Part shown: in pieces, positions 1-38,185 of the stretch
Layout of the letters: each line of letters starts with the position of its first letter
How positions within the stretch are numbered: position 1 is the stretch's first letter
Assembly: GCA_002269645.1 (NCBI GenBank)
Contig: NIVC01002144.1
Location: 163,022 to 201,206 of the forward strand
Reading direction: 5' to 3'
Origin: Macrostomum lignano
Lineage: Eukaryota
DNA length: 38,185 nucleotides
The notes under the pieces: model-generated
The model's input: the letters and a program-made list of their open reading frames with translations, nothing else
Told to the model about the DNA's origin: nothing
Database searches by the model: none
Program-made: the position numbers and the translations under genes

Positions 1-1640
1 GCATTTTTCATGCCGCATTTGTAGCGTTTGACACGGTAGAGGCCGCGTGAGGTGTTGATCACTGATAGTTCTTCCGCAGATTCATCGAGAGCTATTTGCC
101 AATAGGCAGAGCGCAAGTCTATTTTCGCAAACTTTTTTGCGTTTTTGAGCTTGGCGAATAGGTGCTCAATTGAGGGGATTGGATAGGACTCCGACTTGAT
201 TTTCCCATTGACGTGCATTTTGTAGTCGGCACACATGCGCAGCGAGCCATCTTCTTCTTAACCCAAACAACAGGCGATGCGTTGCTTACCGGGCCCTCAA
301 TTGCTCGAGCTCTCTAGCTCGGCATTAACTTGTGGCTCCAGCGCAAGTGGAACTGGACGAGCGCGGCAGAACTGTGGTCTGGCACCTTCAATCAGTTCCA
401 TGCTCGCTTTGATGCCCTTGATGGTCGGCAGTGGTTCATTGGCAGGTGCCGCTGTGGCAGTGGTGGCTGCGTGGAATACGGCGTCGCCATCTAGAAGATC
501 GCGTCCTAGCAGGCCGAATGTCTTTGAATATATGAAACCACCATCAGCTCAGCTGGATGAATTCGACCGCGCATCTCGACGGTTGTAGACAGTTTTCCCA
601 ATGTCTTTAGGATGTGGCCATCATACGCCTCGAGTCGCCGATGATACTTGTCCAATTTGAGGCATTGCAGCGATTCCCAGAGGTGGCTAGAAAACACTGA
701 AACTGAAGCTCCGGTGTCGATCTGCATCGGAATAGCGACACCGTTGATCAGCACAGTTTCTGTCGTTACCGAAACAGCATGGATGAGATCTACGTCTGTC
801 AGATGGAGTACATCAGAGGCGTCGGAGTCCGAGGTTACAAGTTTTGTGTCCATATGGTTGACCTGTCTGACGCCACTGGAGCGGCACACGGATCCAAAGT
901 GGTTGCGCTTGTTGCATTTGTTGCATGTCTTTCCGTAAGCCGGGCATTTGCCAGCTGGATGAGATCGGCCACAAAACTTGCAGTCGCCTATGTGCCGTTC
1001 ATGGGACACGCTACCGCCTCGATGCTGCCGAGCTCCCTTCCCTGTGAAGTTGATGGAGTGTCCTTCTTGGGTAGGCTCTGTGTCAGCGTTTCGAAGATCC
1101 TTGCTGTCTACGAACATCGTCACTTGTTCGATAGTCCTGACTATATCCACGATTTTGGCGATCTTCAAGTCTTTCGTTTGCATGGCTCCCAGAATGCGTC
1201 GTTGATCTTCTGGGTTCTGCAGGCCAGAGATGAGCATCAGACGTACTATTTCCTCTTCCGGTCTGGTGCAGGTTTTTAGAGCATCGAACTCGCAGTGCGT
1301 GGCCCCTTCCTCAAGCGAGAAAGGAACTCCGTAATGGCTCATCGGCAGCTTGACGTAGCGTGAAGAATTTAGTTCTCTCAGCAACGGCAAGGTGCTTTTG
1401 GGGTTGCAGAAAGTTCGTAATGGCAGTCTCCAGCTCCGCAAAGGTGTGTGCTTCCACTTCTTTCGGTGCGACAAGATGAGTAACTTTTTCGAGAGCTGCT
1501 AGTCCACAGAGCGCTAAAAAGTTGTCCGTGATTTTGTCGATCTGTTTCTTTATCTTCCACTTCTTGGTTCGAGCCAAGGCTTTGAATGCCTTAATCCAGG
1601 TTAATGCATGAACCGTGTCAGTAAGATCCAGATTGCCAAG
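1..1640 (-). pseudogene. gag-pol polyprotein remnant with several frameshifts
   Basis: Continuous homology needs frame changes near 1320, 510, 290 and 255. ORF-track pieces 1311-1577 and 506-1474 are two segments of it. Confidence 0.88.
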
Positions 1641-1652
1641 CCGCGACGCCGT

Positions 1653-1830
1653 TGTCGTAGTTTGAACGAAGCTGTCGGAAGCGTTTATTCAAGCATAGAA
1701 AATTATAACATAAGTGGGAGGCTGAGAACGAAAGCTTAAGAACGTATAGCTGGTTGCTACCATAGACATAACAAGGATATGATTGGGTAATGTGCAACAG
1801 CGCTAGCTCTAGCTAGCAGCCACTACCACA
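1653..1830 (-). repeat. 5' LTR of the Gypsy element (178 bp)
   Basis: Ends TGTCGTAGT / ACTACCACA are 8/9 inverted with TG...CA termini. AATAAA on the minus strand near 1685. Followed on the minus strand by a PBS-like ACGGCGTCGCGG and then gag. The 3' LTR is outside the window, so the pair cannot be compared. Confidence 0.75.
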
Positions 1831-2878
1831 CTCATGACACACTGAGTCCTCATGACACACTGAGTCCTCATGACACACTGAGTCCTCATGACACACTGGG
1901 CCGTATGCAGAAAGCTTAGTCCAGACTAGCTAGTCCGGACTTGGGTAGTTCAGTCTATAGTCTATGGTCTAGCTACCCTAGTTCTGCTATAGTAGACTGG
2001 TCTAACTTTGTGTTTCTGCATACCAAATCCAAGTCTAGACTAGTTTTTCAAGACCGGACTACCCTAGACAGAGCTTTCTGCATACGGCCCACTGAGTCCT
2101 CATGACACACTCAGTCCTCATGACACACTGAGTATTGATGACACACACGAGTCCTACTCATGACACACTGAGTATTGATGACGCACACGAGTCCTCATGA
2201 CACACTGAGTCCTGGTGACGCACTGAGTCCTAACTCACTGAGTCCTCATGACACACTCAGTCCTCATGACACACTGAGTATTGATGACACACACGAGTCC
2301 TACTCATGACACACTGAGTATTGATGACACACACGAGTCCTCATGACACACTGAGTCCTGGTGACACACTGAGTCCTAATCACTGAGTCCTCATGACACA
2401 CTCAGTCCTCATGACACACTGAGTCCTAACTCACTGAGTCCTCATGACACACTCAGTCCTCATGACACACTGAGTCCTAAGTCACTGAGTTCTCATGACA
2501 CACTCAGTTCTCATGACACACTGAGCATTGATGACACACACGAGTCCTCATGACACACTGAGTATTGATGACACACACGAGTCCTCATGACACACTGAGT
2601 CCTGGTGACGCACTGAGTCCTCATGACACACACGAGTCCTCATGACATACTGAGCATTGATGACACACTAAGTCCTCATGACACACTGAGCATTGATGAC
2701 ACACACGAGTCCTCGTGGCACACTGAGCATTGATGACACACTGAGTCCTCATGACACACTGAGCATTGATGACACACACGAGTCCTCATGACACACTGAG
2801 TCTTGATGACACACACAAGCCCTCATGACACACTGAGTCTTGATGACAAACTGAGTGCTGATGACACACACTAAGTCC
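1831..2878. repeat. Minisatellite, 18-bp core CTCATGACACACTGAGTC with 20-bp variants
   Basis: Direct tandem copies visible, interrupted at 1898-2090. Confidence 0.95.
1898..2090. mobile_element. 193-bp MITE, PIF/Harbinger (Tourist)-like
   Basis: Perfect 19-bp TIR GGGCCGTATGCAGAAAGCT / AGCTTTCTGCATACGGCCC. 3-bp duplication ACT on both sides (1895-1897, 2091-2093); removing it restores an intact repeat unit. Superfamily inferred from GGG termini and 3-bp TSD. Confidence 0.85.
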
Positions 2879-3013
2879 TGACATTTTATATAAGTAATAT
2901 TGGCATTCACTCCTATTAACATCTATCAATAGTAGATTTTTTTCAGCGCCGGAACGAAGTAAAGCAGGAACGCGAAATTCAACAACACGAGGCAAATTAT
3001 TGTATATTTATTT

Positions 3014-3762
3014 AGGATCTATTGTAGATCTATCGAAGATCCATTGAGGATCTATTGTGGATCTATTGTAGATTTATTGAGTATCTATTGAAGATCTATT
3101 GAGGATCTATTGTGGATCTATAGTAGATTTATTGAGGATCTATTGTGGATCTATAGTAGATTTATTTAGGATCTATTGTAGATCTATCGAAGATCCATTG
3201 AGGATCTATTGTGGATCTATTGTAGATTTATTGAGGATCTATTGTAGATTTATCGAAGATCTATTGAGGATCTATTGTAGATTTATCGAAGATCTATTGA
3301 GGATCTATTGTAGATTTATCGAAGATCTATTGAGGATCTATTGTAGATTTATCGAAGATCTATTGAGGATCTATTGTAGATTTATCGAAGATCTATTGAG
3401 GATCTATTGTAGATTTATCGAAGATCTATTGAGGATCTATTGTAGATTTATCGAAGATCTATTGAGGATCTATTGTAGATTTATCGAAGATCTATTAAGG
3501 ATATATTGTAGATCTATCGAAGATCTATTGTAGATCTATCGAAGATCTATTGAGGATCTTTTGAGGATCTATTGTAGATTTATCGATGATCTATTGAGGA
3601 TCTATTGTAGATCTATCGAAGATCTATTGTAGATCTATTGAGGATCTATTGTAGATCTATCGAAGATCTATTGAGGATCTATTTTAGATCTATTGAGGAT
3701 CTATTGCAGATCTAGTTAGGATCTACTGTGTATTTACTGATGATCTATTGTAGATTTATTGT
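3014..3762. repeat. Minisatellite, 33-bp unit GAGGATCTATTGTAGATTTATCGAAGATCTATT made of three 11-bp subunits
   Basis: Tandem copies visible; generates the spurious RIYCRFIEDLL ORF. Confidence 0.95.
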
Positions 3763-3862
3763 ACGGTTTCCGTTTACAGTTTTAGAGTAAAAAATGATTT
3801 GTTTCTACAAAATCAAGTCACCATTAAATTCTTCAAAGGTTTGACTGCAAGTCATCAGTCGG

Positions 3863-6800
3863 TCACACGGCTCTGCTACGCTGGGGTGCCACTTGGTTTT
3901 TGTTGCTGGATTCCGAACTGTAGATCACCAGGGAGCCGACGACCAGGAGGAGCTGAAAATTGTATTTTTCAGGGATTTTTTGAAGTTTACAACTTATCAC
4001 AAGGTATTTGTAATCGCTGACCCAATGATTCCCTGATCATATGACCCACTGACGCTATGAACCACTGACCCTATGAACCACTGACCCACTGACCCCATGA
4101 ACCACTGACCAACTGACCCTATGAACCACTGACCCACTGACCCTATGAACCACTGACCCACTGACCCTATGAACCACTGACCCACTGACCCTATGAACCA
4201 CTGACCCTATGAACCACTGACCCTATGAACCACTGATCCCATGAACCACTGACCCACTGACCCTATGAACCACTGACCCACTGACCCCATGAACCACTGA
4301 CCAACTGACCCTATGAACCACTGACCCACTGACCCTATGAACCACTGACCCACTGACCCTATGAACCACTGACCCACTGACCCTATGAACCACTGACCCT
4401 ATGAACCACTGACCCTATGAACCACTGACCCTATGAACCACTGACCCTATGAACCACTGATCCCATGAACCACTGACCCACTGACCCTATGAACCACTGA
4501 CCCTATGACCCACTGATCCATGAACCACTGACCCACTGACCCTGAACCACTGACCCTATGACCCACTGATAATATGACCCACTAACCCAATGACCTACTG
4601 ACCTGACCCTATGACTCACTGATCATATAAACCACTGACCCTATGAACCACTGACCCTATGAACCACTGACCCCATGAACCACTGACCCACTGACCCTAT
4701 GAACCACTGACCCTATGACCCACTGATAATATGACCCACTAACCCAATGACCTACTGACCTGACCCTATGACTCACTGATCATATAAACCACTGACCCTA
4801 TGAACCACTGACCCTATGAACCACTGACCCCATGAACCACTGACCCACTGACCCTATGAACCACTGACTTTATGACCCACCGATCCAATGACGCAATGAC
4901 GGGACTTATAAAATTTATCCCAATGAACCATTAGCATTCCATAAAACTACACTGGCTAACCTGCAGCACCAGAAGGCCAGCCAACGCGGGAAACAAGTAA
5001 TTAAGGAAATATTTGTCAATATAGCCAGTAAAAAAGATGTCATAGCAACCAATTTGGTAGTTGCTATCCGTGTTGTTGTAGGGACAGTACAGGTTTAGCG
5101 GTTCCATTCGAGCTAAGTCGAATTTACAGCAGGTCACCGGGTAAGTTAAGTCTGCAATTTTTATAATTTTGTTCATTCGTATTAAGCGTATTTGCCTACT
5201 GTTTCAGTTTAGTAGCAACATAGAAATATTTAGATAAATTTGCGCTGAAAAGTTAGAGCAAGAACTTACTGAAAGTGAAATTTCTGCCGCCCTGACTGAT
5301 GAAGTGCTGCCTGTCCCAGTCCTGGCTGAGGTTCTCAAAGTCTGTGCCATTGTTCACTCCGCAGCAGCCAACAAGTATCTGCAGCATATTCTGCAGAAGG
5401 CTCTCTAAGTTTGTGCTCCGGAATCCTTTGTACTTAGCGACACTTTGCTCCATGGCCGATTTGGCTGAAGCTTTTAGCTGCGGATTTTGGGAATTGTGGG
5501 ATGTAGGTCAGTAATGCACTGATGGTGAGTCACTTTGATGAGTCACCGATGCACTAATAATAATCATGAGTCACTGTGATGAGTCACCGATGCACTAATA
5601 ATGGTGTGTCACTATGATGAGTCACCGATGCACTAATGATAATTGTGTCATTGTGATGAGTCACCGATGCACTAATAATATTTGTGTCATTGTGATGAGT
5701 CACCGATGCACTAATGATAATTGTGTCATTGTGATGAGTCACCGATGCACTAATAATAATTGTCATTGTGATGAGTCACCTACACCTAGTTTAGTTAATG
5801 AACCCGGATTCACCGCCCTAGCTCATATTGATATGCTAATCAAGACGTCAATATTTAAGGTATCCTTGTAGCAGCCTGATTTTACCTGGCGTCAGTATTT
5901 TTACAGCGTACCTCGTTTCATACGAGCCTGTAACCTATTCAACATTGGCAATGTTGATAAGATAAACAGTCTCCGCTTTCAATGTCCTGCTGTCTTGCTT
6001 TTTTCTTGCTTTTTTCTTTATCGAAAGGCTGAATGCCGATAAAAAAGTCTTGTGTGTGATTGTCACTGTCTGCATTTAAACAGTTATGGTTAATGGAGGA
6101 TAGAGACTCGACTCACAATTTCAGAGTTGGCGTACCAGATAATGACAACGATTAGCTGGCCAAGGAATACTAGCCCGACGATTATGGCGTACTGAAGTTA
6201 GAAATGTGACAGTATTTGCTTAGATTGCTTGACTCGGGACTCGGGACATGGGACTCGGGACATTGGACTCGGGACATGGGACTCGGGACATGGGACTCGG
6301 GACATGGGACTCGGGACATGGGACTCGGGACATGGGACTCGGGACATGGGACTCGGGACATGGGACTCGGGACATGGGACTCGGGACATGGGACTCGGGA
6401 CATGGGACTCGGACATGGGACTCGGGACATGGGACTCGGACATGGGACTCGGGACATGGGACTCGGGACATGGGACTCGGGACATGGGACTCGGGACATG
6501 GGACTCGGGACATTGGACTCGGGACATGGGACTCGGGACATGGGACTCGGGACATGGGACTCGGGACATGGGACTCGGGACATGGGACTCGGGACATGGG
6601 ACTCGGGACATGGGACTCGGGACATGGGACTCGGACATGGGACTCGGGACATGGGACTCGGGACATGGGACTCGGGACATGGGACTCGGGACATGGGACT
6701 CGGGACATGGGACTCGGACATGGGACTCGGGACATGGGACTCGGGACATGGGACTCGGGACATGGGACTCGGGACATGGGACTCGGGACATGGGACTCGG

Positions 6801-8407
6801 GACATGGGACTCGGGACATGGGACTCGGGACATGGGACTCGGGACATGGGACTCGGGACATGGGACTCGGGACATGGGACTCGGGACATGGGACTCGGGA
6901 CATGGGACTCGGGACATGGGACTCGGGACATGGGACTCGGGACATGGGACTCGGGACATGGGACTCGGGACATGGGACTCGGGACATGGGACTCGGGACA
7001 TGGGACTCGGGACATGGGACTCGGGACATGGGACTCGGGACATGGGACTCGGGACATAGGACTCGGGACATGGGACTCGGGACATGGGACTCGGGACATG
7101 GGACTCGGGAGTTCTAAAAAGTCAGCTCTCACAATGAGGAGGCACTGCCGAATTTTGCAGCAGCCCCCGATACAGCCGAGACAGGCCACTGCGAGAATGA
7201 CCACCCCAGCCACAATGAAGGCGGCGCCAACGGATCCGGTCAGCTGACCGATGCTGCTCAGCAACTGCTGAATCTCAATCTCCTGACCTGTGTGAGACTT
7301 CAGCAAATCCGAAATCGTCTTGAGCCAGTCCTGCACAGAGTCATTCGAGCTTAGCCAGTTCAGGCCAACGGTGAACACGAGACCCAGCGCGAACAGCAGC
7401 AGGCCTACGAGCTGTGAGAGTTCGAGTTGAATTAAAGTAGATTGAATTTGGCTGAGCCAGCATAGCAACCAGAGCTCTAACAGCATAGCGACCAGCGTCA
7501 CAAACAGCATAGCAACCAGAGCTCCAACAGCATAGCAACCAGCCCTACAAACAGCATAGCAACCAGCCCTACAAACAGCATAGCAACCAGCCCTACAAAA
7601 CGGCATAGCAACCAGCCCTAAAAACAGCATAGCAACCAGAGCTCCAACAGCATAGCAACCAGCCCTACAAACAGCATAGCAACCAGCCCTACAAAACGGC
7701 ATAGCAACCAGCCCTACAAACAGCATAGCAACCAGCCCTAAAAACAGCATAGAAACTAGCCCTACAGACAGCATAGCAACCAGCCCTAAAAACAGCATAG
7801 CAACCAGCCCTACAAAACAGCATACATGTAGCAACCAGCCCTACAAAACAGCATACATGTAGCAACCAGCCCTAAAAACAGCATAGCAACCAGCCCTACA
7901 AACAGCATAGCAACCAGCCCTACAAACAGCATAGCAACCAGCCCTACAGACAGCATAGCAACCAGCCCTACAGACAGCATAGCAACCAGCCCTAAAAACA
8001 GCATACATGTAGCAACCAGCCCTACAAACAGCATAGCAACCAGCCCTACAGACAGCATAGCAACCAGCCCTACAGACAGCATAGCAACCAGCCCTAAAAA
8101 CAGCATAGAAACTAGCCCTACAGACAGCATAGCAACCAGCCCTAAAAACAGCATAGCAACCAGCCCTACAAAACAGCATACATGTAGCAACCAGCCCTAC
8201 AAACAGCATAGCAACCAGCCCTACAAACAGCATAGCAACCAGCCCTACAAACAGCATAGCAACCAGCCCTACAAACAGCATAGCAACCAGTGCCGCAGGA
8301 AATAAAAACAGCACAAAAACTTCCCAGCTCACAATGGCAAAGTTGTTGACGGTCACCAGCAGGCAGGCGCAGAGGCAGCTGCAGCATTTCAGCCCAAAGT
8401 TCGACAT
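3863..8407 (-). CDS. Tetraspanin A, 6 exons, about 305 aa
   Basis: Exons 8407-8333, 7411-7133, 6191-6117, 5477-5270, 5151-4961, 3952-3863; all GT-AG, phases 0,0,0,1,0, no internal stop (918 nt). Four hydrophobic segments; EC2 has GCCG, NGTDF, PVTCC, CP and GC (6 Cys); juxtamembrane Cys cluster (LGCIGGCC); ends SNKNQVAPQRSRAV*. Confidence 0.92.
4020..4885. repeat. Minisatellite in Tsp-A intron 5, 16/24-bp units GAACCACTGACCC(ACTGACCC)TAT
   Basis: Tandem copies, with a larger block of about 157 bp duplicated near 4555-4867. Confidence 0.95.
5520..5780. repeat. Minisatellite in Tsp-A intron 3, 39-bp unit containing TGAGTCA
   Basis: TGAGTCA at 5526, 5539, 5567, 5580, 5618, 5657, 5696, 5735, 5772; 39-bp spacing in the core. 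Confidence 0.93.
6232..7110. repeat. Minisatellite in Tsp-A intron 2, 14-bp unit GGGACATGGGACTC
   Basis: About 60 near-perfect copies with occasional 1-bp deletions. Confidence 0.97.
7458..8290. repeat. Minisatellite in Tsp-A intron 1, about 24-bp unit CAGCATAGCAACCAGCCCTACAAA
   Basis: Tandem copies with variants (ACATGT insertions, AGAGCTC). Confidence 0.95.
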
Positions 8408-8659
8408 TTTGTTGAAGAAAAACAATGAAAATTCCAAATAGGACTCAAATAGCTACAATATTGACTGTCACGAGTTAAAAGTTAAATAAGTGCTCAGTCA
8501 CTGCTGTACTCCGGTCACTATTGGCTGTGAAATTTTAGCGGACCAAAATTTTAACCAACTATAGATAGCGATATGTGGCTAGTGCTATGCTATCTAGGTA
8601 ATGCTTGTAAAAATAGACTTTGCACTCATAATCTGCTTGAGTTTTCTAAGGCTCTCCGT

Positions 8660-9880
8660 CACCCTGTTCTCTTTCCCCATGTATACCCTTTCCTGTTCCC
8701 TTTCTCCTATTCTCTTTTCCCTGTTCTCTTTTACCTGTTCTCTTTTACCTGTTCTCTTTCCCTGTTCTCTTTTCCCTGTTCTCTTTTCCCTGTTCTCTTT
8801 CTCCTGTTCTCTTTTCCCTGTTCTCTTTTCCCTGTTCTCTTTCTCCTATTCTCTTTTCCCTGTTCTCTTTCTCCTGTTCTCTTTTCCCTGTTCTCTTTTC
8901 CCTGTTCTCTTTTCCCTGTTCTCTTTTCCCTGTTCTCTTTCTCCTGTTCTCTTTTCCCTGTTCTCTTTTCCCTGTTCTCTTTCTCCTATTCTCTTTTCCC
9001 TGTTCTCTTTTCCCTGTTCTCTTTTCCCTGTTCTCTTTTCCCTGTTCTCTTTCTCCTGTTCTCTTTTCCCTGTTCTCTTTTCCCTGTTCTCTTTTCCCTG
9101 TTCTCTTTTCCCTGTTCTCTTTTCCCTGTTCTCTTTTCCCTGTTCTCTTTCTCCTGTTCTCTTTTCCCTGTTCTCTTTTCCCTGTTCTCTTTCTCCTATT
9201 CTCTTTTCCCTGTTCTCTTTCTCCTGTTCTCTTTTCCCTGTTCTCTTTTCCCTGTTCTCTTTTCCCTGTTCTCTTTTCCCTGTTCTCTTTCTCCTGTTCT
9301 CTTTTCCCTGTTCTCTTTCCCTGTTCTCTTTCTCCTATTCTCTTTTCCCTGTTCTCTTTTCCCTGTTCTCTTTTCCCTGTTCTCTTTTCCCTGTTCTCTT
9401 TCTCCTGTTCTCTTTTCCCTGTTCTCTTTTCCCTGTTCTCTTTTCCCTGTTCTCTTTTCCCTGTTCTCTTTTCCCTGTTCTCTTTTCCCTGTTCTCTTTC
9501 TCCTATTCTCTTTCCCCTGTTCTCTTTCCCCTGTTCTCTTTCCCCTGTTCTCTTTCTCCTATTCTCTTTTCCCTGTTCTCTTTCCCCTGTTCTCTTTCCC
9601 CTGTTCTCTTTCCCCTGTTCTCTTTCCCCTGTTCTCTTTCCCCTGTTCTCTTTTACCTGTTCTCTTTTACCTGTTCTCTTTTCCCTGTTCTCTTTTCCCT
9701 GTTCTCTTTTACCTGTTCTCTTTTCCCTATTCTCTTTTCCCTGTTCTCTTTCCCCTGTTCTCTTTCCCCTGTTCTCTTTCCCCTGTTCTCTTTCCCCTGT
9801 TCTCTTTTCCCTGTTCTCTTTCCCCTGTTCTCTTCCCACTGATCTCTTTCCCCTGTTCTCTTTCCCCTGTTCTCTTTCCT
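8660..9880. repeat. Polypyrimidine minisatellite, 14-bp unit CCTGTTCTCTTTTC, between the two tetraspanin start codons
   Basis: About 1.2 kb of near-pure C/T with about one purine per unit. Confidence 0.97.
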
Positions 9881-10240
9881 TATTTTTTCCTCAAATATTG
9901 AACATAGTACTTAAAGTAGTAGTCAAACTATCTCAGCTACGTTAGCATCTTACTTTAGCCTCTCCACTTTGCTTTCAGTTTTAGTTGTTGACCTAATCTC
10001 TATGCTCTTGAAACTTGACACTTCCTCTGCTGCAGTTCTTGCGTCAGTCATTCATCTCCGAGCGCACTGCCTCTCAGCAGCTATCGTGTCTGTTTACCAA
10101 TTGGTTGTCATGGAGACGAAAGTCGCGCTAGACCGACACTTCGGCGTTGTAGAGTTTATAAAAATGTTAAACAACATAAGTTGGCAAGTCGCAAAAACCA
10201 GTCTGATTAACATTGCCGTCGAATCTTGACTTTTCTAGCT

Positions 10241-13200
10241 ATGGCTCGCTCATCGAGAGTGGACCTGAACTGGGCGTTTTGCTGTCTCTGCAGCTCCTTT
10301 CTGGCTGTGGCCAACTGCCTCTTTCTGGTAAACAATATTTTTGTTGATTGCTGATTTACACGTGTCAACTCCACCACTTAGCAAACCTATCAAGTGGTAT
10401 GCACCAGTAAACAGACAAGATTCCAGCTATAAACTGCATCAATAAACACACAAGATTCCAGCCATAAACTGCATCAATAAAAACGCAAGATTCCAGCTAT
10501 AAACTGCATCAATAAACACACAGGATCCCAGCTATAAACTGCATCAATAAACACACAAGATTCCAGCTACAGTATAAACTGCATCAATAAACACACAGGA
10601 TCCCAGCTATAAACTGCATCAATAAACACACAGGATCCCAGCTATAAACTGCATCAATAAACACACAAGATTCCAGCTACAGTATAAACTGCATCAATAA
10701 ACACACAAGATCCCAGCCATAAACTGCATCAATAAACACACAAGATTCCAGCCATAAACTGCATCAATAAACACACAAGATCCCAGCCATAAACTGCATC
10801 AATAAACACACAAGATCCCAGCTATAAACTGCATCAATAAACACACAAGATCCCAGCCATAAACTGCATCAATAAACACACAAGATCCCAGCTATAAACT
10901 GCATTAATAAACACACAAGATTCCAGCTATAAACTGCATCAATAAACACACAAGATTCCAGCTATAAACTGCCTCAATAAACACACAAGATCCCAGCTAT
11001 AAACTGCATCAATAAAAACACAAGATCCCAGCCATAAACTGCATCAATAAACACACAAGATTCCAGCTATAAACTGCATCAATAAAAACACAAGATCCCA
11101 GCTATAAACTGCGATAATAAACACACAAGATCCCAGCCATACACTGCATCAATAAACACCCAAGATTCCAGCTATAAACTGCCTCAATAAACACACAAGA
11201 TTCCAGCTATAAACTGCATCAATAAACACACAAGATTCCAGCTATAAACTGCATCAATAAAAACACAAGATCCCAGCCATAAACTGCATCAATAAACACA
11301 CAAGATTCCAGCTATAAACTGCATCAATAAAAACACAAGATCCCAGCTATAAACTGCGATAATAAACACACAAGATCCCAGCCATACACTGCATCAATAA
11401 ACACACAAGATCCCAGCCATAAACTGCCTCAATAAACACACAAGATTCCAGCTATAAACTGCATCAATAAACACACAAGATTCCAGCTATAAACTGCATC
11501 AATAAAAACACAAGATCCCAGCTATAAACTGCAATAATAAACACACAAGATCCCAGCCATACATTGCATCAATAAACACACAAGATTCCAGCCATAAACT
11601 GCATCAATAAAAACGCAAGATTCCAGCTATAAACTGCATCAATAAACACACAGGATCCCAGCTATAAACTGCATCAATAAACACACAAGATTCCAGCTAC
11701 AGTATAAACTGCATCAATAAACACACAGGATCCCAGCTATAAACTGCATCAATAAACACACAGGATCCCAGCTATAAACTGCATCAATAAACACACAAGA
11801 TCCCAGCTATAAACTGCATCAATAAACACACAAGATCCCAGCCATAAACTGCATCAATAAACACACAAGATTCCAGCTATAAACTGCATCAATAAACACA
11901 CAAGATCCCAGCCATAAACTGCATCAATAAACACACAAGATTCCAGCTACAGTATAAACTGCATCAATAAACACACAAGATCCCAGCTATAAACTGCATC
12001 AATAAACACACAAGATCCCAGCTATAAACTGCATTAATAAACACACAAGATTCCAGCTATAAACTGCATCAATAAACACACAAGATTCCAGCTATAAACT
12101 GCCTCAATAAACACACAAGATTCCAGCTATAAACTGCATCAATAAAAACACAAGATCCCAGCCATAAACTGCATCAATAAACACACAAGATTCCAGCTAT
12201 AAACTGCATCAATAAAAACACAAGATCCCAGCTATAAACTGCGATAATAAACACACAAGATCCCAGCCATACACTGCATCAATAAACACACAAGATTCCA
12301 GCTATAAACTGCATCAATAAACACACAAGATCCCAGCCATAAACTGCATCAATAAACACACAAGATCCCAGCTATAAGCTGCATCAATAAACACACAAGA
12401 TTCCAGCTATAAACTGCAATAATAAACACACAAGATCCCAGCGATAAACTGCATCAATAAACATATAAACTGCCTTAATAAACAAAGCACAAGGGACCCC
12501 AACCGAAAGCTGCATTCCCCACAAACCGCGCCGCTCCCAGATCTTCGGCACCGCTTGCATCGTGCTGAGTGCGGTCTGGCAGCAGTTGCTGCAATCGTCC
12601 AACAACAATTCGTCATTATCACCATCCGCTGAACGTCGACAGCTTGTTGATTGCCTTCAAGCCGTGGCAACCGCAGCCGGCATCAAGGATGTGTCGCTGG
12701 CAGCTCAGAATGCCCTGAGCTCCATTGGACCAATCGATACCGCTCTGCTGATCCTTGGCGTCAGTTTCACTTTGCTGGCTATCTTGGGCAGCTGCAGTTT
12801 GTGCTGCAGATCGAGAGGCGGCCTGGCTGCTGTAAGGCTGTTTAATTGACTTTTTATTGTGTGCTGATTTCTCTTTAAATATAATTGAGTAGTACCCAGG
12901 GACATATAAATGGTATAGACTCTAATGGTTTCTGAGTACATTGGTTAGAGTTAGAGTACACCTGAGCTATGACTCATATTAGCGTCGATCTATACTTTAC
13001 TGAATGATTAGGCCTGGATTGAAGTCATTGGAAGGAAGACATTCAAGTCCATAATATTTTTACCATTTTTAATCAAATTTAAAAAACAAAACTCACTAAT
13101 TATAATTACAGTAAACAAAAAATATTTTCAAATTCACGACATCTATTTTCAGTACCTGGTCATCCTGTCAATGATATTCTTTGCTCAGCTGCTCATCCTA

Positions 13201-13999
13201 ATTCTGCTCTATGGCAGTCCGGAGACTGTAAGTTGAGTTGTTTGTTTAAAAATCCGACTCAGTTTGATGGTTGCAACTGGTTGCTGTGAAAGATTCAATT
13301 TAGACTACTGAGAAAAGTAGGCTCATAAAGATTTGAATCGTAAAATCTCTCAAAGGTCCGAAAAATTCGCTATAAAAGAAACGGCAGCGTAAAAACACGC
13401 ACTGAGAGTGCGCACAACAGTCCCCCGTGACTCGCTTAATCCTGTTAAACTATGCCCACAGTTCGACTCGCTAGTGAGGCAGCTGATGCAGCGCTGCGTT
13501 AGGCGTTACAGCGGCATCAGCTCAGCCAACGGTGCCAGCCTCCTGTTAAACGCTATGCAGATCTACGCCGGCTGTTGCGGCACTGACAATGGGACCGATT
13601 TTCAAAACGCGAACTGGAATCGGAGCTACTCGATGACCCTGTTTAGACAGACGTTTACGCACAGTAAGTGCTTGCAGAAAATGCGTACAGAGACCGCACA
13701 TTATAGCACTTTGGTTGCAATTGCATGCTTCATCCTTTTCTTGTTCAATAATTAAGACAATAACGTATATTTACCATTCCATCATAAAATAATTTGTCTT
13801 CTCAGACCTAACCTACCCTGTGAGCTGTTGTCAGTACGACCTGGCTACACTAGAGCTTCGAGACAGCTTCTGCCCCGTTAACAATCGGCACTTCAGCAAC
13901 CACGCAGTTGGCTGCTATAAGAAAATAATCCAGTTTGTACACGAGTACTTTGAGCGGTACTACATTCTGCAATCGCTGGCCGCTATTGTTGGCATTCAG
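10241..13999 (+). CDS. Tetraspanin B, exons 1-5
   Basis: Exons 10241-10327, 12541-12831, 13153-13227, 13462-13663, 13806-13999; GT-AG, phases 0,0,0,1,0, identical to Tsp-A. Motifs GCCGTDNGTDF, NLTYPVSCC, CP, GCY. Confidence 0.92.
10405..12480. repeat. Minisatellite in Tsp-B intron 1, 35-bp unit ACACACAAGATCCCAGCTATAAACTGCATCAATAA
   Basis: About 58 tandem copies with recurring variants; no unique spacers. Confidence 0.97.
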
Positions 14000-14972
14000 G
14001 TCAGGAGATCGCGTTTGCGCGCCAATTAGCGTAATTATGTGATAACCAACTTTTACATGTACTCCTGAGAACCAGCAGCCTATAGCTACGAGCGTGTGTG
14101 TCATGCATGTCGATCGAATTCCTTTGCAGCCTCTCATTCAATCCTCAAGCTGCCACCGCTACATGTACAGGACTAACTATACTACTCCCCCGTTCACTAC
14201 TAGCACCAACCACCTCTCAGTCCAGTAACGTTCAAATTGTTCCAGCGAGATTCTACTGAATTTTACTATACAGCTCCTTTCGCTTTCAGCCCTAGGGACC
14301 CATAATGGGTAAATAATGCATTTTTACTGGCCATTATAATGACATTGAATGCCACTTAATGGCATTATAATTGCCACTTAATGGCATTATAATTGCCATT
14401 ATAATGCAAATTCTATATATATAAAATGCATTTATAATGTGGTTGCAATTAATTAGAAATAATGCATTTTTAGTCATCTTGCGAGCCATATATACTCGTA
14501 TATATATGAATACATTGCACTTCGTACCTTCGTTTAAATCGGCTCATTAAAACCGTACTTAGTTCTATTCTGGTTTGTCTTACCAAACCATGGGCGATGT
14601 ACACACAATAAGACACACTCAAAATAACACAATTGGTTAGTTTTATGTATAAGACAGGTCTCAACTAAGTGAGTGAGCCGAAAATGTAATATTTATTACC
14701 AAACAAAGAAGCCAAATGTAAAAAAAAAATTTGTGTCCCCGGAGTTTTACGTAAAAGCAATTAAACATAAAAAACTGCAAAAATGTGACAAAGAATTAGG
14801 TGTATCTAAACAAAGCGCACGGCATATGAGAGAAAACGTAAAACATAACATGTAGGATAAATATAGCTGAGCATTAGGCGCGCATGTTTTGTGAAAAAGG
14901 GCTTTTTAGTTTAGAAAAACTAACAAGAAACAAAGCTTGCTTAAGTACAAGTACTAGATGGTACTGGGTCTA

Positions 14973-15127
14973 CGATGTTAGCCAGCCGGCGTTTGCTAGC
15001 CGAAAGTTTGCCAGTTAGTGTCTCTTTCTTGGTCCCGTCTAATTCCCCAGTCATATTTTCTTCCTGTGTCCTAGCAATAGAGCTTTTAGAATAAGCCTAG
15101 CACACACACATCGGCTGGCTAACATCG
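14973..15127. repeat. 16-bp perfect inverted repeat pair (possible small MITE) just downstream of the transposase ORF
   Basis: CGATGTTAGCCAGCCG at 14973-14988 and its reverse complement at 15112-15127; no clear TSD. Confidence 0.5.
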
Positions 15128-15289
15128 ACAAAAGCTACACAACAATAGCTACCCAGCAGATAAATCAGGAATACGTACCAGAAAAAATTTCATGCAATGA
15201 TTACATTGACAACCAGGACTACTTACAGAATAGAAAACGAGACAAGACAATGACCCTGAAAAACTGACGCGCGTTTGAAGTTATCTGAG

Positions 15290-17686
15290 CTAATCGTGCT
15301 CACACTCTTCCAACAGGGGTACCAGACAAAAACTGCCTGATGGCAAGTTCGGAAAGTTGACATCGACTCGAATGCACCTCGCAGCCACATCAGTGAGACG
15401 TATGCAATTGTAATTTTCCCGAGTGGGTTCCTGACTCGTAAAGATAAGCATATTTCGGAGTGGAACATCAGATGTAAAAAAAGCAAGAAAGATTGCTTGT
15501 TCAGATGCACTAGCACCAATATTGGTAAAATCCGGAACAGCATTGAACAGTAAGTCGATTAAACGACATTGTGGAGTCAGAAAAGAGCCAAAGATTTTGC
15601 TATCGGCAAAATGATTAATAGCAAAATATGAATTTGATACATCCAGGACATACGAACTACATGTTTTTAAAGTGCAATCCGCAGAAGTGGTTGTTAAAAT
15701 TTTACCCCCAGAAGCGCCTAGAGTTCGATTTTCGCGCTCAGGAGGATTGCAGTAGTGCTTAGCGATGACAAGGAGTGCATCAGAAATTGAGGGATTGGAG
15801 CCTGCAGCAGGTTGCAGTGAATACAATAGCACTTTTAGCCAGAAAAACTTTTCGGAAATTTGCTTTCCATGAAATCGACTGCCAAAATGAAGCATATTAA
15901 AGCCATGCATAGCTGACTCAAAGGGAAACATTGATGCACAATACAGAGGACCAAATCGTTCATACTGGTCGGGTAGATGATAGAGAAGATGAAAATTAAG
16001 AAGCATAACACGTTCGCCAAAAAACTCAGGACACAGGTTAAGAAACATATTGCACAGACGTTTTAAAGTTGAAACACAAGAATTTTGCGAGTACAGCAAG
16101 TTATAAATAGAATTAAGAAGAAGGAGCAGGCCCCTAAGTTCGGGATTTTCGATTCGTGGAAGCAGAATTGATGGAAACAGATACAGAGCAAAAATCTTGT
16201 ATGTTTTCGCTTTCCAAAGTGAGAGCTGACTAATTGGAGGAACATTGCTAATACCTTGGGGAAGTTTCAGTTGCATAATCTGAGAGTCGATTACATTGAC
16301 AGATGCTGAGCCTAGCACACGGTAATGATTGGGATTGCAGCTTTTAGTCTTAGAATCAGTCAAGAAGGCTAGAATGTGTTTTACTTGACCTTCCCAGAGA
16401 CAATGCATAGAATCAACAATGAAATTTTCTGGAAAACGAATGATTTTGAGAAGAGCAGTTTCGCGTTTGATTCCAAAATAATCCTTAAGCCCTTGAGCCT
16501 TGAGAACTGTGAGATGCTGCGCATGCATGGCATTAGTTCGAAGCGGAATTCCATGGACAGCGGGGAAGACACGAACTTGGCCTTTTTCTGACACCTTTAG
16601 AGACTTGCCAGGTAGGATGCATCTGGGACAAGCAAATTGTCCGTTGAATTGCTTGATTCCAAAAAGGTGAGATAAAGCGGGCAAATCGCAGGTAAAAAAC
16701 GAGAAGTGAAGAAAAAACGTCACATTCCTTACTTTTACACACGAAGGCAAGCGATTTAAAATAGTAGGCAAAAACTTTTCAAAATTCGGCTTTCCTCGAT
16801 TGGTAAACAAAGCGATTGTGATAATGTTGACAAACTTCTGGCGTAATCTAACAGGCAAATTGAGGCACAGTGCACAGAAAGGCCACACAGACATTTCAGA
16901 AACTTTAAAGAAGTTTGCTCCGTCAGCCGAAAGAAGAAAATACAAGTGAAAAATGTCAGGAGATGAGCCGGTTTCTAGTTCATTGCTAACAGCAGAGTTC
17001 AGAATGTCAGTTTGAAATCCTCGCCTTAGCTCACGCTGGTAAGATAAAATATCATTTAAATGCCTTTCAACTGTAAGCTCCACCTGATGGTTTACATTTA
17101 AGAGCCATAGTCCCTCGAAAGAGTCGACTGGATGTTCACTACAGTTTATAAGTAGACACGCTAAACAAACTTTCACAACGAAGTCCGGTTTTAAAATGAA
17201 TGAACGAAGCAGAACCGCTTCCATTGCTTTGTAAGATGTAGGTAAAGCAGCGCGAGGAGACAGAATGGAAATGAGGCGAAGCATGTTTTTAACAGCTTTC
17301 TTGGAAACGTTCGACAAGATCATCCACAACATTAGAAGGGCACATTTGACCTCCATAGAGATACCTTGGATACAAAAGACAGAAAGAAGGTTACTATCCT
17401 CATCCGCAGAAAATATTTCAGGGTGCTCGATATCAGATGGACCAGCTGCCTGCACTTCATTCTCGTCATCAGCAGGAATTGCAATAGTCGGTTGCTCGCC
17501 GACGTTTGCTTGAATTGCAGCGGAAGAGCTCGAATCGCTGTATTCACCCATGGATGTGTCAATCGAATGTGTACTTGAATCAACCGACATCGAGACATAT
17601 GACGACCCAGAGGACAGACTTTCCGACGACCCAGAGGACAGACTTTCCGACGACCCAGAGGACAGACTTTCCGACGACGAACTCAT
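15290..17686 (-). CDS. CACTA/EnSpm-family transposase, 798 aa, uninterrupted
   Basis: Motifs SADGANFF..SVWP...LNLP..RQK..NI; TCDLPA...GQFACPRC; VDSMHCLWEG; WKA; NFHLLYHLPDQYERFGPLYCASMFPFES match the Tnp2/Transposase_21-like pattern. A short upstream exon is possible (in-frame acceptor near 17720). Confidence 0.9.
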   Translation of the reverse strand: MSSSSESLSSGSSESLSSGSSESLSSGSSYVSMSVDSSTHSIDTSMGEYSDSSSSAAIQANVGEQPTIAIPADDENEVQAAGPSDIEHPEIFSADEDSNLLSVFCIQGISMEVKCALLMLWMILSNVSKKAVKNMLRLISILSPRAALPTSYKAMEAVLLRSFILKPDFVVKVCLACLLINCSEHPVDSFEGLWLLNVNHQVELTVERHLNDILSYQRELRRGFQTDILNSAVSNELETGSSPDIFHLYFLLSADGANFFKVSEMSVWPFCALCLNLPVRLRQKFVNIITIALFTNRGKPNFEKFLPTILNRLPSCVKVRNVTFFLHFSFFTCDLPALSHLFGIKQFNGQFACPRCILPGKSLKVSEKGQVRVFPAVHGIPLRTNAMHAQHLTVLKAQGLKDYFGIKRETALLKIIRFPENFIVDSMHCLWEGQVKHILAFLTDSKTKSCNPNHYRVLGSASVNVIDSQIMQLKLPQGISNVPPISQLSLWKAKTYKIFALYLFPSILLPRIENPELRGLLLLLNSIYNLLYSQNSCVSTLKRLCNMFLNLCPEFFGERVMLLNFHLLYHLPDQYERFGPLYCASMFPFESAMHGFNMLHFGSRFHGKQISEKFFWLKVLLYSLQPAAGSNPSISDALLVIAKHYCNPPERENRTLGASGGKILTTTSADCTLKTCSSYVLDVSNSYFAINHFADSKIFGSFLTPQCRLIDLLFNAVPDFTNIGASASEQAIFLAFFTSDVPLRNMLIFTSQEPTRENYNCIRLTDVAARCIRVDVNFPNLPSGSFCLVPLLEECEHD

Positions 17687-18146
17687 AATTTCAACTTCAG
17701 TTCTACGAGTGTTAGGATAGACTGAAAAGTTTGGAGAAAATTACGTACCCGTGCCATCGAAATAAGAATGTGCACCATCATCTATCGATAAATATGAAAT
17801 GAAGTGGAATAAATTAGCTCGGTGGCGTTAAAGTTGAAGGAGTTTAGATTCTTCCACATATATACATTTTGAACGACTACGGAAATCATTAAGGGTATCC
17901 TAACTACCCATACAAAGAGTGCCAACACTTTTCAAACGCAACAGTTATTATTCTAAAAAAATAATTAAGGTAGTCGCTTCATTTTATATTAAAAAAACAC
18001 TACAGAGTAAGAGTTTGACTTTAGCGCAGATAACGTAAAATAGGGATCGATTCAGTTCAAAAACGTTATAGTTTGTTACATGTCGAATGGCAGTTGGGTG
18101 ATTGCATCTTCAGTTAAAATATTGCGACACACGTTTAGCCGTCAGT

Positions 18147-21100
18147 CTAATCACCGGCCTTTCGCTTGCGGAAGGTTGACTCTGGACCAAGTCGATTCAG
18201 AGAGTCTTTGACGGCTGTCCACGCAGAAACCGTTTGATCCCTCGGGATATTGAAGGCCTTGTTCAGAATGCCTAGTTTTTTTTAAGAAAGATTTTATAGT
18301 AGCAGCAAATTCACACAAACATTTTCCAACAATGGAATGGCTACAGTGAGCCAGTTTGAATTTTTAGCTTTAAAAGACTATATAGAATGACCTGCATCCA
18401 TCTAATGCCCACAATACTAAGTCAGTTGCCAAAAAACATTCAGTTGCAAAGAAATTGTATCGCTTACTCTTAAGATGGTCTTGCACTTCTCCTGGAGCCT
18501 TTGGCCTTTGTGTCGTGCCTTTGTACTCTCCGAAAACATGCGATTGCACATACTCGACGCCATACCTCGCAGAAGCATATGCCCTGATGAACTTCGACGT
18601 CGTTGTACGAGGCAGATCTGAGAAATTGCAAACTCGCCCATCGTGGCCTTCAAATTCCTACGAAAAAGTACAAAGAAAATTGGTACTCAGGACCGATTGT
18701 TTGGATTATGTCATGATAAATGTCAGTGAAATGTGAAAACGTCAAGCCACATGAAGAAGAGCGAAAAATAAGAAAAACAGTAAAGTAAAATGGCAAAGTA
18801 AAGCATATAATAATTTTATAGTAAATGGTTAGTAAAGAAAGTAAATTAATTTGCACAGAAACTGAGAAACCTACCTCCTTAAGGAAATCAGCTGATACCA
18901 TTTGATGCAAGCTGGATGATGAAGTGCGAATCTTCCTCAGTTTGTGAGCGATGAACCGCTTCAAACTGTCTGAAACATTTGGTGTTTCACATTTGTACTA
19001 TACTGATAGTGATTACATAAGCAGCACGAAATGCAGGATTTGTGAGTAAAAAAGTTGTATTACACTGAGATAATGAGAATAAAGCATAAAAACAAAAGCA
19101 CAAGAAAGAAATAATTAAACCTTACCCATTCCTTCCTGAAATTCAGCCAGTGTGAGAGGCTTGGAATTTGTGGGATCGTTTGCACTTGCTGCCTTTGCTG
19201 ATTCATGAGCCTGAAGAACTTGAGGAAGTAGTTCCGGTGGTAAGGCACGCTGTTCCTCACTTGCAATTAAAGCCAATGATGCCTCAGAATTTTGGTGTCT
19301 GTCTTCAACATGAGTACCAGCTGTCCTTGGCCGCTTGTTTGCTAGACTGCCTTGAGATTGCTTCCTAGCACGAGAATGAGCAGCTGTAGGTGTCGAAACT
19401 GGACTTGGGCTTACAAAAGAAACCTGAGTAGGAGGCGGAGTAGGCTGCCAGGTCTCATCATCATCCGAATCGTCAATATCACCTGCATCTTCATCACTTG
19501 AGTCTTCTTGTTGTCTCATGAAGACTTTCATATGAGACTGGACATGATCAGAGAGCTCGGAGTTCTCCTTGTTTTCAGTTATGAATGCATCAAGCTCCTT
19601 CTCAAGGTAGATCATTTTTGACCATGGTTCAGCTGCAATGAACATGCCATTGAAAATGCCATCCTTGAGAGCAAGTGGGTAGTCCTCACCCTAAAATAAA
19701 AATGTGATTCATTATTAGATTTTGAGCTAATATTAGACCAAATTAATTTTTTAATTAAGAATTATAAACAAACTAAATAGAAAATTCTTTTTAGAATAGT
19801 TAACAAAATAGATATAGCCTATTAGAAAGTTAGACAAACTAAACAAAAGAGTCCTTTAGAAAGATAGACAAGCTAAAGAGAATAAATCCATTGGAAAAAT
19901 AGACAAACTTAACTAAAATAAAACTTTAGATAGCTTAATAGAGTTGGCAAATATAGCCTATTAAAATACTAGGAAAACTAAAAGTATAAGAAATATTAAA
20001 ATAGAAAACTAAAGCACTGGACAATAGTTCAAATAGTAAACTTGCTATTGGATAGAATATAGGGCCTACCTTATCAGCAAATAGACCTTCCTATGAATTG
20101 AACACCTTAGGCTTAGCATAGGAATAAAATAGCTCATAGATAAATAGATATATAAACATACTGAGACCACTATATAAAATGTTATAAAAATCAATGAAGG
20201 CAGTCAAGTTTGAAAATGAATACATTATACAAAATATATATTAAAAAAATAGACAATAAGACATTTAAAAATGGCCAAAATTCTATTGGGTTGTTAGGAA
20301 AGTTCTGTCCGTTTTTTATTTTTCTATGCAGAGGATCATGAAGCTGTGTTGGATCCAATACTTGTGTATGCATATACAGCCAGAGTTGTGGTCATTCTAA
20401 CCAAGTCATTTGCTTTTCAGCGCCCAATTATGGCCAGAAATTTTGAATTAAACAGCATCGCTCTAAGGCAGTGCATGCTATATGATTTTCTAGCAGGTAT
20501 TACAGCAGCCGAATCGACTCGACGCCTGTGCAGTGCATTTGGCCAGGATGCTGTCTCTGACCGCACAGCCCGTCGTTGGTTTGATCGCTTTCGCAGCGGC
20601 GACTACAGCCTTGCTGACGAACCTCGCCCTGGACGCCCATCTGAGATAGACACTGAGCTGCTGCGGACACTTGTGGAGGCCAATCCGCACCAGACTACAC
20701 GAGAGCTGGCAGCCACTCTTGGGTGCTCCCATGTGCAAGTCGCTGAACACCTGGCTGCCATGGGCAAGAAAAGCAAGCTCGGACAGTGGACCCCCCATGA
20801 CCTGACTGACAGGGACCGTCAAAGCCGAGCAGACATTTGCACCTCACTGCTCTCCTACAAGAGAACAACAGACTGGCTGGCCTCAATACTCACTGGCGAT
20901 GAGAAGTGGGTGATGTACGTTAATATACACCGCAAGCGCCAGTGGGTTGATGCCGGCAAACCGCCACAGCCAGAGCCAAAGGCCCCACTGCACCCTAAGA
21001 AGGTGATGCTCTGCTGTTGGTAGGACAGTGAAGGAGTTGTATACTTCGAGCTGCTGCCGCCCAACACCAGCATCACCGCCGAGCTCTACTGTAACCAGCT

Positions 21101-24100
21101 GCAGAATGTGGCCGACTGCCTCCGCACACAGCGTCCAGGGCGTCAGCATGTTCGCTTCCTTCATGACAACGCTCGGCCGCACACCGCCAATTTGACCCGA
21201 CAAAAGCTGCTGGATCTGGGCTGGGAAGTGCTGCCCCACCCACCGTACAGCCCCGATCTGGCCCCTACAGACTACCATCTTTTTCGAGCGCTGCACCATC
21301 ATCTGAAAGAGAAAACGTTTGAAGATGACAAAGGGGTCAAGGACTGCATTACTAACTTTTTTGAATCACAGCCCAAGGATTTCTACAGAGCTGGCATCCA
21401 AAGTCTGCCCTCTCGTTGGCAGAGGGTCATCGATTGCGATGGCAATTATTTTACTGAGTAACACTGCTGCATTCCTATAAAAACTCGCTCCAACATATTT
21501 TAGTCAAAACGGACAGAATTTTCCTAACAGCCCAATATATTCTCTCTATACTTAGAATAGAGAACATATAGAAAAGAAAGGAAAGCTAGCCAAACCAACC
21601 ATAGTTCTTTATGCATGAGTTAGCTAATCATACTCTAACATTGATAGCAACTAAACAGCCTATTTCAAGCACTAAAAAGTAGTCTTTTGCAAATTAAACA
21701 GCCTTGGCCTAGTATTACTAAAACTATAAAAAGATGAAATCTTAGAATAAGCCTAATTCACTAAAAAATACCTAACTAGTTCTATAGTTGGGCATCAGGG
21801 CCTACTCCCTACATGGCCTAAACTAGGCATATGGCTATAGAAGCCCAGCCTACTAGTAAAACAATATAAAAAACTATTTAGCTTCATTTAACTTTAGGCC
21901 CTAATCCATAGTTCGGAAGAGGGCATGTACGCCGGAAATTTCCGGGGTACAGTCAAGAAATTTGGCGTACATGTTGGCGTACAAATAGTAATTTTCTAAG
22001 GCTTTTGGCGTACATGTTTAACCATGATTATTAATTTGGTGTGTAACATGCACCAAAAAACAAAAAATTCGTAACCTAGTGAAATCAATAACAGTTACAA
22101 AGTCGTTCATTATGCATTTACTGTAAAATTTCACGATTGATGCAGAACTGACTTTCGTGTTTTTTGCTTGTGGTGAAGTTGTAATTTTAACAAAAAATGC
22201 ACAAATTTTACTTAAATTTTATAAATAAACTGTGTACATATAAATCTGTCACTTTTTAATAGTTCTTACTAATAAATAAAAAAGTTACTTTCCGTTTTCA
22301 ACATAGACAATTTAAAATTAAATATGTTTTTATCGGGCCGTTTTGGGCGTGAGACATTTGATATTCCAGATAGATACAACCTGGACATTCATTTAGGTTG
22401 TATCGGACTCAAATGCGCGAGTCATCCCAACCTTCGCGGCCCAGCAGTTCCTTGGATGCCCGTCAAAACGGCCACACGCGGAACGGCCACACGACAAAAC
22501 GGCCACACCGTTAAAACGGCCACACGACAAAACGGCCACATAAAACAAAAAGGGTTGCAGATCGATTGCTCATGAGATCCAGCTTATGACATCAAAATGC
22601 AAAAGAAGTAAATGCATTGAGATATTGTGAAATTTATGTAGGCCGAAAAGGATCCGAAAAGGAAGCACCAGAGAAGCGAAGACGAAATTGTTTTTTATGG
22701 AGCGACCAGCAGTTATGCAAATTTTTAAAAGATGCTAAAATAGTTGTGTAAGAAAGCCTCTTCCTCTTCTTCCAGTACTGTTGGAAGCTCCAGCTCAATT
22801 GTTGGTTCGTCAATGCCAACATCCAATTCTGTGCTATGCAACTTAAACAAGCTGTCTACAAGTGTCTCAGAGTCAGCCTCGAGGCCTGAAATGTAGAGAA
22901 TTGGAATGTAGAAAAAAATCTGCTTTATCTCAACTTCACATGCATCGACTTACCTAAACCTTCTGGTAACAACTTCAGGTGCGTCAGATGCTGGTATCCT
23001 TATTCGCAAATGTAAGGCAGGTCGCTCCTCAGCAGCTAAGCTGGGTTCCGCTGCCGCACTGTGCTCAGCAGCTGAGCTGGGTGCTAGCAGGCAATTTGGA
23101 CAAAACCATGGCATCGTCTCATTCTTCATGGCATTGTAGCGAGCTATAGAAACGGCTGCGTCTCCTGCAGTAGCAGCAGATATACAATAATTACCAATTA
23201 CAGTTAATTCAAATAATTACAACTATAACAGCATACTATAAACAGCAACTCACCTTTCAGACACAATGCATGCTGGCGAGGTCTGACTCTAAGTAGACAC
23301 TTTGGACAACTGTCGTCCATTGTTAAAAATGAAAAATGAAAAAATAAAAAATTATTACATCGTGTGGCCGTTTTGTCGTGTGGCCGTTTTGACGGTGTGG
23401 CCGTTTTGTCGTGTGGCCGTTCCGCGTGTGGCGCGTGTTACGCGGAATAGCCACACAACAAAACGGCCACACCGTTAAGCAATGAAGCAGCAATGAACCA
23501 ATGGGATGCAATTGCGGAGTCATAGGGTGCACTCCATGAAGCCTTTCGAGCTGAAAATCCTCGGTGCAAGATTCATGAGCAGCTACAGTACCAAATGTTT
23601 GGAAGTGATTTTGTTTTCGATCTCCTATAAGTAATATATTTACATAGAAGACAAATTTAATAACTGCACTGTAAAACGACAACGTCACAAAGATATATGG
23701 CGTACATCGGCGTACACAAAAAAAATTGGTAGTTTTTTTTCCGGGGTACATACAGAGTGTTCCGAACTATGGGCCCTAATAAATATATTTGTAGGAGTTA
23801 ATAGATATTTGATAGTTAGGCACACAAAACTACATTCATTTTAAGCCATATGCACTCAAGCAATTTATTTATTTTTTCAAATCCTGCAGAATTTTGTATA
23901 CAATATGCAATAGCATTTGTAACAATTACTAGGATTAGGCCTGGGCCTAGTAAGTAAGCAAAAAATTACTTACAAAAATGAATTTCACATCAGGCTCATT
24001 ATGGCTAAGTGCAAGACTGCCACGGGAAAAGTTATGATAAGTTCTTGTCTTTCGAATGAAGAATAGTAGGTACTTCGAATCATAAAATGACGCAGCAGAA

Positions 24101-24171
24101 TTTGCCAATCGTTGCACTGGTTTCACTACTCTATTCGAAGAGCGCCTACTTGAACCAGCCGCAAGATCCAT
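18147..24171 (-). CDS. Spliced accessory gene of the CACTA element, 5 exons, about 390 aa, C-terminal BEN/DUF4806-like helical domain
   Basis: Exons 24171-23974, 19690-19126, 18969-18875, 18657-18468, 18271-18147; GT-AG, phases 0,1,0,1, open throughout (1173 nt). Acidic/Pro-rich middle; C-terminus VFGEYKGTTQRPKAPGEVQDHLKSILNKAFNIPRDQTVSAWTAVKDSLNRLG resembles BEN-type domains. The domain call is by eye. Confidence 0.72.
20286..21535 (+). mobile_element. Mariner (Tc1/mariner, D,D34D) element, 1250 bp, nested in intron 1 of the CACTA accessory gene
   Basis: 30-bp TIR TTGGGTTGTTAGGAAAGTTCTGTCCGTTTT with 2 mismatches to the right end; TA TSD at 20284-85 and 21536-37. Confidence 0.96.
20430..21461 (+). 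pseudogene. Mariner transposase (343 codons) with one in-frame TAG
   Basis: WTPHDL, TGDEKW, HDNARPH, YSPDLAPTDYHLF; 34 residues between the second and third Asp. The single stop at 21021-21023 replaces an expected Trp (CCW*D), and the same frame continues to TAA 21461. Confidence 0.95.
21906..23772. mobile_element. Non-autonomous DNA transposon, 1867 bp, 8-bp TSD, nested in the CACTA element
   Basis: TIR CCATAGTTCGGAA / TTCCGAACTATGG with further inverted similarity (ATGTAC.CCGGAAA, GGCGTACA motifs). TSD GCCCTAAT at 21898-21905 and 23773-23780 (could be read as 9 bp). Superfamily unresolved (MULE, hAT or P). Confidence 0.85.
22462..23476 (-). mobile_element. Inner foldback/MULE-like derivative with modular AAAACGGCCACAC inverted arms, carrying a PHD-finger-like gene remnant
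   Basis: Arms 22462-22540 and 23363-23432 are about 70-bp inverted copies built from a repeated 13-mer. Between them, minus-strand exons 23320-23254 (MDDSCPKCLLRVRPRQHALC) and 23164-22954 (SIARYNAMKNETMPWFCPNC). Outer termini are not resolved. Confidence 0.6.
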
Positions 24172-24849
24172 TCAAGATCCACCAACTCTTAGTGTCTGAA
24201 GTCAATAAATTCAAACCTATAATAATAATATATTAACTGAATTGGAATAATTAGAAATTGGAATAATTGTCACACCAGATTGATTAATGCAATTAAATTG
24301 TTGAGAGGATGTCATAAAATAGTGAAGAAAACAAAGCTTTTATTTCGACAATCAAAATCGATTGAACAAGCTATGTTATAGAGAAATAACAAAAGCGACC
24401 CAATTTTTGCGTACGAATGTAAGTTTGTTTGCTAGATAAGAACCTGAAATAGAAATTTAATTACGAATTTCGCTTCGAGCAACAAAATAATCCAGCACGC
24501 AATTAGACCGCCATTTTAATTTCAATTTGTGATGGTCTAATTCGCTACGGCTGGATATAAAAAATGCATTTGTAATTTGATAATTGTTACAGAAAATAAT
24601 GCATTTTTATCGCACCACGTTTTATTATTTGTTCTTCAAAGTTAGCAACGGAAGTATAATTTATAAATACACAGATGCGCAATAAAGCCAATCTTGAACT
24701 AAATTCATGCTTATTTTGTTAAATAGTGTAGATAGAACTTTTACTAAAAATGCATTAAAAATGCACGTACATATAATGCACCAAGAATGCACTATTTTGT
24801 CATTAGATTCTGAAAATGCATTATTTGTCCATTTTGGGTCCCTAGGGAG

Positions 24850-24927
24850 GCGTTGCTGATTGCTGGAATTCTCGTCATTTTTCGCGATATTACCGAGAAA
24901 AAAAATAAGGTGCAGCCAGCTGTTTAA
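24850..24927 (+). CDS. Tetraspanin B, exon 6 (second half of TM4 and tail), displaced 10.6 kb by the CACTA insertion
   Basis: Reads ALLIAGILVIFRDITEKKNKVQPAV*, aligning with Tsp-A exon 6 LLLVVGSLVIYSSESSNKNQVAPQRSRAV*. In frame (phase 0) with exon 5. Removing 14290-24849 rebuilds the acceptor ctcctttcgctttcAG|GCG. Confidence 0.85.
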   Translation, partial: ALLIAGILVIFRDITEKKNKVQPAV

Positions 24928-25023
24928 CACGAGACAAAAAAGGTCGCATGCTATAACCTTGAAGTATAGTAACGTACATTATCATTGCTCTCATGCCTAT
25001 TTGCTAAAAAGCGTTTGTTCATA

Positions 25024-25361
25024 CCCGTACAACAATCCGACGTATCTGACCGACGTCGTACGACGTCTATGTAACATTACGTGTTTCCTATTGGTCGGAC
25101 GTCGGGCTGACGTCGAAGTCGTAGTCGAAAAATTAAATTCGCCTTAATTCACGTTATTCGCCTTAAATAATTAAAATAAGCATAACAGTATTGCTTGCCA
25201 GTTCATCCCGCGAAAATAAATGTTAAAGCAGCGCGAAATAAATTTTTGGACTGCGACTTCGACGTCGGCCCGACGTCCGACCAATAGGAAGCACGTAATG
25301 TTGCATGGACGTCGTACGACGTCGGTTCAGAGGTCGGTGCGACGTCGGATTGTTGTACGGG
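25024..25361. mobile_element. 338-bp MITE with about 110-bp TIRs, CCC...GGG termini, ATA TSD (CMC/EnSpm-like)
   Basis: CCCGTACAACAATCCGACGT... versus ...ACGTCGGATTGTTGTACGGG; ATA on both flanks (25021-23, 25362-64). Confidence 0.85.
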
Positions 25362-25529
25362 ATAGCTAGAATACTTTTATTCAAAGGCAGTACGCGCATG
25401 CCCATCTCGTCGATTTGGCTCCTTTAACTTGTTTACTTTATAACGAAAAAAAGCCTAACCATTTAGTGTGACAAATAAAAGACCAGAAAATGAAACGTTG
25501 CAAATTATTGGGTCTCTTTTAGTGATAGT

Positions 25530-26135
25530 CAAGGACGACTTAAGTAGAAGGACGGGAAAATTCGTTTCTTGGAAAATTTTTGAAGGCAGGTTTTTCCGAA
25601 ATGAACACTATACGGAGATAGGAAGTTTTCTCTTTTTTAATAGTTATTGCTTTCGAAAGGAGGCAGAACCAATGTCTTGTGCCTAAAAACGATTAAAATT
25701 GCACAGCTCGGCTCTTTGATTTTATGATTCTATTTTATCATTCTTAGCTGACTGTGTTACAAAAATGTGTAACAGAGATGATAAAAAAGATTCATAAAAA
25801 CATGGATTGGAGCTGTGCCATGCATTTTTATGATTTTTAGGTACGTAGAATATGCGTAGAAATATACGTAGAAATATACATAGAATAAAAAAATAACATA
25901 GAATCCTAATTTTTGAACGAGAAGCTTTATGAATATCGATAGTCCTAGAGCTATAAGAAAGGCACAACTTATCAAAAGATGAACACTGGATCTGTCTCCT
26001 ATATCATGGGCAATAACAATTTTTGTGCAGAAAAAATGAAAACTTCCTATCTCCGTAGTGTATTTTTTCGGAAAAACCTGCCTTCAAAAATTTTCCAAGA
26101 AACGAGGTTTCCCGTCCTTACTTAAATCGCCGTTG
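25530..26135. mobile_element. About 600-bp non-autonomous TIR element (P- or hAT-like)
   Basis: About 105-bp inverted arms sharing AAGGACGGGAAA..CGTTTCTTGGAAAATTTTTGAAGGCAGGTTTTTCCGAAA...ACGGAGATAGGAAGTTTTC. Flanks GTGATAGT / TTGATAAT are a possible decayed 8-bp TSD. Confidence 0.7.
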
Positions 26136-26852
26136 TTGATAATTTTATCTCTGAAATTGCACCCTTTGATTTTATTCCGTAAAATAATAATGAACTTTTA
26201 AGTAAAGTATAAAAAAGCAACTAAATGTAGCTAACATCCTGGATTTATCAGTTTTTATTTTGTGTTTTACGTACTTTTTTACATATAAAAAGTAATCATT
26301 TTATCAGATAAATTCTGCAGTTTTACTTAATTTTGGTTGTGTAAATATAAATTCTTTAAAACCGACAACTTTGGGTCGATTTCAGAACGACGACGACGAT
26401 CTATAATTAGTTAAGCCCACTTGCTTTCTTTCTTTTTCAGCCTTTAGATTTTTGCAGTAGAAAAACCAATGTTTAAAACCGTTTCTATCAACAAGCAAGA
26501 AAATTACGCGTAAAAGGAGAAAGCGTGTAAATTTAAGGGTGATACTTTGCCCTTCTGTAAGTAGTTTTATGCCTGGACATGCACATTTCATTTTTTAAAT
26601 TGGCATCATTCGATTGCCTGTCTGGAGTATAAATTATACATTATCTTTTTTAGCTAGAGAATTCGTCTTATAAATTCATAATTGCCTTTTAATTTTACTC
26701 TTAAGCTGAGGCAGGCTGCTAGTGCTAGGCCTATTACTAATATTAGTAAAGTATTAAAGTTGCCTATTAGTATTATTATTAGACATGAAGGTCTAAGATT
26801 TACTTTATTATGGCATTAGGCTTTAAAGTTTAAATTATGGTATCAAGCCTAA

Positions 26853-27639
26853 GGCTCATTCTATATAAGATGGACATTTTTGGAAAATAGAAAAAAGTCA
26901 ATATTTTTGCTTGCCATTGCCTTATCAGCCAATTTTTTTACCAAATGTTTTTTATGTATAATATCTACAATCTAAGAATAAATGAATGATAAAATGTTAG
27001 ATTAGTATGCTATCAAGTGGCAGAAAGTCATTTTTGTAAAAATTTAGACATTTTTCTAAGCAAAAGACATCATTAAGTTTGTGTACCTTTTAAAAACAAA
27101 TAGAAAGCTTTGGAAGGTTGAAACAAACTATAGATAAAAGTATAGTACTTGCATTATCAGATAAAAGTATTGGTGACCAAATAATCTATTATATTTTTAA
27201 TATATTGGTACCTCAAAGTTACTGAATTGACAGAAAAAAATATGTTACGACCATAATGTTACGACCATAAGGCTGCCTTTTCTTTTGTATCTTTGTTGCC
27301 TTTTTGAGTTTATATATTCTACAAAAAGAGTATGATTACTAAAGATGTTCTTAGTCAACTTTTTAAAAATGTATTGCAAAATATCAAAAATAAAAATGTT
27401 ATAAGACTTTTACCTTTTAGTTTCTATATGTCAAAAATCCTGTTGTTACGACCATAAGTGCCATTCAAGGTTTAATAGCATCTATACTAATGATGATATC
27501 TACATGAAACTCTATAAAAATATTTTTGACAAAATTATCTTTCATTTAAAATATTGGTTTAGTATATTCTATTATTATATTTCATTTTATAAGTAAAAAT
27601 AGCCTGTCATGTTACGACCATGCTTATATGGAATGAGCC
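26853..27639. mobile_element. 787-bp non-autonomous TIR element, 4-bp TSD CTAA
   Basis: GGCTCATTCTATATAAG-ATGG versus reverse complement GGCTCATTCCATATAAGCATGG; CTAA on both flanks; internal TGTTACGACCAT motif four times. Confidence 0.65.
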
Positions 27640-29954
27640 CTAAGTATTTTAGATATATCCATCAAGTGCTTTGTAAAGGCTTTAGTCTTTAGAATTTAGA
27701 AATTTTCTAACAATACAATAGTATACAGCATTCTACTGTATCCCTACATTTAATTATTTTCTTTGAAAATTTTAGTTTCTATTTAGTTTATTGATAAATA
27801 CTATAATGGATTAAATAGAAAGATTTATGAAGTTCAACAGATAAATTGATAATTAGGCCTATCAACTAGTAAAACTAGTGAATGGGAAATCCTAGGCCTA
27901 TAAATAAACAGTTGTACAATAAAACAGCAATAAAAATGGTTGTAGATATAGGTAAATGGCCAGTCATGGTTTTAGGTATATTTATCAATATTGTGTTTGA
28001 GTTATTGAGTCTACTGCATTTGCCCTGCGTTGACTTTATAGTCAGGAAGATAGCCTTTTCATGGAAAATTTGGGAGTAAAAAGAGGTTAAAGGTGCACTG
28101 TGCCAGCATAATATGGTGCAAGAAAAAAATTGGCACTTTTTTGTAAAAGACAAAATCTTATGACCAGACAATATTTTCTCTAATAGAAAATTAGCATATA
28201 ACTAGCAATCTAGTGTAGCCCCCCTTTGGGGTGCCTACTAAGAAAAGAGCAAAAACAGTTCATGGAAAACAATAAAAAGGCACATTTTCTTAAATACCAG
28301 TTCCTTCTTCACTTTTAAAAATCACCTTATTCGTGTAAAATTGTCATAGTCAAAGATGTTTGCAAAGTAAAAGAACCATTTTTTCTTTAAAATTAACAAC
28401 AGACTACAAAATATAGCTTCCCCTAAATAGAAAATATTCCCAAGACAGCAAGCACCCCCTCCAAAAGTAAACAACCCCAGATAGCAAGCATTCTGTAGAT
28501 AGCAAGCATCTCCCAGATAGCAAGCATCTCCCAGATAGCAAGCATTCTGCAGATAGCAAGCATCTCCCAGATAGAAGCATCCACCCAGATAGCAAGCATC
28601 TCCCAGATAGCAAGCATTCTGTGATAGCAAGCATCTCCTAGATAGAAGCATCCACCCAGATAGCAAGCATTCTGTAGATAGCAAGCATTCTGCAGATAGC
28701 AAGCATCTCCCAGATAGAAGCATCCACCCAGATAGCAAGCATCTCCCACATAGCAAGCATTCTGCGATAGCAAGCATCTCCCAGATAGAAGCATCCACCC
28801 AGATAGCAAGCATTTTGTAGATAGCAAGCATTCTGCAGATAGCAAGCATCTCCCAGATATTGTTGAAGCATCCACCCAGATAGCAAGCATCCTGCAGATA
28901 GCAAGCACCTCCCAGATAGTATAGAAGCATCCTGCAAATATAATAAGCACCCCCCCCCCCAGATATTATAGAAGAATCCACCTAGATAGCAAGAATCCCT
29001 AAATAGCAAGCATCCTTAGATAGAAAGAATCCCATACATGTAGCCAATACCCCCTCTCCCAAATAGCAAGTATCCCCCCTCGAGAGCAAGCATCCTCCAG
29101 ATAGCAAGCATCCGCAAGACAGCAAGTAGCTAGTGCAAATGTTACCTCTGCTAATGCAATAATAGCTTTCTTAGGTTGTGCAACAATCCATGTCTTAGCG
29201 AGCGCAATAATCTCTTTTAGATAGCGCAATAATTGGCTTCTCAGCTAGTGCAATAATATTTTACTCATCAAGTCCAAAAATCAATGTCTCAGCTAGTGCA
29301 ATAGCCTTTTCTAATCTAGTGCAATAATCCTTGGCTTATCAAGTGCAATAATCCTTGGTTTATCTAGTGCCATAATCCAGGTCTTTTTAATTAGTCCTTT
29401 AATAAAAGCTTTCAATGAAAAAATTTATGCTACTTTTATTTTTTATTTTACACTACTAAGATTCAAACCTAGGTTGCTGCATTAGCAGTCCAATCTGTTC
29501 ACCTCTATTCTAGCTCTCATTGAAATTATAAAGGAATTTGTAGCACTTATAATTCAACACTCACACCAAGTCAATTGAGTAAAAGTCACACGAAGCAGTT
29601 ATGACATAATCAGTTTCTTAGGCAAGTTAGTACCAGTCTCTATTAAAGTTAGCAATGTGGTTACGCAATATAAATCAAGTATTGTACTATGCTTCCACAC
29701 TGCGTTTTCAATACTGTGATGCAATTCAATTCAGTGTCAAAATTCAGCCAGTATATACAGACAATAAATAAAAAGCCTATTGTGATGCAATCTATTTCAG
29801 AATCAGAATTCAACCAGTCAGTTTTTCCCTAGCATTCCTACAATGCATTTCAAGTTGAAAGAGCTGCTTGACCTTTGCAAAAAAGCTTGTTTTTCGAATA
29901 TTTAATCCCTTTAGCATCGAGCAATTTCTTAGCCACGTTGCATGTACTGTCAAG

Positions 29955-30265
29955 GGAAAATTTCTGATTAAACAGTGCAAGTTTGAACAAAATCGGTTGA
30001 GCCATTTTTGCTAAAATCGATCACATACCAAGATACCTAGATACTTATATTACATGCACAACCTAGGGAATCACTGGGCCATTTCTATTGGCGACACACA
30101 CATGTAAGTTGCTATTGGCTGAGAGCAGTCACGTGACTACTATTCTGTCCAATAGCAACTTACATGTGTGTGTTGCCAATAGAAATGGCCAGGTGAATCC
30201 ATAGGTTGCGCCCAAGCATGCCTAGATACCTAGATACTGACATACCATTTTTAGTATATGGATTT
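29955..30265 (+). mobile_element. Helitron/Helentron-derived (DINE/HINE-like) 3' fragment
   Basis: CAAGTTTGAACAAAATCGGTTGAGCCATTT core, an AGATACCT/ACATAC microsatellite, and a terminal TTTTAGTATATGGATT resemble this family. Assignment is from remembered consensus only. Confidence 0.45.
30056..30211. repeat. 156-bp near-perfect palindrome (MITE-like) centred on GTCACGTGAC
   Basis: Arms GCACAACCTAGGGAATCAC.GGCCATTTCTATTGGC.ACACACACATGTAAGTTGCTATTGG and its reverse complement; centre 30132/30133. Confidence 0.85.
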
Positions 30266-30529
30266 CTTTTTATTAGCAGTTTTTTATTTGCCAATGTATT
30301 GAAAGCTTTTTAATTAATTTATGTAAACAAAGCATTTTCTATGAAAGAGATTCAAATACAAGTTTTACTGGTATTTTTAAAATGGCAGATTATTGATTTT
30401 TGCATTTTTTCAAAAAGTTATAGTACATGTGACACAGGCAAACTTTTTGACATGAATAGTTCTGGCACACAACATAATCAAACTTTTTTGATAGGATTTG
30501 TCCTGGCACAGGCATGCTATGATCTTGAT

Positions 30530-30823
30530 GGGGGGAATCACAAACCCAAAAAATCACAACTCCAAATGTTTTCTATCATAAACCCAAAATATCATAAACC
30601 CAAAATATCATAAACCCAAAATATCACAACCCCAAAATAACATAACTCCAAAATTGCTAGCAGCAAACATTATAAACCCGAAAAATCACAAACCCAAAAT
30701 ATCGTAATTCTGAAAGTTCTAGCAATGTCCAACACTAGTTTGGTTTTTGGAGTTATGATATTTTGGGTTTATGATGGGAAGTGCTTTGAGAGTTGTGATT
30801 TTTCAGGTTTATGATGGCAACCC
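30530..30823. mobile_element. About 294-bp MULE-like MITE with tandem ATCATAAACCCAAA modules in inverted arms
   Basis: Inverted modular arms; flanks ATCTTGAT / ATCTTGAC (8 bp, 1 mismatch). Confidence 0.65.
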
Positions 30824-33048
30824 ATCTTGACTATGACACTAACTGGCCATTGACTAAGTCTACCTATCTAGTAGGCAGTCACAAGCATTTTGTCCATTGC
30901 TTTTTCATTTCTTGATAGAAAAATATTTATAACAAAAGAAATTAAATTTAGTTTCATTCATATACTAAAAATAGTCATTTGGTATCAATTATTGCACTTA
31001 ATAAGACAATGATTATTGCACTAGATAGAAAAAATTTTCCACTGAATCCACAGACTGAATCCACAGACAAAAATTATTCCACAGACTAAAAAAAACTATT
31101 GCATTAGCTAAGACATAGATTATTGAATTACCTGAGAAAGTAATTATTGCATTAGCCAAGGAAATAGTTGCACTAGCTTCTAGCTATCTGGTAGATGCTT
31201 GCTATCTAGTAGATACTTGCTATCTGGTAGATACTTGCTATCTAGAGGATGCTTATTATTTGTGGGTTGCTTGCTATTTTATTTAGGGAGAGGGCGCTTC
31301 TTATTGTATTTAGATGGGAGGATGCTTGCTATCAAGATATGCTTGCTGTCTATGTCTAGGGATACTTGCTGTTTGGGGATGCTTGCTATTTGGGGATGCT
31401 TGATATTGGGGAGACATGAGGCTTGCTCTTGGGGATGGGGGATACTTGCTACCTGGGGGCTGTTTGCTATCTGGGTTAATTTCTATCTGGCGGATGCTTG
31501 CTGTCTTGGGGATGTTTTCTATTTAAGGGAAGGCTTGCTATCTTTGTGAAGAAAGAACTTTAGTTGTTCTTTAAAATGTTCTTTTAAATAAAGGGGGCAC
31601 TAGATTGCTATTAATTCTATAGCTTACTTTTCATAATACAATTTGTGAGTTGTGTAAAAATTTATAGTTATATGTTGTTTAATATGTAGTTTTATTTGTC
31701 ATAATATTTTAGAGAAATGGGATAACCCATTGTATAATATTTAAATATTAGGACAAGCGGGTGTTGCATTTTAGGCTACTGGTTTATTATTGCTATGCTT
31801 AGTGGATTTACTGGGTTGAGTTTGTAGGTCACTGCTACTAGGCTCCTGATATTCTCTAATCCTAGTATGTTAGTGAGTAAAAAACTGTAAGGACACCAAT
31901 ATAGTATTTTTAATTCAACACAAACTTTTAAAAGAAAGAAAAGATTTTTTATTATACAAAAGAGTGGCTTGTTACATTATCTAAGTGCTTGGGCAAGACT
32001 CCCAGTTAGAGGCAAGATTCCTCTTTGTGCATTCTAACTCTATTCCCCTATCCCTTTTACCTTTAACTTCCTTAAATTCTAAGTTGAGCTGCGGAATGCA
32101 GCATGGGTGTTCAGACAGGCTTTCTTTTCCTAGGAGCCCAACTGTTCTATATTAGTAGAGAGCCCAAAAATTCGCGGTTTACCCCCATCATAATTACCTT
32201 CGCTGGCCAAAACTACTGACAGTAGTATAAAAGCATATTTGTCCTGTCTAAATTCTGCCCCTAAACTATGCCCTACTACATATCCAATAGGAAGACAATT
32301 TTAATTTTAACCAATCTTCTAGTCCATAAAACTCAATGTCTTTAATTAGATGATTTATTGATTATAATTTATCTGTTAGGCTTATATTTGATAGATGATT
32401 GACAGATAGCCAGGTTAATAAAAATGTAAACAAAAAATTATGGTAAATATTGTTTTTAGATATGCTTATACTTCTAATAAAATTAGTTGCTTGTTATCAC
32501 TAATATTAAAAAAGAGTTTATCTATTGCTATCTCATTCTAATATCATAATGCTAATGTTGTAATAAATATTTTGTGGCAGACAAAAAGAGTAACAGATGA
32601 ACTGACAGACATCAACCATAAGTCTTATATATACCCCATATTGACTAACCACTGACTAATTCGACCCATCTTCACCCAACTGTCAGACTTGGTGCCATAG
32701 AAATTTTATAGCTTTAAAGCTTTTTTAGGAGGAACTCGAGTCTTCTATTGGGTTATAGACTTAACCAATAGACATGTTTGCTACCATATGTATATTGTGT
32801 AGTTCCATATTGGAATAAGTTTGAAAAATCTATAGACAATCTATAGACATGCAACATAGACCACAAAAATAGCCCAAAAGTGCAACAAATTACATAGAAG
32901 CATTAAAATACACTGCATAAAAGCATAACACAAACACTGAAGATGAAATGAAAAATGTTTCGATGAGGGCCTATGTTATTTTAATTCTTAAATTATTTTA
33001 TAATAACTCATTTGCTGAAAAAGCCATAATGTGGCACAGCCCACACGC

Positions 33049-33183
33049 ATGAATCACTCCCCATCATCTGCCCGCTGCCCGCAGGTGGACGCATCGGCAG
33101 AGCCGCCTGAGTGCCTGCCGGCGCTAGTGCTAGCTGATCACAATCGAGTCCCACCTTGGGACCCTGATCCGTTTGGCACTTGA
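33049..33183 (+). promoter_or_regulatory. Candidate polyamine-responsive upstream ORF (44 codons, ...PECL...VPPWDPDPFGT*) 5' of the ODC-like gene
   Basis: ATG 33049 to TGA 33183; PPW at 33151-33159. GC-rich coding-like island in AT-rich DNA, 190 nt upstream of the ODC-like ATG; resembles the PEGL...EPPWEPS* end of the vertebrate AZIN1 uORF. Not present in the supplied ORF track (too short). Confidence 0.75.
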
Positions 33184-33372
33184 ACTCTGGATTGTTGACT
33201 TTTTTCTGTTTTTTTGAGTGTTTCCTCTTAAATATTTTATCGCCTCCATTGTCTGTTGCAATCAATCAGATTTAATTTTTTATACTTGCGCATCATATAC
33301 ATGTCATACTACTAACAAAGACTTAATTTAGATCAGTAGCAAGTTTAGCGTTGTTTTTGTGTTATTTACCTG

Positions 33373-36353
33373 ATGAGAGAATCGCAACTGGAGCATCAGC
33401 AGCCTCAGCAGCAGCACCTGCTCTCAGCCCCAACACCGGCAGTTTGCCCACCAATTGGATGTGCTCTGGCGCCTCACCTGCCCAATCTTGAGCAATGCGA
33501 TCAGCCGGTTGTGGCCTGCGACTTGGCCAGCGCCCAGCGCTGTCTGGCCGACTGGTGCAGCCGGTTTCCTGGCGTGCACGCGTCAACCAGCGCCCAGACT
33601 CTGGGCAGCTGGCCACTGACCCACGTGTTGGCTCTCAGCGGCCGCGTGTCCTTTCGGGCCTACTCTAAGGTGAGGCTGACGGTTAAAATAACCTGTCTTT
33701 GACCTTATTTGCTATAATAATAATAGTAGTAATTGAAGCAATTCAGAGTTAAGTGTCTTGCTCAGGGGCACACAAATATTATTCCGAGTTGACCTGACGT
33801 GTACTTCGCCCACGTTACTTGACCTTAATTGATCAAATTGACCTTTATTGTCCCAATTGACCATAATTGTCCCAATTGACCTTCAATTGTCCTAATTGAC
33901 CTTCAATTGTCCTAATTGACCTTCAATTGTCCCAATTGACCTTCAATTGTCCCAATTGACCTTCAATTGTCCCAATTGACCTTCAATTGTCCCAATTGAC
34001 CTTCAATTGTCCCAATTGACCTTCAATTGTCCCAATTGACCTTCAATTGTCCCAATTGACCTTCAATTGTCCCAATTGACATTCAATTGTCCCAATTGAC
34101 ATTCAATTGTCCCAATTGACCTTCAATTGCCCCAATTAACCTTCAATTGTCCCAATTGACCTTCAATTGTCCCAATTGACCTTGATTGAGCAGTCCGACC
34201 TAAACGCTGCCGTGTCCGCCGGAGTCCCGGGCCACGCCATCCTGCTGGCCAACCCGTGCAAAACTCGCGGCCTGGCCAGGCACGCTCGTCGCCTTGGCGT
34301 CGGCGTCACCGTATTCGACTCGGAGCCGGAGCTGGCCCGCCTAGCCGCGGCTTGGCCGGACGTCGAGCTGCTGCTTCTGCTGGCCGCATCGCCCCGCTGC
34401 CACCGGCTGGGCGCCCGGCCCGAAGAGGCGCCCCGCCTGCTGGCCGCCGCCAGACGCCACGGACTGCGAGTTGCCGGCGTAGCCGTCTGGTTCGGCGACG
34501 ACAACGAATGCGAGGGCGACGACGGCGGCGAGGTCAACTCCGACGTCGACGCCGAGTGGGCTGCTGCCGCGTCGACCGCCTGCGGTACTCTGGCCTTGGC
34601 CAGGCGTCTCGGCCATGCCAATGCCGATGTTGTCGACCTCGGATGTCTGTCCACCGGCGCCTTGGCCGGGCGGGCCCTGCCGGCCTTTGCGAACGCTGTC
34701 GGTGAGACTTTTTATATTTTCCATTATAGTAAGAGAGTTATTTTTATACGTCAAAATTAGAATTCTTATATTATGCTACTGTAGATTTTTTGTAACTACT
34801 CGTATTTTGCCTAACTTTATTAAAACAAATGTTGTTTTGCGGCATAATTTTTTGAGAGTAAAATGAGTGTGATGCTGAATAATGCGATTTTTATGAAATT
34901 ACCAATTAAAATTAACAGGCTATTAATACAAAAAAAGCTGTAAATACTTCGCTTGCTACAGCGTCACAACAATAATACAGGGTATTTCTTTGCAAACATT
35001 TAAGCCTTTAAAACCATTCTTAGAAACGGAGTAATTTTTATAACGTATTTCGAGCGGTTTCTCTCAAAATGCCTGCCTTAAATAGGTATTGGAAACGGTG
35101 ACTGTCAGCCTCGTCTACTCTGCGACCTGACTCCGGCGTTGCTAGCCGAATCCGTTGTCATGGCAACCAGGGTGTTGGCTAAAGCGGCGGCCGAGCAGCC
35201 AGGCTGTGGCGGCTACAGCTACCGGCTCAGCGGCCCGGGCCTCGGCGGCCAACTTTGCGGCCTCTTCAGCCGTGAGTGCGAGGGCGGCGGCTGCAGCGGC
35301 AGCAGAGACGGCGTGCCAAGCCGACTGGCCGACTGCGGCGGCGACCCGTTGAACCTCGTGCTGCCAGAGCTCAGCGTCGGTGACTGGTTGCTATGGCGCG
35401 GCCTGAGGGCCTGTCCGACCGCTGCCAGGCTGATGCACTGGTGAGCCGTGGCTGTTTTTTTAATTCTAAGAGTGGCTTCGAATTCGGCTTTTCTTCCTGG
35501 AAATTTACATGTGCTGTCTTGAACTTTGCTGGAACATTTTTTACTTGGAACTTTAGAATTTCCCTTCGAACTTTGGGAGTTCATTCTTGGGATTTCCCCT
35601 TGAACTTTACAGTTGGCTATTGGGATTTCCCTTCCAACTTTGAAGTTAATTCTTGGGATTTCCCTTCCAACTTTAAAGTTCATTCTTGGATTTCCCTTCC
35701 AACTTTTAAGTTCATTCTTGGATTTCCCTTCCAACTTTAAAGTTCATTCTTGGGATTTCCCTTCCAACTTTTAAGTTCATTCTTGGGATTTCCCTTCCAA
35801 CTTTAAAGTTCATTCTTGGGATTTCCCTTCCAACTTTAAAGTTCGCTCTTGGGATTTCCCTTCCAACTTGAACGTTCATTATTGGGATTTCCCTTCTAAC
35901 TTTAAAGTTCATTCTTGGGATTTCCCTTCCAACTTTAAAGTTCGCTCTTGGGATTTCCCTTCCAACTTGAACGTTCATTATTGGGATTTCCCTTCTAACT
36001 TTAAAGTTCATTCTTGGGATTTCCCTTGAACTTTAAAGTTCGCTCTTGGGATTTCCCTTCCAACTTGAACGTTCATTCTTGGGATTTCCCTTGAACTTTA
36101 AAGTTCGCTCTTGGGATTTCCCTTCCAACTTGAAAGTTCATTATTGGGATATCCCTTCTAACTTTAAAGTTTATTATTTAAATTTAAAATTTCTATATTG
36201 GATTTTTTGGTATTCCCCTATCGATACTGTTAACCTCGCGATGTTCAAATTCTATTTTCAATTTCCTTAATCGTTTGCAGCCTCTTCACCGGCGAGCTGA
36301 TGGAGACAAAGCCCGCAGCCTGTCTGGAAGAGGAGCCGCTGCCGACCGCTTAA
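33373..36353 (+). CDS. Ornithine decarboxylase paralog, predicted catalytically dead (antizyme-inhibitor-like), 4 exons, about 410 aa
   Basis: Exons 33373-33669, 34194-34701, 35086-35440, 36281-36353; GT-AG, phases 0,1,2, open (1233 nt). ODC landmarks: CDL, F..YSK, GV...ILLANPCK, FDSEPEL, VDLG, LPELSVGDWLLW. The start codon is less certain than the internal exons. Confidence 0.88.
33820..34185. repeat. Minisatellite in ODC-like intron 1, 20-bp unit CAATTGTCCCAATTGACCTT
   Basis: About 16 near-perfect copies ending within about 10 nt of the splice acceptor. Confidence 0.96.
35555..36175. repeat. Minisatellite in ODC-like intron 3, 33-bp unit TTCATTCTTGGGATTTCCCTTCCAACTTTAAAG
   Basis: About 18 tandem copies; source of the spurious MNFKVGREIPR ORFs. 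Confidence 0.96.
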
Positions 36354-38185
36354 ATGTTTTGTTGCGAGCGAAGTTAAACAAAATATAAACCCAAGCAACT
36401 CACTTTTTATAATCATGATTGACGAGATAATTTTTCATAATTCGTCCCTCAATATTAATTAACATCGTCTTTGTTTTTTTCATACGCTATATTTTTGTTT
36501 GTTTCACTGTTGTGATTCATTTTCAATCTAATAGATGGTAAGACAAAACAGATAGTTCACAGGCCACGGAAGTTCAGTAAAATATTCAATATTAGTCTAC
36601 TTATAAAGTACTATATTAAAAGATTGACAAGCTTTCTACAGTCTTCAAATGTTTACATATATTTTAATTGTTGTATTAATATAAAATTCTAAAGTTTTTA
36701 ATATAAACGGCGAATATCTTTATGTTGTGCTTGCGTTGCTAAATTTGGCTTTAATTCCGCAAATTTTCCAATAGTTTAATTTTGTCGTTTTTGCTGCGAG
36801 TTACGCGCTAAGCTTAATGAAAAAATGCTTTTTTTATTTTGTTACAATTTTCCTAAAGACTTGCAAAGCAACACGGGTTTTTTGCGTGCATAAAATTATC
36901 GAAATATTTCTGATGACTGATTTATTTAAAAGTTGGTCAGAACGAAAGAAAACAACCGACGTTGCTATGCAAATAGATTTTCTTATGTCTCGAATAATAA
37001 CTTTTATTTTCTGCAACATTGCGCCAGACTGTTATCCTCCACGCAATTCACTATCGTGATAAACTAATCTGTAATATTTTATTTACAATAAGTGTATACG
37101 TAGTGTGAATTATAAAATAAACTAATCCATATTATTAATCGCCCAGCCAACTTATTGGAATGAAAAATATTAATAATTTTAGTCCATCCGCTATACGGGT
37201 GCAATTGCTATATTTAAATAACTTTTGGCCCGAGAAGCGGAGTAAGTGGCGTTAATTCAAAAATTCTTAGGATATGACTTGGTTTATTAATTTTCCAAAC
37301 CACTGCCGTGTTTGTTTACAGTTTAGATACAAATGTGGTACATGTCCAGTGTAAACGTGCAGGCACCTGTATTTTTATCTTTGAAAATTAAATTACGAAT
37401 TTTCTATTAATGATCGGTAAACAATTTGCTGTAACCTGCAGCTGCGAATGCGATTGATTTCGAATTGGAAGCTTTGGATAGTATCTAGGATTAAGGAATA
37501 AAAGTAAAACAGGCGCAATAATATAGTAATAGTATTATAATATATTATTTTACTTTAATGCTACGCTGAAGTACAATATACGGATGCACCTGCTTTCTAT
37601 ATTCTGAATGATTAACTTAGTTTCGTATTTTTGTGCATATTTGGCCTAAAGCTCGCTGTTTATTCAAATATATTAATATATATTATTCACATGCATTGGA
37701 AATTCCAGCAATTATGCAAGACGTTGAGTTATTATACTAATAAAATCTTCGTTCAAACTAGTACCACATGACTTTGGTGGAGAGTAGTAAGGGAGCGGAG
37801 ATGGTGAGGTAGGGCCTTTTCATATTGCTTGTTATGGTTCCAGAACCAGAACAAATTTGTGAAGCATAACTTTTTGTCTCCATAACTAGAGGGAGATACG
37901 TGCTATAAAGTTTTTATTATTGAATGACAATCGCCTAGAAGAAAGTGAAAAATTGTGCTAAGTGAGGTTGTTAAGGCAGTCAAAAATTCAACAGAATTAA
38001 ATATTTGCTGTTTTTCTTGGAAGATCCGAACCGATTCTGATTCTGGAATTGGTAATATGAAAAGCCTCGTAGTTGGTGGAGAGTGTGGGAGCGGATAGCG
38101 GAGTGGTGAAAATGAAGACGGCTGAAAGTTATAACAAACTAATATGTAAACCCGTTTGCTTACGTTTAAATGCTAAACCTTATTT

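Follow-up and report, generated by a model that had tools for sequence, protein, structure and literature searches.

A Mirage-group transposon at the last splice acceptor of a tetraspanin gene in Macrostomum lignano, and its likely effect on splicing

What happens to a gene when a transposon lands exactly on a splice acceptor and duplicates it? This question is raised by a tetraspanin gene of the flatworm Macrostomum lignano, which we call Tsp-B. Its last intron ends in an AG that now stands on both sides of a large DNA transposon. The duplicated AG might simply be a scar of the insertion, in a gene that no longer makes its protein, or it might allow the entire element to be removed as part of an intron. 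We analysed a window of 38,185 nucleotides (contig NIVC01002144.1 of assembly GCA_002269645.1, positions 163,022 to 201,206); all coordinates below are those of the window. Taken as a whole, the best explanation, to which we give a probability of about 70%, is a recent insertion of a Mirage-group transposon at the AG, giving a likely loss-of-function allele of the tetraspanin gene.

The insertion site in Tsp-B

The gene and the insertion are laid out as follows.

10241-10327, 12541-12831, 13153-13227, 13462-13663 and 13806-13999, plus strand: Tsp-B exons 1-5, with 283 open codons
14000-14289, plus strand: intron 5, 290 nt; its pyrimidine tract is intact (pyrimidine fraction 0.74)
14290-24847, minus strand: the transposon, 10,558 bp, with its transposase antisense to the tetraspanin gene
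24848-24849, plus strand: right copy of the target-site duplication (TSD), AG, in frame ahead of exon 6, in the context gGAG
24850-24927, plus strand: Tsp-B exon 6, ALLIAGILVIFRDITEKKNKVQPAV and then a stop, which completes TM4 (its second half) and adds the cytoplasmic tail

At the left junction (...ctcctttcgctttcAG/CCCTAGGGACCC, with the slash at the element's edge), the AG at 14288-14289 is the intron-5 acceptor in the six-exon gene, and the element begins at 14290. At the right junction (...GGGTCCCTAGGG/AG/GCGTTGCTG), the element ends at 24847, the second AG occupies 24848-24849, and the exon starts at 24850. (The first-pass annotation gave a range of 14270-24927, which takes in exon 6 and 20 nt of the intron besides the element.) The 19-mer at the element's end is found at only two places in the window, which are the two junctions; by chance, none would be expected. 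These junctions, together with the matching dinucleotides around other copies (see below), bear out the first-pass claim that the last intron's acceptor AG is what was duplicated as the 2-bp TSD.

The insertion would have begun with a staggered 2-bp cut, made by an autonomous Mirage-group transposon at the AG that ends intron 5. The transposon would have entered in antisense orientation, and gap repair would have doubled the AG. The empty site would have read ...ctcctttcgctttcAG/GCGTTGCTG. The last codons of exon 5 are ...GGC ATT CAG, with gtcagg after them; the exon ends in phase 0 and in the middle of TM4, which is where the exon 5/6 junction falls.

Likely splicing outcomes

We then considered which acceptors the donor of exon 5 could be joined to. 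The original acceptor is intact: it is a cAG, with the C at -3 that the gene's other four acceptors also have (CAG in 5/5 native acceptors of Tsp-B). If 13999 is joined to 14290, the computed product ends at CCC TAG and has 284 amino acids, as expected from the first-pass statement that this acceptor now leads to a Pro-stop within TM4. At the right end of the element we see both of the other sites that were described there, the duplicated AG in frame with exon 6 and a rival AG 4 nt upstream. The rival is a tAG at 24843-24845, within the right terminal inverted repeat (TIR), and is a candidate competing acceptor; joining 13999 to 24846 gives a computed frameshift and 303 amino acids. The duplicated AG has a G at -3 and GGG just before it, which makes for a poor acceptor (gGAG); joining 13999 to 24850 is computed to be in frame and gives 308 amino acids. 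In human data, splicing normally selects the first AG downstream of the branch site, and the loss of a pyrimidine at -3 commonly causes pathogenic mis-splicing (PMC9284458).

Because of these features of the acceptors, we favor a knockout over a rescue. The original acceptor would still be used, as its branch site, pyrimidine tract, and cAG lie 290 nt from the donor. Exon 5 would be joined to CCC TAG, and the protein, which would stop at residue 283 plus a proline, would lose its tail as well as the second half of TM4. The transcript would terminate within the A/T-rich element (there is an ATTAAA on the sense strand, 256 nt inside) or be degraded. A truncated protein, and hence a loss-of-function allele, is the most likely outcome, judging from the sequence and in part from vertebrate splicing rules.

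An unlikely alternative is that exon 5 is spliced to the TAG in the TIR (AG at 24844-24845). The transcript would then keep GG and the AG of the TSD, for a gain of 4 nt, and the 303-residue product would have an unrelated C-terminus, so the allele would still be defective. The pyrimidine fraction upstream of this tAG is 0.74, and the element ends in a TAG plus 2 nt because its terminus has CTA at positions 3-5, as CACTA elements do. But this splice requires that the intact proximal acceptor at 14288-14289 be skipped.

Rescue through the duplicated AG would require the same skipping, with 13999 joined to 24850, an intron 5 of 10.85 kb, and the wild-type protein of 308 amino acids produced from at least part of the transcripts. 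The AG at 24848-24849 is in frame, and there is a fair amount of T in the element's final 30 nt, where the pyrimidine fraction (0.63) equals that of three native acceptors. Given a T-rich tract and two AGs at the right end, some splicing across the element is conceivable. In maize, dSpm and Ds insertions can be removed from pre-mRNA by splicing, with acceptors in their ends. Nevertheless, we consider rescue to be quite improbable: the original acceptor is untouched and only 290 nt from the donor; the acceptor in the TSD is gGAG after GGG, as compared to CAG in 5/5 native sites; a better candidate, the tAG, precedes it by 4 nt, and splicing normally takes the first AG (PMC9284458); and AG is not selected for among the TSDs of other copies.

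Since the 2-bp duplication regenerates an acceptor AG at the far end, an existing intron could in principle be lengthened in a single step. We doubt, though, that a 10.6-kb autonomous transposon, from a still-mobile RAG1-like family with CCC instead of CAC at its ends, is tolerated in this way (13999 to 24850) and that the tetraspanin allele is leaky or tissue-dependent. That the allele could be restored by excision is speculative and disfavored, because RAG1/Transib-like enzymes normally leave footprints. Instead, the insertion in Tsp-B is probably an ordinary insertional allele, null and polymorphic.

Would the protein be affected at all? If the true last exon is not the 78-nt segment that follows the element, or if Tsp-B was already a pseudogene, then the insertion would have no effect on the protein. 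A 25-codon open frame is weak evidence by itself (about 30% by chance). Also, we sought an uninterrupted allele or homeologue by comparing the reconstructed 308-residue tetraspanin to a collection of 5.8 billion proteins, and there were no hits, so the Tsp-B protein is absent from that collection. (A BLAST comparison of the window's flanks to 18 M. lignano loci, in search of an allelic contig, gave no hits either.) But the reconstructed site before exon 6 is a canonical acceptor in the correct phase, and exon 6 completes a 25-residue hydrophobic TM4, with a charged tail behind it. In the paralogue Tsp-A, the phase-0 intron, after ...LQ, is in the same position, and the last exon (LLLVVGSLVIYSSESSNKNQVAP...) is similar. 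The five upstream exons of Tsp-B are all open with GT-AG borders, and every intron in the gene model is GT-AG. The spliced product of 308 amino acids matches the Pfam family Tetraspanin (7e-24), and the match (residues 20-287) crosses the exon 5/6 junction. Other features of the product are YAGCCG in the large loop (the CCG motif), more cysteine pairs, and four hydrophobic segments. We consider it very unlikely that Tsp-B was already defunct or that exon 6 is misidentified.

The transposon family and its transposase

The transposase is encoded, with an identical sequence, on other M. lignano contigs of GCA_002269645.1. Looking up the exact protein led to nine contigs for family 1; eight of these were compared, along with the copy in the window. 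The complete copies in the M. lignano assembly were nine of family 1 (including the one in the window) and seven of a related family 2. All 16 have the same dinucleotide on both flanks, directly outside of CCCTA...TAGGG. A match is expected at a rate of about 0.065 per copy (P about 1e-19 for 16 of 16), so the 2-bp duplication is not due to chance. The TSDs are AG/CT, TA (4 copies), AA, CG, GT, TT (2 copies), AT, CA, GA, TG (2 copies), and TC. Since AG/CT is the TSD of just 1 of the 16 copies, the bias towards AG that was raised in the first-pass annotation is absent; the family has no target preference for AG, so the AG of Tsp-B was hit by chance.

Because CCCTAGGG is palindromic, a single copy leaves the boundary ambiguous, and the first-pass annotation allowed for a TA or CTAG target and element ends at GGGACCC, but the other copies exclude that scenario and leave a negligible chance for any reading with ends GGGACCC/GGGTCCC, a target of TA, CTAG, or the CCCTAGGG palindrome, and coincidental AG flanks: 9/9 family-1 copies keep CCCTAGGG at both ends, with a matching dinucleotide just outside that varies from copy to copy, and the 2-bp repeats recur in family 2, which has TCCATG motifs and whose end (CCCTACTCTC) is not a palindrome.

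Across 8,683 aligned columns, the nine copies of family 1 vary at 4, and the copy in the window has no private substitution. Since the copies are almost identical, the family must be very young and the insertion very recent. The identity of the copies also suggests that the family is probably still mobile. The transposase's reading frame is intact in 8 of the 9 copies.

Within the element, we recognized these features.

14290-14324, plus strand: left TIR, CCCTAGGGACCCATAATGGGTAAATAATGCATTTT, which starts with CCC TAG in the host frame
14310-14475, no strand: left subterminal repeats, with the palindromic AATGCATT core at 14315, 14425, and 14461
15290-17686, minus strand: transposase ORF, 798 amino acids, intronless
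18147-19645, minus strand: second element gene, upstream of the transposase, mapped from copy L001 (8078-9561)
20284-21537, plus strand: passenger mariner with 32-nt TIRs, HTH_48 and DDE domains, and one in-frame stop
21906-23772, no strand: nested non-autonomous element, 1,867 bp, with the TIR CCATAGTTCGGAA
24555-24830, no strand: right subterminal AATGCATT motifs, at 24563, 24598, 24749, and 24815
24813-24847, plus strand: right TIR, which ends with ...GGGTCCCTAGGG and contains the tAG at 24843-24845

The canonical element is 8,683 bp. The copy in the window has a private addition of 1,875 bp, which is the nested element (absent from 8/8 other copies) with its 8-bp TSD (GCCCTAAT, at 21898-21905 and 23773-23780). 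(A TSD of 16 bp for the nested element was rejected, as the overlap of the BLAST alignments resolves to 8 bp.) The mariner, a dead passenger, is shared by 9/9 copies and must therefore predate the family's amplification. The TIRs are 35 nt, are 91% complementary, and begin with CCCTAGGG. Of nine AATGCATT occurrences in the window, seven are no more than about 300 bp from an end of the element, and these subterminal repeats are probable candidates for the transposase's binding sites. The left subterminal region also contains a 22-bp tandem pair (14350-14393). As for the second gene, a spliced protein of 304 amino acids is called in other copies, and the largest ORF for it in the window is at 19115-19645. 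Its product is acidic, is rich in serine and proline, and has no match in Pfam. The transposase itself is annotated with 798, 805, or 809 amino acids; these versions differ in the called start and not in sequence.

By its sequence, the transposase belongs to the Mirage group (DUF1258) of the CACTA-Mirage-Chapaev (CMC) superfamily. It matches DUF1258 over residues 200-368 (E = 8e-14; 52.2 bits, with a cut-off of 33.1), and DUF1258 corresponds to the Mirage group (PMC3985635). The candidate catalytic residues are Asp255, Asp334, and Glu590, and between the last two are Cys353-x2-Cys356 and His566-x3-His570; D-D-C(2)C-H(3)H-E is the signature of CMC transposases (PMC12730594). Among 63 relatives, Asp255, Asp334, Cys353, Cys356, His570, and Glu590 are invariant, and His566 is conserved in at least 90%. 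Of these relatives, 58 match DUF1258 and 42 match Transposase_21; matches to DUF4218 were also found. (Word-indexed searches, with either a single sequence or a two-sequence profile, returned just 2-3 proteins, so an exhaustive search with HMMER was needed.) The closest relative outside of Macrostomum, P0002, is on metagenome contigs of 2.7-3.8 kb, which is shorter than needed for the element's ends. The AlphaFold model of the transposase (pLDDT 81.9) matches the core of RAG1 (E = 7e-11) and HzTransib (E = 4e-6), so an RNase H-like core with a RAG1/Transib-like fold is predicted.

The element's structure largely agrees with this classification. CMC elements have TSDs of 2-4 bp (bioRxiv 10.64898/2026.08.26.747230), and we found 2 bp in 16/16 copies. 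Short TIRs with subterminal motifs are also typical of CMC, and here a 35-nt TIR is accompanied by AATGCATT clusters at both ends. A caveat is that the termini of CMC elements are 5'-CAC(TA)...GTG-3', while both M. lignano families have 5'-CCCTA...TAGGG-3'. Since CA..TG termini apply "in most cases" (PMC12730594), we view CCCTA as a variant terminus and not as grounds for exclusion from CMC. The first-pass description of a 10.6-kb CACTA transposon is thus right in that this is a large autonomous cut-and-paste element, of CACTA/EnSpm in the broad sense, but its termini are CCCTA and not CACTA. Our literature search turned up nothing on CMC or Mirage elements of Macrostomum.

Significance and comparison with known systems

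The AG is a chance position of insertion and not an intron-making trick. This locus matters mainly for annotation. The locus fixes the exact ends and the TSD of a young and probably active family of autonomous Mirage-type elements in M. lignano, and leads to a related second family. It also indicates that a lineage of RAG1/Transib-like transposases can use CCCTA ends in place of the usual CAC. M. lignano is a model for regeneration and transgenesis, so an active endogenous cut-and-paste element might become a tool for mutagenesis or transgenesis; it could also destabilize laboratory lines. And the insertion in Tsp-B is a simple natural test of which acceptor, original or duplicated, the flatworm spliceosome chooses.

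Introners (in Micromonas, Aureococcus, dinoflagellates, and fungi) share the idea that a TSD supplies a splice-site dinucleotide to a transposon within a gene (PMC11282704). However, Introners are short and non-autonomous, have hundreds to thousands of copies in genes, bring one splice site with them, and form new introns in exons. The M. lignano element is 8.7-10.6 kb and autonomous, has few copies (16 examined), and lies at the border of an existing intron. The family-1 copies that we compared are mostly outside of called genes, and no GT donor is present at the left end (CCCTAGGG). The Introner-like use of the TSD that the first-pass annotation raised as one possibility does not suit a large autonomous element with few copies, varied TSDs, and no donor at its end, and membership among the Introners is ruled out by size, autonomy, AG/CT in 1/16 TSDs, and the absent donor.

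Relative to the RAG1 core, the model of the M. lignano transposase has a TM score of 0.55-0.63 (normalized by RAG1) over about 600 columns, at 12-15% sequence identity. Transib/RAG1 and the M. lignano transposase have the C(2)C and H(3)H motifs in common (PMC12730594). By analogy to these enzymes, the flanks are probably left as hairpins after cleavage, which would give footprints upon excision. In contrast, the TSD of Transib is 5 bp, instead of 2 bp; Transib and RAG1 require CAC at the cleaved end, where the M. lignano element has CCC; and we saw no RAG2-like partner.

MIRAGE1 of Caenorhabditis elegans is reportedly assigned to EnSpm/CACTA in Repbase, and to "CMC" in the scheme of Yuan and Wessler. 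Its transposase is in the same Pfam family (DUF1258), and both elements are autonomous with two ORFs (PMC5395297 for MIRAGE1). The TSD in M. lignano is short, within the range of 2-4 bp for CMC, as for MIRAGE1's superfamily. Unlike MIRAGE1, our element has a flatworm host, a canonical length of 8.7 kb, and a mariner passenger; the two are likened by transposase family and number of ORFs, not by their termini.

Maize En/Spm, a CACTA element, has the signature D-D-C(2)C-H(3-4)H-E in common with the M. lignano transposase (PMC12730594), and its tnp2/Transposase_21 family is matched by relatives of that transposase. Both elements also have subterminal repeat motifs (PMC2613891) and a second gene that adjoins the transposase. 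They differ in that the M. lignano TSD is 2 bp and not 3 bp, the terminus is CCCTA and not CACTA, and the transposase ORF is intronless. In both, the terminal ...CTA is TAG when read from the opposite strand, so either end of the element can offer an acceptor. The dSpm insertion in bz-m13 is spliced out by way of such a terminal acceptor.

Insertion of a transposon at a Tsp-B acceptor site

A transposon of 10,558 bp (14290-24847) lies at the acceptor AG of intron 5 of the tetraspanin gene Tsp-B. The genes of the window are:

10241-10327, 12541-12831, 13153-13227, 13462-13663 and 13806-13999, plus strand: Tsp-B exons 1-5, with canonical GT-AG borders
24850-24927, plus strand: Tsp-B exon 6, downstream of the element
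about 3870-5453 and 7300-8437, minus strand: Tsp-A, a second tetraspanin gene
506-1474, minus strand: retrotransposon gag/aspartyl-protease ORF, at the left window edge
34167-34760, plus strand: exon of an ornithine/arginine decarboxylase-like gene (Orn_Arg_deC_N, 2.4e-9), near the right edge

Joined to 24850-24927, exons 1-5 encode a 308-aa protein that matches Pfam Tetraspanin (7e-24, residues 20-287). The last residues of exon 5 are ...AAIVGIQ (phase 0) and exon 6 continues with ALLIAGILVIF RDITEKKNKVQPAV*, so the junction is in the middle of TM4. Tsp-A is head-to-head with Tsp-B (the large loop is 37-43% identical) and has an intron in TM4 at the same position and in phase 0, after ...LLVLQ/gttagc. 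The last exon of Tsp-A (LLLVVGSLVIYSSESSNKNQVAP...) is preceded by ttttcAG. This intron and exon support our assignment of Tsp-B exon 6 and its exact start at 24850. With the element and one AG removed, the reconstructed empty site (...ctcctttcgctttcAG/GCGTTGCTG) would be a textbook acceptor.

Tandem repeats are unusually dense in the window, and many of them create long spurious ORFs. (The arrays are at 10400-12463, 6236-7110, 8662-9877, 4017-4868, 7458-8290, 2090-2871, 3009-3714, 28476-28919, 33819-34183, and 35558-36175.) Intron 1 of Tsp-B holds 58 copies of a 35-bp repeat, the introns of Tsp-A are full of satellites, and two arrays have 14-bp units (63 and 87 copies), with periods of 16-39 bp in several others.

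The left junction reads ...acagctcctttcgctttcAG/CCCTAGGGACCCATAATGGG... (element start at 14290) and the right junction reads ...CATTTTGGGTCCCTAGGG/AG/GCGTTGCTGATT... (element end at 24847). The terminal inverted repeats (TIRs) are 35 nt with 91% complementarity, and the 19-nt tip is found at both ends and nowhere else in the window (0 expected by chance). We compared eight further copies of the element's family (family 1), from unrelated loci on contigs other than the window's own; all eight have CCCTAGGG at both ends. Their target-site duplications (TSDs) are TA, AA, CG, GT, TT, TT, AT, and CA, and the window copy has CT in the same orientation (AG on the plus strand). In a related family (family 2), the seven complete copies have GA, TG, TA, TG, TA, TA, and TC. 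Because the flanking dinucleotides are identical in 16/16 copies (chance probability ~1e-19), the TSD has a length of exactly 2 bp and CCC/GGG are the true ends of the element. These matching flanks exclude a TA or CTAG target with other boundaries, an alternative that the first-pass annotation had considered.

The first-pass annotation had claimed a 2-bp duplication of the acceptor AG, which the junctions and the other copies bear out. It had also raised an AG bias, but the 16 TSDs show no preference for AG and only a weak tendency towards T/A. For an element with a 2-bp TSD, an exact hit on an acceptor AG is chance; this gene of ~4.2 kb has 5 such positions.

Transposase, copies, and age of the family

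The element contains:

15290-17686, minus strand: transposase ORF, intronless, 798 aa
upstream of the transposase, same strand: second gene, called as 304 aa in other copies, with no Pfam match
20284-21537: mariner with 32-nt TIRs and a Mos1-type HTH_48 + DDE transposase with one in-frame stop
21906-23772: nested non-autonomous element of 1,867 bp with TIR CCATAGTTCGGAA, private to the window copy

The transposase matches Pfam DUF1258 above the cut-off. DUF1258 represents the Mirage group, a near relation of the CACTA-element family Transposase_21 (PMC3985635); in Repbase, Mirage has been absorbed into EnSpm/CACTA (PMC4455052). By exhaustive HMMER search, the transposase has 8,571 representative relatives. 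Among 63 that we aligned, 42 match Transposase_21 and 19 match DUF4218, and D255, D334, C353, C356, H428, H570, and E590 are invariant (H566 nearly so). This pattern is D-D-C(2)C-H(3)H-E, the defining signature of the CACTA/Mirage/Chapaev/Transib clade (PMC12730594). An AlphaFold model from this alignment (mean pLDDT 81.9, pTM 0.84) resembles the RAG1 core (E 7e-11, TM 0.55-0.63 on RAG1 length, ~600 columns) and HzTransib (E 4e-6); there were no other significant structural matches in the PDB.

Contigs of the Macrostomum lignano assembly GCA_002269645.1 code for an identical transposase. The canonical family-1 element is 8,683 bp. Its amplification is very recent, because only four alignment columns vary among the nine copies (two are single-base indels) and the window copy has no private substitutions. 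Eight copies keep the full transposase ORF. In the ninth (L008, on NIVC01002814.1), a 1-bp deletion at ~15741 in window coordinates leaves a truncated transposase of 666 aa (P0004; in the annotation, PAA55061.1, "hypothetical protein"). The mariner is common to all nine copies, so it is a passenger, acquired before the amplification and spread along with the element. The nested element is flanked by an 8-bp TSD (GCCCTAAT, at 21898-21905 and 23773-23780), a length that points to a hAT-like or similar family, likewise mobile in recent times. Inside the nested element, AACGGCCACAC units form inverted arrays of 70 nt each (22471-22540 and 23363-23432).

Family 2 (M. lignano loci L011-L018, e.g. 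L012 6864-13521) is also Mirage-like. These elements are ~6.66 kb and ~99.2-99.9% identical, several have nested insertions, and their transposase (P0011) is ~33% identical to that of family 1. Seven of the nine palindromic AATGCATT octamers in the window are within ~300 bp of the element's ends and are probable transposase-binding sites. Family 2 has TCCATG-type subterminal motifs instead and non-palindromic ends (CCCTACTCTC...GAGAGTAGGG). Since the families share the CCCTA tip but differ in these motifs, we suggest that the catalytic site reads the tip and a family-specific DNA-binding part reads the subterminal motifs. The main interest is a very young RAG1-like family with CCC ends, probably still active, in a model flatworm.

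Predicted splicing of the interrupted gene

Judging from sequence features, we think that the allele is most likely a truncating loss of function (probability around 0.7), because the original acceptor is strong, the duplicated AG is weak, and an ATTAAA lies 256 nt into the element in sense orientation. The original acceptor (14288-14289) has the best pyrimidine tract of Tsp-B (0.74), is 290 nt from the donor, and is a CAG, as are five of five native acceptors. Splicing to it would give ...GIQ-P-stop (284 aa), in agreement with the earlier proposal of a truncation within TM4. The same features of the original acceptor make it unlikely that a tAG in the right TIR (24844-24845) is used instead, which would add 4 nt and shift the frame (303 aa). 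True rescue through the duplicated AG seems slightly less likely still. As had been anticipated, this AG is in frame, and its use would yield the wild-type protein, but GGG directly precedes it, with G at -3, and the competing, frameshifting AG is 4 nt upstream. In studied systems, splicing takes the first AG past the branch point, and a lost -3 pyrimidine is among the common causes of mis-splicing (PMC9284458).

Excision could also be considered. With a RAG1/Transib-like enzyme, a footprint is the expected result, and if both AGs were kept, the site would read cAGAG/GCG, where use of the first AG shifts the frame by 2 nt. So, simple somatic restoration would not be the default outcome.

Comparison with known transposons

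The observation behind the first-pass annotation was confirmed, but its interpretation only in part: the TSD and the truncation in TM4 stood, while the AG bias, the CACTA termini, and the Introner-like nature did not. Introners are defined in PMC11282704; we reject that identity because the element is large and autonomous, lacks a donor at its end, and has unbiased TSDs in 16 copies. The significance of the find is modest. The element, a new representative of an established transposon type, belongs to the Mirage group of the CMC superfamily, and everything that we checked agrees except the CAC terminus. So the proposed CACTA identity holds for the superfamily (DUF1258 and D-D-C(2)C-H(3)H-E), but not for the termini, which are CCCTA. 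Judging from published descriptions, this departs from the usual CAC/CACTA ends of CMC elements; CA..TG and CAC..GTG ends have been described (PMC12730594, PMC6004678). The 2-bp TSD fits the 2-4 bp of the superfamily (bioRxiv 10.64898/2026.08.26.747230), and the transposase with a second gene parallels the two-ORF organization reported for MIRAGE1 of C. elegans (PMC5395297).

Follow-up and report, generated by a model that had tools for sequence, protein, structure and literature searches.

The locus and the flagged reading frame

The question raised by this locus is whether a short ORF containing a PPW motif, located upstream of an ODC-like gene, is in itself a complete polyamine-sensing control element. 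We addressed it within a 38,185-nt stretch of DNA (hereafter, the window), which an initial annotation had tentatively attributed to a flatworm. The attribution was correct: once spliced, the main ORF yields a 410-aa product that agrees along its 410 aa (100% identity) with BOX15_Mlig015075g3, an NCBI protein of Macrostomum lignano. The flagged ORF (33049-33183, + strand; peptide MNHSPSSARCPQVDASAEPPECLPALVLADHNRVPPWDPDPFGT, stop codon 33181-33183) was likewise recovered with its PPW codons and start contexts as described, namely an AUG at 33049 (C at -3, A at +4) and an in-frame GTG at 33031 (A at -3, G at +4). An in-frame TGA occupies 33016-33018, leaving the frame open from 33019, and the main ATG (33373) follows on the same strand after the 189 nt that separate the two ORFs. 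The GC content of the flagged segment is 0.63, compared with 0.63-0.72 in the coding exons and 0.29-0.38 in flanks and introns. Translated in all six frames, the window yields a single PPW, where about two occurrences are expected by chance on a rough estimate that was not computed; thus, the motif alone is not beyond chance, and its significance comes from conservation. As detailed below, the functional element takes in only 33085-33183 of the flagged ORF, which comparative evidence identifies as the second half of a predicted AZIN1-type polyamine-sensing uCC and not as a self-contained unit.

The main ORF as a predicted dead ODC paralogue

The main-ORF protein matched the Pfam family Orn_Arg_deC_N (1.5e-11), human ODC (1e-12) and AZIN1 (1e-7), and a fold search retrieved ODC-family structures (E 1e-17, TM about 0.5). 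The structure model has a mean pLDDT of 67, with a confidently predicted TIM barrel and a weak C-terminal domain. We then scored catalytic and PLP-binding positions, using the residue list of established ODC structural work. None of the six Macrostomum proteins keeps K69, D88, R154, H197, G236, G237, R277, D332 or Y389, the substitutions in the window protein being K69Q, D88R, R154L, H197W, G236C, G237L, R277P, D332S and Y389C. The protein is under purifying selection (dN/dS of the Macrostomum proteins, 0.16-0.24). The earlier reading of a dead ODC paralogue downstream of the PPW frame is therefore upheld, and the main ORF is predicted to encode a conserved, catalytically dead ODC-fold protein. 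Given that the literature places the split of AZI1 from ODC in early vertebrates (PMC2811004), this paralogue likely arose independently of vertebrate AZIN1.

The best-conserved part of the protein is the region of the antizyme-binding element (residues 110-145, with conserved K, A, E, L and K; PMC6313458). K115, A123 and E138 are kept in all six proteins and L139 in the group of the window protein, whereas K141 is changed to R in the window protein (a position taken from the alignment blocks instead of the residue table). These features suggest that the paralogue is probably an antizyme-inhibitor-like pseudoenzyme. The uCC could, however, work as described below while the dead paralogue acts not as an antizyme inhibitor but as a heterodimer poison of active ODC, or in a polyamine-independent role. 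The heterodimer alternative comes from Ivanov et al. 2010, as summarised in PMC5574924, and the putrescine-independent RNAi phenotypes of planarian ODC5/6 (PMC5574924) mean that an antizyme-inhibitor role is not guaranteed; the C-terminal domain of our model is, moreover, both low in confidence and diverged. On the other side, K115, A123, E138 and L139 belong, together with ANPCK and FDSE.EL motifs, to the best-conserved part of the protein, an antizyme gene has been described from M. lignano (PMC1874602), and the retention of a predicted polyamine-sensing uCC fits a function in polyamine homeostasis. We consider a non-inhibitor role possible, and clearly the less probable of the two.

A predicted split uCC with an AUU start in an upstream exon

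The mRNAs of relatives were represented by intron-less Logan contigs of two related species, covering the orthologue (L001, L002) and a second dead-ODC paralogue (L006-8, L010/11). Five uCCs were compared: those of the window, the orthologue contig L001, the second-paralogue contigs L006 and L010, and the M. lignano paralogue locus L012. In L001/2, L006-8 and L010/11, a PPW ORF and the main ORF stand on one mRNA, with the PPW ORF in the 5' leader; that both ORFs share one mRNA is thus shown directly for the relatives by these contigs and, for the window, supported by splice inference. From splice signals and the relatives' mRNAs, we infer the transcription start and a junction at which the end of exon 1 (26556) joins exon 2 (33085) in frame, using a GTAAGT donor and the CAG acceptor at 33082-33084 (Table 1). 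The predicted spliced uCC is a 50-codon peptide (ITRKRRKRVNLRVILCPS joined to VDASAEPPECLPALVLADHNRVPPWDPDPFGT) with its stop 189 nt before the main AUG. It aligns collinearly with the unspliced orthologue and second-paralogue leaders and with locus L012, and the joined window sequence remains collinear with contig L001 across the junction. The distance from AUU to junction is 18 codons in all five uCCs. Locus L012 is interrupted at the same codon position by an intron whose donor is GTAAGT and whose acceptor is CAG. A candidate alternative acceptor at 33039/33040 would also be in frame.

Table 1. Coordinates of annotated and predicted features (positions in the window)
Feature	Position	Strand	Remarks
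TATAAT-like box	26402-26407		5' of leader exon 1
Leader exon 1 (predicted)	about 26430-26556	+	carries uORF1 and the uCC AUU; ends at GTAAGT donor
uORF1, 14-codon AUG uORF, MFKTVSINKQENYA then stop	26469-26513	+	weak context aaaccaATGt
uCC part 1, AUU + 17 codons, ITRKRRKRVNLRVILCPS	26503-26556	+	end of leader exon 1
Leader intron inside uCC (predicted), 6.5 kb, phase 0	26557-33084	+	donor GTAAGT, acceptor ...ctgcccgcag
5' third of the flagged ORF, MNHSPSSARCPQ	33031-33084	+	most likely C-rich polypyrimidine intron 3' end
uCC part 2, VDASAEPPECLPALVLADHNRVPPWDPDPFGT + TGA	33085-33183	+	leader exon 2
PPW codons, predicted polyamine/eIF5A-sensitive pause site	33151-33159	+	pause by analogy with AZIN1
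Spacer between uCC and main ORF, 189 nt	33184-33372	+	AT-rich, poorly conserved
4-codon AUG mini-uORF, MSYY then stop	33301-33315	+	inside spacer
Main ORF exon 1, dead ODC paralogue BOX15_Mlig015075	33373-33669	+	gene model, NCBI protein identity
Main ORF exon 2	34194-34701	+	antizyme-binding-element region ANPCKTRGLARHARRLGVGVTVFDSEPELARLA
Main ORF exon 3	35086-35440	+	gene model, NCBI protein identity
Main ORF exon 4, stop codon included	36281-36353	+	gene model, NCBI protein identity

This structure bears directly on the original proposal of a uORF within 33031-33183, started at AUG 33049 or GUG 33031; taken as self-contained, it would lie on a transcript beginning at about 32990-33030. The frame is indeed open from 33019, the GUG is well placed (A at -3, G at +4), and 33031-33084 is GC-rich like the exons, whereas the 3' ends of the gene's other introns are AT-rich. 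However, the 12-18 N-terminal codons that such a uORF would include (MNHSPSSARCPQ, with both proposed starts) have no counterpart in the four related uCCs, homology to the relatives begins exactly after the CAG at 33084, and an in-phase upstream exon supplies a conserved AUU and a canonical donor. The same split recurs in locus L012, where the acceptor region is AT-rich. We therefore regard a self-contained uORF as very unlikely; 33031-33084 is most likely the C-rich 3' end of the 6.5-kb leader intron, outside the translated element.

The conserved AUU motif (AAAATTACGCGTAAAAAGA) has a single match in the window, with one mismatch, at 26500-26518 (0.03 expected by chance). The uCC AUU at 26503 (context aagaaaATTa) has A at -3, a combination kept in all five Macrostomum leaders; the +4 base is A or C, not G, and the context is thus only moderately good. 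A basic KK(R/K)RR stretch follows, as in human AZIN1, and by homology with AZIN1 this AUU is presumably the uCC start. Since the AUG and GUG fall most likely in the 3' end of the intron, the suggestion that a weak AUG or GUG start replaces AUU in this species fails. No in-frame AUG was found in the spliced uCC, and no ATG in the 426-nt leader of L001. In the other leaders, the stretch from the AUU to the main-ORF start as called is likewise free of ATG, except for the 4-codon mini-uORF of the window. The main AUG itself is in a weak context, with C at -3. In all four complete leaders (window, L012, L006 and L010), the AUG of a 14-codon uORF (uORF1) is placed exactly 34 nt 5' of the AUU, and contig L001 starts at the G of the expected uORF1 ATG. 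The uORF1 UAA ends 11 nt past the A of the uCC AUU, and the two frames overlap.

The leader could also acquire another 5' end in some transcripts, given that SL trans-splicing affects about 30% of M. lignano genes and the SL sequence has been reported (PMC8629364). Exon 2 begins in phase 0, so an SL ending ...GCAUG and added at 33085 would place its AUG in frame, yielding a short AUG-initiated uCC (M-VDAS...PPWDPDPFGT). Against such an isoform, the leaders of all five relatives either run on unbroken from the AUU exon or are cis-spliced to it, and an SL stands at the 5' end of none, which makes it very improbable indeed.

Peptide-level selection on the PPW block

Conservation of PPW upstream of orthologs, put forward in the initial annotation as a check, was found in all five uCCs. 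The tail is not the fixed variant of seven residues that had been proposed: PPW and stop are separated by 4-11 codons among the relatives, only DPDP is constant, and the uCCs end in ...DPDPFGT, ...DPDP, ...TTGRRYC, ...NRSPRG and ...TTG, each followed by a stop. Amino acid conservation is concentrated near the C-terminus, as an AZIN1-type uCC requires. Of the 12 residues in the DHNxxPPWDPDP block, 10 never change, against nine variable third positions (variable sites at codon positions one, two and three: 2, 1 and 9), and pairwise codon differences comprise 46 synonymous and 13 non-synonymous changes. Between-species dS is 0.7-1.3. Identity to the orthologue is 72% in the uCC and 49% in the spacer. 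Purifying selection acts on the PPW region at the level of the peptide. All five uCCs end at a stop and stand in varying frames relative to the main ORF (offsets 0, 2, 1, 2 and 2), indicating that the uCC is not an N-terminal extension of the main ORF. That the block instead acts at the nucleotide level, as RNA structure or as a regulatory DNA site, or is an ORF arisen by chance, is barely tenable: the 19 nt around the AUU show almost no variation at any codon position, which the overlap of the uORF1 end with the uCC start explains, but substitutions in the PPW block are third-position biased with constant amino acids, the frame is open with a downstream stop in five of five, and the peptide matches human AZIN1 although the nucleotides differ.

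Relation to the AZIN1 uCC

Vertebrate AZIN1 carries a uCC described by Ivanov, Loughran and Atkins 2008 and Ivanov et al. 2018, as cited in PMC2811004 and PMC11058473, and the function of its PPW pause has been reported (PMC11058473, PMC8705083). A profile of the five Macrostomum uCCs matched the human peptide (IPPKKRRRFTRLFGPLSHGELSDQVYNYPEGLGEVLYREQFDFNAEPPWEPS; PMC9648851) at 13.9 bits in collinear N- and C-terminal blocks, a score reached by none of 20,000 shuffles. The match spans both ends (I-P/T-x-KKRRR ... D-x-N-x-EPPW-D/E-P), the N-terminus corresponding to human IPPKKRRR. This two-block match supports the earlier view that the PPW peptide is homologous to the vertebrate element, and by sequence comparison we assign it to the animal uCC family of ODC-homologue mRNAs.

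As in AZIN1, the Macrostomum uCC precedes, and stays separate from, a main ORF for a catalytically dead ODC homologue, in a 5' leader depleted of AUGs; it has a predicted start at an AUU followed by KK(R/K)RR, a similar length (48-55 codons here, 52 in human) and D-x-N-x-E/x-PPW-D/E-P near its C-terminus. Unlike AZIN1, the middle of the peptide is unrelated, the M. lignano uCC is split by a long intron, a conserved 14-codon AUG uORF overlaps the AUU, and the host protein is probably no orthologue of AZIN1. PMC2811004 describes uCCs in ODC homologues from animals of six phyla, with a terminal Pro-Ser-stop. The Macrostomum uCCs resemble the invertebrate examples described there in where they lie, in their AUU-type start and in having adjacent prolines close to the C-terminus, but the terminal Pro-Ser-stop is absent from all five, which end in DPDP plus 0-7 residues.

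Proposed circuit and known parallels

Together, these findings point to a two-exon, AUU-initiated PPW uCC of the AZIN1 family placed before a dead, probably antizyme-sequestering ODC paralogue, a reading that we consider likely. Its steps are modelled on AZIN1: initiation at the AUU, pausing at PPW and a dependence on polyamines are predicted by homology, and antizyme binding is likewise a prediction. The mature leader would be assembled from two exons, the first with uORF1 and the AUU and the second with the PPW half, and most scanning ribosomes would bypass the AUU and translate the main ORF. At high polyamines, impaired eIF5A would cause the few uCC-translating ribosomes to pause at PPW. 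Trailing ribosomes could then queue back over the 120 nt (roughly four ribosome lengths) that separate PPW from the upstream AUU in the predicted spliced mRNA, raising initiation at that codon and blocking access to the main AUG. As the dead ODC-fold protein probably sequesters antizyme, repression at high polyamines would close a negative-feedback loop.

The circuit first suggested thus holds in its arrangement, a PPW uCC before a dead paralogue, but its novelty was overstated, since such uCCs (PMC2811004) and dead ODCs (PMC5574924) are already described. The element is not a new kind of circuit; its family was known, and its structure is corrected here to a split uCC with an AUU start. Catalytically inactive ODC paralogues are recurrent, planarian flatworms included (Ivanov, Firth and Atkins 2010, via PMC5574924), and planarians have six ODCs, five of them with substitutions (PMC5574924). 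The Macrostomum protein resembles these: it too is an ODC paralogue from a flatworm, many of its catalytic residues are substituted, and a regulatory role is proposed for it. Unlike the planarian proteins, the two Macrostomum paralogue groups share D88R, E94D, R154L and E274D, and both keep the uCC; the word uORF does not occur in the full text of the planarian paper (PMC5574924). A further parallel is offered by the 'tiny' and 'small' uORFs of plant AdoMetDC (PMC2811004), also on a polyamine-pathway mRNA, in which a short AUG uORF in weak context overlaps the start of a longer, sequence-dependent regulatory uORF. The gene, peptide and overlap geometry differ, the second ORF in Macrostomum having an AUU start and an 11-nt overlap.

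A conserved PPW leader ORF in two groups of dead ODC-like proteins

The initial annotation described a self-contained PPW uORF at 33031-33183, and its base-level description was accurate: around the ATG at 33049 positions -3 and +4 are C and A, around the in-frame GTG at 33031 they are A and G, the peptide is MNHSPSSARCPQVDASAEPPECLPALVLADHNRVPPWDPDPFGT, and the ODC-like ATG at 33373 sits 189 nt 3' of this ORF. The GC content of 33031-33183 is 0.63, against 0.63-0.72 for the exons of the gene and 0.29-0.38 for introns and flanks. Translation of the whole window in six frames gave a single PPW, which is unremarkable alone, and the case thus depends on comparison with relatives. Neither the 44-aa nor the 50-aa uORF peptide had an exact match among called genes.

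The dead ODC-like proteins retrieved by word-based and exhaustive protein searches fell into two groups: group A, the window type (P0001 of M. lignano, P0002 with 80% identity and P0003 with 65%), and group B (P0010/P0153 of M. lignano, P0007 and P0004). The non-lignano members came from Logan assemblies of two run sets, hereafter species X (SRR28338163-6) and species Y (SRR30276804/12), and their uninterrupted coding sequences indicate that these contigs are transcripts. When the homologue search was repeated, the E-value cut-off was too strict and only the same three proteins came back. As their leaders are identical, the M. lignano genomic copies L004 and L005 added no comparative information. 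P0008, considered as an active Macrostomum ODC to be checked for a uCC (the AUU-start upstream conserved coding region), was dropped as uninformative because its source is a JGI metagenome.

PPW is kept upstream of the relatives' main ORFs: wherever a transcript extends far enough 5', its leader contains an ORF that finishes in DHN-x-x-PPWDPDP, 0-7 further residues and a stop. The relatives' transcripts thereby bear out the claim that uORF and main ORF share one mRNA, which for M. lignano itself depends on a predicted splice junction. No AUG occurs within the PPW ORF of any relative, and one leader (L001) is devoid of ATG across 426 nt. Instead, all relatives' uCCs contain an in-frame AUU inside GAAAATT(A/C)CGCGTAAAAAGA, followed by I-T/P-R-K-K-K/R-R/K-R. 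In the 12-codon DHNxxPPWDPDP block, 2 first, 1 second and 9 third codon positions varied, and pairwise codon differences were 46 synonymous versus 13 non-synonymous (between-species dS, 0.7-1.3). Between M. lignano and species Y, identity was 72% in the uCC versus 49% in the spacer.

A predicted leader intron splits the uCC of M. lignano

As the AUU and basic part was apparently missing from the window copy, we searched the window for the motif and found one match on the same strand with 1 mismatch (0.03 expected by chance; table below). Translated from this AUU, the frame gives ITRKRRKRVNLRVILCPS up to a GTAAGT donor at 26557. The relatives' homology to the 3' part of the uCC sets in immediately after ctgcccgcag, at 33084. 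A junction of 26556 with 33085 keeps the phase and yields ITRKRRKRVNLRVILCPS followed by VDASAEPPECLPALVLADHNRVPPWDPDPFGT and a stop (50 codons), a peptide collinear with the contiguous species Y mRNA ITRKKRKRINTRVLLSPF VDASSSEPPD..., with 18 codons ahead of the junction in 5/5 sequences. The paralogous group B locus of M. lignano (L012) shares the split, with a GTAAGT donor after ...YPF, an intron of ~3.3 kb ending in the acceptor cag/GCGGTC, then AVKDPEPPDPNRLLTDHNREPPWDPDPTTG with a TAG stop and a 125-nt spacer to the main ATG. From these comparisons, we strongly infer the 26556/33085 junction in M. lignano. Given the onset of homology right after 33084, the in-phase junction with the AUU exon and the same arrangement in L012, the segment 33031-33084, which holds the GUG, the AUG and the first 12 codons first proposed, most probably forms the pyrimidine-rich end of a 6.5-kb intron, and the conserved AUU in the upstream exon would replace the weak AUG or GUG as start.

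An alternative AG acceptor at 33039/33040, also in frame with exon 1, would insert PTRMNHSPSSARCPQ and yield a 65-codon uCC, a form without counterpart in the relatives. The M. lignano spliced leader has a terminal AUG (PMC8629364) and ends in ...TTGCATG; hypothetically, its addition at the phase-0 acceptor 33085 would place that AUG in frame with exon 2 (VDAS...PPWDPDPFGT).

We also considered the uCC as an in-frame N-terminal extension of the main ORF, prompted by the UniProt entry for P0010 (A0A1I8GZH3), which reads ...PPWDPDPTTDQPMPRVF. All five sequences have a stop closing the uCC, and relative to the main ORF its frame is offset by 0, 2, 1, 2 and 2, which excludes an extension. Moreover, at positions 9786-10001 of L012 the genome has the TAG stop after ...TTG and the spacer, so the fusion of uCC exon 2 to the main ORF in P0010 is a gene-model artefact, and we rejected the extension; the NCBI model P0153 begins at the proper ATG. 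For annotation this is a cautionary example: the two halves of a regulatory uORF can be separated by a 6.5-kb intron, and in one public gene model the uCC exon is joined to the main ORF.

Coordinates of features in the window and in related loci (uORF peptides are followed by a stop)
Feature	Sequence	Position	Strand	Detail
Retroelement gag/aspartyl-protease ORF	Window	506-1474	-	
Long coding-looking minisatellites	Window	about 6.2-7.8 kb and 8.6-9.9 kb		
Tetraspanin-like exon	Window	13408-13755	+	CCG motif; E 0.003, weak, below Pfam cut-off
798-aa ORF	Window	15290-17686	-	DUF1258 match (8e-14)
Mariner/Mos1-type transposase	Window	20346-21461	+	Two ORFs: HTH_48 and Transposase_1 in one, DDE_3 in the other
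uORF1 (14 codons)	Window	26469-26513	+	MFKTVSINKQENYA
AUU motif match	Window	26500-26518	+	
uCC part of exon 1	Window	26503-26556	+	AUU at 26503
Leader intron	Window	26557-33084	+	Predicted
Minisatellites in leader intron	Window	28476-28919, 29238-29378, 30537-30724, 31183-31245		
uCC exon 2	Window	33085-33183	+	PPW 33151-33159; stop TGA 33181-33183
Mini-uORF in spacer	Window	33301-33315		MSYY (4 codons, AUG, very weak context)
Main ORF exons	Window	33373-33669, 34194-34701, 35086-35440, 36281-36353	+	Four exons, 410-aa protein
Tandem repeats, intron 1	Window	33819-34183		20 nt x18, 95% match
Tandem repeats, intron 3	Window	35558-36175		33 nt x19, 87% match
uORF1 (14 codons)	L012	6366-6410		MVSFGFFTEPKNYA
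uCC AUU	L012	6400		
uORF1 (14 codons)	L006	53-97		MVSFVPVAGPENYA
uORF1 (14 codons)	L010	40-84		MVSFVSYSGLENSA
uCC stop overlapping GTG	L010 (species Y)	178-240		GGGTGACGG
uCC stop overlapping GTG	L011 (species Y)	168-230		GGGTGACGG

The downstream gene encodes a constrained pseudoenzyme

The spliced main ORF is 100% identical to the Macrostomum lignano 'hypothetical protein BOX15_Mlig015075g3', in agreement with the initial guess of a flatworm, and matches Pfam Orn_Arg_deC_N (1.5e-11), human ODC (1e-12) and AZIN1 (1e-7). Its AlphaFold model (mean pLDDT 67) has a confident barrel and a weak C-terminal domain, and aligned to ODC-family structures with E 1e-17 and TM about 0.5. Alignment to mouse ODC (numbering from 7odc) upheld the call of a dead paralogue, with K69, D88, R154, H197, G236, G237, R277, D332 and Y389 all replaced, while K115, A123, E138 and L139 of the antizyme-binding element (as defined in PMC6313458) are retained. 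The dN/dS between orthologues (0.16-0.24) indicates that the protein is a constrained pseudoenzyme rather than a decaying pseudogene. An antizyme gene is present in M. lignano (PMC1874602). Tandem repeats make up most of introns 1 and 3 of the gene.

The replacements D88R, E94D, R154L and E274D are common to groups A and B, which suggests that catalysis was lost before the duplication. Both duplicates of this independently evolved dead-ODC family retain the sensor, in line with the idea of a repeated origin of antizyme-inhibitor-like pseudoenzymes that inherit ancestral ODC leader control. The group B proteins P0153, P0007 and P0004 have a C-terminal extension of ~100 aa with a conserved Cys-rich end, ...ICCSV(L/M)LS.

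Comparison with AZIN1 and the proposed mechanism

The human AZIN1 uCC peptide, IPPKKRRRFTRLFGPLSHGELSDQVYNYPEGLGEVLYREQFDFNAEPPWEPS (PMC9648851), resembles the Macrostomum uCCs in its AUU-encoded Ile, its length, a basic stretch and D-x-N-x-EPPW-E/D-P. Against a profile built from the five Macrostomum peptides it scored 13.9 bits in two collinear blocks, a score reached by 0 of 20,000 shuffles. The basic N-terminus and D-x-N-x-x-PPW-D/E-P are common to human and flatworm, whereas the middle and the terminal Pro-Ser differ, which narrows the candidate residues that matter for the mechanism.

Following the AZIN1 model as outlined in PMC2811004, PMC11058473 and PMC8705083, we infer all functional steps by homology. 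The AUU would be used inefficiently; at high polyamine levels eIF5A would be impaired and ribosomes would pause at PPW. A queue reaching back to the AUU, which lies 114-123 nt away across the five leaders (about four ribosome lengths), would then raise uCC initiation and lower main-ORF translation. If the main product sequesters antizyme, a homeostatic loop would be closed.

In sequence, the locus agrees with the uCC family in every feature compared but the terminal Pro-Ser. Its identification as a real member of the known AUU/PPW family, with corrected boundaries and start codon, is well supported. The circuit is less novel than first proposed, since uCCs with AUU-type starts in ODC homologues from animals of six phyla (as summarized in PMC2811004) and recurrent dead ODC paralogues, including those of planarians (Ivanov et al. 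2010, as cited in PMC5574924), are both published. Our findings add the genus Macrostomum to the family as defined through reviews and citing papers. A literature search for a flatworm uCC returned nothing relevant; in 2007, the uCC authors had drawn on M. lignano sequence in their work on antizyme (PMC1874602). Given that M. lignano is described as transgenic-tractable (PMC7053086), the predictions are testable in vivo.

Additional leader features

A conserved uORF with an AUG start (uORF1) overlaps the uCC start. In 4/4 complete leaders its AUG precedes the AUU by exactly 34 nt and has a pyrimidine at -3, a weak context. Its UAA ends 11 nt past the A of the AUU; L001 begins at the G of the expected uORF1 ATG. 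The overlap of the two frames accounts for the near-invariant 19 nt around the AUU. In species Y, the group B main ORF (P0004) lacks an AUG before about residue 107 and the gene caller took a GTG; the uCC stop overlaps this GTG (in the mRNA a GUG, GGGUGACGG), with the same sequence in two runs, and further on lies an ACG that has G at both -3 and +4. Non-AUG initiation or termination-reinitiation could operate there.

The spacing of about one ribosome length in every complete leader, and the UAA just 3' of the AUU, are grounds for reading uORF1 as a functional second tier of the sensor, which together with the AUG-less main ORF of one relative would indicate lineage-specific rewiring of the uCC mechanism; we consider this doubtful. 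Under such a reading, uORF1 might provide an extra register site catching the next ribosome of the queue from PPW, or a bypass, in which ribosomes that have translated it take up scanning again past the AUU and so determine how often the uCC is initiated at baseline. The arrangement recalls the tiny/small uORF pair of plant AdoMetDC, as presented in PMC2811004. The mini-uORF in the spacer is absent from the relatives' leaders.

A bacterial promoter and terminator scan was set aside as irrelevant to eukaryotic DNA. Elsewhere in the window, the mariner/Mos1-type copy is probably frameshifted and inactive.

What the first reader, a model, noticed from the sequence alone, without database searches (positions are those of the whole stretch)
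33373..36353. ODC homolog that has lost essentially all catalytic residues but keeps the antizyme-binding region
By-eye alignment to mammalian ODC: PFYAVKCN becomes ASTSAQTL (PLP Schiff-base Lys69 to Gln); FDCASK becomes FRAYSK (Asp88 to Arg); HVGS becomes WFGD (His197 lost); DIGGGF becomes DLGCLS (phosphate loop lost); AEPGRY becomes CDLTPA; GAYT becomes RACP (Tyr389 lost). The ANPCK...FDSEPEL segment, which overlaps the antizyme-binding element at about ODC 117-140, is the best-conserved part. The frame is intact across four exons, which argues for selection as a pseudoenzyme. Inactive ODC paralogs are known to have arisen repeatedly in animals; this one is more eroded than AZIN1, which retains Lys69, and may be an independent origin.
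Basis: partly seen in the sequence, partly recalled or inferred. Interest (0 to 1): 0.72.

Follow-up and report, generated by a model that had tools for sequence, protein, structure and literature searches.

The report
Catalytically dead flatworm ODC paralog
This Macrostomum lignano (free-living flatworm) gene encodes an ornithine decarboxylase look-alike that has lost 15 of the 18 residues needed for catalysis. It is still kept by selection and still carries the polyamine-sensing upstream reading frame typical of ODC and antizyme-inhibitor mRNAs. It is therefore most likely a regulator rather than an enzyme, and a new example of a known phenomenon.

Summary
Window 33373-36353 (+) is a four-exon, GT-AG gene. 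It is annotated only as a hypothetical protein of Macrostomum lignano. It encodes a 410-aa protein with the full ODC fold (Pfam E=7e-10; AF2 pLDDT 80; Foldseek ODC E~1e-24).

- **Catalytic loss.** Only 3 of the 18 key ODC residues survive; human AZIN1 keeps 14, including Lys69.
- **Not decaying.** Spliced transcripts of two related species carry the same "dead" motifs. dN/dS is 0.16-0.27, and there are 5-12 indels per pair, all in frame.
- **Antizyme-binding element.** ODC 110-145 is the best-kept segment. It reaches 84% of the identity that active ODCs show to human ODC, against 33-54% elsewhere. Four of its five signature residues are kept, plus K to R.
- **New: the gene starts 6.9 kb upstream.** A leader exon (about 26469-26556) and the start of the next exon (33085-33183) together encode a 50-codon, AUU-initiated upstream conserved coding region ending ...DHNRVPPWDPDP. 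It is homologous to the PPW uCC of ODC/AZIN1 mRNAs and is conserved by synonymous-only changes.
- **A second dead paralog.** Mlig005245 has the same uCC, and the two form one clade.

The most likely role is an independently evolved, polyamine-gated, antizyme-inhibitor-like regulator. Antizyme binding is untested. New member of a known kind.

The parts
26469..26513 (+). AUG-initiated 14-codon upstream ORF (MFKTVSINKQENYA*) in the leader exon. Its stop lies 6 nt after the uCC start codon, in another frame.
   Evidence: One search gives the coordinates. A 14-codon AUG uORF ending (E/K)N(Y/S)A* is present at the same place in the leaders of the B paralog in three species. The function was not tested.
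26503..26556 (+). First 18 codons of the upstream conserved coding region (uCC): putative AUU start in the context AAA-AUU-ACG, peptide ITRKRRKRVNLRVILCPS. The leader exon ends at 26556, followed by the donor GTAAGT.
   Evidence: The 20-nt motif GAAAATTNCGCGTAAAAAGA occurs once in the window with 1 mismatch; 0.05 matches are expected by chance. It aligns with the 5' ends of the orthologous transcripts L002 and L008 and with the paralog locus L006. The same AAA-AUU-(A/C)CG start is seen in the uCCs of two active ODC mRNAs.
26557..33084 (+). 6.5-kb intron inside the 5' leader. It splits the uCC after codon 18.
   Evidence: The donor GTAAGT lies at 26557 and the acceptor CCCGCAG| ends at 33084. 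The orthologous transcript L002 is contiguous across this junction. The intron holds only tandem arrays and no recognised gene.
33085..33183 (+). Second part of the uCC: VDASAEPPECLPALVLADHNRVPPWDPDPFGT*. The core DHNRVPPWDPDP is at 33136-33171, PPW at 33151-33159, and the stop TGA at 33181-33183.
   Evidence: The core is identical in five leaders from three species and two paralogs, apart from the x codon and one R to S in B_S1. Eight of its 11 fixed codons vary only synonymously across the four leaders compared codon by codon.
33184..33372 (+). Remaining 189 nt of the 5' leader, between the uCC stop and the main AUG.
   Evidence: It contains one 4-codon AUG uORF at 33301 and is poorly conserved.
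33373..33669 (+). Coding exon 1 (aa 1-99). It contains the dead PLP-lysine motif HASTSAQTL (K69Q) and FRAYSK (D88R).
33670..34193 (+). Intron 1, mostly a 20-nt tandem array (33819-34183, 18 copies). It ends in a NAGNAG acceptor (gag|cag|).
34194..34701 (+). Coding exon 2 (aa 100-269). It holds the counterpart of the antizyme-binding element (aa 117-152, nt 34245-34352: LANPCKTRGLARHARRLGVGVTVFDSEPELARLAAA), WFGD (H197W, S200D) and DLGCLS (G236C, G237L).
34702..35085 (+). Intron 2 (29% GC)
35086..35440 (+). Coding exon 3 (aa 270-387, phase 1 to phase 2). It holds CDLTPA (E274D, R277P), the degenerate beta-sheet domain, LPELSVGDWLLW and RACP (G387R, Y389C).
35441..36280 (+). Intron 3, mostly a 33-nt tandem array (35558-36175, 19 copies)
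36281..36353 (+). Coding exon 4 (C-terminal tail, predicted disordered) and stop codon

Best explanation
The locus encodes a pseudoenzyme, a paralog of ornithine decarboxylase in the flatworm Macrostomum lignano. It keeps the two-domain ODC fold but can no longer bind PLP or decarboxylate ornithine.

I propose that it works as a polyamine-gated regulator of the antizyme circuit, an independently evolved functional analogue of vertebrate antizyme inhibitor.

- **When polyamines are low.** Scanning ribosomes leak past the weak AUU start of the upstream conserved coding region (uCC) and translate the main ORF. The protein then uses the retained antizyme-binding surface (counterpart of ODC 110-145) to sequester antizyme. 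This relieves antizyme's brake on polyamine synthesis and/or uptake.
- **When polyamines are high.** Ribosomes that do translate the uCC stall at its Pro-Pro-Trp motif. Scanning ribosomes queue behind them, more initiate at the AUU, and synthesis of the protein is shut off.

Shown here: ODC homology and fold; loss of 15 of 18 catalytic residues; purifying selection; expression in relatives; selective retention of the 110-145 segment; and a translated-looking, non-AUG, PPW-containing uCC homologous to that of ODC mRNAs.

Inferred: antizyme binding, polyamine responsiveness of the leader, and the direction of the physiological effect.

My confidence that it is a selected, catalytically dead ODC paralog is about 0.95. 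That its translation is polyamine-controlled through the uCC, about 0.7. That its job is antizyme sequestration, about 0.45.
For: - **Homology and fold.** Pfam PF02784 E=7e-10. PDB ODCs E~2e-11, or 8.6e-18 with a profile. The AF2 model has pLDDT 80 and pTM 0.80. Foldseek gives its best hits to T. brucei and human ODC (E~1e-24, TM 0.63-0.75) over both domains.
- **Dead site.** 3 of 18 key residues are kept. The same substitutions are present in all three orthologs.
- **Selection.** dN/dS is 0.158, 0.237 and 0.265, with bootstrap 95% CIs inside 0.11-0.35. There are 5-12 internal indels per pair, all in frame.
- **Expression.** The orthologous sequences are intron-less, adapter-bearing RNA-seq contigs that span the spliced leader.
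- **Antizyme-binding element.** The identity ratio to active ODCs is 0.84, against 0.33-0.54 elsewhere. The signature residues K115, A123, E138 and L139 are kept and K141 is R. The AZ1 contacts P113 and D134 are kept, and F170L and Y331F are conservative (residue lists from PMC6313458 and PMC4595762).
- **Antizyme exists in this species.** An M. lignano antizyme with a UUU-UGA frameshift site is reported in PMC1874602.
- **uCC.**. It runs 48-55 codons from a conserved AAA-AUU-(A/C)CG. The transcripts have no in-frame AUG. The core HN(R/S)xPPWDPDP is conserved, and across four leaders compared codon by codon its changes are synonymous only.
- **uCC homology.** Two active ODC mRNAs, each 63% identical to scallop ODC, have the same start context, 47-49 codons, and end ...NAEPPW(E/D)PS*.
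- **uCC mechanism, from the literature.** PPW stalling, ribosome queuing, and repression of AZIN1 by polyamines (PMC2811004, PMC10855120, PMC11550727).
- **Direction of control.** Retaining a leader that switches the protein off when polyamines are high fits a factor that raises polyamines.
Against: - No binding, activity or polyamine-response experiment exists for this protein.
- Several human ODC-AZ1 contact residues are changed (Q116T, Q119L, V137P, R144A). The C-domain interface II is largely eroded.
- The retained 110-145 surface is also the one that packs against the partner subunit in ODC dimers (PMC4595762). Its conservation therefore does not single out antizyme.
- In planarians, the closest studied flatworms, RNAi of dead ODC-like paralogs gave a phenotype that putrescine, DFMO or antizyme co-silencing did not modify. 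The authors excluded an AZIN role there (PMC5574924).
- I could not establish that M. lignano has an active ODC for antizyme to act on.
- The uCC ending differs from the canonical PS*: it is DP followed by 0-7 extra codons. Its stalling behaviour could differ.
- The uCC is inherited from ordinary ODC genes, so on its own it does not distinguish an AZIN-like role from other roles.
Confidence: 0.5

Rival explanations
1. The protein has left polyamine metabolism. It is a selected pseudoenzyme with a new, antizyme-independent role, as proposed for planarian ODC5/ODC6 in the wound and epidermal response. The uCC is either an inherited leftover or now couples that new role to polyamine status.
For: In planarians, RNAi of ODC-like paralogs gives a lethal wound-response phenotype. 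It is not rescued by putrescine, not mimicked by DFMO, and not changed by antizyme co-silencing (PMC5574924). Erosion here is extreme: 3 of 18 residues remain, interface II contacts are lost, and Pfam no longer detects the C-terminal domain. Two dead paralogs are kept in each of three species, which suggests more than a simple decoy.
Against: The uCC is not a passive leftover. Its core peptide is held by synonymous-only change in both paralogs over dS of about 1 or more. The antizyme-binding element is retained selectively. No shared derived substitutions link these proteins to planarian ODC6: the states are K69S/D88S/R154A/H197F against K69Q/D88R/R154L/H197W.
Confidence: 0.25
2. It is a dead subunit that heterodimerises, either with an active ODC (as activator or inhibitor, in the manner of trypanosomatid prozymes) or with the second dead paralog (an A-B heterodimer). 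The retained 110-145 surface would then serve as a dimer interface.
For: In ODC the antizyme-binding surface is the one covered by the partner's C-terminal domain (PMC4595762). The A and B paralogs co-occur in all three species and come from the same RNA-seq runs. Dead-paralog activators are known in polyamine pathways (PMC3663545, listed). The planarian authors raised ODC5/6 heterodimers.
Against: Both paralogs have lost the N-domain residues (K69, D88, H197, Gly loop) and the C-domain residues (C360/D361). An A-B dimer therefore cannot rebuild even one active site. Several ODC dimer-interface residues are changed (R277P, Y389C, and F397 falls at an alignment gap). An inhibitory partner of ODC would be expected to be induced by polyamines, not repressed, yet the uCC predicts repression.
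Confidence: 0.17
3. It is a decaying, transcribed pseudogene whose open frame is a coincidence, or a gene-prediction artefact in GC-rich DNA.
For: The sequence is GC-rich (68% GC, GC3 76%). In such DNA long open frames arise easily, and overlapping ORFs are seen on both strands. The two M. lignano copies are too similar to show constraint: 6 substitutions, none in exons.
Against: dN/dS is 0.16-0.27 with no bootstrap replicate above 0.40. All 5-12 indels per pair are in frame. Conserved blocks alternate with variable loops. The splice junctions are confirmed by orthologous mRNAs. The fold is confidently predicted.
Confidence: 0.02
4. It is still an enzyme, using the ODC scaffold for a different, PLP-independent reaction or for small-molecule (polyamine) binding.
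For: The barrel and the pocket-lining segments are among the most conserved and most confidently modelled parts (pLDDT above 90 for aa 50-200). The replaced positions are themselves invariant among orthologs (Q, R, W, D, C, L).
Against: No known activity of this fold lacks the Schiff-base lysine. Nothing in the sequence suggests a new catalytic constellation. Invariance of the replaced positions over this short evolutionary span is also expected from general constraint.
Confidence: 0.05

Closest known systems
Vertebrate antizyme inhibitor 1 (AZIN1)
   Same: It is an ODC paralog without decarboxylase activity. It keeps the ODC fold and the antizyme-binding element. Its mRNA carries a non-AUG (AUU) upstream conserved coding region with a PPW motif that represses translation when polyamines are high (PMC2811004, PMC10855120, PMC6313458).
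   Different: The two are not orthologous. AZIN1 arose in early vertebrates (PMC2811004), whereas this protein sits in a Macrostomum-restricted clade and scores better against ODC than against AZIN1. AZIN1 keeps 14 of 18 key residues, including Lys69, and is 57% identical to ODC. This protein keeps 3 of 18 and is 22% identical. The uCC ends PPWDPDP plus 0-7 codons instead of PPWxxPS*. Antizyme binding is not shown here.
Planarian ODC-like paralogs (Dugesia/Schmidtea ODC2-6, especially ODC6)
   Same: These are flatworm ODC homologs with substitutions at key residues, including Lys69, Asp88 and His197 in ODC6. They are expressed and functionally required (PMC5574924).
   Different: The substituted states differ: ODC6 has K69S, D88S, R154A and H197F/Y, against Q, R, L and W here. 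ODC6 keeps the whole C-domain set (C360 to F397) and still matches human ODC at E~1e-39, against about 1e-11 here. No evidence of orthology was found.
Second Macrostomum dead-ODC paralog (Mlig005245; UniRef A0A1I8GZH3 and relatives P0004, P0007)
   Same: It is sister to this gene (A+B clade in 200 of 200 bootstraps). It keeps 4 of 18 key residues and shares the derived states D88R, R154L and E274D. It has the same leader layout: a 14-codon AUG uORF, then an AUU uCC split by an intron after codon 18, with the core DHN(R/S)xPPWDPDP.
   Different: It is only 31-40% identical and 60-100 aa longer. L139 of the antizyme-binding element is Ala. Its constraint is looser (dN/dS 0.33).
Recurrently emerging inactive ODC homologs of invertebrates (mosquitoes, Ciona, amphioxus, Hydra; Ivanov, Firth and Atkins 2010, as summarised in PMC5574924 and PMC6313458)
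   Same: The phenomenon is the same: lineage-specific ODC duplicates that lose key residues and are presumed to be regulatory.
   Different: Those cases were defined by a few substitutions among the 18 residues. Here nearly the whole set is gone, and the duplicate pair is shown to be under purifying selection with a conserved uCC. I could not read the 2010 paper, so I cannot say whether Macrostomum was included.
uCC-bearing active ODC mRNAs of invertebrates
   Same: They share the AAA-AUU-(A/C)CG start, the lack of an in-frame AUG, a length of about 50 codons, and N-x-E-P-P-W-(D/E)-P near the end.
   Different: In those mRNAs the uCC precedes an active enzyme and ends ...PPW(E/D)PS*. Here it precedes a dead paralog and ends ...PPWDPDP with a variable tail. 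It is also overlapped at its start by a conserved 14-codon AUG uORF.

Membership tests
Eukaryotic ODC family (group IV PLP decarboxylases; Pfam PF02784 + PF00278) | N-terminal alpha/beta-barrel domain recognisable by sequence | tested here: met
   PF02784 scores E=7e-10 and 39.1 bits (cut-off 23.4) over aa 79-199. PDB ODCs score E~2e-11.
Eukaryotic ODC family (group IV PLP decarboxylases; Pfam PF02784 + PF00278) | C-terminal beta-sheet domain (PF00278) | tested here: inconclusive
   PF00278 was not reported by Pfam. However, the profile aligns through position 365 to PBCV arginine decarboxylase and to lysine/ornithine decarboxylases. The AF2 model superposes on ODC over both domains (TM 0.63-0.75 over 355-390 columns).
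Eukaryotic ODC family (group IV PLP decarboxylases; Pfam PF02784 + PF00278) | Schiff-base lysine (K69) and the PLP- and substrate-binding residues (the 18-residue set) | tested here: not met
   3 of 18 are kept. The changes include K69Q, D88R, R154L, H197W, S200D, G236C, G237L, E274D, R277P, G387R and Y389C, and they are identical in three orthologs. It is a homolog, not a functional member.
Antizyme inhibitors (functional class) | ODC homolog devoid of decarboxylase activity | tested here: met
   Met by sequence only. No enzyme assay was done.
Antizyme inhibitors (functional class) | Conserved antizyme-binding element (ODC 110-145; signature residues K115, A123, E138, L139, K141) | tested here: met
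   The residues are K, A, E, L and R. The segment is 44% identical to human ODC, against a 53% median for active ODCs, and is the best-kept part of the protein. Other contact residues are changed (Q116T, Q119L, V137P, R144A).
Antizyme inhibitors (functional class) | Binds antizyme more tightly than ODC and releases ODC | not testable with these tools
   This needs a pull-down or ITC, or a multimer prediction with the M. lignano antizyme. That antizyme is reported to exist in PMC1874602.
Antizyme inhibitors (functional class) | An active ODC and an antizyme present in the same organism | tested here: inconclusive
   Antizyme: yes, from the literature. Active ODC: not found. The only feasible search listed just the best 120 hits, and the named ones were almost all molluscs. 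The window holds no other ODC piece.
Vertebrate AZIN1/AZIN2 orthology group | Descent from the vertebrate AZIN duplications | tested here: not met
   It forms a clade with the Macrostomum B paralog in 200 of 200 bootstraps. The profile scores human ODC at 8.6e-18 against AZIN1 at 1.4e-11. Identity is 18% to AZIN1 and 22% to ODC.
uCC-regulated ODC-homolog mRNAs (Ivanov, Loughran and Atkins 2008) | Conserved upstream coding region lacking an AUG, with a near-cognate (usually AUU) start in a good context | tested here: met
   AAA-AUU-(A/C)CG is conserved in five leaders and in two active ODC mRNAs. The transcripts have no in-frame AUG. Position -3 is A.
uCC-regulated ODC-homolog mRNAs (Ivanov, Loughran and Atkins 2008) | Conserved C-terminal peptide with adjacent prolines (PPW), selected at the amino-acid level | tested here: met
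   In the core DHNRxPPWDPDP, 8 of the 11 fixed codons differ only synonymously among the four leaders compared codon by codon.
uCC-regulated ODC-homolog mRNAs (Ivanov, Loughran and Atkins 2008) | Animal-type ending ...Pro-Ser-stop | tested here: not met
   It ends PPWDPDP, followed by the stop (species S2) or by 3-7 more codons. The reference mollusc-like uCCs end PPW(E/D)PS*.
uCC-regulated ODC-homolog mRNAs (Ivanov, Loughran and Atkins 2008) | Polyamine-dependent repression of the main ORF | not testable with these tools
   This needs reporter assays with and without spermidine or DFMO.

The most novel reading that the evidence does not exclude
The two dead paralogs (this gene and Mlig005245) no longer act on antizyme at all. 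They are a co-retained pseudoenzyme pair, possibly a heterodimer, with a new cellular role, as hinted for planarian ODC5/6. Their ancestral polyamine-sensing uCC has been kept in order to gate that new role by cellular polyamine status. A translational polyamine sensor would thus have been co-opted to control a pathway outside polyamine metabolism.
Probability: 0.2. Interest if true: 0.7.

Novelty: new member of a known kind. Interest (0 to 1): 0.5.

Why it matters
Catalytically dead ODC paralogs that regulate polyamine homeostasis are well studied only in vertebrates (AZIN1 and AZIN2). Their recurrent emergence elsewhere has rested mostly on a few substitutions.

This locus gives a clean invertebrate case with several lines of evidence at once:
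- near-total loss of the active site;
- measurable purifying selection;
- a retained antizyme-binding segment;
- a retained, peptide-level-conserved PPW uCC;
- a sister paralog with the same layout.

If antizyme binding is confirmed, it shows convergent evolution of the whole AZIN module, protein decoy plus polyamine-sensing leader, in a genetically tractable regenerating flatworm. If it is not confirmed, it shows a polyamine sensor driving something new.

The result also corrects the gene model. A leader exon lies 6.9 kb upstream, and the uCC is split by an intron.

Tried and rejected
1. **Search for an active ODC in M. lignano.** The A-type query found only its own three orthologs. The names of 30 representatives from the HMM search were protists, environmental sequences, molluscs, insects or mites. 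A scallop-ODC query returned 7865 hits, of which only the best 120 were listed, and the named ones were almost all molluscs. The question stays open.
2. **Primary uCC papers.** PMC2481320 and PMC5916843 are not held. I relied on reviews, and on two reference uCCs that I extracted myself.
3. **Planarian ODC-like sequences.** The supplement of PMC5574924 gives identifiers and primers only, so orthology to ODC6 could be judged only from the published substitution table.
4. **Deep placement of the A+B clade.** The nearest neighbours by distance are GC-rich protist and environmental ODCs. I take this to be compositional or long-branch noise, not a signal of origin.
5. **Intron positions as evidence for a shared origin of A and B.** Two introns lie within 2-4 codons of each other in the same phase, but not at identical positions. 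This is inconclusive and was not used.
6. **Comparison of the two M. lignano genomic copies.** There are 6 substitutions in 4.6 kb and none in exons. They are too similar to say anything about constraint.
7. **Alternative exon supplying Lys69.** Rejected. The K69 region lies inside exon 1 with homologous flanks, the orthologous mRNAs agree, and tblastn finds no other ODC-like piece in the window.
8. **Literature on the locus tags.** No paper mentions Mlig015075 or Mlig005245.


Full report
**What is there**

The region 33373-36353 on the + strand contains four GC-rich blocks (68% GC, GC3 76%). They are separated by AT-rich introns (29-38% GC) with GT-AG borders. Joined together they give one open frame.

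A database search shows that the product is identical to a deposited 410-aa "hypothetical protein BOX15_Mlig015075g3" of the free-living flatworm Macrostomum lignano. The window is the last 38 kb of contig NIVC01002144.1. The deposited model and both orthologs use the second AG of a NAGNAG acceptor, so exon 2 starts at 34194, not 34191. A nearly identical second genomic copy exists (L004). It differs by 6 substitutions in 4.6 kb, none in exons.

**Homology and loss of the active site**

- Pfam reports Orn_Arg_deC_N at E=7e-10.
- phmmer against PDB gives T. brucei and human ODC at about 2e-11.
- A three-sequence profile gives human ODC at 8.6e-18 and AZIN1 at 1.4e-11.

ODC matched 2on3_A at 461 of 461 positions. 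AZIN1 matched 4zgz_A at 435 of 436.

On a MAFFT alignment of 81 sequences I scored the 18 residues used in the literature as the ODC catalytic set (PMC5574924, Table 2). The window protein keeps three: G171, G235 and D364. The changes include K69Q, D88R, R154L, K169R, H197W, S200D, G236C, G237L, E274D, R277P, G387R and Y389C. Human AZIN1 keeps 14, including Lys69. tblastn with human and scallop ODC finds no other ODC-like fragment in the window, so no alternative exon can supply the lysine.

**The fold is retained**

An AlphaFold2 model built on a 68-sequence alignment has mean pLDDT 80 and pTM 0.80. Only the first 26 and last 31 residues are disordered. Foldseek against PDB returns ODCs and the chlorella-virus arginine decarboxylase. 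E is about 1e-24 and TM is 0.63-0.75 over 355-390 columns, which covers both domains.

**It is not decaying**

Two other species carry orthologs, P0002 at 83% identity and P0003 at 66%. They come from SRA runs SRR28338166 and SRR30276804/812.

Both sequences are contiguous contigs without the three introns. One also lacks the 6.5-kb leader intron, and Illumina adapter remnants are visible. They are therefore spliced mRNAs.

All the "dead" motifs are identical in the three orthologs, while the loops between conserved blocks vary by in-frame indels, 5-12 events per pair. Nei-Gojobori dN/dS is 0.158, 0.237 and 0.265 at dS 0.77-1.16. Bootstrap 95% intervals lie within 0.11-0.35, and no replicate exceeds 0.40. 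Constraint is strongest in aa 48-203 and 278-330.

**The antizyme-binding element**

Using the published definitions (AZBE = residues 110-145, with five signature residues, PMC6313458; ODC-AZ1 contacts, PMC4595762), I find:

- The signature residues K115, A123, E138 and L139 are kept, and K141 is Arg.
- P113 and D134, the salt bridge to antizyme, are kept.
- F170L and Y331F are conservative changes.
- Q116T, Q119L, V137P and R144A are changed.

Identity to human ODC over 110-145 is 44%, against a 53% median for 50 active ODCs (ratio 0.84). For the other segments the ratio is 0.33-0.54.

One caveat applies. In ODC dimers this surface is covered by the partner's C-terminal domain, and antizyme occupies that same place (PMC4595762). 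Retention of the segment is thus compatible with any partner that binds there.

**A second dead paralog**

An HMM search of 1.84 billion representatives gave 1200 ODC-family hits. The hits related to this gene beyond the generic ODC background are P0004, P0007 and P0010. P0010 and its cluster are M. lignano proteins (Mlig005245, three genomic copies). P0004 and P0007 come from the same RNA-seq runs as the two orthologs above. Each of the three species therefore has an A type (this gene) and a B type.

B keeps 4 of 18 key residues and shares the derived states D88R, R154L and E274D with A. In a neighbour-joining tree (377 columns), A, B and A+B are each monophyletic in 200 of 200 bootstraps. 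B is also constrained, with dN/dS 0.33 and CI 0.24-0.43. The simplest reading is one loss of activity before an A/B duplication within this lineage, independent of vertebrate AZIN1 and AZIN2. The sister group of the clade is unresolved.

**The leader: the main new finding**

The 5' part of the orthologous transcript L002 aligns with window 33085-33175. In one frame both read ...DHNR(V/I)PPWDPDP. The same core lies upstream of the B paralog in M. lignano genomic DNA and in the B transcripts of both other species.

Among the four leaders compared codon by codon, 8 of the 11 fixed codons of the core differ, always synonymously. That is the signature of a translated, peptide-level-selected element.

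The transcripts have no in-frame AUG. The frame opens at a conserved AAA-AUU-(A/C)CG-CGU-AAA-AAG. In the window this motif lies at 26499-26518, which is 6.6 kb upstream of 33085. It is followed 38 nt later by a GTAAGT donor (GT at 26557), and CCCGCAG| ends at 33084. The paralog locus has the same split after codon 18.

Spliced, the window's uCC is 50 codons: ITRKRRKRVNLRVILCPSVDASAEPPECLPALVLADHNRVPPWDPDPFGT*.

A 14-codon AUG uORF (26469-26513) overlaps the AUU in another frame. It is conserved in length and ending in the four leaders that reach that far.

For a tool-based yardstick I pulled two transcripts of active ODCs, each 63% identical to scallop ODC. Their leaders carry an AUG-less frame of 47-49 codons that starts AAA-AUU-(A/C)CG and ends ...KLNFNAEPPW(E/D)PS*. 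The Macrostomum element is therefore homologous to the animal ODC uCC and has a variant ending.

According to the literature, this element was described in ODC homologs of animals and fungi and in AZIN1. It initiates at AUU. When polyamines are high it stalls ribosomes at PPW, scanning ribosomes queue behind them, and the main ORF is repressed (PMC2811004, PMC10855120, PMC11550727).

**Context for the proposed mechanism**

M. lignano has an antizyme gene with a UUU-UGA frameshift site (PMC1874602). I could not determine whether it has an active ODC.

Planarians have six ODC homologs, five of them substituted. RNAi of ODC5 and ODC6 gives a phenotype independent of putrescine, DFMO and antizyme, and the authors argue against an AZIN role there (PMC5574924). 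This is the strongest argument against simply carrying the AZIN model over to flatworms.

The substitution states of planarian ODC6 differ from those here, and ODC6 is much less diverged from ODC. I see no evidence that the two are orthologous, but I could not test this with sequences.

**Verdict**

The locus is a selected, expressed, catalytically dead ODC paralog. It retains the antizyme-binding segment and an ancestral polyamine-sensing uCC. It most likely acts as a polyamine-gated regulator of the antizyme circuit, evolved independently of vertebrate AZINs.

Confidence in the pseudoenzyme status is high. Confidence in uCC-mediated control is good. Confidence in antizyme sequestration is moderate.

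It is a new member of a known kind. The known kind is the recurrent emergence of inactive ODC homologs, with uCC control of ODC homologs. Three things stand out: the degree of erosion, the paralog pair, and the split, uORF-overlapped uCC. No paper in the searchable library mentions either locus tag.

Noticed in passing
L008 1-300 and L009 (B-paralog transcripts of species S2); P0010 (UniRef model of the M. lignano B paralog): In species S2 the main ORF of the B paralog has no AUG near its start. The gene caller used a GTG that overlaps the uCC stop (GGGTGA), and the ORF is open in the -1 frame across the end of the uCC. In a UniRef model of the M. lignano B paralog, the uCC is fused in frame to the main ORF (...PPWDPDPTTDQPMPRVF) through a leader intron. 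Both hint that part of the B protein may be made by continuing from the uCC, or by non-AUG initiation.
   Followed up: partly
window 26469-26513: A 14-codon AUG uORF overlaps the AUU start of the uCC. It has the same length and the same ...(E/K)N(Y/S)A* ending in the A and B leaders of several species. The 20-nt motif GAAAATTNCGCGTAAAAAGA is more conserved at the nucleotide level than either peptide requires. Its role is unknown; it might affect start-site choice or reinitiation.
   Followed up: partly
window 33819-34183 and 35558-36175: Introns 1 and 3 of the gene consist largely of tandem arrays: a 20-nt unit in 18 copies at 95% match, and a 33-nt unit in 19 copies. The two M. lignano genomic copies differ mainly by indels in intron and downstream sequence.
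   Followed up: partly
window 1800-12500: The first third of the window is a mosaic of long tandem arrays with unrelated units. Examples are a 14-nt unit in 63 copies at 6236-7110, a 14-nt unit in 87 copies at 8662-9877, and a 35-nt unit in 58 copies at 10400-12463. Units of 18, 24 and 33 nt occur elsewhere. Most of the long 'ORFs' listed there are artefacts of these repeats.
   Followed up: no
window 15290-17686 (-): An intron-less 798-aa ORF with an ATG start matches Pfam DUF1258 (E=8e-14). It contains a short 24-nt tandem repeat near its 5' end. It may be a repeat- or transposon-associated gene and was not examined further.
   Followed up: no
window 20346-21461 (+): A fragmented mariner/Mos1-type transposase: HTH_48 at E=4e-20 and the start of the DDE domain at E=9e-11, broken across ORFs.
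   Followed up: no
window 506-1474 (-): An ORF with a weak retroviral-type aspartyl protease match (gag-asp_proteas, E=8e-6, just below the Pfam cut-off). It is probably an LTR-retroelement remnant.
   Followed up: no
window 22464-22540 and 23360-23432: Two short 16-nt tandem arrays are reverse complements of each other (CAAAACGGCCACACGA and TCGTGTGGCCGTTTTG), about 820 nt apart. They look like the inverted ends of a small mobile element.
   Followed up: no
window 33373-36353 versus its introns: There is a sharp compositional contrast: the coding sequence is 68% GC (GC3 76%), while the introns are 29-38% GC. The orthologs and the B paralog are similarly GC-rich (GC3 64-80%). The proteins are consequently rich in Ala, Gly, Arg and Leu, and this probably explains why the nearest non-flatworm neighbours by distance are GC-rich protist ODCs.
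   Followed up: partly
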